DNA of 64,000 nucleotides from Botryllus schlosseri (taxonomy: Eukaryota), in NCBI GenBank assembly GCA_051294905.1, contig CM119372.1, positions 32,118,001 to 32,182,000 on the forward strand. The letters are read 5' to 3'. The notes under the pieces are model-generated. The model saw only the letters and a program-made list of their open reading frames with translations. It did no database searches and was not told the DNA's origin. The position numbers and the translations under genes were made by a program. Positions 1 through 64,000 of this stretch are shown in pieces (the first letter of the stretch is position 1; each line of letters starts with the position of its first letter).

Positions 1-35
1 GTTACTTTTATCGCCAATTACATTTCAGTAACGCA

Positions 36-261
36 GTAAGTGTGGCGTGAATACACTACTCAAATTTGCCTCGCGTTTATTCGCACCCGTGAATAAATCA
101 TTTTTGATTATCGTAGTTCCGCTTCGAACGTATTTGATGAACAGCGATACGCATATATGCTACGTCCATCCTTCCCTTTGCGTACATCCGAAAGAGCTAT
201 GGAAACCGCTTTCGCGTCTCAAATCATAACGTATTGCGACGAGCTGCTGCTTAGCTTATAG
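36..261 (+). other. Candidate 5'-UTR intron
   Basis: Consensus donor GTAAGT at 36-41; TTATAG acceptor ending at 261, 9 nt before the ATG. Confidence 0.4.
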
Positions 262-270
262 TACGGAACA

Positions 271-364
271 ATGAAGATTGTTTTTATTTCGGTAGCGATT
301 TTTCTTACTGCCTATGGACTCGAAGACAGAATTACAGAGGAAGATGATATTTCTGCTAAACCAA
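271..364 (+). CDS. Coding exon 1: MKIVFISVAIFLTAYG-LEDRITEEDDISAKP (signal peptide plus acidic start)
   Basis: M-K then hydrophobic core ending A-Y-G; followed by consensus donor GTGAGT at phase 1. Confidence 0.85.
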
Positions 365-3300
365 GTGAGTTGCAACGTATATCTATATCGTAGTCCGCAG
401 GACCGACATATTAGGTTTGTCAACTGCACGAAATCTGTGAACGAAATAGAATTCATTTTTATCTTACAACCGAAAAATGCAGATATATTCCACATATCTT
501 CATGAGATATGATAGGCGATAACCGTAAAATACCGCACTGATGTCGACAATTAATGGAATGTTTAATGTTTTTCAGATATCGACCTCAATTGTGCAAATT
601 TGTAGTATTCGATATTGTGTCTTAATTTTCGCGAAGTCAGCTACATAAGAGCCCGTTTAAAATGTACCTATAGCTCGGGTAACCAAGACGGCAATTAGTA
701 GGGCTGGGCAAAATCTAGTACCTGAGTGACTCGATTCTGAATCACGTATTTTGCTTCGAGTCGAGTCGAGAATTCGAGTATCAATCATTATGACGTAATA
801 TCAGTATATAAGACAGAGGTCTCAAACTCAAATGTGCTCGCGGGCCATTTCCTAGTTTTTGATGACGCCCCGGGTCGCAGCATCAATCTTAGGGATATGG
901 ATATTCAATGTATAAATTTCAAGTAGGCCTTATTCGACGGGACCTTGTAGACAGGCATTCCACAAACATCGTGGAAATATAATTTACTATTGCATTATTC
1001 ACGATTGACACGAAAAAAATCACATTTTCAAATATTTGAATAAAATTGTTTTTGTGCCGGGCATGAGTTTTCTAATTAATGAGTTATAGACATCATACGA
1101 GAGGATGCATCATGATATTGTAAAACTGTCGGGTTATAATATTGCAGCTAGTGGACCTTTGACGTGCCACAATTTCGTGTAGAGTATTTTAAAATCTACT
1201 GAAGATTGATCTGATATCAGAGCATTTGAGCGTTGTAGCCTAATCCGGGTTTTGATAAAGTGGTGATAAGTATAGGCTATTGTTATTGTCATTGCCAAAG
1301 TCAAATTAAACCAGCGTTCGATTTTCCGTTGATGATTATTGGAACATATCAATAACAACTTGAATATAATCATTATTGAGCCATAGTAATAGAATTGCTT
1401 CTTAACCTTTTTATCGATCGTACCCCTTGTGCTTCCAATGAGATACCTCGTAGCCCCTATCCATTTTCAACACAATTTCTGATGGTACCTAATACCTATT
1501 TTAAAATCAGAAAGCCCATGCACATAAAATCCCTCCTAGCGCGAAGACTATTTTCCAGTTGAATAAATTGGCCAAGAAAATATTCCACAGCATATCGGCC
1601 TAATTCCACAATGCATCTCGCATGTGGTGCTTCGTACCCCGATGGGGTCTACGGACCCTGGAATATAAATGTCCAATCGTCGAATAATTCATGGGTGTTA
1701 CAGCTGTAGAGCGTACTACTACGCTACTCGTCACCGATAATAACATGGATAAAGAGAACAAACAACACCCAGCATGTAACCATGCAACTATACGTCACGG
1801 GGGTCATAGAATGCCAATGGTTGCCATACTGACCTGATTATATAGCTATATAGGGCTACCCAACGCAACGCAAGATACGACCTTTTGATATATTAAGGCT
1901 GCTCCACACTGGCTTTGCGACACGACTAAAACAGGTAATTCCCTGATCATGTCGCGCTCACGATCGCGGTAGTTGCGTTCTGTTGCACACTGGGACACCG
2001 AGTCGTGACGTAGGCTTATCTGTTCTGTACCAACTTAATGATTTCGTAACAGTATAGGTTATTACTATTGAAGAACATATTAAGAATACACCATAATGCC
2101 ACCAAGATATTCTCAAATTCAAAAACTCAGTTTATGATTTCAACTGAAGACGCAGATGCACACCTACCCAAGATACAAAGAATATAAACGAGGTGTCTAA
2201 TCGTTGAAACGCCCTAACATAGTCCATCAATCAGATATCTTTATAATGTATAGGCCTACTCTTCTTGGCCTATCGGTACTTTCGTAATTGACAAGCATGT
2301 CAGTGGCATTGGCAGGCTATCGGTCATGTTCTCTGTTATTCGTCCTGTATTGTGAACATATAGTAATCTAATTATCAAATATATCTTCATTTCGTTCTTC
2401 CATCTTTAAGTTATCAACTTGAGGTTGAATTATTCTTTTTCTGGGCTTGTTGGATAACAGCGCACTGCGTCAATCCCGCACATCCTTTATCGTGTAACCC
2501 AATATAAATTACGCATCTGGTACACGATAATGTTAAATTTGGAAGTTGAACGATTAGAAATGATTGCAACAGCACCATCAAAATAATAGCACGTGCTTAT
2601 TTTCTACTGCGACTGAGCCCGCAACTCGCGACACCGACAAAGTTGAAAAGTTTCAACTTTGTCGGTGAGTTGCGCAGCCCACTCGCCGAGCTTTGTTGCG
2701 TAGTCTGGCGACGCGGTGTGCATGGTGACAGTTTCAAAGATTGTTGCGTCTGTAGGATTAACAAGTTACCGTTCCGACTCACCTCGAGTCATTAATCACC
2801 AAGTAAATCCGTAATCGAGTAATTTTACGAGAATGTCGCACCAAACCAAATCACAATTTTCAGTCAGGAGTCATAAACGGGTAATGTTTTATCGTCGTGA
2901 ACTAGAAATGTGATGTAACAGCTTATCTTCTACCTAATGGTAGCTTTTAAAAGTGACGTGATAGTGAAGTTTGTTGAGATTTCAGTGATTTTATAGTAGT
3001 TTTAGGGTGAGCTTTGAATTATTAAATCTAAAAAAGATATATGGCACTTGAATATATCGTTGAATACTTGAAATCCCCAAATGCCGTCGCGGGCCGCAGA
3101 AAATGCTCTCGCGGGCCGCGTGTATGAGACCTCTGATATAAGATGTCAAGGTTCAAACATGTACCTTTATGCCACCACAAAGAATGTAATGCCTGTTATC
3201 CATCACATTGAAGATACTTTGGTTTTATTTCGACCCCATCGATTTCATTTCACTTTGTGACAATGTTGTAGGAGGATCATGACTTCGGAAAGGTGCTATT

Positions 3301-6300
3301 TCCAGTAACGTTCGTATAGCTTTGTACTATGTTTCGTATGTCGCGATACTGCCAATCAAGGTATCATGACTTCCACAGTGGGAAATAGTATCAAAACCAT
3401 AATTCTCGTCGATAAAACAACTTTCAGTGGCGAGGAGGGTATAATTTCAGTACTCGAAAAAATCGTCTTTTGCTACTCGACTCGAATCATTAGAAAAATT
3501 ACTCGATTCGGATTCGAGTACTCGAATCATTGTGCCTAGCCCTAGTAATAAGTGGACATTAAACAGAATATATACCACACTGTCTACAGTACCAAGTGAT
3601 TCAAAGTACTAATTTGATGAAAAGACGTGATGAATTAACGATTGAGTCGTTTCACAGAAGGCTTAATCCAAATTCGACACGGAGTTGATCAATTCATATT
3701 TCCTCCTTCTCTTCCATTACTATAGTCAGTTACACCCCTTGCGTTTTCCCACTCAGCTGATGGACTTATTGTGTTCAACATCACAGACAACGGTAGATCC
3801 GTGACAGGTAATGATTGCCAATGAAATAATTACGAATTCGCAGAATTTCCAAGTTCCCAGCCCAAGGAAGACGCTGTCCTTCAAATATGCTCGTTATTTT
3901 TATGCGTTAACATATTGTGCTATCACTTATTTAGATGCCAATGGACTGAGTGCTGATCGGGAGGAGCCTAGAAAGGGATTTTTATCCAATATCTTCGGAC
4001 AACTGAAACCGACAGAGCTGTTGGCTTGTACGATACTATATATTCAAACATGAATGACACACTGTCACACGCCACATGTTGTCTTCATTTTGCAGCGACA
4101 AGCACCAAATTACAGGGCTTTGGAAACAGGATGGCAGCTGCGTTACAAAATTCAGGTGTGTTCGTGCGACAGTGTTAATGTTAAGTATGGACAAAACCAA
4201 AGCACAGTTCCTTTCTCGCACTCAGAATCCATTTTCGTTCTAGCTTAGACCAATGCTAATGTAAGAAGCCAGATCAAATTCAAGCAGCACATATAGTACA
4301 GCGGTTCCCAACCTTTTTCGTCTCATGGCCCACTTTTCCGATATTTGAGCTAAAATTCCCCCCTATGAAAAAGTTGTCCGTGACTAAAAAAAGGTGCTTT
4401 TAAACGCACAACCATTTGTTGACTGAGCAATTACTGGACAGACATATTCAGATATGTCCGAACTATGTCGAATGCGGACCGCACTACACTTCGGTAAAGT
4501 ACAGCTAAATTTGACTTGTTTTTACCGGTCGGGTAGCCGCTGACGAAAAATAAATCATCAATTCCGCTTGCTATGGCCTTGAGTTGAATCGATGAATTTG
4601 ATATGTTTTTCACATTAGCTCATATGTTGACCTAAAAAGGTAAACAATTTCACCAGCGGCCTTGTGCTGAATTCGGCTTGACATTTTCCTGCTTAGTAGC
4701 AATTTGGTCGAGAGGCTGTCGCGGGCCCAACGAAATCGTCTCGCAAGCCTCACTTTATCAGGGGGTGTAATATCTACTGAAGGCATTTAAACATACACCC
4801 AGCTGAAAATCTGCCAAATAACCACACAATTGTAGAGAATTAGTTTCTAGGTAACAGTTATACCATAAAAATCTAAAAACCTTGTGAACCCAGTTTGTTT
4901 GTTTTGAGGTGTTCATGGTGTGTGTTGACTACTATGGTCATTTTTATTCCGTAGCGGCCGACTTATAGCATGGTCCACTTATAGGCTTTTATAGGACACC
5001 GCTTGCACGGATGAGATGGCAATGAGGAGCCTAGATAAACCCCCAGCACTTAGGTAGGAATTCTGGAGTCGACCTCGGTCGGACTCGAACCCACAACCCA
5101 TCGGTGTTGCAGCTGTGGATTATACCACTACGCTATCTCACCACACATTGTGATCTCGATGTATCTTCCGATACAATGCCAAAGCCAGATTCCCCCCTAA
5201 AATTTTCAAAATTCCCCCCAAGGGGTGAATTCCCCCCGGTTGGGAACCACTGACATAGTATATTCAAATATTGAGAAAAGAATGGCGATATAACAATCGG
5301 TACCCACTTCAAGTAAGACCATCGAAGAATAAGACAAAATTGGCACTATATTTTGACAATACGATTTATGCTCCTAATAACTTGACACTTATTTTCTGCA
5401 ATTCATCTAGTACGGGTATTACGAATAACGATGAGGAGCATCTCGTTTACATATATCCAATGTTCCGTCTAATTTGTGCGTAACGAATAAAAATGGTCAT
5501 CACTTCGACTTTTCTGTGCGCGGCGACTTTGTCGGCATTGCGCGGCCGCGCACGAGCTCAGTTTAGACGGAACATTGTACATATCCATATATATGGATTC
5601 CAGTAACAACCACTGAGTTGTAACGTTCGAACATATATGTGAAGAGTAGAAAAATCAATTTCAAAACATTCAATTGGTTAAGCGAGAACGATTCGTGCGG
5701 TTCAGTTCAGCAATGTTGAATCTGATTTTACCTCGTAAACAAAACGAAACATTCGTTTAACTGGCTACCTTCTTCATACAGACTAGTGGCACATGTTGGT
5801 CAACAGAAATATGTTACTGCGATGATAAGGATATCCAATGCTTGTGAATATTGTATTTAGAATGCCGTTTTACAGTAATGGGAAATGATGCTCACAATAC
5901 CAACATTTTTACTCTCCATATAATATATCGCACTAATCTTCGTTCAGGTGGTTCTCAACCTGGGGTCCACGGACCCATTGGGAGTCAATGAAAAAGCATT
6001 TGGGATCCGTGATTGCCTTGCTGATTTTTCGGGGAATAAACGAAAATCGATGTTTTCACTTTTATTTCTCTCTTTTAATGCACATGTGTCAAGCTCGTAC
6101 GCTCGTACGCGAGAATAACATAACTGGTGTGCCTTCAACTATATTGATGGTTGATGCTGCTACCCACCAGAGTTGGATCAATTACAATAATTCAGTTCAA
6201 TTACAATTACAATTACAATTACTCCCTTGCATGTTTCAATTACATCACAATTACAATTACTCAATGCTAAAAACATCGAATTACAATTACTATTACAATT

Positions 6301-9300
6301 ACTGTTGAACATGTAGTTGATTCGGTAGAGTGGTGTTCTTTGACAACCGTAGCGACGTAATCAGCAACAGTCTCAAGCTATTCAGTATTCATGGTTCATT
6401 CATGATACCTAGAATACCCTTTAATTAAACTATTCCTAATCATGAGTACTGAAAACTACATACACAGAAAAATGTTTCAAGCGACTGTTAACAACCAAAA
6501 GTTTGAGCGACTAACATCGAATAAGCTACAGGACAGTCAATGAAATATAATCAAAAGATTAGGCTACTCAGAGCTGAGTGAGGAAAATGAAATATAATTG
6601 ATAAGGCGTAAGCGATAAGGATGATACCGATAAGATGCGTAAAATTAAAATAAATGCAAAAGGAAAAGACCTCCTGATAACTACGAAATACAACATTTTA
6701 GTTCTCATTTGCATTTTCCCTTGCTCGGAAACTGTTAGATTGCATTTGATGAACATTAGGGTGCGAAAATTTCTGGCTCCAGTAAATTTAGCCGATATTG
6801 GAGGTAAAATTGGGATAACGTCTCAACAAATGCGTGATCAAGTTTGATGGAGCCTTGATTGAAAACTTGAATTTGATTTTGCAATTGTTGCAGCAAGCCT
6901 CGGTACTGGTCAGAGATTTAAAAATAAAATTCAGACCGTGGTGTAGGAAATGGTTCAGCACAGGTTTCAAACGAGTTTATTTGCTGTTCATTCATTTTTG
7001 ATATGGTAAGATTAAGTTTAGCCCACTGGTTCTCTAACTTTTTTAGACACGCCCCTTTTATGACAGTGAAATATTTCGTACCCCCCTTATCGTCATATCA
7101 TACAATGAAACCAGAATGTTAGCAATCATTACAGATAGTTTGATGGTATGGAAGGTTATGACTGTTGATGAGAGAATTATCTAATATGAAATTCGGACTA
7201 TACGCAGAGAAATAACTATGAATTAGAGGTGAATCGCGCCAAGCGCGGAAAAAATATCAGTTTACCGGAGCTTCGTCCCCCCTTCAGATGCTTTCACGCC
7301 GCCCAAGGGGGGCACACCCCCCAGTTTGAGAACCCCTGGTTTAGCCTATATTGTAATTAACAAAGTTTTCTGTTATTGCTACTGAAGTATGGGAAACAGT
7401 TTAGCATGGCTGAATTATTTAGTTTTAACGCGGCTCGCATGGAACACCGATGTAAATAGGCTAATTATTACAGGTGGCGTTTGTTTACTAAGGCCTCAAG
7501 GCCTTGCGGCCCCTCGTCGTCATCCTGGTCCGTACCGAATTTTCAATGGTGTGACGAATAAATGATTGATTGATTGATTATTTTATGTTGTGATTGTCAG
7601 GTTTCCATAAAAATGTAATTGAAATTGTAAGTGAGCAAAATTTTTATCAAATTACAATTACAATTACACAAAATAGAAATGCTTCAATTACAATTACAAT
7701 TACAATTACATGAAAAAATGTAATGAATTACATTCTGCTCAATAACAAATTGCAATTGATCGAACTCTGCTACCCACAGTTGCGTACTTTAACCTTACAC
7801 TACAATGCTACATCTACCACAACGCATGTAGACAGGACCGTAACTGCCGCACCCAAAATCCTCCAATTAGGGGAGGGGGGGCATAACTCGCAGGGCCCAA
7901 AATTATTTTGTGGATTACCATAAATCATAGAGTATTTATTTGGAAATTTATGCAACTTTCTCAAATTGTTTTCGCGCGCTACGCGTGATTTAATGTTGTC
8001 AAACATCTTGAATATTGGATACCCTTCCCCCAGAAACTGGCAATTCGCCGTTGGCGATTACCACCAAGACACACCAAGACATATGAAGTTATAGGCCATG
8101 TAACATGCGACTCCGAGAAGTGTGCCACAACGATCAGCAGCGAGAAGACCCTGACCGAAAACGACTTTCCTTGTACTGACCGAAAACTTCGATATATATA
8201 CATGTTTAATTGTCCATAGGGGCCTAAATGGCAGGCGTCGAATGTTCCTATCCGAGCCACACAAGACAAATGCCATCTCGAGGGAACAATAGGTGCCAGT
8301 AAAGAAGTAACAATTTGAAATCGTGTACGTCTTTTAGTTTAGTACAGTGGTTCCCAACCGGTGGGGAATTCCCCCCTTGGGGGAATTTTGAAATTTTTAG
8401 GGGGGAATCTGGCGTTGGCATTGTATCGGAAGATACAATGGGTTCACAAGGTTTTTAGATTTTTATGGTGTAGAACTGTTCGGTGGAAATTAGTTCTTTA
8501 CAATTGTATGTTTCTTTGGCGGATTTCAAGCTAGGTATATGTTTAAATGCCTTCCGTAGCTAATATTACCGATGATAAAGTGAGGCTCACGAGACGATTT
8601 CGTTGAGCCTGCGTCAGCCTCTCGACTAAATTGCTACTAAGCAGGAAACCGTCAAGACGAATTCAGAACAAGGCCGCTAGTGAAATTTGTTTAACTTTTT
8701 AAGCCAACATATGAGCTAACGTGAAAAACTTACCATACCAAATTTATCGATTCAACTCAAGTCAATAGCAAGCGGACTTGGTGATTTATTTTTCGTCAGC
8801 GGCTACCCGATCGATCAAAAACAGGTCAAATTTGACTGTACCTTACCAAAGTTTAGTGCAGTCCGGATTCGCTATAGTTCGGACATATCTGAATATGTTC
8901 GACCATTAATTGCTCAGTCAACACATGGTTGCGCGTTAAAAAGCACATTTATTTAGTCACAGCCAACTTCTTCACAAGGGGGAACTTTAGCTCAAATATC
9001 GGCCAAGGGGGGAACGAGACGAAAAAGGTTGGGAACCACTGGTTTAGTACGTTTGGACGATTTCAATACCTTTCGACAGCAGATAGGAGGTAACGAAATA
9101 GCATCATGTGACGAAGTCATTATACCAATGGGTATGCCTGAAAATCCGCGTCTTCGATTTGATATGAACGAGAGCCGGAAATCCATCCGACGACAGCTTC
9201 GTTTTTCCACAAACCCCAACAAAACATCCCGAAACACTGATAAGTTTGCATCGGCAAGCTATTGGCAATTTGACAATTAAAATGAGTTTGCACGGTCGGA

Positions 9301-12300
9301 TATTTCATCTCTGACGATCATTTTATTGATGCCAGTCCTAAAGATTTAGCAATTATGAAGCGAAACTGACCAAGTTTTTCCCAATTAAAAAATGCAAGTT
9401 AGCTTATAAATCATTTTACAAATTTAGAGGTTTCGTGGACCCACTGAAAATGCTTCGCGGAGAGAACCACTGGGTTAGAGCCTAAGAGGGCATATAAACA
9501 ACCGCATGAGCAGGAACGAACAGTTGTAGTTTAGCATGATTCTTGAAAATTCGCGTTGAGTGCAAACACAATTGCGCAGCAATACAACTACGAATTGAAA
9601 GGGATCTCTGACCGCGAGATCGCCTCTCATGCATGTTGAATTGGACACACTTTCAACCAGAGCTGTTAAGATAACTTGAAAATTGTAGTTTATATAAAAG
9701 ATTCATGGTGTATAACAAACCAACGTGCGTCTGCCAACGCGAACCTCCGGATATCTGGAGTTCGCACCATCCCTAGCAAACAGAATGATCTGTTATAGCC
9801 CCCACGTAAGCTATGAAAGCTTCCTATTGTTAATTTATTCCTTCATAATATTGAGTTCCTAATTGTGAAATTATGGATGCATATTTCGACACGGCATACA
9901 ATTACTATTTTAGATCAGGAAGACTCACCTTCGGTCTCTGTCGATGAATCTCCTCATGGTGAGGCTATAGTACCGAAAGACGCAGGAAAACTGGGCTCGG
10001 AGGAGCTGTTTGCATGTGAGTAACTCATTGCTTAAACAGAAATGCTGAGATTACCTACCTATATATTCCTCATGTTCCTTCTGTTTTAGCGGCAAAGGAC
10101 ATTCAAACAGGAATGGCAGATATGTTACAAACGCTAGGTACGTGTGTGTGCAGTACTTTAAACGACGATTCTACATACTGAACTAATGGAGGATTATGAG
10201 CGTGAAGTAAACCGATAATCCGGAAGTCATATATTCGTCATGTTTTATTCACCTTTTTGATATGGGAATACAACGTTGTTGGGATGACTCGAGTCATGAC
10301 TTGATTTGACCTGACTCGACTTGACTCGAGTCACCTCCAAAAATTGAGTGACTTGACTTGACACGCGTCAAAATGTGCAATGACTCAAAATGACTATTGA
10401 CTCGAAGGTAGTGACTTGATCCCAGTACAGTGAAACTCGGTAATTAGAGTTCATATACTGGATCATATGACTTTAGAACAGAGGTCTCAAACTCAAATGT
10501 GCTCGCGGGCCAATTTCCTATTTTTTGAGGGCGCCGCGGGCCGCACCACCAATAATAGGGGAATTCAATGTATTTCAAAGCAGGCCTGATATCTACTCCT
10601 GATAACTAGGCTATATTGACATGTCATTACGGAAGTCAAATAGAATCAGCGTTTGATTTTACCTTCGAATGTTGGAACAGATCAATAACAACTTGAACAT
10701 AATGGATCTGTGCAATAACAATAGTCATGTGCAATCTCCGAAGAATCCGTTGGTGTTACAGCTGTGAAGCGTAGGCTACGACAAGTTAATACTCGCCACA
10801 TTAAATTGGCGATAATAACATATATAAAGATACCCAAGATTTCACGGGATGTAACCAACTATAAATCAAAGGGGCGACATAATGCCAATGTCGGTTGCCA
10901 TACCTACATGCTTTGATATCTGAATAAGCTACACAACTCAAGCTACAACTTTTTGATATTTTACTATTTCTCCTATCAGTTTGATAGTTTGTTCAGAGTG
11001 TCCTATATGGTGTGGACACAAGAAAATCTCACGGCTCAGTGAAATTGGTCTTTGTCACACTTTCCATTTAGTCAAAGGCAATTTGACGGTAGTTTTTGAT
11101 CAATGGAAAGCTACCGCGCTACTGATTGCGAAAATGTAAATTTTATTCTGTTTGTGGCCCTGGAACTCGCCAAAATAAGCCTCAAATGTTGCATTGTAAG
11201 TGAGTTTGGTATTGTGACGCAGCCATGCCGTCTGAGCAGATCAGAAGCAAATGCGCGCGAGATTGAGAGTGCTCAATCGCTTGCGTAACAATGGCCAATA
11301 CGCTTGCAGCATGCGGTGCTCCTCGCCTGCTCCCAGACGTCATTGCTGCATCACAATACTAAAGTCACATACAATGCAACACTCGAGGCTTATTTTGGGG
11401 AGTTCCGGGACCACGAACAGATTAAATTTATATTTTCGCAATCAGTACCGGGGTAGCTTTCGATTGATACTCATTTTATAAAATTTAGGCTAATACAGGA
11501 CAAGCCGGACAAAAATTACCGTCAAATAGCCTTCGACCAAATGGAAAGTCTGACGTACACCAATTTCACTGAGCCGTGAGATTTGCGTGGTTGTACCAAA
11601 CCACGGCATTCCGAGTCACAAAAGTCCTTCTCTGATTATAACGTTTGACGTGACGAGTACGAGTAATTCTACAGAGGGTCGCGTCCAAGACCAAATCACA
11701 ATTTTCAGTCACGAATCATTAACTGGTCATGTTTTACCATATTGAACAAGTAATGTCACGAAATAGTTAATCTTCCACTGAGTGGTAACTTTTGAAAGTG
11801 ATGTATTAGTGAAGTTTGATGAGTAGTTTCAGGCTTCTGGAGTAGTTTTAGAGCGAACTTCAAGTTCTCAAAAATTGGTAGTAAAATATTGTCGAATACT
11901 TCGAAATCCAAAATGCCGTCGCGGGCCGCACAAAATGGTCTAGCGGGCCGCATGCGGCCCGCGGGCCGCGTGTTTGAGACCTCTGCTTTAGAACCATATA
12001 TGACTTTTCGATAATGTGATATTTCAATGTGCCCTGGATTTGCATCTTGCGGGCTAACTGGTACGTTGTAATGTAAACAGTCAATCATTAAATCAACAAG
12101 ACACACACAACGTATAATGCGATAAGACGCAATGCGATGTAATGAACAGATGGGAAGATACCAAACGACCAGTTGCGGTTGCAGTTGCGGTCTCTGAAGC
12201 TGGCATCCGCAGTTACTCTTTTTCGATGTCAGCCTCTTGGCTCTTTCCTGCTCTTCCCATTCCTTATGAATGTGCTCTTATATCGGGTCATTTTCTATGC

Positions 12301-15300
12301 GTTTTTGTCGCCGTACGAACAGCGACGCGGGGAAAGAAGAGCCAAAAATAACCTCCAACGCGGAATAGAACCCGGGCCGCCTGGGCGGTTAGCGCTTAGC
12401 GTCACCGCTACGCTGTCTCCCCCTCTTAGTTATCAATATCGCTGCAACGTTTATATAAATTTTAGAGACGGCCAAAATAATTATTTTTGTGGCAGTTGAG
12501 ACAAGTCTAAGCGAGGTCAAGTCAGTGACGTATCATGGGGATTTTGGAGGCTCGAAACCCCTATTCGAAATACTACAATTTATACCAATATGTATAGTCT
12601 GCTGAAGATATAGTCCAATATAATAATTTTTATAATAGGACAAAATACGCCATCTAGGGGTCTAAATGTGACAAATCCCATCCATCGAGGTCGATACGAA
12701 GTTTGCAATCGCCATGACTGGTGAATTTGCCGATCCCGACATCGTACGCCTTTGTTTGAATGTTGGATTGCAAAATGCAGTTCCCGAATCCACATTGCCT
12801 TCCCGATGATCGACGGGAAATAAAGTCCTTTGAAAGTGATATTTGCAATCACAAATTCAAATTAAAACCATGGCCATCAAAATCCCCGCTTGTTAGTTAG
12901 TTAGTTAGCTAGCTTGCTGGCATTGTACTGAATTTGAGAATTGTTTAGTAGGCCTGGAGAGTAACGTTGTTATAGTCGATGAACTTGAGAACTGAGTAGT
13001 AAAGCTAACTAAATAATATCAGTTCACAACAGAGTTGGATCAATGACCTTAATTCAGTTCAATTACAATTACAATTACTCCCTTGCCTGTTCCAATTACC
13101 TTACAATTAGAATTAGTCCAGTTTAAAATTATCAAATTACAATTACAATTACAATAACTATTACTGTTGAACATGTAATTAATTACAATCAATTCAATTA
13201 CGAATTACAATTGATCAAACTCTGGTGCACAATATTCTCCGTTGTTCGAGTTATTATCCCAGCTCGGAAGATATGATTGAGCCGTGCGTGACTGCCAGTA
13301 GAACGATTAGTAATGGGCACAACTGCGTAGTGCACGTATGCCTCGGAAGTCGCTTAACTGTAAATTATGTGTTACAGAAAAAGAACAGTATATTCAAGCT
13401 TTCACTATCGTCTCCTACTGTTGGTGCTGCTTTACAGTGTGCATGATGAGGATCTTAAGTTTTGACAAATATGATATGGCTGCCACGAAAATACGATTGA
13501 AAATTAGTAGCTCAAAAAAGATTCCCGAAACCTGTAGCAGAAATAAAGTTTCACATGCTCAAATGTCGGGCTACCAGATTGATTAGTGCGGGTATTATAA
13601 CCAGAACTGTGGAGTCGGAGTGGGAATTTCGTTAATTCGTAATTTCGTGAATTTTCGTTTGTTGGAGTTGGAGTCACAGAAATTTATAGCGCTCCTTAGG
13701 GTCGGAGTTGGGGAAGCACATACTGGCTGGAGTCAGAGTCGGAGTTTGTTGATATGCTCTGACTCCGACTCTATGTACTTTAAAAACGAACCAAATATTA
13801 TCGAAAAGTGCCGTTGCAGTTGCAGTAACAAAAGTTATTAAGTATTTCACGTTTTCGAGCGATCACAAATTTAATTTTTTTCTGCGAGTATAGTTGTCAT
13901 AATTTCTGTGAACCAAACATGTCTAATATCTATAATGGAGGTGAAATCTTTCGAGTATATTTACAGTAATGTCGGAGTCGGAGTCGAAAGTTCTTAGAAG
14001 AAAATATCAGGAATTGGTGCTGAGTCGGAGTCGGTTTATTGAAAACGTCTAGAGTCGGATTTGGAGTCGGTGGTAGAACGAACCGACTCCACAGCCCTGA
14101 TTGTAACATAATAGGACAAATCCAATGTAGTGATCTTCAATTTCATGCGAACAAACGTCACACATCTTCAATTGTGACGAAACAGTCGATTGACATCGCC
14201 GTACGGCTTCTTGGGAATCACAATCGAAAATTTAGTGCCAGTAGGTCTCTTTTGACGATGAACGTTCCAGAACCCTGTACTAGAGTTTTAGGCCGGATAT
14301 CTGGATCCTTCTCTCCACAGTTTATCCACAATGATATGATTCAGCATGATAGGCCTTTTATGAAATTTGGACAAATATAGAGTTGAATTTAATGAACCGA
14401 TTTATGAATGTTGTATGAATTTATAAGCCTATTTTATATATTTGGATTTAAGTAACAGCTGAAAGGAGCTTAAAATACTATAACGAAAAATATGTCCGAC
14501 GTGAGATATACTGTAAAAGCAATGAATAAGATAATGACACTGCTAATTTATTTATGTGGTCATAAAATTATTCGTATGATGCGGTCCCTGTCATCCGCAT
14601 CCGAAACGGTTTGTTTGACAAAACTTACCAATGCTTATTCAGATCAGAAAGGCACAATGACAGCTCTTGACAAAGGATCTCTTCCGGAAATGCGAACAGG
14701 CTTCCTTGGAGACATGGATTCAGACCAGCTGTTGAATGGTGTGATGCCACTTATTTCAACAAGAATTGTACTGATATGCATGGCTAATATCCCCTTCATT
14801 TCAGCGGCAAAAGGTGTATTATTAACAGGAGACAACCCAGTGTCGATGAGAACTATTCGTCAACAGCCAGGTATGAGTACAGCGGGACTCGATGCTGAAA
14901 TGCTAACAATTTTGACCCGCCTAATGATATTTAAGGATGGCATGACATCTCATGGAATAAGAATATGACGTTTAGGTCATAATCTGGCATGTTACAGTGT
15001 TGGCTATTCCATATATATGTAGATAAAGAGCTTCTTGGAGGTTATGAACTTCAATCTATATAAAGATCATGAAATCCATTAGTGAAGTGGTCCGCATTCC
15101 TCAGAATAGGTAGGCTTTGTTTTCCTATTGGCTAAAATATTCAATGTGCGCAGCTGATGAATTTATTGAATGAGTAAACGATTGAGTCGTCATGACAGGG
15201 AAATCTAGATGAAAATAAATTAAATATCAACGAAAAGTAGTCCAATTGTTATACTGCCTTCTCCTCCATTGCTGGAGACTCTCTCTCTCTCCCTGGACAG

Positions 15301-18300
15301 TTTTATTCCGTATAGTGTTCACTTGCAGCTTACACACATACTGTGTTCAGAATCGCAGGTTATGGTAGATTCGCAGGCATTTGACGCCGATTTAAGTACT
15401 TCGAACTCGCAGAATTCACCAGTCGATGCTCCAGGTAATGCATCATTCAAATACGCTCGTTATGTTGCTGACCCATTGTATATCGTGAATTCAGCTGTGG
15501 TTGCATTGGCTGCTGCTGAAGATAAATCTAGAGAGGAATTTCTGTCTGGCCTCTTTGAACAACTGAATCCGAAGGAGCTGCTGGCTTGTGCGATATTATT
15601 AGTTAAAACCTAATTGAGCGTCTGCGCATTCCTCAAAATATTTTTATTTGTTTGCAGCGACGGGCAGCAATTTACAAGGCATTGGAGAAAGGATAGCAGC
15701 TGCGCTACAAACGACAGGTATGCGTGTGAAGAATAATTATTGGCGAAATCGTATCACAGATGATTCAAGCCTGATACCCTATATTTGGCTCGAATCGAGT
15801 CACAACTGTCCTATAATATTTTATTGAAGACAAAACGGGAAAATAGGAAACCGAAACGAAATATAAAGCCATCAGCACAGTGAAAAGCGTAGAACTATTG
15901 CGCAACGAAAAAATAAAATCATCATAGCTTCCAAATAACCGTACTGTGCTACAGTCACATCGTTTAGATCGTATGCGGAAATGTTATAGGCCCAAAGAAG
16001 GGTTTCCCAAACGTTTTATGATACCCATCCCAAATTTCGATTTGAAAACGTTTCGCGATCCAACCTCTCACTTTGACATGCTAGTAACTAAAAATGGGTC
16101 AGCATCACCTTCGCCTAAACTTACGCACGGCCTATGTGCGCAGTAAGATCAATTGTAAACTCGTCAACCTCCGACCTTAGATTAGTAAACTCAATTTAGA
16201 CCAGTGGTTCCAAATTTTTTTCGTCTCGTGCCCCCCTTGGCCGATATTTGAGCTAAAATTCCCCCCCCCCCTATGAAAAAGTTGCCTGTGACTAAAAATG
16301 TGCTTTTTAACGCGCAACCATTTGTTGACTGAGCAATTAATGGCCAACATATTCAGATATGTCCGAAGTATTTCGAATGCGGATCGACCGCACTAAACTT
16401 TGGCAAAGTACAGTCAAATTTGACCTGTTTTTGACCGGTCGGGTAGCCGCTGACAAAAAATAAATCACCAAGTCCGCTTGCTATGGACTTGAGTTGAATC
16501 GATGAATTTGGTACGGTATGTTTTTCACGTTAGCTCATATGTTGGCTTAAAAAGTTAAACAATTTCACTAGCGGCCTTGTGCTGTATTCGGCTTGACGTT
16601 TTCCTGCTTAGTAGCAATTTTGGTCGGGAGGCTGTCGCGGACCCAACGAAATCGTCTCGTGAGCCTCACTTAATCAGGGGGTGTAATATCTACGGAAGGC
16701 ATTTAAACATACACCTAGCTTGAAATCCGCGAAAGAAACATACAACTTTAAAGAACTAATTTCTACTTAACAGTAGGGATGGTGTGAACGCGAGGTTCAC
16801 GTTCGCGTTCTGTGTGTGAACCTCGGAAATTCAGAGGTTCGTGTTCACAACAGAACCTTGGTAGGTTCTGCTCTGTGAACCTTTTTGTTATATTACAATT
16901 CTAAGTTCATTATGACATTTTTGGTTCGAATGACGCTAGCAGCATAAAAAATCAACACAAAACGAGCATGCACGTTTTACACTCTGCCCAAGATCAATGT
17001 AGCAATACTCAGACGCCGAATACATTATCCGGTATGGTCAAGACCGTTTAGGCGTAAGCTTATATTCCCTGGCAACTCCTCGTCGAAATTATTGGCAAAG
17101 CGACGGATGATATTGATTTTATGGGAGTATTATGTCATTTGATTTTCTCAGTTGATACATTTAGCGACGTTTAAAACGCAAATATGTACTTAAGCATAGT
17201 GGCATTACGTGGCCCGAGTCGTCGCTAGGTATCGTGTACATTAATATAGGCTATCACTTCATTGAAAGATAGGGTTGGAATTAGCAATATGACGTCATGT
17301 GACGTCATGAGGTTCACGTTCGCGTTCACACAGAACCATTCAAAAAGGTTCGCGTTCACACGAACCTGAACCTTTCAGAGGTTCACACCATCTCTACTTA
17401 ACAGTTCTATACCATAAAAATCTAAAAACCTTGTGAACCCAGTGTATCTTCCGATACAATGCAAAGCCAGATTTCCCCTAAAAAATTAAGCCAGATTCCC
17501 CCCTAAAAATTTCAAAATTTTCCCCAAGGGGGGAACTCCCCCCCGGTTGGGAACCACTGATTTAGACTATAGTAACATAAAAAGGTCCATTCAGACGATT
17601 TCTATCTATATCCAATCGAAGTATGGTCAAATAGTGATACGTGAAATACTGCGTCACGCAAACTAGAGACAACGATCTTATCGGCCGCGCTGAGCCGGTC
17701 ACTTGTAGTTTTCCTGGAAGGTAGAATTACCGTGTTATTGATTTATATTGTGCTCCCGACTCTTTAATCCTCATAGTGATGGTCAGAAGCTGGCGCTTTA
17801 TAATGACGATACGACTGATCCGCGACTTTGTTTACCGTGTTCGCATTCCTCGGAGGTTGTGTTTTGTTCTATTTTGAAAGAATGAACTGAAATATTCAGA
17901 TATGCACCGCCGATAGTATCCGCTTACTCGGCATTCTTGTAATAGTCATTGGTATTAAATTTTCGTCTCCGCGAAACCAGAGAATAGGTAAACGACCCCT
18001 AATTTTGTGAATTCGTGGTCTAAAGCCATCAATTCGCCTGATTGGAAAAGCATCGAAACTTTCCCAATTGCAGGGGATGGATTTAAAGCTTCATTAATTA
18101 GGTACAGTGCTACACGCCATCAATATTACCTGCAACAGTGTGTCGTACTATATTTCCGGTTGTGATTTATATCAGATGATCGAGATCAACTTGTAAGTAG
18201 GACTGAGCACAATGATTCGAGTAATCGAATAGAAATCGATTTATATATTAATGATTCGAGTCGTGTGGTAAAATACGATTTTATTCGTGTACTGAATTTA

Positions 18301-21300
18301 TACGGTCCTCGCACTCGCAACTGAAAGTTAATTTACTAACGAGAATTATAGTTTTGATGCGATTCAAGGCTACTGCGTAAGCCTTGAAACCTAGATTTGC
18401 CGTGTCCCAATAAGTTGATTGGGTACCGATTACCATGTTGGTTAATACGAAAGGAAATGATTCGTTTCTATTTGGAATCAGCGACTCCCTTTCCCCCAGG
18501 ATGCAGCGTTGGGATGCTTGCAACAAATATTCAACTTACTAACACAACCGACGATGATGCATGAGCGTGGCGCAAGCCTACACCCTTGGAGTCATACATC
18601 TGTCACATTTTCATAACTTCTTTCGTACAAGGATACGGCTATTATGGAATTCATTTTGTTAGAGCGCTACACACATATTGATCCGGACTCCAACTCTGAC
18701 TCCGAATCCCGACTCTTTGAACACACTGTCTCCAGCTCCGACTCCGACCATTTCTCTTACATAACTGCGACCCCGTCTCAAACAGAACTACGAATTTTCT
18801 TCAAAATTATATGTAATATGGTGATGCTTTAATGACTTTCCTCGCTGTGGCATGCAAAATTGTTTCACCGTGATATATCTCGAAATACGCACTGTACAAT
18901 TAATATGGACGTATAAATCTCGAAATGTCCTTTCCTTTGTCATATGTTATAAGTTTTTATAACAGAGACAAGTCACGGATATTCAAATTTGTATGAATCA
19001 TTCAAACATAAGATATATATCCCACTCTATATAATTAGGATGTGGAAAAAAACAATGGAAATGTATAGCTGTCGTGTATGAGCCAGCACAGAGATGTACA
19101 AATTTTCTCACTACGGTCTATACTGATAAGAAAACACTCTTAAGCTACCAATAAACGGTGGTCAGAAACGAAATTTCGGCACTTATTTACGTATTCATGG
19201 ATTGGGATTATACTGGCACCAAATATTTGTTCGACCCAAGCGGCTGAGCTACTCACTAGAAATTATCTTGATTTTGTTACGTGGGAAGCGTCGTTTGGTT
19301 ATATTTGCATCAATCTGACAAGTGATGTTGTCACTCACAGAACGAAACGATTTTTACCCTTTCACAGTATCATGGCATAATTCCAAAAAAATCACCGACT
19401 TGTGATTGTATCGGCAAATTTGCGTTAGTCATGAAGATGCATCTTGCAATGTTCTTCCTCAATGCAATCGAATTGCAATAAGTAAATATTGTCAAATTTT
19501 ATCAATATCGTAACTACTAACAGTGATTGTTGGCACATACCAATCCTATTTTATTTATTATTAGTAGGTTTAAGAGACCTTTGAAAGCACTTGCCTTCAT
19601 ATTAAAGAAGTTGGAGTCGGAGTCCGAGTCAGAAGCATTTTTACAAACTCCGATCCCGATTCAGCTAGTATTTTCACCGACTTCGACTACAACTCTACTA
19701 CCCTGATAGTAATCCATAATTTAAAGCTAAGTGTTACTAGAAAAATGAGAATTGATCAACCATATAACTATCTGTATGTTACTAGTGTTCCAACTCAGCG
19801 CAACGTAACGCGTCTCGCGGTGTAGACGACGTGATGACATGTTGAAGGCGTTGGGTATCAAATGAAAATTTCATAATGATCTGCATCACTAATTCACCAC
19901 GCGTGACCAATTATTAATGTCTTGTTTGACACTGCATTCGATTACTAAATCAGATGAGCAAGGCAGACTGGCTGCCTCTGCCGACGAATCTCCTGAAAGT
20001 GACGGATTATTACCGGTCATCAGCCAAATACTCGATTCAAAGCAGCTGTTGGCATGTGAGTCGCGACGTCTTTAAATAGGATCCAGGTATTATTGCACCA
20101 TCTATATAACTCATGTCTTTTCGTTTTAGCGGCGAAAGACATCCAATCAAGAGGGATTCAAGCAGGGATTGAACACGTCCTACAAGAGCTAAGTATGTAT
20201 GCCTCGTTGCTCGATAATTGCTAAATCATTATGTGCGGTGCGCAGACCTAAATCAAAGTAGTCATACATACGTAATGTTTGGTGTAGGAATACGATAAAC
20301 AGTGGTGGCTTTTGGGGTGGGCGAGGTGGGCGGTCGCCCGGGGCCCCCCTGGTCGAAGGCCCCCCCCCCCTATTTGGATTTTGCGATTTTCTCAAGGAGA
20401 ATGACGAATAAACATGGAAATCCGTGCACCAAGCAAGAATATGATTCCGTACAGATGTGTCAATCATCATCAAATCACTGCATTTGTTAGAAAAGTCCCG
20501 TATCCCGATAATCATCACGTTTCTGCATGCGGTAGGTTTAATTAGTTTTGATGTAGTCAATCCTTGCACACCTGCAAAATAGACATGGCCGAATCCAGCA
20601 CCTGGGCAAACCTTTGTGGTGGTGAAAGATAGATAATAATAACCGATGCGGAAGGGGGGTCTGGGGGTTACGGGTAGATACTTATAGGGGGCCCCCCGAT
20701 AAGTCTCGCTCAGGGCCCCGCCGTTCGTAGGGCCACCACTGACGATAAACCCAGATTATAGTAACTAGCGTTCGTCCGTGGTATATCGTAAACCTGCCTA
20801 TTTGTTGTGGTTTCCTGTCTTTATATAGTACTTTTCGACTGCAATGGTCATTTAGACCAGGCAGATATACGGTGTGTTTGATACCATATCTGCCGGATTT
20901 TAACACGGACCAATTTTAGGCTTGTTTGCAGCACCGCTCACGCGGACCAGATGGCGAGGACGAGCCTAGATAAACCACCAGCTGTTAGGAAGGGTATCTT
21001 GAGTCGACCTCAGTAGGACTCCAACCGACAACCTATTCCTGTGGATCATACCACTGCGCTATCTAGCCACATCTGCATATATGTCTTTGCAGTTATCAAT
21101 ATCGTTGAGGTCGAACGCGATAAGCGACATAAAATTTCGTGGAAAGAAGCTTAGTTACGATATATTTATATGCCGAATAAGGATAGTTTGGTTTCTCAAG
21201 CCTAATTATACCTTATAAAGTACAATATGCTTAATTTTTTTACTTTTCCACGTGCATCTTGGCCAATGTAGGTGTATCAAAATCTGCTGAAAATAGATAA

Positions 21301-24300
21301 TTTTCCTGTAAATTGAGGAGCGCGATTTCACTTTGCCCTATAAATGCCAGGAGTTTTGCAGCTGGTATGGTATGCAGTGATAAAAACCGCAATCTAGTAG
21401 CTTATATCTTTTCAGTTCTAGACACCAATTTCATAGCGGACACCGCATTAATTTGCAGCATTTCCAACGTAGCAGAGTGTAATTGCAAATGTTTCGTCTA
21501 CTCACATTCACAGCATGACATTAAATTATATAATGAAACCGACAAGTTAGCAAATAATTGAATTACCGTGAAAAAAAATAAATTGATTGATTTAATAAAC
21601 TTTGGGAGACTTCTTCAATTAAATTGAATTTAATCAGTGGGTGAAATGAATTTTATCATCCGTTATAAACGTATAGTGCCGTCGTTAATTTATCGTATGC
21701 TCTACTCCATCGTTAATTTCATCGACATTTTACGAATTCCCGAGCCATCATGAAATCCGGAACACTATGCGATTCTGAAATTGAAAGACCCAACCTATGG
21801 CATTCATACCATAATGAACCATCATTCGGGCTCATTCAAGTCAACGACAGTATAGTAATTACCTGAGAGGCTGAGTCAGAGATGTATTCGAGGCATCATT
21901 CAAGGTCATTGCAATTTGCAAGATGTTTGATGTACAGATTGAGTCGCTGATTATTACAAATCGAGTAACGAATATTGGATTATTATTATTATGCATGGAA
22001 AAAGGTATGCTGCAATGTAGAACGTGGAACTGCTAAACTACGTAGGTTACAGTAGAGTAGACCTGGGCAAAGTGCGGCCCGCGGGCCAAATGCGGTCCGC
22101 GAAGCTATTCCGTGCGGCACACTAAAGGTTGTTCGAAATTCAAAACATAAAACTTGCTTTTTGAATGACTAAAATTAGAAGCTGTGTCAAGTGAGAAAAA
22201 ATATTCGTTTACTTTGAAGCCTGTTCATTAATATGCCAAGATTACGCTGCCTTCGCTCCTCGCATGCGTAATCCGGATTCAAAATAATCGGCAACGTGGA
22301 AAACTGTGAGTAGCAAATAAATTCGCAAGAAATTATTCTTTCCATATAGTTGAGTTCAAACCTTCTTTGCTGCCATGGTGACATTACGCATTATACGGTA
22401 TGTGTTTCAAATTGTTAAGTGATACGTCTCCAAATCTCTAATTTGCAAAACAAGTCAATCGGTGCTCGTGATTACTATGACTCATCATATGTATCACCCA
22501 TAAAGGATGAAAAAGCATTTAATATATCAAAGCATAAAATTGAAATTCAAAGAAGGTTTAGAGCACTAAATATTTGTATAGTGGAGTCAGGGACGTTGAT
22601 AGGAGTTTAACGCGAGTTAATAATGTAGCCTATCATGTTTAACATTATTTCGAATCATGACGGCAAATGGATATTTTTTTTAATTAACCGTCACTTTGTA
22701 ATTGTAATTTGATAAAAATTTTGCCCAATTTCAATTACAATACATTGTTATTGAGACTTGACAAGCACAACACAAAATGATTGACGCTTCTTCCTTTACG
22801 ATCAACAGCCAACCAGTGTTCACTAGTGTTGTTCAGATTTGAAAAATTGTCAGGAAACTTCGACAATCGCGATCCAAATGATGGTTTAGTACACAAAAAC
22901 ACTTTTATGAGCAATTTCGGTTAACTTCATCGTGATCTTCTATTTCCTCAAAGCCCCCAACGATCCAGGGGCCATTTCTCCTTACTATAGCTGATATAAC
23001 AGAGTGTTTACCTTGATCTTATCCTGAAGTAGGGCTCCGTAGTGTTGTCCGTGTAGCCCAGTGGTTCCCAACGTGGGCGATATCGCCCCCCAGGGGGCGA
23101 TTTGTCGGTCCAGGGGGGCGAAAATAGCCAAGGGGGCGATAGGGGGGCGAAAACGGACGAAGGGGGCGATAGGGGGGCGATGGCGCGTTGAAATGGCTAT
23201 ATTGGCGTCCATGACCGTAACTGCCACACCCAAACCCCCAATTGGGATGGGGGCCCAAGCTCGAAGGGGACCCACAATTTTTTCGTGAATTAACATTAAT
23301 TATAGAGTATTATTTTGGAAATTTAGGCAACTTTTTCGAAAAATTTTCGCGCTGCGCGGCATTTCGTGGTCACGTATTTCTTGCTTATTGGATACCCTTC
23401 CTCCAAGAAATGATACGCATGAGTTATAGAAATGGGCATCTCGGCGTCAGCTATAATCACACCATGACGCACCAAGACATATGAAGTTTCAGGCCATGTA
23501 ACATGCGACTCCGAGAAGTGTGCCAGAACGAGAAAACCTTGGCGGGAATGGACTGACTTTATGCTGACCGACTTCGATATATATACGATATACATATATA
23601 TATTTAATTGTCCATAAGCGCCTAAATGGCTGGCGCCAAATGTTCCTGTCCTGGCAATCAAAACCCCACAAAAAATGCCATCTCGCAGAGAAAAATTAAT
23701 TATTGCCAGTGCAGAAATACCAATTTCAAGTCGTGTGCGTCTTTTAGTTTAGTACGTATGGGCGATTTGAATATCTTTTGACATAGCAGACAGGCCACGA
23801 AATATCATCACGTAACGAAGTCATTCTACCCACGGGTCCGCCCGAATCTGTTCAATTATTATTTACTACCTTACATTTTCCAAAACACCTCACGCAGCTT
23901 TACCGGTAAATCTGACTACATGAGCAAAGAGAGGATAACAAATTGACAGCAATATGCAATTCCCGATCATATTTACCGATTCAACCATGAATGATAGAAA
24001 TTTTTCGCGCTTCGCGCGAATTAAGCCGACTAACTAAAGAGTCCAACAATTTGTGCTGAGAAGTAGCGGTAAAGAGGTATCGGGGAAGTTGGGTCTGAGG
24101 GGTGCAGAAGTTTGCTTTATCGTCCTATGGAGGGGGGGCAAGACCAACGCGGGGGGCCTGACGAAGTGCTGTTACGGTCCTTTTGGAATCAAGTCGGAGT
24201 AATCACTTTGTTTATTAGTCAACTCACCAAAGTTTAACTGGAAAAGTGTAATTTGGAGGTCCAGCCGAAAAGTTGACCTTTTTTCTTAGTCAACTCGCCG

Positions 24301-27300
24301 GTGATTTCAGACTATATGCCCATTTTTCGGTTACCAATATTTGGGGGGCGATGATCGCTGTGCAGTTTGAAAAGGGGGCGATGAGTCGAAAAAGGTTGGG
24401 AACCACTGGTGTAGCCAGTTCGTAGCTTTTGTGAATTTAGCAGTGGAAAACGGTTGTGTAGAGATGAGAAATGGCCTGCTGGTAGTATATCCGTTTACAA
24501 AACTGTACTTGAATGCTGACTTATAAATGTCAGATGTATCTCCTTTATCCTTATCAAAACCTGTCTATCGTGTTCATGAGAAGGTTGTATTAGTTGCATA
24601 TGTGACAATGGTTTGTTATGGATCGTACATCGAGTGGGCGCCGTTGGGTTACAAGTCAACAAAGGCAGATATTTGCAGCTAGTTTTTAGCCAGTAAATAT
24701 TATTGAAAGGTGTGTAATATGTAATGTCACTAATATTTGTCTCAATTTTAGTGTATCTGTAAAAATACAAGTTATCTCATTTGATGGCATAGTGCAATTT
24801 AGTTGAAGAAGAATGTCTGAAAAAGCGGACGAAGGTTGTGCCGGACCCACCAAAAGCAAGCTCGAAGTCGGGTCACTATTTGATCGGATATTCATCTGAG
24901 TATATTAGACACTACAAGTTACCGACTCTACGTCAGGTTCTACAGTATTTGCTATATCTGAAATAAAACTGCTCTAAGAATACCAGAACGCAGGAAGTTC
25001 TTTTTCAAACTGTTCAAGAGGTTGCCAAAGTATAGAATATGGCAAGAATGCCTATGAAAGAATTGGAGAACATTGTTCCGATGCTGCGAAAGGTTTATGA
25101 CATTAAAAAGAAAAACATGGATCGGTCAGGTGATGTTGGAGGAAAGCGCCAAGCATTTTGTGACAAACTCGATACGTTGTGGGACATTGGACATTGCGTC
25201 GCAATACCGTTTTATAAAAAATGATTCGCAGTTGTCGCCATCTCAGAAGAATGAAGACGTCGCATTTTATGAGGACCAACAGCATTCTCGCAGCACACAA
25301 CTCGCAGGAAAAGATGAGATCTTTGAAAGAAGCCAGACATAGATTCCAATAGCAACTGAGATCAATGACGAACATATTTCAGCATCTTGCGAGCACAAGG
25401 TCTAGTGATGAATTTGTCACGTTGATGTCCTCGTCATCTGGGGAGGAAACCAGTATTCCACCCTCTGAATATGATGCTGCAATCAGAAATCCTTCATGTA
25501 CTAAAATTCAAGCTCCCAGAAACTTGTTACATAACAAACATAGTACTGATGTGCTGGACCGTCTAAAATTGACTGATAACCAAGCAACTATGCTACTTAA
25601 TGCTTTCATACAGGCATGCGGAGGGGATATTGACGAATTTGTGCTATCCAGATCAAGTATAAAGAGACATAGAGAGCCTAATTGCCTTGAGGTTTCGCAT
25701 GATATATCTGAATCATTCCAATAAGACCTACCCATCATGCTGCTATACACTGGAATGGAAAGTTGACAGAAGACAGATTTGGAACAAACTATGAAGCATT
25801 GGCTGTGATATTGGCTTTTTATCCTCAGCATACAGATGGAAAATTACTTCGAATTCTTAACTTATTTTCAATGATGATAACAATTGTCGCAAGCCACGAA
25901 AATGTTATAGCGTGCTAATTATTTTTTGCCATAATCTGCTTCATAAGTTTAATTATGCAAAATGTTCATTCATCGAGTTTCAGAAACATGCATCTTCTTC
26001 GCTTGACTCTCGTCTTGTTTTGAGAGCAAGCCTAGTATCATGAACTTGCAGTGCTTTCACAATGTTACTCCATAGATATTCTTGTCATATTCCACACTAT
26101 GGCAACCTCTTAGACAGTTGGAACAGGAGAGTCCTGCGTTTTCGTCGTCATCGGGCAGAAAGTGATTGCTCAGTATTTTGCAAATGAACTGAAATTGAGG
26201 CAGAGACACTGACATTGCACATTACCTTCCTACTTAATAGATCTTTCACCACGATTCACGAAGTAAAAACCACCTGGAAATGCACGCATTTGTTTCATTC
26301 ATACAACCTGACTAGCTGTAGCAGTAGGCCTACAGATTACAACACATATTCCAGAAGGTCGCCCTGGCATATGTAGTTCAGTGCAATAGTCAAATTAACT
26401 TGATATTTCTCACATATAGACGGTCATTTTCAACTGCAAACTCCACTGAAGGTAAAATCATCACCGCTGATAACTGCTTTGCAATATTAGCTCGGTCAGT
26501 GGTCGGGAACCTATGGCCTGCGAGCCATATATGGCTCTTTTGGTATAAGATATGGCTCTTTGCCAAATATTTAATTTTGTATTGGATTGATCAATATTGC
26601 AATGACATGTTGGTAAATTTTCATCACGGCCAAAATAATTATTCTGGTGCCAGTATATAAACATGTCTTTGAGAGGTAAAGACAATGTCGTCTTCAGGTT
26701 TAGGGGCTCGGACCTCCTCTTCTCACAACCATCAAATTTAAGTTACTATCACGCCGACGGCCAATATCACTCGTGAATTCAATGTACCCGACTCGAAATC
26801 TTGAATTGTGCGATACGTTGATTAATCAAAGAGCATAGCAGACACGGCGCCGCCCATTTCAAACCGCAGATTTCAAATACGCATTGTCTTCCTGATCTCC
26901 GTCGCGAAATGAACTGTTGTGAATGTGACAATTACATACTCGAATTACAAACAATGTCATAGCTATCCACGTTCTTGATCGGTAAGTATAGCTCTGTGTA
27001 GTGTGAAATAAAATGTAGGCGTGTAGCGCAACGTTATGTTACCGCCGAATACTTTGAGTAATCGATAAGTATTTTAGATTTTCGTAATCAGTATAACAGT
27101 CACATTCGATTAATATAAGTCATAATAAATTCTAAGCTACTTATGAATTGCGTTATCAAGGGTGAGGCTTGACTCGCCTGTTCTATACCTCTCGTTTCGA
27201 CATTTATTTCCGAACAATAAATACCAGATTTTACAGAGAAAATATGGCGCACACGAGGAATCTCATGCAGTGAGTTCGAATTAATGCTACCATGACGTCA

Positions 27301-30300
27301 GGAATTTTTAATTGTGACGTAACAGTTGATTGGCATGTATGGCTCTTTGGGAGTTGAGATGGAAAAAATAGGGCCAATATGGCTCTTCGGACAAAAAGCT
27401 TCCCCACCACTGAGCTAGGTAAACACAGTTGGGAATCCCCAATAATTAGGAGAATTGGCCACTGATCTTTGGGGGCTTTGAGGAAATAGAGGATCGCGAT
27501 GAAAATGACAAAAATTGCTCCTTAAAGTGTTTTTGTGTACTAAACCATCATTTGGATCACAATGGTCGAAGTTTCCTGACAATTTTTCAAATCTGAACAA
27601 CGCTAGTGTTCACCGTAACACTAATCACTGTTTCCCATCAACATGTCAAAATTTATAAACGTTAAAATAATTGTTTTCGGGTCGGGATTGGTGTTGTGGT
27701 TGCGGCTTATTAGGGTTACGGGTGGGGCAAATTAGGGTTCCTACACGTGCCACTTCCTTTCCATCGGTTGCTATTATGTTATCTTCTGTTTTCTGTGTAT
27801 ATGCCTGCTCTTTACATCGTCTGGTCAGTGGTCCCCACCTTTTTTATGGTCGCGACCTCGAGACACCTATTAATTCCGATTTGAAAATGTTCCGCGACCC
27901 CAAACTTACTCACGACCTATATGGGATTCCGACAACTATGTGCGCAGTGATAGCAATTATACAATTCTGGACGCGTCTATCTCCGTCTCCGTCCAAGACT
28001 ATACCAATATATCGTTGTTCTGGAGCGAGTTTTATCCACATCGAATCAGCGTAGTCAATGAAATTCTGCGTCGCGCGAAATGCAGACACGAATCTGTAAG
28101 TTGATCTGACGCGCTCAGCACGATTTTTGTTTGTTTGTTTGTTCTCTTAACTCAGTGGTTCCCAAATTTTCAAGAAAACTTCACGAAATGGTTCCATTGC
28201 AATCTTTCGAATGGCTCACGGCACCTCTCTTATCACTTCCGGTAATTAATACACTACCCTTTACACATCCGATTTGCAAACGGTATCATGCGATTCACGA
28301 ACGAGTCGAATTTACTAACGCCATACGCAAGACTTATTAATTTTTTACTCAGCTTAGTAAGCACAAACTATAGTGTTATGAAAATCGGTGTACAGTTGTT
28401 TTCTTGTCGCGTGAAGCGCCAAGTTTTTTAGTTGGTAAATTTTGTCGGTATTACAGTAATTACATTGTTGAAGCATGTTGGTATTTCGTGAACCCAGGTA
28501 ATGATTGTGGCTACTCGAATGATATGTCGGAGTCGCTCACACGTACCCGACTAAACTAAAGAAAATATCATTTTTTCAATTCTCATTTCAACAATGGGAG
28601 CATTCTTTTCCTCCGCGTGTTGCATTTGTACCGCGCGCAGCTTAGATTAGGACTATATCGGTGCCTGAACAGTGAACATATCAATATCGCAAGTTCCGGC
28701 CAACATGCCGCCAGTAATCTTTTTGCCAGCTCGTGAAGTTGCGTGTTGGCCAAACCGCTCTATGTCTTGGTGCGTCCTTGCGCGGAAACGGTCAGCAGCG
28801 CTGAAATGCCGATAATGCAGCCGCTCTTTACACGCACCTAGATTAAAATATCTCAACGGCCTTAAGGGATGCTCTCATAATTGTGAATGCAGGAAGATTC
28901 TTCAGATTTCAATTCTGTAAATTTATGCGTATTTTGTTCCGGGGTGGTTATACGCACAATTTAATCGAGAAAATCATAAAGTGACACCAGAGCGCGTGAA
29001 GCGAGACTAACATTTGAAATTGAATAATTTAGCACTAAAATATCCTACTTTATGTTGATTAGCGATATTATGTCCGCTACCATCGAGTTTGATTTAACAA
29101 CAAGTTGCCTGAATTTTTTTTATATTCAAAAAATTACTTTTTTTCTGAATATAGTTTGAATTTTTCAGAACATGCTTCGCGGTCCTAAATATTGTCTCGC
29201 GGACCCCAAACGAACGTCGTATCCCGTTTGCAGAACGTCTATGTTAACACATAGCGCTATCGGTCACTTGTAGTATACCTGGATGGAAAATTACCACCCC
29301 ATTGATTTCTATGTTCACGACACTTTTATTTTCATAGAGGTGGCCAGACACCAACCTTACGTTAGAGTGGATGGCGCTTTAACATGACACTTCGACTGAT
29401 CTGATACCTTGTTTGCCGGGTTCGCATTTGTCAGAGGTCGTCCTTTCCTATATTTTACAAAATGAACTAAAATATTCAGAAATGAACAGCCGATAGCACC
29501 CGGTTCAATGGAATTATTGCAATGGTCATTGGTATTTAACTTCTGTCCCGCGACTCCACAGAACAGGCAAACGGACCCGTCGCGGTCGCCACCCTAGATT
29601 GGGAAGCCCTGGAATACACTAACTCAAATATTCTTCTATAATTCGATTATATCGATAGAAGAAACGTTTCGGAGTCTAAACACACACCTTTGCTCATTTC
29701 TTACCAGCATTTATGCGTGATTCAGCTAGTCAGCTCGAAGTTGTCGGTCACATGTTGTCACCGAAGACTGTGTATTGCCAGGTCTGGTGTCACGTCAAAT
29801 TTCTGTACATTACGGAGCTGGGGATGTTTTTAATCAGTTTTAAATGTGATGTGTTGCTTCTTTTATCAATTAAAGAACGTTCAACATATTGTATTTTTCA
29901 ATTGAAGTATAAAATTACAAAATATCTGGCGGACCGGCGGTTGAGAACCACTGGTCTAGGTCAGGGATCATCAAACTGGAGTAGGCGAGCAAATTCACCT
30001 AGTACACATTCTGTGTGAAAATTTCAAGGTTTATGTGGCAAGCGAGAAAAAATATTTGGCATGCCCACTGCCAATTTACGCCAATTTATGCCGAGTCAAT
30101 GCTGCTGAGTGTATTGAATTTTTGGTACTCTTTCCCAAGAAAAGCTATGCATGATTTATATAAATAGGCATTCCGGCATCGGCCATTATTGCGCCACGGT
30201 GTGCCAAGACATGAATCTTAGGCAAACATGGGACTCTGAGAAGTGTGCCAAAAAGATCGGCAGCGGTTAAACCTTGGCCAAAAAGGACTGACCTAATGTT

Positions 30301-33300
30301 GACCGAAAACTTCGATATAGGCCTATATATATAAAAATTTATAATTGTCCAATGTCCATAGATGCCTGAATAGCTGGCACCGAATTCTTCAGTCCTGGCA
30401 ATTCGCACAGCACAGGACAAATACCACCATCCAGAAAAAAGATACGTAGTAGTAAAGAGTACCAATTTGAAATCGTGTGGGTCTTTTAGTTTAGTACGTT
30501 TGGGCGATTTAAAATATTTCATTAACTATCCAGCAGACAGAAAGTAAAAAATAGCAACATTTCAAACAATCAATCGACAGATGATATTTTCATTTGCCCA
30601 AGACACATACACAATGTACAATGTGATATACAAGTCACACAATGCGATGTAATGAATAGATAGGAGGTTGCCGAACGACCAACCAGTTGGGGTCTCTTGA
30701 ACTGACAGTAAGTAATTATACCAACGGCCCCACCTGAATATGTTTAATTATTAATTACGTGCCCTAAAATTTCTAAGACAACACCTCACTCAGTTCTAAC
30801 GGTACATTTGATTACGTGGGGTCAAGAGAGGATGAAATATTTCTTGAAAAAAATATTAGCAATGAACAATATTATTGACCGATTCAATCATGAATTATAG
30901 AAAAGTTTCGTGCGATGAGGACGTCTAAGCTCACTGATTACTAGGGCAAGTTTTTGCAACTTTTGCAATCTCTTTTACAGCTTCCGGCAGCTTCCTAAAT
31001 ACTCGTAAGATATGTAGAATGCTGTTTTAAGCTGGTTGAAGGAATCTTATAGTGCAACTTTTTGCAACTTTTGTCCATTTTTTTATGCAACTTTTTCGAT
31101 ATTTCATGAAAGTATTTTGTATTTTGGTTAAATACACGGCCAAATTCGACTGAAATACCGTAAATCAGCACTGCAGTAACGTTCCTACGGGTATTTCGGG
31201 AGCTGAGCCGGAAAGTTGACCTTTTTTTAGTCAACGAGCAAAATGTGGTCTTTTAGAGCAACTTTTGTGTAAAAATAAATGTAACTTTTTACTGCAACTC
31301 TTGTCAAAAATAAATGCAACTTTCCACGGATTTACCGGCAACAAAAACTTGCCGTACTGATTATCAATATGAAATCTCGAACACAAGTTGTAGTGAAAAC
31401 GGTCACACCAATGGGGGATCTGGGGGTCTGCGTCTCCCAGACGTTTCGTCCATCACCCAATAGAGGGGCCCAAGACCAACGTTTTGTGGGGGGCTGACGA
31501 AGTGATGTTTCGACCCTAATGCTGTATAATGTTAATCGCTTCGAAGAGATTAAGAGTTTAGTAATTTTATGTTGCTCATCAACCGCGGTGATGAGTCTTC
31601 CGTAGCCCATTGTAGATTTCGGATTAGTTCTGTCAGCAGCAGTCATTCACTGAATATGATGATTACTTTATTAGCGCTATTTAAATGTTCAGTGTTTTGC
31701 TTTTGTACAAATAGTCCTGATCCTGAAATACCAGATTATTTCGCTGTGAAGCAGCTGGCATTATTTTCCATACAGTGACCAAATAAGGTAAAAATTAAAA
31801 CTTGAGAAGTCATTCATTAGGCTATGACATCATAACAGCAGATAGTACTCAAATCAAGAGTTGGACAATTAATTGTAATTGTAATTGGCTGAATGAAATT
31901 AATTACATTTTTTCATGTAATTGTAATTTGATATTTTTACAAGGAGTAATGGTAATTGTAATGTAATTGAAAGATGCAAGGAAGTAATTGTAATTATAAT
32001 TGAGCTGAAATAATGTAATTGATCCAACTCTGGTTACCATTACAGGCCTTATTAATTGCTGTAGTTATCGTGGATACGCCATTACTGTCACTTTCAAGTG
32101 ATCCAAGACATGATATAGGTCTTTATCGTTGCTTAGATTCACAGGACCTTTCAGAGTCACAAATTCGTTGTCGGTGAATAAATTTTCCTTTTATATGTCG
32201 TCTTTTTGGGATCCTAAATTGTGCGCAGGGGCGATAATTTGTGTCGAGATTGATAAGGAAACGATTAGTCGATAAAGGTTGGGACCACTGCACTAAACTA
32301 AACAATGAGCGTCATTTCACAGCTAAGACTAGCTCTTCGCCAATAAGAATACTGGAAAGTGTGCAATGTTTCTCGCATTGGAGTACAACCTTATTCCATG
32401 CTAGTTTTAATGACATGAGTGAGATATCAAAACGTGAAACGATGATGAAGTGATAAGCTGCATAAAAAGTTCTAAAAATGCGTTTTATAGGGTATGAGGA
32501 ATGGATAAATTATTGAAAACGAAGTTTTACATCAGTTAATTGGTTAAATTCACACAATCATGGATCTCTCTGGATTCGAATAACAGCTCCAATAGCTTGT
32601 GATCCAATAACAAATAATGCGTCCGTTTTGAGGAGTACCGCTGGCTACTATAATTGAGGGAATAATACTTCAACATTAATATAATTTTTGTTCCTACGAT
32701 CATGTTCTTATCAGTCGGATGTTGGATTCATGTTGATTTGTTTGTTAATTCAGATTCAGATGGCACACCGTTTGGTACTGACGAACATTCCGTTCGGGAC
32801 ATTTTATCGGAAGTTCTTGGAACATTGGATTCAAGCAATATGTTAGATAGTACGATACTAGTTATTTGAACAGAATAATACAGGTATACATTTTACGCTT
32901 TCTCTTATTTCAGCAGCGAAAAATATCCTCTCACGAGACGTTCTGGAATCTATGAGAGCTATCTTACAAAATCGAGGTATGTGTAGGCTGCAGAGGAATC
33001 AGTGTAGTATTTCCGACTACTCGAGTAACCCTACGCAAAACTCAGGTTCATGAGTTGTGTGACTTGAGCCAATACACGATATGAGTCATGTTATATTCAT
33101 ATTTTCGATGTGGGAATACGACGCAACTGGATTTTTTTGAGCTCATATACCCCAGATGTATATGCCGTAGTTTGCTACACAGTTACCCTAAATTCAAATG
33201 GTGAGTGTGATACGCAAAATAAAACTAAACTATAGTTTAGTTACTAGGGATTCACTTCATGACTGCATGTATTTCGGTTCTAACTAAAGCCCAAGGCCTG

Positions 33301-36300
33301 ATAAAATCCAATAACGAAGGACATGTCAGTGCTGAAGCCTGTAAAAATTGCAGTATGTAATAACTTCATAATGTATAACCATTCATATTGAAATTAATTC
33401 ATGCATATGACAAGGGCTTTATTTGCCTAAAACATGATTGATACAACATCATGTGCTATTTCAGATGACAGCGCCGATTTGTCTGCTGTTGACGAAGGAT
33501 CTGCTCTGGAAATGTTACGAAACGTCCATGGACAAATACACGAAGGTGGTCAAATTAGTCAAGAACCCTACTCTGTCGAAGTACAAGTAGCGACGCAAAA
33601 TACACCAAGTAGGCCTACTAGTAGAAGTAGCACTATAAATACAACCTCAAACTACTCCATGTAGAAGCAAAATTGGCTGACTTTAGATCTAAGTAAGTAA
33701 GTAGTCATAACAGTTATAATAGGTTCGCATGTACTGTCAAAAGCTACAAATTAACCTATGCCGAAGGTGCAGAGAGCTTGATTCATATTGATGCCTCTCA
33801 GGAGGAATAAGTCTTCGGAAGCATGAGCATTCGACCGCATCATGAGATGCAAATCACAGTTTTGCTATGGAAAACTATTCTAATATTTTCATTACCTGAA
33901 CAATGCGATCCATAAAAGGTCATGACATGACTCCCTCCGTATTATAAGTCCCGTCGTGTATACGAAGAGCAAAAGGGAGTAGAGGTATATGATATGATGT
34001 TTACAAGTTGCGCGATTGCTATACGTAATGAAAAATGTGGCGGATATACTGTAATTTAATTTCCGAAAAATAGAAGCAATAATACATTTCGTTTTAAAGT
34101 CCAACATGTTTGTTCTCCAGACAAAAAAACAACAACCTGAAATCAATTAGAAGAACTCAGAGTAATGATACTACGAAATAAAAGACAAGTACAAATACTG
34201 TTGCTAAAAAGCGGAATATATTTTCCTGTCTTTTGTATTGAAAGTTTCAACGGTGGTCTGCTGAAATCAGACTAAAGTTAAAAAAGCAATGCATATACCA
34301 TTTTTCCTATGCGATTGGTAGCTTTCAGATTGCGAAACGATCGCTCCAAACGTTTTGATAAGTTAGATATACTGTGATGAAACATATCATATGGGCAACA
34401 ATGCGATGTGAACGAAAACACGCAACCCGCGCTTGAATTATGTTAACCGATACTTTCGTGAAAACATGTTTGCCACTCCATATTTGCGTTGCGCTGAAAG
34501 CGACGAAAACTCCGAGCTTTACCTAACTCTTTTTAATATTAAATTTTTGTTAGTACTCCATGAAAACAGCCTCGAAATTCCTCAGTCTTTCTCTCACTCT
34601 AACTGGAAGAATATAATACTTCTACTTGACAAACTGAAAATCGGGAAAAGTAAGTAAGTAAAAGTAGAAGTAAAAGTTTCGGGAAATTAGATTTACCTGA
34701 GTAAGTACGTACTGCAAGTAGTGGAAAACTAATTGACTTCTTCGAAAAATTAGAAGTACTTCTTTACTGACATACCAATAATAATACATCCAAATCGTCT
34801 TTTGTCTTGTGTGATAGTACTTATTTGAACAGAAATGCACTCTTATATATAACCCTTCCCCCTTCATTTCAGCGGCGAAAAATATCCTACCCAGAAATAT
34901 CCCGGAGGCGATAGCAGCTATCATGCAACATCCCGGTATGAATAGGCTAGATAGGAATCAGTGTAGGAGTTCCGAAAACTTTGATTGCTCTATCTATAAT
35001 TTAGGTTTATGAGTGTGGTGTAGGTATACACACATTATTCATGTTTTGTTCATTTTTTCGATGTAGGAATACGACGGGACTGTTTTTTTGACGTTCGTAT
35101 TAGGGATGGTGTGAACCTCTGAAAGGTTCAGGTTCGTGTGAACGCGAACCTTTTTCAAAGGTTCTGTGTGAACGCGAACGTGAACCTCATGACGTCACGT
35201 GACGTCATATTGCTAATTCCAACTCTACATTTCAGTGAAGTGATAGCCTGTATTAATGTAAAATGTACAATTTGTACATGTACGCGTACGTACACGATAC
35301 CTAGCGACGACTCGGGCCGTATGCTACAATGCCGAAGTACTTATTGACGTTTTAAACGTCGCCAAATGTATCAACTGGGGCAATCAAATGATATAATAAT
35401 TCCATAAAATCCATATCTTCGGTCGCAAGGTGAAATAAGCTTACGTCTTAACGGTCTAGGTCAGCTATAGGCCGGACAATGTATTCGGCGTCTGAGTATT
35501 GCTACGTTGTTATAGAGCAGAGTGTAAAACGGGTTTCTATACTTGCTAGTAGCATGTTGCTATACCGATATTACCCCAGTAACAAGTTATACAGCAGTAG
35601 CCAACTCCCAAATCGCACGGATTTGGCTTTTATGATACCATAAACATAATAAATCAAGATTGACCCAGTACGCCTGCTAGATTTTTTATTTCAGACAACG
35701 ATATAAATTTCATTGATTTGTCGATTAGGCATCATTTGCTGACTACCTACATGTAGTGTATTTCGTTCTTGATGTTGTGTGATTGCGGGTCGAGTTCACA
35801 GCAGAGAGTCACTAAATATTTACAAACGGAAAGCTGGTAATTTCGAGCAAACTTTTGTAACAAAGCAAGTAAAATTTTTGAGATTGTCAAGGTGTATGCT
35901 CGTTTAGTGGTGATTTTTTCGTATACTGCCAGCGTCATTGATAGAGTGGCCCACAGTTGAAATGCAATCAATTTCAACCAAAGATGTTATAATGAAGTGA
36001 AAATGGTAATATATGAAAAAGGTTCACAGTGCAGAACCTACTAAGGTTCGTTTGTGAACGCGAACCTTTAAATATGTGAGGTTCACACCAGACATGGGGT
36101 AATCGCGATTAGTAATCGTAATCGATTACGACGATTACAGCATTTTCAAGTAATCGTAATCGCAATCGATTACATTCGAGAAAAATCCAAAGTAATCGTA
36201 ATCGTAATCGACTACTTCACATATCTAATCGATTTCTTTGTGAAAGAACGATTACTTTTTATCTGTACAATGAACATGACATAACCGAACATTCGTGAAC

Positions 36301-39300
36301 AAGGAAGAGATATTATACCAGGTTACGGATAGCGGAAACGGTTGATTTTCAAACGCCACTGCTCATTATTACGTCAGAAGTATTAGCTTTGCTCGTCCTT
36401 GCGTAAGAAGTAGGCTATCCACACGTAGTAAATACATATTCGATGTACATTGTTGTGTGATTGTTAGAAGAGTGTAAGCCATGCTGTATATTAGGTTATC
36501 AATACGCCCCAGACGCTACTACCTCGCAGCAAGATAATAATCACCACTCTTCCTAGTTTCAAATAGTAACTTATGTATTGATGTTTGGTTATGTTTAGTT
36601 AAACGCAGTTTGACCGTTGATGCTTGGCGAGCAGTAGGCCTATCTGTGTAGTATACGTATGTATTGTACGTACACAGGACAAAGATTTGAAATTTTGTAC
36701 TCGTCAAATAAAACATTACGATGGTTAAAATTACCTGCTGCTGATATATCATAACCGAGCCGTTCTTTGCTGTTTCTCGTAACGGCAGCTTTCAGTAGCC
36801 TATCTGTATTGAGTGTAAGAATTTTTAGTTCATTTTATCTTATTCACATATGACTCTACTTGAAACGGGCACCAATCGTTATTTCACAATACTTCACTCG
36901 AAATTTATACCTGTCGCCATAGCCATCCGCTTATGCACCGAGTTAGCGTCGCTTGTAGGCACAATCAGGACCAAAACAGCAATTCGTCCCCCACTCCCAA
37001 CGTTGGTATTGGTAGGGTTGTAACCAAGTCACAATGTTCCAAGTCACAAGTCAATCTCACTTTTATAGTTTTGACTCGAGTCAAGTCGAGTCATTTTCAA
37101 TTCACCCCCGAGTCAATTCCGAGGTCAAGTCAGCTAGTATAGGGACGAGTCCGAGTCATAGTGTTTGACTCGAGTACGAGTACAAGTCGTTATGTTCACA
37201 GATCAGTTTTCATATCAATCCGGGTCAACCAACTTCTTTCAACTCTGCTCGAGTGATATAGAATGGCTCGTATTCATAATAAAGTGATTTTCATCAGTTT
37301 TCACAGTTTACGGCCCTATTTCCAAGTATCATAATGTGGTAACTTTACTATTCGAAGTTGCATGCAATGTCTGTCTTGACCGCTCTAGTCTCGAGTCATG
37401 CAAAATTACTCGAGTGCAAGTCGAGTCAATACAAAAATTTGGCATTTGGCATTTGCATTGTTGGGGCTCAGATTGGAAGGACCGGACTATCGTCACGCCC
37501 ACAGATCGCGGCTACTGACAATGGACACATACCCAAAGTTTTGGCACAAAGGTCATTCTTTGGTAGCACACTTTGTTGGAGTTGCATGTTGGCAGAAATT
37601 GCATACGTCTTTCGGTGTGTCGTGGCGGGGTAATGACCGTCCCCGAAATGCCTACTCATATAAATTATGCTTGCTTTTTTTCTTGAGAGGGAGAGGTATG
37701 CATTTCATAATCAAGCTATTTAAAGACATTAAATCCCGAAGCTCAAAGAAAATTTTCAAGTTAATTAACTCTCTTGAAAATACTCTATAATAATTTATGT
37801 TGATTTACGAAATACTTTTGAGCCCCCTTAGAGCTCGCTCCCAGTCCTATTGGGGAGTTTGGGGTGTGGCAGTTACGGACCTGGCAACAATGCAAATCGT
37901 TGGGTGCGACGAATAGTCCTGCATAGAGTTGGGCAATGGGTGCATTATGGCGTAACAAGCAAATGAAGTATGATTTATGAAGAAAGTTGTTATCTCATCA
38001 GACCTTTTCATCGCAAGCCTTATATTGTCCTCCAATATCTCTTCTGAAATTAGTTTTAAGAAGTAAAACAATTGTAATCGTGAGTAATCGTGATTACTTT
38101 TGAAATGTAATCGTAATCGTAATCGACTACTTCCTGATTTTGCTGTAATCGTAATCGTAATCGTAATCGCGGGATTCGCAGGTAATCGTAATCGCAATCG
38201 ATTACATTCGTGAAGTAATCACCCCATGTCTGGTTCACACACAGAACGCGAACGTGAACCTCGCGTTCACACCATCCCTAGTTCGTATACCCCAGTGGTA
38301 TATTCCGCTATTCCTTCGCAGTTATCCTAAATTTGACGGTTGAGTGTGATGCACAAATCTAAACTAAACTCTGTATGCATTTCGATTCTAATTAAAGCCC
38401 AAGACCGGCTAAAATCCAATAACGAAGACTGCTGTAGGCCTGTAATAATTGCAGTCTATAATAACGTCATATTGTTAATTTATTATTATTGTATATAATT
38501 TATGCATATGGTTAGGATCTTATTTGCGAATAATTAAGGACTTGTTTGATATAACGTTCTAATGCTACTTCAGATGACAGAGCCGGACTGCCTGCTGTGG
38601 AGGAAGAATCTGTTTTGCAGACGCTACAAAACCTCCATGGACAAATACACGAAGGTGATCAAACTAGTCAATAATGTTACCAAGTGGAAGAAGCAGAAAA
38701 GTAAAATTCTATTTAATTACTAGTTGATGTAGTAGGCTACTTTCTAAAGCAACCTTAAACTACTCTAAGTTAAAGTAGAATTGATTGGCTTTCAATCCAC
38801 TCATGTAAGTGGTTGCAAACAATCATAATACGTTCGCACGGACCGTAAAAAGCTGCAAATTGACCTATGCGAAAGGTACAGAGAGCTAGGTTCCTATTAT
38901 TCCATCCCAGGAGGTATAAGTCATCGACAGCATAAGCATTCGACCGCATCTTGGGATGCAGCTGAAAGTTTTTTTTCTATGGAAAAGCGAATATATTTTT
39001 TTGTTACGCGGACGCCATGCTTCATAAAATGTCATAGCATGACTCCCTCCCCCTTGATTATAATGCCCGTCATTGAAAGGAGGAGCAATACTGAGAAGTT
39101 GTAACGGATACCGTGTTATCACTTTACACGATGAGTATTTATTGATAGAAAATATGGACGAATTGCTGTAATTTTATTTCCGGAAGATATGGGTAATTCT
39201 GCACTTGGTTTTAAACTCCAAATAATTGTTCTCCAGACAAAGGAACTAAATTGATTTTGAAGAACTCAATGCAATGATACTGCGAATGAAAAGAGATATA

Positions 39301-42300
39301 CAATACTATTACGAAAACGCGGAAATATAAATCTCTTGTCTTTTGTCCAGAGAGCTTCAACGGTGGTCTGCTAAAATAGGTCTAATGCTAACAAAATGAC
39401 AGATACCAATTTTCCGGTACGATAGGTAGGGGAGATGTGGTACCGATGGATCAAAAATTGCAAAATGATCTCTGGCCCTCAAATCTTCGGCCGGGAATGG
39501 CAGATCTTTTGCTGTCTCAATACTTCGATACAAGCTCTACCTATCGCGGACATTTACATGAATATCAGCCTTTTCAAAAAATATTTATAAACGTTTAAAA
39601 TTTGTAGCTCGAACGTGTCATCGGTGGGTCCAACGGCACACGACCATGGGACCTATGAGACATACGCTCAAAAACTCAAATTTGTTAACTTGTTTTGTTG
39701 TGTACTATAAGCTAAGCTACAGCAAGCCAATGAAGAATGTTTCGTCGCGACCTTCAAGAATAAAATAGATCATATCAACTGAAATATTGGCATAAAATCA
39801 TGTTTTGATATACGCCTAAACTTCCAAAATTAATGCCATATACATATTACCCGCAAATCGACATTTTGACTTTCAAATAACTCGTAATAGCGATGAAACA
39901 CCACAGGTACCTATGATTTACAGCCTATATATATGTAGGCGAGTTTCTGTTGTTAAGTGATTAGTTGGCCCATCTATTTTGCCTGATTTCGCTATGGTAC
40001 CATAGGTTCCCCACCCCATAAATATTGTAATTGACTTGAAAATAGTCCACTCGAGGATGATATTGATTAAAAAAATATGTGCCATTATATACCCTGATAT
40101 AAGCCCTATACTTCACATCAAAAATTATGGCGGGTTTGTTAGTCTGGAAGGTGATATAGAAAAATGCAAATGTCGATCCAAATTTACTTTACACCCCCTA
40201 AAACGTAAATCATTCGTCACAGACCCCATAACTCACGCAGGTCGAATTTTTTTGCATGTGAGGAAAGATTCTGTCAGCATGTAACTGTAGACAAATTCAC
40301 GGAGTGTAATCATGGAATTATCATGGAGAATTCTTCAAGTATTTTCGGTCCTAGTGATCCATCGGTACCACATCTCCCCTAACTGCTAGATTGCCAAACT
40401 ACAATTCCAAACGTTTAGATCAGTGGTTCTTAACCTTGCCCCCAGTGCCCCCCAAGGGGCGCTGGCGATTTTGAAGGGGGGCGCGAACGCTCAGGGGGCG
40501 ATATGGGGGGCGATGGGCTCAGGGGGGCGGTATGGGGTGGCGCTGGAGAAAAATAGCTTCGGAGTAGATGATGTGGTGATAAGACATATCCTTAATGAGT
40601 ATTCAGAGCAAATTAACACCGAAAACTTCGTTACATATAGCCATCAAAATACAGATAGGTTTAATTGTGCATGGGCGCTTAAATGACTGACACCGAATGT
40701 TCCTGTCTTGGCAATCTGGATTCCAGAAGACGAATTCCATCTAGCAGGGAAAAGTTATATGTCAGTGAAGAAATACCAATCTGATATCATCTGCGTCTTT
40801 TAATTTAGTACGATTGGGCGACAGGGATATTCCTGTTGGGCGATATCCCTGTTGAGCGATTCTATATTTTTTAATATTGCAGACAGGGGGTCACGAAATA
40901 ACATCATGCAACGAAGTCATACCACTTGGTTCGCCCGCCCGAATATGTTTAATTATTAGTAACGGACCCGACAGTTTCCAAGAAACCTCACAATGTTCGC
41001 TTTAAGTTTTGATGAGTCTGCGCACACTCAACAACTCACTGCGCTGACCCTTGGACAACAGTGCGTAACGACTAAAAAAAGGTAATAACTCCGGATTTGT
41101 TGTGCGCAACGTAGATTTTCTGTGCGCAGAGACCGTGTCAGCACTGCACATGTGCGCACTGCGCAGCTTAGAGGCAACATTGCACCTCACTCAGCTCTAC
41201 CGGTAAATCTGTTTACGTGAGCAGAGAGAGAATAAAAATTGATCTCAATTTACATGCAATTCCCGATAATATTGACCAATTCAGTAATTAGGGGAGATGT
41301 GGTACCGATGGATCACTGGGACCGAAAATACTTGAAAAATTCTCCATGATAATTCCATGATTACACTCCGGGAATTTGTCTACAAATACAGGCTGGCAGA
41401 AACTTTCCTCACATGCAAAAAAATTCGACCTGCGTTAGTTATGGGGTCTGTGACGAATGATTTACGTTTTAGGGGGTGTAAAGTAAATTTGGATCGACAT
41501 TTGCATTTTTCTATAACACCTTTCAGACTAACAAACCCACCATAATTTTTGATGTGAAGTACAGGGCTTGTATCAGAGTATATAATGGCACATATTTTTT
41601 GAATCAATACCATCCTCGAGTGGACTGTTTTCAAGTCAATTACAATATTTATGGGGTGGGGGACCTATGGTACCATGGCCAAATCAAGCAAAATAGATGG
41701 ACTAACTAATCACTTCGCAACAGAAACTCTCCTACATATATATAGTCTGTAAATCATAGTTACCTGTAGTGTTTTATCGCTATTACGAGGTATTTGAAAG
41801 TCAAAATGTTGATTTGCGGGTAATATGTATGTGGCATTGATTTGTAAGTTTAGGCGTAAATCTAAACATTATTTTATGCCAACATTTGAGTTGATATGAT
41901 CAATATTATTCTTGAAGGTCGCAACGAATCATTCTTCATTGGCTTGCTGTAGCTTATTTTATAGTACACAACAAAACAAATTAACAAATTTGAGTTTTTG
42001 AGCGTATGTCTCATAGGTCCCATGGTCGTGTGCCGTTGGACCCACCGGGTGGGGACCGATAACACGTTCGAGCAACAAATTTTAAACGTTTATAAATAGT
42101 TTTTGAAAAGGCGGATATTCATGTAAATGTTCGCGATAGGTAGAGCTTGTATCGAAGTGTTGAAACAGCAAAAGATCTGCTATTCTCGGCTGAAGATTTG
42201 AGGGCCAGAGATCATTTTGCAATTTTTGATCCATCGGTACCACATCTCTCCTAATTAGTGAAATTTTTCGCAGCTCGCGCGATTAGGCGAGAATAGCTGT

Positions 42301-45300
42301 CTCAGCAAATGGACACCCAATGTAGATACCTAATAGGCTATCAGCAAATAGCGGACAGCCTAATGGGGGTCTGGGAGTGAAGTCCCCCCCCCCGGAAGTT
42401 TGGTGTATCACCCGATGGGGGCCCAGGGCCAACATTTTTTTGTTTTTTGGGGGGGGGCTGACGAAGTGCTGTTACGGCCCTGGTAACGAATAATTGTACC
42501 TGCAGGCACGCCCAAATATGTTTAATTATTAATTACGTGCCCTTTATTTTCCCATACAACAGCTCAGTCAGTGATACTGGTAAATTTGATTACGTGGGCT
42601 GAGAGGATTAAAAGTTTATAGCGACTTATATATGTAATTACCACCTATTCATTCATGTATTGTAGAAAATTTTGGTACCTAGGGCGACCAGACCACACAA
42701 ACTTTGCTGACTATCAAAATCGCGATATGGGGTACGTGGGGGCGAAGCCCTCAGAAGTTCGGTTTATCACGCTATGGGTGCGCAAGGCAATCGTTTTTAG
42801 GGGGGTTGACGAAGTGCTGTTACGGCCCTCCCTCTTACTCAGTTTCTTTATTACATTCCTTACAATATGAAGTTGGGGGGGCGCTGGAGCACGGTAATGT
42901 TTGAAAGGGGGCGCTGGAAGAAAAAAGGTTAAGAACCACTGGTTTAGATGATTCGTAGATCCTATGATGAAACCTGTCATTTTGGCGACAATGCGACGTG
43001 AAACGAACCATATCACCGGCCATCTAAACTTATACTGACCGATACTTTGGTGAAAACAATTCGTCGCTCCACTGGCCAAAGCCTTCGTGAAAATTTAATT
43101 CATGTCGTTACTACGTGAAAACAGCCCTGGAATTCCTCAGTTTGGAGGACTATGATATTTCTACTTGACAATCTAAAAAGAAGGAAAGGTAAATAAAAAA
43201 TCACAAAATATTACGAAGTAGAAGTGGAAGTATAGAATGAAATTACTTAAATGCTGCTAAAAAGTATAAGAAGAACGTCATTACTTATCACATCAGCAAA
43301 TACATCCAAATCAGCTCTTGCCTAGTGCGATAATACTTGACTGAACAGAAGTGAACCTTTACATATACCGCTTCTCCCTTCATTTCAGCGGCGAACAATA
43401 TCCTACCTAAAGATTTTCTGGAGTCGGTAACAGCCATCCTGCGAAATCCAGGTATGAGTAGCCAGCATAAGATGTAGCGTTGAAATTCCAACAACTTAGA
43501 GATTGCCCTAGCTGAAATTACGGATTACGAGTATGACATAGGCCTATACCACTTACTCTATCATACGTCAAGTTACACCAAATCTTTAAACACGTAATAG
43601 AGTTTCATTAATTAGGAATTTCAGCATCTAAAGCAGAGGTCTCAAACTCAAATGTGCTCGCGGGCCAGTTTACCAGTTTTGACGACGCCGCGGGCCGCAG
43701 CATTTATAGGGGTATTCTATGTCTTTCCAAGTAGGCCTTATTTGGCGGGAATGAATTGTCGTTTTGAAAGTGAGCTGATCCAGCAGACTGACAGTAAACA
43801 CACATCGTCAAAATGTGATTTACTATTGTATCAATTTAAGCCTGTCACGAAAAGAATCATCACATTTATAACTATTTGCATCGTATTGTTGTTGTACTGG
43901 ATATATATTAATTATAAGATATAGACACCATATGGGCGGACAAATGTATGATGCCATCATAAAACATATCGGGTTATAATTTTTCAGCTACTATGAATAT
44001 TTTGAATTGGACAGATTGATAATAGAGACTGATCTGATATCGAAACATTTTTAAGTTAAGCATTGTAATTCCAATTCAGGATTCGGGTATACTTCTGATA
44101 AGTAGGCTATTAATCTCAGGGCCGAATATCTTCAAATATAGGAGCAGAAAAAATCTAAATATAATATCAATATATTGATGAATGTGTCCTAGTGATTGAA
44201 ATGTCGGAACGCCGAATGGCCCATTGCTGTTACATAGTTGGAGCGTACCACTGGGGTACTCGGTACCTTTATGTGGCCTTAATAACATGGTTTAGCGACC
44301 AAACATGTAACTAACAGATTGCCAATGGCTGCCATAACTACTTGCTTGGTTAGCGAAATAACAAGCTGCGACCTTATGATCTATTTACTATTCCCCTGAT
44401 ACGCGATTAGTTTGTTGCGTCCATGGTTCTAACAAATTCACGGCATTTCGAGTCACTTCAAGTCCACTCGAGTCATTTTCTTTTGCCTTCGAGTTAGCCC
44501 GAGTCTGAGTAATTCTAAGAAAGGTCGCATCCAAGTCCAACTCACAAATTTCAGTCACAAATCGTCTAAGGGTCACGTTTTGTCATCATGAGTTGGAAAT
44601 GTGGCGAAATAGTGAATCTTCCACTGCATGGTTGCGTTTGCAATTGATGTGATAGTGAAGTTTGATGAATAGTTTCAGGCTTTCGGAGCATTTTAAGAAG
44701 ACATTTTCACTTTTTAACCTGAAAAGATATATGTGACACTTATATATTGTCAAATTAATAAAAATATATATTGTCAAATTAATAAAAATCTAAAATGTCG
44801 TCGCGGGCCGCACAAAATGCTTTGGCGGGCCGCGTGTTTCAGACCTCTGATCTAAAGTCTGTCGCATGCCGTTATATATGAACCCGTGAAGAATCATCAT
44901 TCTCCCTTCAGTCATGCTTGGAACACAATGTGTAATCATATCGAAGTGTCAAAATTTGCCACCGTGAATACGGTTGCTTGAAAAATTGGTCAAAATTGCA
45001 ATTTCAGATTGCATGCCTTCTATTGTTCAGAACTGACCTAAATTTGCTGTTCAGCGTATCTTTAGGTTACCTGACAATTTTATCATTACTCAAGTCAAAT
45101 TTGGAATAACCCTAATGTAAATATATACGGAAGCTATGATATCTCATTATTGTTATAGATGTAGGTGCGTCATTACATGCATTTGCATAGTTTTCAATAC
45201 TAATGAAAGCTCTAGTTGTGATACACAGAATATACATTCACGACGTGAATTCATGAACCCAAAATAGTATACATAGACAAGCGTGTATAAATCACATCTT

Positions 45301-48300
45301 CCCGGTCAAATTAAATCCGATAACAACGAAATCGAGTTCAGTGGCTACCCGCCGGTAGAGAATCCTCACTTGTAAGGAATTATGGCTTCCTGGAGGGGAT
45401 CAGATGCACTTGCAACATAAATACATATTGTAAATACGTAATGTTTGTAGGCATAACACCAAGATTATGGCTTACAATTCACTGCTTAGGACTGTAGGTA
45501 TCCCTTATTTTCTGGCGTATTTTCCGCCAAAAACTCATTTCGAATTCAGGTTGACCAATACGTGGGTTACAGGGTCACAGGCATATCTAGGGCGAGCAGC
45601 AAGACGCGCAATGAAACTTTCGTAGAATTTGACTGATTTCCGGTACACAAGCAATTATATATTGCAGTAAAAGGCGATTGTTTATGTCACCTGTCAGACG
45701 ACCCGGGGATATTGGTTGCACTCAAATATGCACTTCTATTCAGAAAAATTACGATGAACTGCCACAATCATGGGTTTTCTATACGACAGTTGTCACTATC
45801 AATCCTGGGGCATGTTAACTTGTAGGCCTACTAATAGAAAGTCCTTACTAGGACAGGTTTTTGTTGCAGTACAAATTTGAGGAAAGTTGCACTTCTTTTT
45901 CACAAAAGTTGCAGTAAAAAGTTAAATTTAATTTTCATAAAAGTTGCACCAAAACGTAGCATTTATGGACAAGTTCCTTAAAATTATTAAGGTATGATAT
46001 ACTCGAATCGATCCGTATCCAAGGCACTGTAGAAAAACTCAGTGTTGGCGACTTCAACAAAATCAATAGCCTGAAAAAATTGACCCGGTGAAAATATAAT
46101 TTTCGGCGGTCTAACCTAAATGTACGTCAAATCAGAAAGTACCTCAAATTTAAACTACGGTGAAATAATCAAGCGATCTATTTACATATAGTGCTAAATA
46201 TTTCCAGAAATAAGGTAGTTGCTTGAAAAATTGAAAAGAACTTGCAAAACGTTTCTTGAGAAATCGAAAAAAGTATAGTTGCAAAACGTTTCATGAAAAA
46301 TTGAAGAAGTGGCAAAAAGTTGCAATATAAGATTCCTCCAAATAGCTTAAAACACCATACTACATGACTTCTGAGTGTTTGGGAAGCTAGCTGAAGTTGT
46401 AAAAAAAAATTGCAAATTTGCAAAAACTTGCCCTAGTCTTTACTACACAAGGTCATTCCAAATTTTAATCTTTGGAGCATTTCTAAGAGTTAGATAAAGC
46501 TAATTAAGGTTATGGGGAATTATGACTCGAAAAAAATCAGTAGTGGTGATAAAGAAGAAAAAAGTTCGTAACCACTGATATGGGGAGATAGTTCGAATAG
46601 AAGCCTGCCGACTGGCAAGCTGTGAACGTGATTGTATAACCGGAGCTGTTTACCTGATGTCAAGCGTTCAATTCATGTCGATGTTTCAGATAAAATTTCG
46701 GAGGAAAGTGTGTTCCAAGGACGACCATGGGAGGAAGACAAACAAGGTTTGGATCCTTGGCGTTTGTTAAGTCCTATAATGGAATTAATTCTACATCAAA
46801 GTACCTACATCTGATAACGAAATCATTAGCTTCCGAGTGCTAATCCCAGGCGTATCCTCTTTTCGAGTCCACGAACTACGTCACAGTTTAGCAGTTAGGT
46901 GATCTAATGAACCTGAAACCAGTGCTCCCCAGCCGTTGTTGTTACGCTCCTCTATTTGACAACTTTGGAAATATTCATTCCTTTATATTGTAGTACAAGC
47001 CACGATGCTAGACCCGAAAACTATATTTTGGTATTCTGATCTGCATTTATAAAAGTCACCGGCTAACTAAGTTGTTGGTTCGGCTTGTCAGAACATATCA
47101 CGAGTCCAAGTCGCAATTGACTGACATGAAGTATATGTATCACTTCACCAGTAATATTGTTCTCATTCCTCGCAAGCGATGTCCAGGGTGTGTAACGGGT
47201 TTTAGTATCATAGGAGGAAATCCATGTGACCGGATTCGGCGGGCATTCGTATTAAGCAGAGACCAACTTAATAAATCAAGTTCGTGGCACAAGACGAGAT
47301 ATACAACAGTTACCATTCGCTACGGGGACAGTAGCAAGCATTGGTGGAAGGCTATATTAGTGTCATCATTGCGGTAGCCTATAGAAATTTCAACATTTCA
47401 CGCTAATTCGATGCAAGTGCGCGTCTGCCTTCGAAAAGTATTTACCGACCTGTAGAATACATTTAGCGCAGAAACATTTTCAATGCAAAAATATTTAAAG
47501 TTTTTTTAATGAAATTCTCGGTTGGCAACTACTAGCCAAGGGTCGACTTATGTGTCATTAGAAGGATTCTAAACCATATAATATAACACAATACATAATA
47601 CATCCCTAACAGAATATGGAACTATTATTACAAATATAACTTAGATCTATCAATGCTATCCCTAATTAACATGGAGTTGCATGATTTTTTCCAGTTATGG
47701 AGCAATTGAAATACCCGTATGAAGAGGAATTTGGTAAGGGTAGATAGCCACTACACAGTTTATATACCTCTTTTTCTCTATATATACTGCATAATGTACA
47801 GTGTATGTATATGCAGGTGCAAGCCGATATTGCTGCAACCCAAACCCCCCGAAACTGAGGGAGCTCTAAGAAGGTCAAAAATTATTTCGCAAATCAGCAT
47901 AAAGTAGAATGTTCTAGAGCAGATTTACTTTTCTTCCCTAAATTTAACGTAATTTAATTATTCCCGCCTGACAAATACTACTATTAACAATCAATGCAAA
48001 TAATTTACAAATATGAGTCTTACTTTATTCATAATTGTTATACGATTGCATATATTCCTAGCAGTGTTGGGATCAAATCACTGCCTTCGAGTCACGAGTC
48101 ATTTCGAGTCATTGCACATTTTGACTCGAGTCAAGTCAAGTCAAACGATGTTCGAAGGTGACTAGAGTGAAGTCAAGTCACTCGATTTTTGGAGGCGACT
48201 CGAGTCAAGTCAAGTCAAGTCACGAGTCAAATCAAAATTCAAGTCAAGTTGCTTTTTCGAAGCATGAAGCATGATTACGTCATTGATGAACGAATATAAA

Positions 48301-51300
48301 GTTAAATGTAGATGCAATAAAGGGCTGTATCGCTCACATATACGTAGAACTGTTAAACTACACAAGTAATTGCATAGCCTCATTTTATAGTTACCAGCCA
48401 AGATAGAGAATCGAGAAACGAATTGATAAGATGCAATACAGTGCCCATTTATACATATTGATATGATACAATTCGAGTCTGCGCCAGTGGTTGAAGAGTA
48501 TATGAACTATATTCGATTTCTATATCTATAAAACAAGAGGTTCGGTTAAGGTAAGAACAGAAAACAGAAATAGATATTTTGCTAATAAATTACTTTACTA
48601 CTAGTTAACGGCAACGCAATCTGTAGCTTCGATCACTTCATTTGTGGTCAATATATTTGTGAGAGAATATTGGCGGCTCAGTAAAACGCACGATCATTGA
48701 ATGATCGGTCGCTCTCGTAGGTTACACAAGTGTTTGGCGAAAAATCCGACATATGCAAGATAACGTGATTTTTACTTGATGACTTGAAATTGACTCGTGA
48801 ATTTTGCTCCGAGTCACGAGTCAATCCACAATTCTGATACGCCGAGTCAAGTCAAGTCAAGTCATTTTAGCAAGGTGACTCGAGTCAAGTCAAGTCATAC
48901 GAAAAAGGTGACTCGAGTCCGACTCGAGTCAAGTCATGACTCGAGTCATCCCAACACTGATTCCTAGTATCGCATGATGCCTTGTGCGGACGTAGGCAAG
49001 CTTTAGTATAATGCAGGAACCCTGCGCTAACCTTCAGGCTTTTGCAGAATCTCAAATTTTCGCAGAGTCACGAAAAAAGAGACTTCTACAACTACGCCAT
49101 TTATTGTTGCATTCAAACTACTTACTACTAGATACTCCTATCATGTAAGGCACAATCACGTTTCTGGTGAACCAAAATATCCGATTATCCACCACTCTGT
49201 ATTGACCGCGTGGTAGTGCTTCGGGAGACTTTCGCGCCGAAAAGACCTGTTCCCGAAACCTATATACTATGGTTATGACCACGCACTGAAATAGCCGGCC
49301 CCTAATTGTGCTGTTCCTTCAATCTGAGCCGCGCGGTGCGAATGCGATCAGCAGAGGGCAATAATACGTCTCGCGAAGGGAAACAGCAATATTGTTACGG
49401 CTTCAGACTGGACATTGGAAACTCAACGGGCACTTACATAGAATTGGATGTCACGACGATGGCCTTTGTGCAACATGTGGCGTTATAGAGACGGTTGAGC
49501 ATTTCTTGTTACAATGTTCTCGATATAGCTCACAGCGTAACTATTTTAAGGACATTGCACTACGAAACAATGTGCCCATAGACATTGTGTCACTTCTTGG
49601 CAACCCTTACACAATTTTGCCTGTGATCGATTATGTTTTCCTGACAGAGAGGCAACTAATGCAGCAGTAGAATCTAGTTCACATGCCTACAACACTTTGG
49701 TCTGGTGCACAAGGCCGTAGCTAGGGTTCTGGTTTAAATCAGGCTGATTTAAATCAGTGTGATTTAAATCAGGTTTTTTTCGTTGATTTTTGATTTTAAT
49801 TTTACCATTTTGATTTTATTGATTTTTTTGGTTTTTTCAAATTTTTCGGACGAGATGCGTGAATGTGGGTATTATTATCGGACAATCATGTGCATTTTAT
49901 ATAAACCGGAGATAACATCTCGTCACCGGCACCGGTATATTTCAGCTATTTGACAGACAGATGGGAAAAGGGCGATAGTCAAACAATATGTTAGCGTTTT
50001 GCTATTGAATACTGGTTAGTTGTCTGGAACATGCTGCTGCTATTTCCAAGGCACTGCTGGGATACAGCAAGCGAAGCGCAATCGGGAGTCTCTATCGAAT
50101 TTGAAAAAATCCCATATCTCTGATCCAGTTTTCTGGCAGAAACCACTCCATCGATCAAGATGAATTCAACTATTATGGATGGTCCCGATTTGACTCAACA
50201 ATGTTTCCTCGCTAACTAAGAGATCTATCGACTACTCCGGACCTATCATTTGGAATGCATTACCACCACATATCCGTGAATTGCCTTATAATGGATTCAA
50301 AAGAGCCCTACTTGATCACCTCTTGTCGTTACACTAACACTGTTGCCCTACCTCGCCCAGACATTGCTTCATTGATCATTTGCTACCATCGTTTAATTTT
50401 TCTTGTATTTTCCTTTCTTAACTAAACATTTTTTACAGCCAGACTGTTCAGAGTCAAGTGTACCTGTTTGATGCTGGTGTGATCAGACTAGATGACCTTC
50501 ACGGTCTTATCGATCATTCCTATCTAATACCGAATACTGTGCACGCGTATTTTCTGCACCGCCATCACTGCCGTTTGTTGTGTATTTCGGTTGGATGAAA
50601 ATAATGACTCTCTCTCTCGCTACTAGAACCGATCAGTAATGATTCGCGCGGCCCATCATTATCACATAGGTTTTCAGCTATCATTACCACATAGGTTTAA
50701 CGTTTTCAGCTATCTGGATGATAATTCACTGCCCCACATTATTAAAGTGTAAGCGTTATTCTTCATCACCTTGATTGACATGGTCGTCATTCATCCCATT
50801 TTCTTTGGTTTGGGTTGCTGTTATTATGAGTAAAAAAACCAAAAAAATCAAAAAAATCGTGATTTGAATTATTTAATTGATTAAAATCGATTTTAATCAA
50901 GGGCAAAATGATTTAAACCAGAACCCTAGCCGTAGCTGCTAAGCACCATAACCACAATATACATACATACGTCTCGCGAAGAAATGTGAATTCGGAATCG
51001 CGTGTATCGTACGTGTGACCGACTCCCGTGCCCCTTGAGTGGTAATAATCATTCACAGAGGTCACGAAATATAACATGCTTTTTGTGATAGGCCCGCGCC
51101 ACACTCATGAATAATCCGGTGTGGCAGGTCTCAATAGTTACAATATTCTAACTAAACTCTTCTCGGCCATGCACATGCACACGCAGTCAATACAGAGTGG
51201 TGGATATTCGGATATTTTGGTGATACTGATACTGAAGACTGGACGGAATTATCAATCCACCGTTCGAGTCACCGCTCAGGATTTGATCTGGCTTTTGGGT

Positions 51301-54300
51301 CCTGCATATGCGGTGCTTAAACCACAGTCTTCAACTACATTTCAGGTCAAAATATGGAAACATGGGAGGAGCCCGACTGGCGAGAAGCTGAAATAGGTGA
51401 GAAATACTATTAAGTAACATCTTAATATGGAAAATCTGGAGGTTAATCGCAGTAGCTCTTCTAACTCAAAAAACTACTCAAGTGAAAGCCAAAAATCCAG
51501 TACTATTCGAAATAAAATACGAGTCACATTGCACGTGAGTCACAGTAGCTAGAAATAAGACATTGTGGGGAATCTTAAAACATCAGTAATATTATCCATT
51601 TTACACAACAAACACGAAAGAGATGAGCTGTGATAGAAACTTTCATTGTCATTACGGCATTTATCGAATAGGTTTTAAACATAACACTGTTTTGCTTAGC
51701 GGCGCTCGGCATTACCTATTATATCTCCCTTAGCCCAAGCAAATAACTTTTAATTATACGAAATAGTTGTAAAGTACCTATGGTCAAATACCTTACTAGT
51801 ATTTGATTAATTCGTAGGCTACATTATCAATACATTACACGTCCATGAATATTACAGAGCTGGAATGGTTTAAGCCACAATTAAGAGAACAAGGTAAGAT
51901 ATTTCGACTTTCAATTCTTCGATGCTCGATAGGTACTGAAACAGGCTCTACTGAGTTCGAAATGTACAAGGATTCAACTGAATAGTGTGTCACTAACTGT
52001 ATGGTATCATTTATAATATGGGCAACAGTAATAATAGTGTGTATTATCACAGCCCATAACTTGACTCGAGTCACCTTTTTAATATGACTTGACTTGACTC
52101 GAGATGACTCGACGTTTCAGAAATGCGGATTGACTAGAGACTCGAGGCAAAATTTACGATTCGATTTCAACTCATCAAGTAATCGATGTCGACTAAATCG
52201 CTGTATCATATAGAAGTTTGGATTGTTAACGATACGCTGATTAGACCTGTGAGAGCAACCAATCACTCGATGATTGTGCGTTTTACCGAGCCTCAATTGT
52301 TATATCACAAATAAATAGATCGCAAACGCAGTATTCGGAGCCTACAGTTTACGTTGCCGTAAGCTAGTATTAAAGTAATATACTATCAATACATCTCTAA
52401 TTTTTAAACTGCTCACAGTGTTACCTTAACCAACCCGCTTGTATAATTTAATTTTAAATAGATTGAATATCGTCCATATTTTATAATTGCATATCATGGA
52501 TATATAGGTGGGTAGCAGAGATGAGCGGATTTGAAATATCTATGTCCTAATCCAATCTAAATCCGAACCTTCAAATCCAAATCCAAATCCTAATCCATAA
52601 CTTTTACATATCCAAGTCCATGTCCAATCCTAATCCGATTCCAACTGGAAATTCAGAAAAAAATACTGATTTATGCAATGGAGGGATTCGAAAATTTTCT
52701 TTCACAACCAACGATTCACTTGATTCATGATAACTTAGTAGCCATAAGTACATTAATAACTGATCTGAATAAAGTTTGTCGCCATTCGCCACACGACATT
52801 TCGATCTCCCAGAAAATAGGTCAATCCAATCCAAATCCAAATCCGTTCTGAAAAAATGTCTAATCCAAATCCATCCAAATCCGACAAAATTTCACAAATC
52901 CTGTTTTTTCAAAACCTAATCCTAATCCATGCTCATCTCTGGTGGGTAGGGTATTGCACCATATCATTTTTAAACTTTCTGAGGTTTCATATTTTATCCT
53001 GTATTTGGCTGATAATTGTAGACTGAGGCTATACCGCTACTTCCGTAGTTTAGAAGTTCTGCGTATGGGTGAGCGATCCAGCGTCTTTTTGCGTGTATTA
53101 TCAACTCTTGGTTAGTTCCTCGATTCAGAATAAATGGGGAATCTATCTGTATTTAAAACAGTCAGCAAAATGCAACGATTTTGAATCATACTTTGAAAAG
53201 TCAACTTGACTTAAATCGTGACTTGACTTGACTTGAATCGAATCACCTCAAAAAATTGGGGGACTTAACTTTACTCGGGTCACCTATGAAAATCGGGTGA
53301 CTTGACTTTACTCGAGTCAAAGTGTGCAATGACTCGAGATGACTCGCGTTTCGAAGGTAATACCTTGATCCCAACATTGTCACAGCCCCCATGTTCGAGA
53401 AAGAAAATTCTCTGTTGATTGACGAAGAACCGATAAAGCTATCAACATGTAAGTTCGCTACGTTATTTGCATTAACTATAGAGCAGTGGTACTAAACCGC
53501 CGGTCTGCAGACCGGACCGTTTCGTGTAAACATTTCTCCCAGTCTGGCATACATATCTCAATTTTACATCTTAACTGCCAAATCCATATTTTAGTGAAAT
53601 AAAGCGTCAGAACTCTTAAACTGATTCAGAAAATTTTTAACGTAATTTAAAGCATTGGAGTTCATTAGCTACTTTGGACTAATGGTAGGACCAACCTCTG
53701 TTGCAATTCTTGTACCAATCCGTTTAAAAAAAGCTTACAGATCGCGTAAGGCAAGTTCTATGTACTTGATACAGTCAGATTACTGAAATGTAACCTAGTC
53801 TGAAAGCGGCGATATTTGACAGTGCAACGGAGTCTATGGCTAACAGCGCAGCATTTTGCATCTCTTTCAAAAGAAATCCAATATTCAAAGTTGTTACAGT
53901 TATTTTAACATGAATTCGCTTCGCAGAAACTTCAATAGCACCACGTATAGCGCGCGTATATCGAAAACGCAGCAGGAAATTTCCTATCTAGTTAATGTTA
54001 CCATCAGAATCTTTTAGGTTGCGTAATTTTATTCTAGTTACCTTTCGGGTTGATTCCGAAAGCTGTCGTAGCTCAGTGGCTAACTGGTTTCGCGATAGGC
54101 CTGCGATGGTTTGAATTAAGTGGGCGGTCGTTACCAGACTTGGACGGCTAGGTAATTCTAGCTGCCTAATTTCATTAAATTAGAGCAAAATGCCAGTAAT
54201 TTAATTTTAATCTAATTAGGAAAAGCTAAAAGTTTTCTAGTTGTCCAAGTCGGGCCGTTACCCTACATCCTAGCCACTGGCGGATAAATCCATTCCGGTA

Positions 54301-56706
54301 CAGGGCCAAGCCCAGAGAAATGGATATAGGTAAGCGGCAGGACGAACATACTACATATGACTTGAGCTAAACTATATACTGCGGGTCACCTATCCGCTGC
54401 GGTAGCACCCACACTGGAAACGCCGAATGGCGAAGGCCGAAGGGGAAAGTTAGGGTGGATTTTGATTATTAGAGGTACACCGGTTCGCAACATTTGTTTT
54501 GCATTTTGACCTATCCCAAAGCTAAAGAAATGTTGAAATCACGGAGCTACAGTAGTGAATTTCCGTTTAAATAACATTACTTCATTTCTAGTTTCATGTG
54601 ATATGAACCATTCGTGACGCTTTAAAGAATACATCTATATAGTTAGCTTCACGCTGTTACATAAAATCTAATTGTCAAGAAACGCCTCAACCCGTCAAAA
54701 TTAGTTTATTGTAATGAATAGTAGATCAATGATAACTGCGTGGTATGTCAACATAATAATTGATAGGTGCACGTCTATAATTGATATTTCGACACGATCT
54801 TTCTTAGATGGCGCGGGTTTTGTAGAAGAGCCAATGCTTGCTAGGGAAACCGATGTGGCATTTGGACAAACTGCAGCAGGTAGGTTTTACAGTGTGAAAT
54901 AGACGATATTGTTTCAAATTAATTCATTTTATATACATAGGTACAGAGTTTCAATCACTGGTTGGTGGTTTTGACATGCTCAACGAACGAGGTATTAATG
55001 ATATTTATAATACTTATCTGTTTTTATGTTTTGACATTAAAATTATGAATGTTTAGGTATAAACAGTCCATCCATACCATATTTTGTTTGTTCATCTTTA
55101 ATATTTTAACCGGATCATAAATATTTTCTCCAGTGTCGGGTTCGTTATCACCCTCGTTTGAAATCATTCAGAGAGATATCTCAGCGATGATTCACACTAT
55201 CCAAAAGAATATTACTGAGCATGGTAAGTCGTTTGTACAGTATTCCTCAAGAATAGGACTTTATGAATACATCCATTGGTATTGAAAATTCGAACGACGG
55301 TTGTTCTTAATTGTCTTGACCTTTCGGCAACCTCTAAAACAGGAGTGGGCAAACTTTTCAGCTCGTGAGCCACATTCAACATTTGAATCCATTCGCCGGC
55401 CACAATATATAAAATTGCGATACTAATCCAAAATTCATTACTGTTATCTGATTATATATAGTGACCGACGACATGGGAATAATAGATATGTGTTTGTATA
55501 TTTAAAGCTAACCAAACATCGATTTGATGATAACATACGCGCGTCAAAAACATTGACAAGAATTTATAAGGAGGTCGTCCTTATTGTCAAAGTTAGGGAT
55601 GAAAGTCGGTTGTCCCGATTCCTAGAACTCGATCTAAACTTGGGTCTGTGAGCAGCGATCTGTTCATACATTTGATGAGTGTAATTTTGGCTTAACTCCA
55701 GGACAGACGATGCTGACAGCATCAAAACCATGTTACATTTAAATACGCTTCTACAATATATGAATATTATAAATACTTCTACACACACGAAGAACGAATC
55801 TATCTAACACTCTTACGAATCGGTTTTTCAAAGTGCAGCACTAAAAGTAATGAACTGGCTCCAGTTGCCAATCTACAATCACACTCATGGTCCGAATTGA
55901 ACCATTTACGTTTCATTTATGTGATGTTTAGCAATTGAAAGCTTTCGAAATGCATGGGTCTCGAGGTCGGGCTATCGTGCCATCAATAAAATACAAAACA
56001 GTACTATGGTAAGAATATAACTAGTCATTATCATGTTGAAATATATTAATAAAAAATTTAATCAAGTACTCATATTAATTTGATTTATAGTACGCAATTC
56101 ATCAATATTTTTACGTTTCTTAAGGCTTTCGCGGGCTGCAAAAACGGCGTTACGGGCGTCATGCGGCCCGAGGGCCGTAGTTTGCCCAATCCTGCTCTAA
56201 ATAGAAAATAGTTCGCGGCACATAAGCTCTTCCGGTGGGTAAAAGATTTTGGAAGGTGATTATGAATAAAATGCCGAGCACCAACGTCTTATCATTGTTT
56301 GTGTTCAACTCCGCATTATGGTGGTGGAAACCAAAAGGTCACACTTACGGCCAAGCCTCAGTGTCATGACCCAACTACCAGTGATGACTTTTTCAGTAAC
56401 CAGATTCTCAAATGCTACTCAGAATTTGAATGTGTTTGATTCTTATTGTAGCCTACTATCTTGACGTCAACCCTCATTACCTCAATTTCGCTAATTCAAT
56501 CGTCGGCCCAGGATGCGGAGGCAGCCTGGCTGGGAACCACTGTCCTGTAATTTCTCCGAATATATTACTTACTTGAAAGTTTGACTTGAACAATTTAAGT
56601 TCAAAAGAGAAGTTTCTATCCAGTCATAATATGTTTTACTTTATTAGGATTACCATATTTTGAGATTCGAGAAAGAAGAGACTTCAACAAGTTACGAAAG
56701 ATATAA
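271..56706 (+). CDS. Multi-exon gene model (27 coding exons, 1926 nt, ~641 aa): uncharacterised secreted, Cys-free, acidic protein with 8 two-exon ~50-aa repeats
   Basis: Manual assembly: ATG plus signal peptide at 271; every internal exon is AG/GT-bounded, a multiple of 3 long, phase 1 and stop-free; 16 exons are mutually homologous; stop at 56704-56706 followed by AATAAA. The exon set may be incomplete and the terminal exon is tentative. Confidence 0.8.
577..591 (+). CDS. Possible 15-nt phase-1 microexon (NIDLN); not counted in the model
   Basis: Strong TTTTTCAG acceptor, weak GTGCAA donor, frame-compatible; no homology support. Confidence 0.25.
699..3544. mobile_element. MITE with TIR TAGGGCTGGGCA and ACTCGA subterminal repeats; hosts 814-3135
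   Basis: Inverted termini; degenerate TSD gcaattag/gtaataag. Confidence 0.65.
814..3135 (+). mobile_element. hAT (Charlie/Buster-like) MITE family A, TIR CAGAGGTCTC
   Basis: Perfect TSD ATATAAGA; GCGGGCCGC subterminal motifs; homologous to the 10479, 43634 and 62008 copies. Confidence 0.9.
3779..3866 (+). pseudogene. Decayed paralog (pseudo-exon) of linker exon 15351-15434
   Basis: Aligns to 15351-15434, but the acceptor reads TTCAA, the donor position reads GA, and there is an in-frame TGA insertion. Confidence 0.65.
3935..4027 (+). CDS. Module 1 exon a: xANGLSADREEPRKGFLSNIFGQLKPTELLA
   Basis: TTTAG/GTACGA, 93 nt; paralog of 15495-15587. Confidence 0.85.
4096..4155 (+). CDS. Module 1 exon b: STSTKLQGFGNRMAAALQNS
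   Basis: TTGCAG/GTGTGT, 60 nt; paralog of 15658-15717. Confidence 0.85.
4299..5252 (+). mobile_element. hAT MITE family B, TIR CAGTGGTTCCCAACC; contains a SINE
   Basis: TSD atatagta/acatagta; homologous to the 8345 and 16202 copies. Confidence 0.9.
4894..5142 (-). mobile_element. tRNA-derived SINE with (CAAA)n tail
   Basis: Minus-strand A box TAGCGTAGTGG and B box GGTTCGAGTCC; absent from the other family B copies. Confidence 0.8.
6168..7769 (+). mobile_element. MITE with TIR CAGAGTTGGATCAAT and (CAATTA)n arrays; nested 7024-7338 MITE
   Basis: TSD CTACCCAC; nested TSD GTTTAGCC. Confidence 0.9.
8345..9041 (-). mobile_element. MITE family B (inverted)
   Basis: TSD GTTTAGTA on both sides. 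Confidence 0.9.
9914..10015 (+). CDS. Module 2 exon a: DQEDSPSVSVDESPHGEAIVPKDAGKLGSEELFA
   Basis: TTTTAG/GTGAGT, 102 nt; paralog of 19954-20055. Confidence 0.85.
10090..10137 (+). CDS. Module 2 exon b: SAKDIQTGMADMLQTL
   Basis: TTTTAG/GTACGT, 48 nt; paralog of 20130-20192. Confidence 0.85.
   Translation, partial: RQRTFKQEWQICYKR
10479..11985 (+). mobile_element. MITE family A
   Basis: TSD CTTTAGAA on both sides. Confidence 0.9.
11019..11589. mobile_element. Long-TIR (~75 bp) foldback element nested in family A
   Basis: AATCTCACGGCTCAGTGAAATTGG...TTGACGGTA has its inverted counterpart at about 11510-11585; ends approximate. Confidence 0.7.
12352..12423 (-). mobile_element. tRNA-like SINE head fragment
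   Basis: Minus-strand CAGCGTAGCGG (A-box-like) and CCCGGGTTCTATTCC (B-box-like); no intact cloverleaf. Confidence 0.45.
13030..13224 (+). mobile_element. Short (CAATTA)n MITE (another inverted copy at ~31856-32033)
   Basis: TSD gttcacaa/gtgcacaa. Confidence 0.85.
13602..14099. mobile_element. MITE with (GGAGTC)n subterminal arrays
   Basis: CAGAACTGTGGAGTCG...CGACTCCACAGCCCTG; TSD attataac/attgtaac. Confidence 0.85.
14643..14738 (+). CDS. Module 3 exon a: DQKGTMTALDKGSLPEMRTGFLGDMDSDQLLN
   Basis: TTCAG/GTGTGA, 96 nt; same repeat motif. Confidence 0.85.
14805..14870 (+). CDS. Module 3 exon b: AAKGVLLTGDNPVSMRTIRQQP
   Basis: TTTCAG/GTATGA, 66 nt. Confidence 0.85.
15351..15434 (+). CDS. Linker exon: ESQVMVDSQAFDADLSTSNSQNSPVDAP
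   Basis: TTCAG/GTAATG, 84 nt, phase 1, stop-free; 60-nt intron to the next exon. Confidence 0.7.
15495..15587 (+). CDS. Module 4 exon a: AVVALAAAEDKSREEFLSGLFEQLNPKELLA
   Basis: TTCAG/GTGCGA, 93 nt. Confidence 0.85.
15658..15717 (+). CDS. Module 4 exon b: STGSNLQGIGERIAAALQTT
   Basis: TTGCAG/GTATGC, 60 nt. Confidence 0.85.
16202..17559 (+). mobile_element. MITE family B with nested family C
   Basis: TSD ATTTAGAC on both sides. Confidence 0.9.
16774..17396 (-). mobile_element. MITE family C, TIR TAGGGATGGTGTGAAC, GTGAAC/GTTCAC subterminal repeats
   Basis: TSD CTTAACAG on both sides. Confidence 0.9.
19954..20055 (+). CDS. Module 5 exon a: DEQGRLAASADESPESDGLLPVISQILDSKQLLA
   Basis: ATCAG/GTGAGT, 102 nt. 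Confidence 0.85.
20130..20192 (+). CDS. Module 5 exon b: SAKDIQSRGIQAGIEHVLQEL
   Basis: TTTTAG/GTATGT, 63 nt. Confidence 0.85.
   Translation, partial: RRKTSNQEGFKQGLNTSYKS
20300..20741. mobile_element. GC-rich-ended MITE, TIR CAGTGGTGGC
   Basis: TSD ACGATAAA on both sides. Confidence 0.9.
20914..21068 (-). mobile_element. Diverged copy of the same SINE
   Basis: Shares GAGCCTAGATAAAC, GAGTCGACCTC and ATACCACT.CGCTATCT with 4894-5142. Confidence 0.7.
23059..24408. mobile_element. hAT MITE with GGGGGCGA subterminal repeats
   Basis: TSD GTGTAGCC on both sides. Confidence 0.9.
24813..25863 (+). pseudogene. Transposase pseudogene, N-terminal part (hATm-like)
   Basis: KLPTLRQVLQY, LDTLWDI, FYEDQ..SR, LDRLKLTDNQA, SRSSIKRHR and IHWNGKL motifs with stops and frameshifts; family assignment from recalled motifs, not a search. 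Confidence 0.7.
26497..27412. mobile_element. hAT MITE with TGGCTCTT subterminal motifs
   Basis: TSD agctcggt/agctaggt. Confidence 0.85.
30942..31356. mobile_element. MITE with TIR TAGGGCAAGTTTTTG and GCAACTTT repeats
   Basis: TSD ctgattac/ctgattat; inverted relative at 45849-46435. Confidence 0.8.
32754..32849 (+). CDS. Module 6 exon a: xSDGTPFGTDEHSVRDILSEVLGTLDSSNMLD
   Basis: TTCAG/GTACGA, 96 nt. Confidence 0.85.
32914..32976 (+). CDS. Module 6 exon b: TAKNILSRDVLESMRAILQNR (CAGCAG tandem acceptor)
   Basis: TTTCAG/GTATGT, 63 nt. Confidence 0.85.
33465..33545 (+). CDS. Module 7 exon a (MITE-truncated): DDSADLSAVDEGSALEMLRNVHGQIHE
   Basis: TTTCAG acceptor; donor G/GTGGTC lies inside the MITE TIR; 81 nt. 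Confidence 0.8.
33541..34780 (+). mobile_element. Old (AGTAGA)n MITE family D inserted in module 7 exon a
   Basis: Reverse-complement homology to 60396-61700 along its length; left TSD CAAATACA, right ataataca. Confidence 0.85.
34873..34935 (+). CDS. Module 7 exon b: AAKNILPRNIPEAIAAIMQHP
   Basis: TTTCAG/GTATGA, 63 nt. Confidence 0.85.
35101..38280 (+). mobile_element. MITE family C with nested 36089-38232
   Basis: TSD GTTCGTAT on both sides. Confidence 0.9.
36089..38232. mobile_element. MITE with TIR CAGACATGGGGT and (GTAATC)n subterminal arrays; contains further inserts
   Basis: TSD GTTCACAC on both sides. Confidence 0.9.
38574..38654 (+). CDS. Module 8 exon a (MITE-truncated): DDRAGLPAVEEESVLQTLQNLHGQIHE
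   Basis: CTTCAG acceptor; donor G/GTGATC inside the MITE TIR; 81 nt; paralog of 33465-33545. Confidence 0.8.
39429..40379 (+). mobile_element. TA-TSD MITE, TIR GGGGAGATGTGGTACCGATGGATC
   Basis: TA duplication confirmed against empty sites in the other family D copies. Confidence 0.9.
40421..42941. mobile_element. hAT MITE, TIR CAGTGGTTCTTAACC
   Basis: TSD GTTTAGAT on both sides. Confidence 0.9.
41291..42251 (-). mobile_element. Second copy of the TA-TSD MITE, inverted
   Basis: Same TIRs; reverse-complement match to 39429-40379. Confidence 0.9.
43389..43451 (+). CDS. Module 8 exon b: AANNILPKDFLESVTAILRNP
   Basis: TTTCAG/GTATGA, 63 nt. Confidence 0.85.
43634..44849 (+). mobile_element. MITE family A
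   Basis: TSD ATCTAAAG on both sides. Confidence 0.9.
45849..46435. mobile_element. MITE of the same family as 30942-31356
   Basis: TSD gtccttac/gtctttac. Confidence 0.8.
46690..46746 (+). CDS. Exon: DKISEESVFQGRPWEEDKQ
   Basis: TTTCAG/GTTTGG, 57 nt, phase 1, acidic. Confidence 0.65.
47695..47733 (+). CDS. Exon: VMEQLKYPYEEEF
   Basis: TTTTTTCCAG/GTAAGG, 39 nt, phase 1. Confidence 0.7.
48062..48959 (+). mobile_element. MITE family E, TIR CAGTGTTGGGAT, GACTCGAGTC/CAAGT arrays
   Basis: TSD ATTCCTAG on both sides. Confidence 0.9.
49380..49670 (+). pseudogene. 3' remnant of a non-LTR retrotransposon ORF2 (I-group-like C-terminal CCHC zinc knuckle)
   Basis: RLQTGHWKLNGHLHRIG...C-x2-C...ETVEHFLLQC..Y...R is typical of the region after RNase H. 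Confidence 0.8.
49722..50928. mobile_element. MITE, TIR TAGGGTTCTGGTTTAAATC
   Basis: TSD GCCGTAGC on both sides. Confidence 0.9.
51346..51396 (+). CDS. Exon: GQNMETWEEPDWREAEI
   Basis: TTTCAG/GTGAGA, 51 nt, phase 1; WEE motif as in the 46690 exon. Confidence 0.7.
   Translation, partial: VKIWKHGRSPTGEKLK
51858..51893 (+). CDS. Exon: ELEWFKPQLREQ
   Basis: TTACAG/GTAAGA, 36 nt, phase 1. Confidence 0.65.
52055..53379 (-). mobile_element. MITE family E (inverted, left TIR partly deleted) with nested (AATCC)n MITE 52516-52941
   Basis: TSD TCACAGCC (52047-52054 and 53380-53387); nested TSD GTGGGTAG. Confidence 0.85.
53386..53448 (+). CDS. Exon: APMFEKENSLLIDEEPIKLST
   Basis: TCACAG/GTAAGT, 63 nt, phase 1; the acceptor lies within a MITE target-site duplication. 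Confidence 0.7.
54062..54470 (+). mobile_element. Probable tRNA-headed SINE interrupted by a 119-bp MITE (54135-54253)
   Basis: A-box-like GTAGCTCAGTGG; MITE TIR CAGACTTGGAC, TSD gtcgttac/gccgttac. Confidence 0.5.
54808..54879 (+). CDS. Exon: YGAGFVEEPMLARETDVAFGQTAA
   Basis: TTTCTTAG/GTAGGT, 72 nt, phase 1. Confidence 0.75.
54941..54991 (+). CDS. Exon: GTEFQSLVGGFDMLNER
   Basis: CATAG/GTATTA, 51 nt, after a 61-nt intron. Confidence 0.7.
55134..55223 (+). CDS. Exon: VSGSLSPSFEIIQRDISAMIHTIQKNITEH
   Basis: TTTTCTCCAG/GTAAGT, 90 nt, phase 1. Confidence 0.75.
55340..56194. mobile_element. hAT MITE, TIR CAGGAGTGGGCAAAC
   Basis: TSD ctctaaaa/ctctaaat. Confidence 0.85.
56648..56706 (+). CDS. 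Candidate terminal coding exon: GLPYFEIRERRDFNKLRKI*
   Basis: TTTATTAG acceptor; in-frame TAA TAG double stop; AATAAA at 56767 and 56853. Confidence 0.5.
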
Positions 56707-56750
56707 TAGGGTACGAGAAAACAGGCAATTTATAAACTGTTACGGAAAAT

Positions 56751-56922
56751 ATTATTGGGTTTGACTAATAAAAATATCATTTTCCCAATCAATTCAAGAA
56801 AGACCCGCTCCCACATAAAATCAGTTAGCGTTGACCATTATTGGGTTTGACTAATAAAAATATCATTTTTCCAATCAATTCAAGAAAGACCCGCTCCCAC
56901 ATAAAATCGGTTAGCGTTGACC
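56751..56922 (+). repeat. Direct tandem duplication of ~86 bp, each copy containing AATAAA
   Basis: ATTATTGGGTTTGACTAATAAAA...GTTAGCGTTGACC occurs twice. Confidence 0.9.
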
Positions 56923-56957
56923 TTTCTTCAGTCAACCTTGCCGTCACTGCTGTCGAA

Positions 56958-58111
56958 TAGGGATGGTGTGAACCTCAGAAAGGTTCAGGTTCGTGTGAAC
57001 GCGAACCTTTTTGAAAGGTTCTGTGTGAACGCGAACGTGAACCTCATGACGTCACTTGACGTCATATTGCTAATTCCAACCTCACAGTTCAGTGAAATGA
57101 TATATTAATGTACACGATACCTAGAGACGACTCAGACCACATAATGCCACTATGCTGAAGTACAAATTGACGTTAATAACGTCGTCAAATGCATCCACTG
57201 GGCAATCAAATAGTATAATAAACCCATGAAATCAATATCTTCCATGACTTTGCCTACCATTTCAACGAGGACTTGCAAGGGAATATAAGCTTGCCCATAA
57301 CGGTCTATGCCAGACCGTACAATGTATTCGGCGTCTGGGTATTGCGACGTTTATATTGAGCAGAGTGTAAAACGGGTTTCTATACTTGCTACCGATATTA
57401 CCCCACTAACAAGTTATGCAGCAGTAGCCAACACCGCAATCGCACGGATTTTGTTTTTATGATACAATAACCATGCGAAGCCAAGATTGACCCCGTACAC
57501 CAGCTAGATTTTTTACATCTGACAACGATATCAATTCCATTGATTGGTCGTATAAGCATCATTCGCTGACTAGCGTATTTCGCTCTTGATGTTGTGTGTC
57601 GTTGCGGGTCAAGCTCACAGCAGAGAGTCAACTATATATTCACAAACGGAAAGCTGGTTTGTTTGTTTGTTTGACGTATTCATGGTGTTTATCGACTACT
57701 ATGGTAATTTACACAAGGCTAATCTCTTCATTTTATTCCGTAACTGCCGACTTGTAGTAGCACGACCCACTTCTAGGCTTTTTATATGACACCGCTGACA
57801 CGGTGAATATGGAAAGCTGGTGATCTCGAGCAAACTTTTGTAACAAATCAAGAAAAATTTTTGAGATTGTCAAAGTATGCATGCTCATTTTGTATTGATT
57901 TTCTTATTCTGCAAGCGCCATGCATAGAGTGGCCCGCAGTTGAAATGCAATAAATTTCAACCAACGATGTTATAATGAAGTGAAAATTGTAACATATAAA
58001 ACATGTTCACGGTGCAGAACCTACCATGGTTCATTTGTGAACGTGAACCTCTAAATTTATGAGGTTCACACACAAAATGCGAACGTGAACCTCACGTTCA
58101 TACCATCCCTA
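56958..58111 (+). mobile_element. MITE family C with an inserted SINE 3' fragment
   Basis: TIRs present; TSD ctgtcgaa/ccatcgaa; homologous to the 35101 copy. Confidence 0.85.
57658..57810 (-). mobile_element. 5'-truncated SINE copy
   Basis: (GTTT)n tail; 10-bp TSD GGAAAGCTGG; empty site at ~35828. Confidence 0.8.
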
Positions 58112-58535
58112 CCATCGAAGTCCAGATTTCAAATCGTTCATGGCACTTTTAGTTGTCCGTGTACAATAGCTTGGCTCTCAAAGCTATGAAGAAAGACATA
58201 TTGTAAAAAAGGTAGAATATCTCAAGATACATTTTGATTTTTTCAAATATCGGCGCTCAACCAACGACATAACAACGACGACATTGCGGCACCGGTAAAG
58301 CGGTAATAAGCTTGACACACAGATATACCCAGTGGTTGAGCACGAGTACCGTTCGCGGTAGCACGCCCACCTACCATAAATTAGGGTTCCGGTATCATAA
58401 AATGCAGTCCCGTCATAATATGGGTTGCCAACCATCTAAAATTCATTCTTTATCTTCACCGTATCGGCAAAGTACAACAATGAAGAAATGAGTTTCTCGA
58501 AGCGTTGAGAAGCGACGACGCATTACTTCTTAATC

Positions 58536-59976
58536 TAGGGTTGCATTTAAAACAAAAACCAATTTAAAACAGACATGTTTAAACCAAGGCCCTAATTTAA
58601 AACATGCTTTTTTTTTTTAGAGCCACGACTTCACGAATATTCAATTGAGACGTCATAGTGGAATGACATTGACAATTGAAAATATAGGGTTAATATATCT
58701 CTTTTGACGAAATATATGTACTATTGCTGTTGAACCAACTATTTTGAAGGTTCCAACCATCCCATATCGATATGCGTCGGCTATATCGGGTGGTAATTGT
58801 AAGTAGGCTCCTGCAACAGGTTTTTTGTAAAGTATTCACACAATTATGGCATAATTTTACAACTTATAAAAAACACATTTTTTAGAAAAGGCCTTTATTT
58901 AAAACACTGTCTAAAACAGGGGCCGCCAACTCAAAACGCGTCGCGGGCCACTTTTCAAATTTCGTAAAGGCCGCGAGCCGCATGAATTCGATATCGATGA
59001 AAAATAGGCAACAACGTTCTAAAACTCTAAGTCAATACAACGGTTAGCTACCTAACATAGGTGATGGGAATATTGACCACAAAAGAAATAATATTTTATT
59101 AAAGGAATACAAATAAAACAAAAAATCACTATCATCAACATTATTTTATTTTGAACTGTGAGCTGTGCACGATACCTGGAAACGATTTTCAGCGACTATG
59201 GAATCAGTATTGGGACTAGCGAGATACGTGACTATAGCTGAAAGGCAATCTCCACGTAAAGCTTAATCTTGTTGGGAAGCCCTAAGCCAGTGGATCTCAA
59301 ACTTTTTTAGACACGGCCGGCCCCCTTTATGATACTGAAAAATCGTCATATCACGAAATGCAACCAGAATGCTAGCAATCCAAACAGCTAGTTTGATGGC
59401 ATGGAAGGTTATGATTGTCGATAAGAGAATTCTATAAGATAAATTCCGGACTATACACAGAGCAATAACTATGAATTAAAGGTAAATCGCGCCAAGCGCG
59501 AAAAATTTTTGAGTTGAGCGCATCCCCGCCTCCGCATCAGATGCTTTCGCGCCCCCACAAGGGGCGCGCTCTCCACAGTTTGGGAACCACTGCCCTGAGC
59601 CGTTTTCTAAGCGTCTCGGTCTTGGCAGTGTTTGGGCCATTGCAAGTCAAGACAATATGCCCATTCATATCAACGGATTATCCCTCGATGGAATGTTGTT
59701 GCCATCACCACAGCCGTTTTAGCTAGTAACGAATAGTGATATTGGGCACATAAGAATAGCTTATTTATAAACAACAACAACGACATGTTTAAACTGTTGT
59801 CAATTTCAGCATTTCAAATTGGATTTCTTAGCTTTCCTCCGAAATCTCAAATCAGCTCGCGGGCCGCAGAATAAGACTCGGCGGGCGGCATGCGGCCCGC
59901 GTGTTGGTGACCCCTGGTCTAAAACATGTTTTGAACAAATTGTTTTAAAACACCGATTGTTTTAAATGCAACCCTA
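58536..59976. mobile_element. Three-level nest: TAGGGTTGCATT MITE > 58917-59916 > 59288-59592
   Basis: TSDs tcttaatc/tctaaata, GTCTAAAA and ccctaagc/ccctgagc; the innermost is homologous to 7024-7338. Confidence 0.85.
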
Positions 59977-60395
59977 TCTAAATAAAGTATAGATCAATGA
60001 TGTCCAGCCTGCGTCTGTCATTGAAAAATTGATATGCGGCTGTTGACATGAAATTCAATAAGCGATTTCATGAGGAAATTGGCTGTTGCAAAAATGTTTA
60101 TGTAGATCCACAAAGTTGTATGTTCCTTTATCGATACTTCAAAAATTTGGGAACTCAGAAAGGCCATAAATCGTCTTGACACAATAATGGTTTCTCATTC
60201 TGAGCGACTTCAAATTTTCGTCGTCAGATGGCCTACTCTAAGAAATATCACATCGTAAACAACACGAACGTGTCTCACCGTATATCATTCAGCAATATGC
60301 TGATTGTCGGAGATTCTCTGTTTATCTTCGACACTATTACTTTCACATTTTACTACTTATGAAAGCTATTGTCTTCCCAAAATATGCGTACTAAA

Positions 60396-61700
60396 CAGAG
60401 GTGGTCAGTAACGAAGTACTTCTACTTTTTAGAAGTACTCAAGTAGTTTTCCTCTACTTCTGGTACTTACTCAAGTAGATATGATTTTCTCTACTTCTAC
60501 TTCTACTTCATAATATTTTGTGATCTACTTACTTACTTTTCGCTATTTCCAGTTTGTCAAGTAGAAGTAGTTTAATCCCCCAATACGAAAGATAGTCTGA
60601 GGAATTTCGGGGCTGTTTACACGGAGTACCAACATTTAATATTCATAAAAGTCAAGTAAAGCCCAGAAATTTTGTTACGCTTCGCGCACAGTAGTTATGG
60701 AATGACATGTATGTTTTCACAAAAGTGTCAGTGAATATAATTTAGGTACCGGATTGCTTATGGTTCCGCTCACACCGCATTGTCGCCCATATCAAATATT
60801 TCATCACAGTAAATATGGATCACCATAACGTTTGAAACTACCGTTTCGCAATCTAGCAATTACCTATCCTATCGTTATCTAGCAGCCGATGACGTGATGT
60901 ACTGCTAATCTGGTAAATTCGGCTTTTTGGAACGTTACACCTGTTTTAGCAGATCACCTTTGAAGCTTTAAGCTTTATGGACAAAAGACATGGAATTTAT
61001 TTTCCGCTTTTTAGAAGTGGTATTTGTATTTCACTTTCAATTCCGAGTATGATACTCGGAGTATCATACTTTGAGTTCTAAGTACTTTCAATTCTTTTGT
61101 CTGCAGAACAAACATGTTGAAGCATAAAAGCTAGAGTAGCAATGCCTCTATTTTCCGAAAATAAAGCTACGCTAAATATAAATTTTACGATCCACAATAT
61201 TTGTTATTAACGTATACTAATCGTGCAAAGTGTTGAAACCGCATCCGATACAACTTCTCCGTATTGCTCTTCGCCTAAACTTAGGGTCTTATAATATGGG
61301 TAAGGGCGCCATGCCATGCTCTAAAAGTAGTAAACAAAGGTAAACAAAGGGTTAGTATAGCATTTTCATATCAATACTATAATTTGCATCCCATGATGCG
61401 AAAGAATTCTTAGTCTGCCGAAAATTGATACCTCCTGGGATGTATCAATACGAATCAAGCTCTCTGCACCTTCCGCATAGCTCAATTTGCAGCTTTTGAC
61501 GGTCCATGCGAACGAATTAAGATTGTTTTCAAAACTACTTACTTACTTGAGTAGATTTAAAGTCAGACAATTCTACTTCTACTTCAAGTAGTTTTAGGTG
61601 GCTTATATAAGAAGTACTTCTACTCGTACTTGAGTAGATTTTTTCGTCGCTACTTCTACTTCTACTTGAGTAGCTTTCTTGACTACTTTGACCACCTCTG
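60396..61700 (-). mobile_element. Intact family D MITE, TIR CAGAGGTGGTCA
   Basis: TSD GTACTAAA on both sides. Confidence 0.9.
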
Positions 61701-62007
61701 GTACTAAATAAAATGAAGCTCATCCGCAAATAAGGCACGAACTGGTAATCGCTTATGTGTATGAGACGGTCCACCATAGATAATCATGTATCCTTCACGC
61801 GGCGAGTAGCTATGGTTGTAACAATGAAGTTTTGGAAAAAAGATAAAATCGCGACATGTAAATTTGGTTCGAACCCGGCCACAACGTGACAGGTTTGACC
61901 CCAAAACCAAAGTCAGATTACAGCGGGATTGGTGCCGCAATTGAGCCTGCAAACCGATACAAGTGTCCGACTTTTGGCCGATTTAATCCCGCAACATTTA
62001 CCTAAGT

Positions 62008-63523
62008 CAGAGCTCTCAAACACGCGGCCCGCGGGCCGCATGCGGCCCGCCAGAGCATTTCGGGGGCCCGCGACGACATTTTAGTTTTTATTAATTTGAC
62101 AATATCCAAGTGTCACATATATTTTTTCTGGTTATAAAGTGAAAATTCCCTCTTAAATTGCTCCGAAAGCCTGAAACTATTCAATAAACTTCACTATCAA
62201 ATCCATTTCAAACGCTACCATGCAGTGGAAGATTCACGATTACGCGACATTTCCAATTCATGATGACAAAACCTGACCCTTACACGATTCGTGACTGAAA
62301 TTTGTGCGTTGGGCTTGGACGCGACCTTTTTTAGAATTACTCGGACTCGGGCTAACTCGATGGCAAAATTAAAATGACTCGAGTGGACTCGGAGTGACTC
62401 GGAATGCCGTGAATTTGTAGGAACCATGGACGAAACAAACTAATCGCGTATCAAGGGAATAGTAATAGATCAGAAGGTCGCAGCATGGTATTTAACTAAC
62501 TAAGCAAGTGGTTATGGCACCCATTGGCAATCTGTTAGTTAGGCTTACCATATTTTGGAAATGTAAAAAGAAGACACTTTTTCAGAAATTTCAGACATGC
62601 AAAACTGGAGAAGAATTCTCAAAAACCGGTAAATTTTTCCCACTTCGTGATCGGTTGACTAAAAAAAGGTCATCACTTTCGCTCACAGCTAACGTTTTTC
62701 TCTCCACATTGCCAGGTGGATGACTAAAAAAAAAAAAAAGGTCTTCTTTTCGCTCAAAGCTAAAATCACCGCTTTTCCCTCCGAAATACCCGCCGGAGCG
62801 TCACTTCTCGGCTGACTTGCGGCATATCGCTCGCAATTTGATCTAAATCTGACCTAAATTTTCAAAAGAGAGGCCAAATCCTCTTAAAAGAGGACGTATG
62901 GTAAGCCTACTCTTAGTTTCTTCCGTGGTCACTAAACCATGTTATTAAGGCCACTTGGCTGTTCGACGTTCCGACATGTCAATCACTAGGGCACGTTCAT
63001 TAATATATTTATATTATATTTATATTTTTTTCTGCTCCTATATTTGAAGATATTCGGCCATGAGATTTAGCCGACTTATCAGAAGTATACCTAAATCCTG
63101 GATTGGAATTGCAATGCTCAACTTGCAAATGTTTTGATATCAGATCAGTCTCTATTACCAATCTGTTGAATTCAAAATATTCACAATAGCTGCAAAATTA
63201 TAACCCGATAGCTTTTATGATGGCATCATACATTTGTCCGCCCATATGGTGTCTATCAAGTACAACAACAAATCCATTCAAATAGTTACAAATGTGATGA
63301 TTCTTTTCATGCCAGGCCTAAATTGATACAAGAGTAAATCACATTTTGACGACGTGTGTTTACTGTCAGTCTGCCGGATCGGCTCACGTTCAATAAGACA
63401 ATTCATTCCCGCCAAATAAGGCCTACTTGAAAAGACATAGAATACCCCTATAAACGCTGCGGCCCGCGGCGTCGTCAAAACTGAAAAACTGGCCCGCGAG
63501 CACATTTGAGTTTGAGACCTCTG
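62008..63523 (-). mobile_element. MITE family A (inverted), with nested 62540-62909 MITE (TIR TAGGCTTACCATA)
   Basis: TSD ACCTAAGT; nested TSD ctgttagt/ctcttagt; the empty site is visible in the 43634 copy. Confidence 0.9.
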
Positions 63524-64000
63524 ACCTAAGTTAATCCAGCCCGTGATCCGACCCAGCCTAACCCGGATCCAATTTGAAGCGACGACTTACACCTGAGTTT
63601 TGAAGCACCGAAGTTGCTCAGTATTTCTATTTCGTAACTAATTTTACATATCAAGTACTTGTAATTAGGGTTGCATTCAAAACAAACGATGTTAAAAACA
63701 TGTTTAAACAATGTTCTAAAAAAAAGCCTTTAAAAAATGTGTTTTTAAAAGTTGCAAAATTATGCCATAATTGTGTAAATACTTTACAAAAAACATGTTG
63801 TATGATCCTACGGACAATTACCACCCGATATAGCCGACGTATCGATATGGGATGGTTGGAACCAATGTTCCCTCTAATTTTTCACGAGTCTGCGCAAACA
63901 CGCCAACTCACTGCGCAGGCCATTGGACAGCACTGCGCAACCAGGCCCCCACAGGGTGATAAATCAAGCTTCTGGGGGGCTTCGCCCCCCAGACGCCCCT

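Follow-up and report, generated by a model that had tools for sequence, protein, structure and literature searches.

Organization of the two-exon gene units

We analysed a stretch of 64,000 nucleotides (the window), which is one part of the 495-Mb eukaryotic assembly used in our genome searches. A profile scan of the window revealed six two-exon units on the plus strand between about 3900 and 43500, starting at 3935, 14643, 15495, 32754, 33465 and 38574. A unit is made of an exon-1 of 93–96 nt (81 nt in the two interrupted units described below), an intron of 64–70 nt and an exon-2 of 60–66 nt. In the order of the units, exon-1 measures 93, 96, 93, 96, 81 and 81 nt, the short intron 68, 66, 70, 64, 64 and 64 nt, and exon-2 60, 66, 60, 63, 63 and 63 nt. 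A single consistent frame is open through all 12 exons, whose borders are all phase 1-1 and whose lengths are all multiples of three, and AG or GT is found at each of the 24 exon borders. The length changes among the exons are always multiples of three while those among the introns are not, which argues for a real coding history of these units. Two of the uninterrupted sister units have an exon-1 of 96 nt. The unit at 14643–14870 (plus strand) consists of exon-1 (14643–14738), a 66-nt intron and exon-2 (14805–14870), and the unit at 32754–32976 (plus strand) of exon-1 (32754–32849), a 64-nt intron and exon-2 (32914–32976). The profile scan detected no extra unit in the window, in the 20 kb upstream or in the 10 kb downstream. 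DNA searches of the same genome with 33263–33545 and 34781–34945 as queries matched only the two interrupted units and thus returned no paralogue with an empty insertion site.

We then investigated possible relatives of the encoded protein. In a large protein collection, no homologue was found for 14474–14968 (region 58–133) among longer proteins, nor for 33431–33661 among proteins of near or greater length. A profile built from the six exon-1 peptides, which is a weak one of 31 positions, had no match among 1.84 billion representative sequences. In 122 plus-strand frames of at least 60 aa, no Pfam family scored above its threshold; two sub-threshold matches were to DUF4238 (16.2 bits) and zf-RVT (18.4 bits). 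The zf-RVT match (reverse transcriptase zinc-binding region; cut-off 27.5 bits) lies at 49365–49667, which is probably a retroelement remnant. The gene is an orphan built from repeated units.

The short intron can be aligned in all six units (4028–4095, 14739–14804, 15588–15657, 32850–32913, 34809–34872 and 43325–43388), and its copies share a GTRYGATA start, an AAC core and a TTCAG or TGCAG end. The exon-1 peptides of the six units are only 13–48% identical. Judging from these alignments, the exons seem to change as fast as the short intron or faster; diversifying selection on the protein and splicing signals within the intron are both candidate causes of this pattern. Upstream of exon-1, the units at 3935 and 15495 may each contain a further small exon (3760–3815 and 15330–15420, respectively). 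Its flanks are homologous and it has a GTAATG donor, and its proposed ends differ between the two units.

Other repeats are scattered between and around the units. A repeat at 2816, 11660 and 44500 was considered as a set of further exons and rejected, as it represents another transposon family. Its three copies (2816–3119, 11660–11951 and 44500–44855) carry a GC-rich palindromic motif near one end; they are non-coding and lie outside the gene units. At 56751–56922, there are two tandem 86-bp copies that are 97.7% identical.

A hAT-like element inside exon-1 of two adjacent units

Exon-1 of the fifth unit in the window, called module 7 in the initial annotation, is truncated. It occupies 33465–33545 on the plus strand, measures 81 nt with an open frame and phase 1-1 borders, is preceded by AG and followed by GT, and matches the profile of its sister exons with an E value of 3e-12. 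As the initial annotation had read it, the exon runs through a target-site duplication, CAAATACA (33533–33540, plus strand), and CGAAG into a GT at 33546–33547. These final five exonic nucleotides (33541–33545) are element-derived, and the GT, which lies in the terminal repeat on the plus strand, is the proposed new 5′ splice site (AAG/GTGGTC). The element itself is an old non-autonomous hAT-like copy of ~1.24 kb at 33541–34780 on the minus strand, inverted relative to a young copy at 60396–61700. The derivation from 33541 onward that had been put forward for this region is borne out by one match with the reverse complement of the young copy, which extends over 1324 columns with 71.8% identity (E = 1e-73) and includes the terminus. 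A terminal repeat is indeed present at the exon, as had been claimed, but it reads CGAAGGTGGTC and not CAGAGGTGGTC, the form of the family. The right terminus of this element is decayed.

Downstream of the element, on the plus strand, are a decayed right copy of the target-site duplication (ATAATACA, 34781–34788, with six of the eight bases like the left copy), a stranded former exon end of 20 nt (34789–34808), a former donor GTGTGA opening a former 64-nt intron (34809–34872) and exon-2 of the unit (34873–34935; 63 nt, phase 1-1). The coordinates of the duplication, exon end, donor at 34809 and old intron were all reproduced, and the alignment with the sister units agrees with them. The stranded 20 nt align with the last 20 nt of the sister exons and are 75% identical to the corresponding tail of the next unit, and the former intron aligns with the sister introns. 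In the alignment of all units, the tails, old donors, acceptors and introns of both interrupted units match the four uninterrupted units column for column. The 76 nt of exon-1 before the element and the 20-nt tail add up to 96 nt, which is exactly the length of exons 14643–14738 and 32754–32849; we recomputed these lengths and obtained the same sum as the initial annotation. Because of this sum and of the right-hand alignment to the sister units, there is no doubt about the ancestral exon or about its donor and intron. It is well supported that a transposon landed inside a former 96-nt coding exon and stranded 20 nt of it together with the old donor.

The initial annotation had treated this event as private to the fifth unit. 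We found the same insertion in the next tandem unit, and it predates the duplication that separated the two. There, the truncated exon-1 (38574–38654, plus strand) is also 81 nt long and ends with CAAATACA-CGAAG before GTGATC. The same old element (38650–43296, minus strand) has grown to 4.6 kb through younger nested repeats, and both copies of the target-site duplication CAAATACA are intact (left 38642–38649, right 43297–43304, plus strand), so that the same eight bases stand on both sides of this insertion and at the left border of the insertion in the fifth unit. The stranded 20-nt tail (43305–43324, plus strand) is followed by the old donor GTGCGA at 43325, a 64-nt intron and the 63-nt exon-2 (43389–43451, plus strand). 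Two young copies of a ~960-bp repeat (39427–40393 and 41277–42253) are nested in this element in inverted orientation. Their arms are 93–94% complementary, flank ~880 bp and explain most of the expansion of that intron to 4.7 kb; the two are 93–96% identical to many genomic copies (9052 first-look candidates).

The two interrupted units have the insertion at the same site, in the same orientation and with the same 8-bp duplication. A single blastn match (33263–34321 versus 38371–39429, 73% identity) crosses the border between exon and element. Both units carry the terminal variant CGAAG, which is rare (27 genome matches, with 4 for the control), while the canonical 14-mer terminus has 4555 genome matches (1 for the reversed control). 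Each insert matches a consensus made from eight young copies at 75% identity, and the identity between the two inserts is 69–71%; 84 derived sites are common to both, 37 sites depart from the consensus differently in each, and the private differences of the two inserts number 122 and 136. The insertion is old, standing ~25% from the family consensus. The shared site, orientation, duplication, rare variant, border-crossing alignment and derived sites together indicate that the element inserted once, before the tandem duplication of the unit, and that the two copies passed through a shared history followed by long independent decay. Alternatively, members of the same family might have inserted independently at the same site of two paralogous exons, which might be imagined for so abundant a family, with its 4555 canonical termini. 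However, the site, orientation, duplication and rare variant are all common to both units, 84 derived sites are shared and one alignment spans the border of both, and independent insertion is effectively refuted.

We then characterized the family to which the element belongs. The young reference copy at 60396–61700 (plus strand) is 1305 bp long and has the terminal repeat CAGAGGTGGTCA and the target-site duplication GTACTAAA; the longest frame between two stops in it measures 58 aa. All eight family copies examined are flanked by a perfect 8-bp target-site duplication and carry CAGAGGTGGTCA as the terminus at either end. In the genome, the best 40 of 5874 first-look candidates were scored, with at least 46 matches, and the near full-length ones are 85–94% identical. 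The terminal inverted repeats of hAT elements are short and begin with YARNG. The family has the 8-bp duplication and termini that fit YARNG, and the copy at the exon has the derived form CGAAG; by these features, the family classifies as a non-autonomous hAT-like element. Miniature inverted-repeat elements (MITEs) in the strict sense are usually under ~800 bp and occur in high copy number. The copy number of the family is high, with 4555 canonical termini, but at 1.3 kb the element is long for the label MITE given in the initial annotation, and 'non-autonomous hAT-like element' is the safer name.

Putative use of the terminal-repeat GT and competing explanations

The proposed course of events is as follows. 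A hAT-like element landed a single time in a 96-nt phase 1-1 exon, 20 nt short of its 3′ end, and left the rest of the exon without its donor. With its upstream edge, the element brought a donor-like motif (GAG/GTGGTC in the family form, AAG/GTGGTC here), and the five element bases after the target-site copy would complete an 81-nt exon that keeps phase 1. The element GT would then be paired with the acceptor of the resident short intron, and a single 1327-nt intron (4734 nt in the next unit) comprising the element, the stranded tail and the former intron would be spliced out. The protein would lose its tail residues, including the Leu-Leu motif conserved in the sister units, and acquire two others at the junction, so that five codons would be lost on balance; the initial annotation had arrived at the same phase and the same cost, and our count agrees. 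From a given insertion point, a frame-keeping length has a one-in-three chance, and the locus would represent a survivor. The unit was later duplicated in tandem with the element inside. Since then, the 81-nt exon, its GT and the exon downstream have stayed intact in both copies, whereas the element has decayed and, in the second copy, gained younger repeats. We lean, by a modest degree, towards this full rescue reading, in which the element GT at 33546 serves as the donor for the acceptor of the exon at 34873; both this use of the GT and the expression of the gene are what we infer from the arrangement of the locus.

Several observations lend indirect support to this use of the GT. In the next unit, an in-frame stop at 38672 follows soon after the border and leaves only two phase-keeping GTs; of the phase-keeping GTs that precede a stop, the one in the terminal repeat alone is common to both units. 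When the units are compared over ~1460 aligned columns, their longest stretch of identity (33525–33548) lies across the proposed donor, and the second longest (34860–34879) lies across its partner acceptor. We simulated neutral decay at the non-coding divergence of the two units (27% differences and 15 indel events in 1017 aligned bases). In this simulation, the probability of a second copy free of stops and frameshifts and with all four splice dinucleotides retained was 0.0044 for the two exons jointly; for single exons, it was 0.052 for exon-1, which is borderline, and 0.090 for exon-2. On an approximate position matrix, which allows a rough ranking only, the new donors of the two units score 1.2 and 3.1, above the old exon-1 donors (−1.7 and −1.25). 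Two further ideas were rejected. The change of the family form CAGAG to CGAAG was considered as a splice-site improvement, and the altered position −3 has nearly no effect on the rough matrix; at 25% divergence, two altered bases out of five are nothing unusual. Re-inclusion of the 20-nt tail through a second small intron would require a frame-keeping AG before the tail, and neither unit has one.

We then investigated RNA reads. Among 22 listed raw-read RNA runs, we took four bulk ones that bear the same species label (X4, X6, X8 and X10), sampled each at 6–13% and mapped the reads to 28001–48000; a search of run records with 32740–34940 listed no RNA run as containing this sequence. Between 420 and 1004 reads per run were mapped, almost all of them partially and on repeats, and 96–98% of the mapped reads continue in a way unlike the stretch, as expected of repeat copies elsewhere. 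The depth over 32670–34003 was 0–0.03 in the four runs, with essentially no reads on these exons. The joints 33545/34873, 34808/34873 and 38654/43389 had zero reads at this coverage of the exons. Just downstream of the first interrupted unit lies another repeat family (35101–36088, with copies at 56958–58071 and, inverted, at 16809–17396; 80–95% identical). Most reads in 34671–36671 end at the borders of the 35101–36088 repeat and therefore come from copies elsewhere. Run X8 has a pile-up at 38006–38672 with a depth of ~20 and loose ends at 38007, 38041, 38059 and 38234, and many differences in it are fixed. Its reads seem to stem from a repeat expressed elsewhere and not from exon 38574.

The same data can be read as skipping of the damaged exon, with 32914–32976 joined to 34873–34935, the next unit treated likewise, and the 81-nt pieces left as stop-free relics. 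Skipping would keep the frame, as all exons are phase 1-1 and all 12 lengths are multiples of three, and inclusion was seen in none of the four RNA runs at the depth given above. The identity between the interrupted units is 80% in exon-1 and 76% in exon-2, not significantly higher than the 73% of non-coding sequence (Fisher p 0.16–0.19), and the retention of exon-1 alone under neutrality, at P = 0.052, is not compelling. On the other hand, the longest identical run falls exactly on the border of exon-1 and element, and the AG, the GT, the open frame and the unchanged length are kept in both copies; we regard skipping as unlikely, while taking it seriously. Use of a different donor inside the element, such as CAA/GTAGGC at 33609, would extend the exon to 144 nt, and 21 of its codons would come from the element. 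This site keeps the phase and, on the rough matrix, scores slightly higher than 33546 (1.89 versus 1.17). However, it has no counterpart in the next unit, where the in-frame stop at 38672 comes first, and its surroundings are not specially conserved between the units, which makes it a very improbable choice.

It might also be that the gene has ceased to function in its last two units or throughout the locus, so that the insertion was simply tolerated and the intact frames are leftovers. The empty exons in the 6–13% samples of the four RNA runs fit this possibility, as does the failure to find a protein record or Pfam family in the searches described above. Between the interrupted units, dN/dS is 0.233/0.354, or ~0.66, with a wide error over 47 codons, which points to weak amino-acid constraint, and the exons are no better conserved than the short introns. 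Against a dead locus, the joint retention of frames, four splice dinucleotides and lengths has the probability of 0.0044 at non-coding divergence, the exon length changes among the units are all multiples of three while the intron ones are not, and the units at 3935 and 15495 differ in exon-1 with a dN of 0.38 versus a dS of 0.80. We consider loss of function unlikely. Returning to the use of the element GT, the rescue interpretation offered in the initial annotation is, as a whole, partly supported.

Relation to Ds elements, introners and intron sliding

The nearest known parallels come from transposons that alter splicing. Among the maize Ac/Ds elements, the classic cases are alleles of waxy and adh1. 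The arrangement at our locus is like that of maize Ac/Ds in that the element is of the hAT type, a donor-like site lies near the terminal repeat, and a few element bases would be exonic while the rest is intron. The maize Ds cases are mutant alleles, whereas here an old, fixed insertion is found in an animal-type genome and its splicing is deduced from the DNA; in addition, unlike in maize Ds, the acceptor here would be that of a resident intron, 20 nt of the exon would be lost and the arrangement was later duplicated. Ds is described as providing only donors, close to its terminal regions (PMC5395267).

Introners of Micromonas, Aureococcus, dinoflagellates and others resemble our element in being short and non-autonomous with terminal repeats and target-site duplications. 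They create a new intron, and do so in many genes, whereas the element here would fuse with an existing intron, at the one locus studied. Two reports describe MITE-like introners that carry a single splice site, the second being supplied by the duplication or by the site of insertion, and whose insertion can add or delete codons (PMC9860276, PMC11282704). In our case, the element holds only the donor-like site, its 3′ end has no frame-keeping AG, and the acceptor (34872) is that of the pre-existing intron, so that no complete new intron would be formed. By this comparison, the locus would work like the Ds case, and it falls outside the introner definition because the acceptor belongs to the resident intron.

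A shift of an exon boundary by a new or cryptic 5′ splice site is known as intron sliding. As in intron sliding, the exon end here would be displaced in frame, by a net −15 nt, which is a multiple of three. Unlike in intron sliding, the site would have been imported by a transposon and not made by a point mutation, and the intron would have expanded from 64 to 1327 nt (4734 nt in the second unit). A more far-reaching idea is that this very abundant family constitutes a genome-wide reservoir of portable donors, with GAG/GTGGTC on the sense strand at the upstream edge of every insertion in either orientation, that the fixed site here has been used constitutively since before the tandem duplication that copied it along with its exon, and that the family acts as a metazoan half-introner that remodels exon ends via resident introns. 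We consider this wider proposal doubtful and offer it as speculation.

At present, the locus offers a well-documented structure, putative splicing and an orphan gene. If transcripts confirm the splicing, it would be a clean and datable natural case of a coding gene that survived a transposon hit in an exon, and the later duplication would provide two independent evolutionary replicates of the rescued state. If true, a mechanism familiar chiefly from Ds alleles in maize and from introners of protists would then also apply to an insertion that is old and fixed in an animal-type genome.
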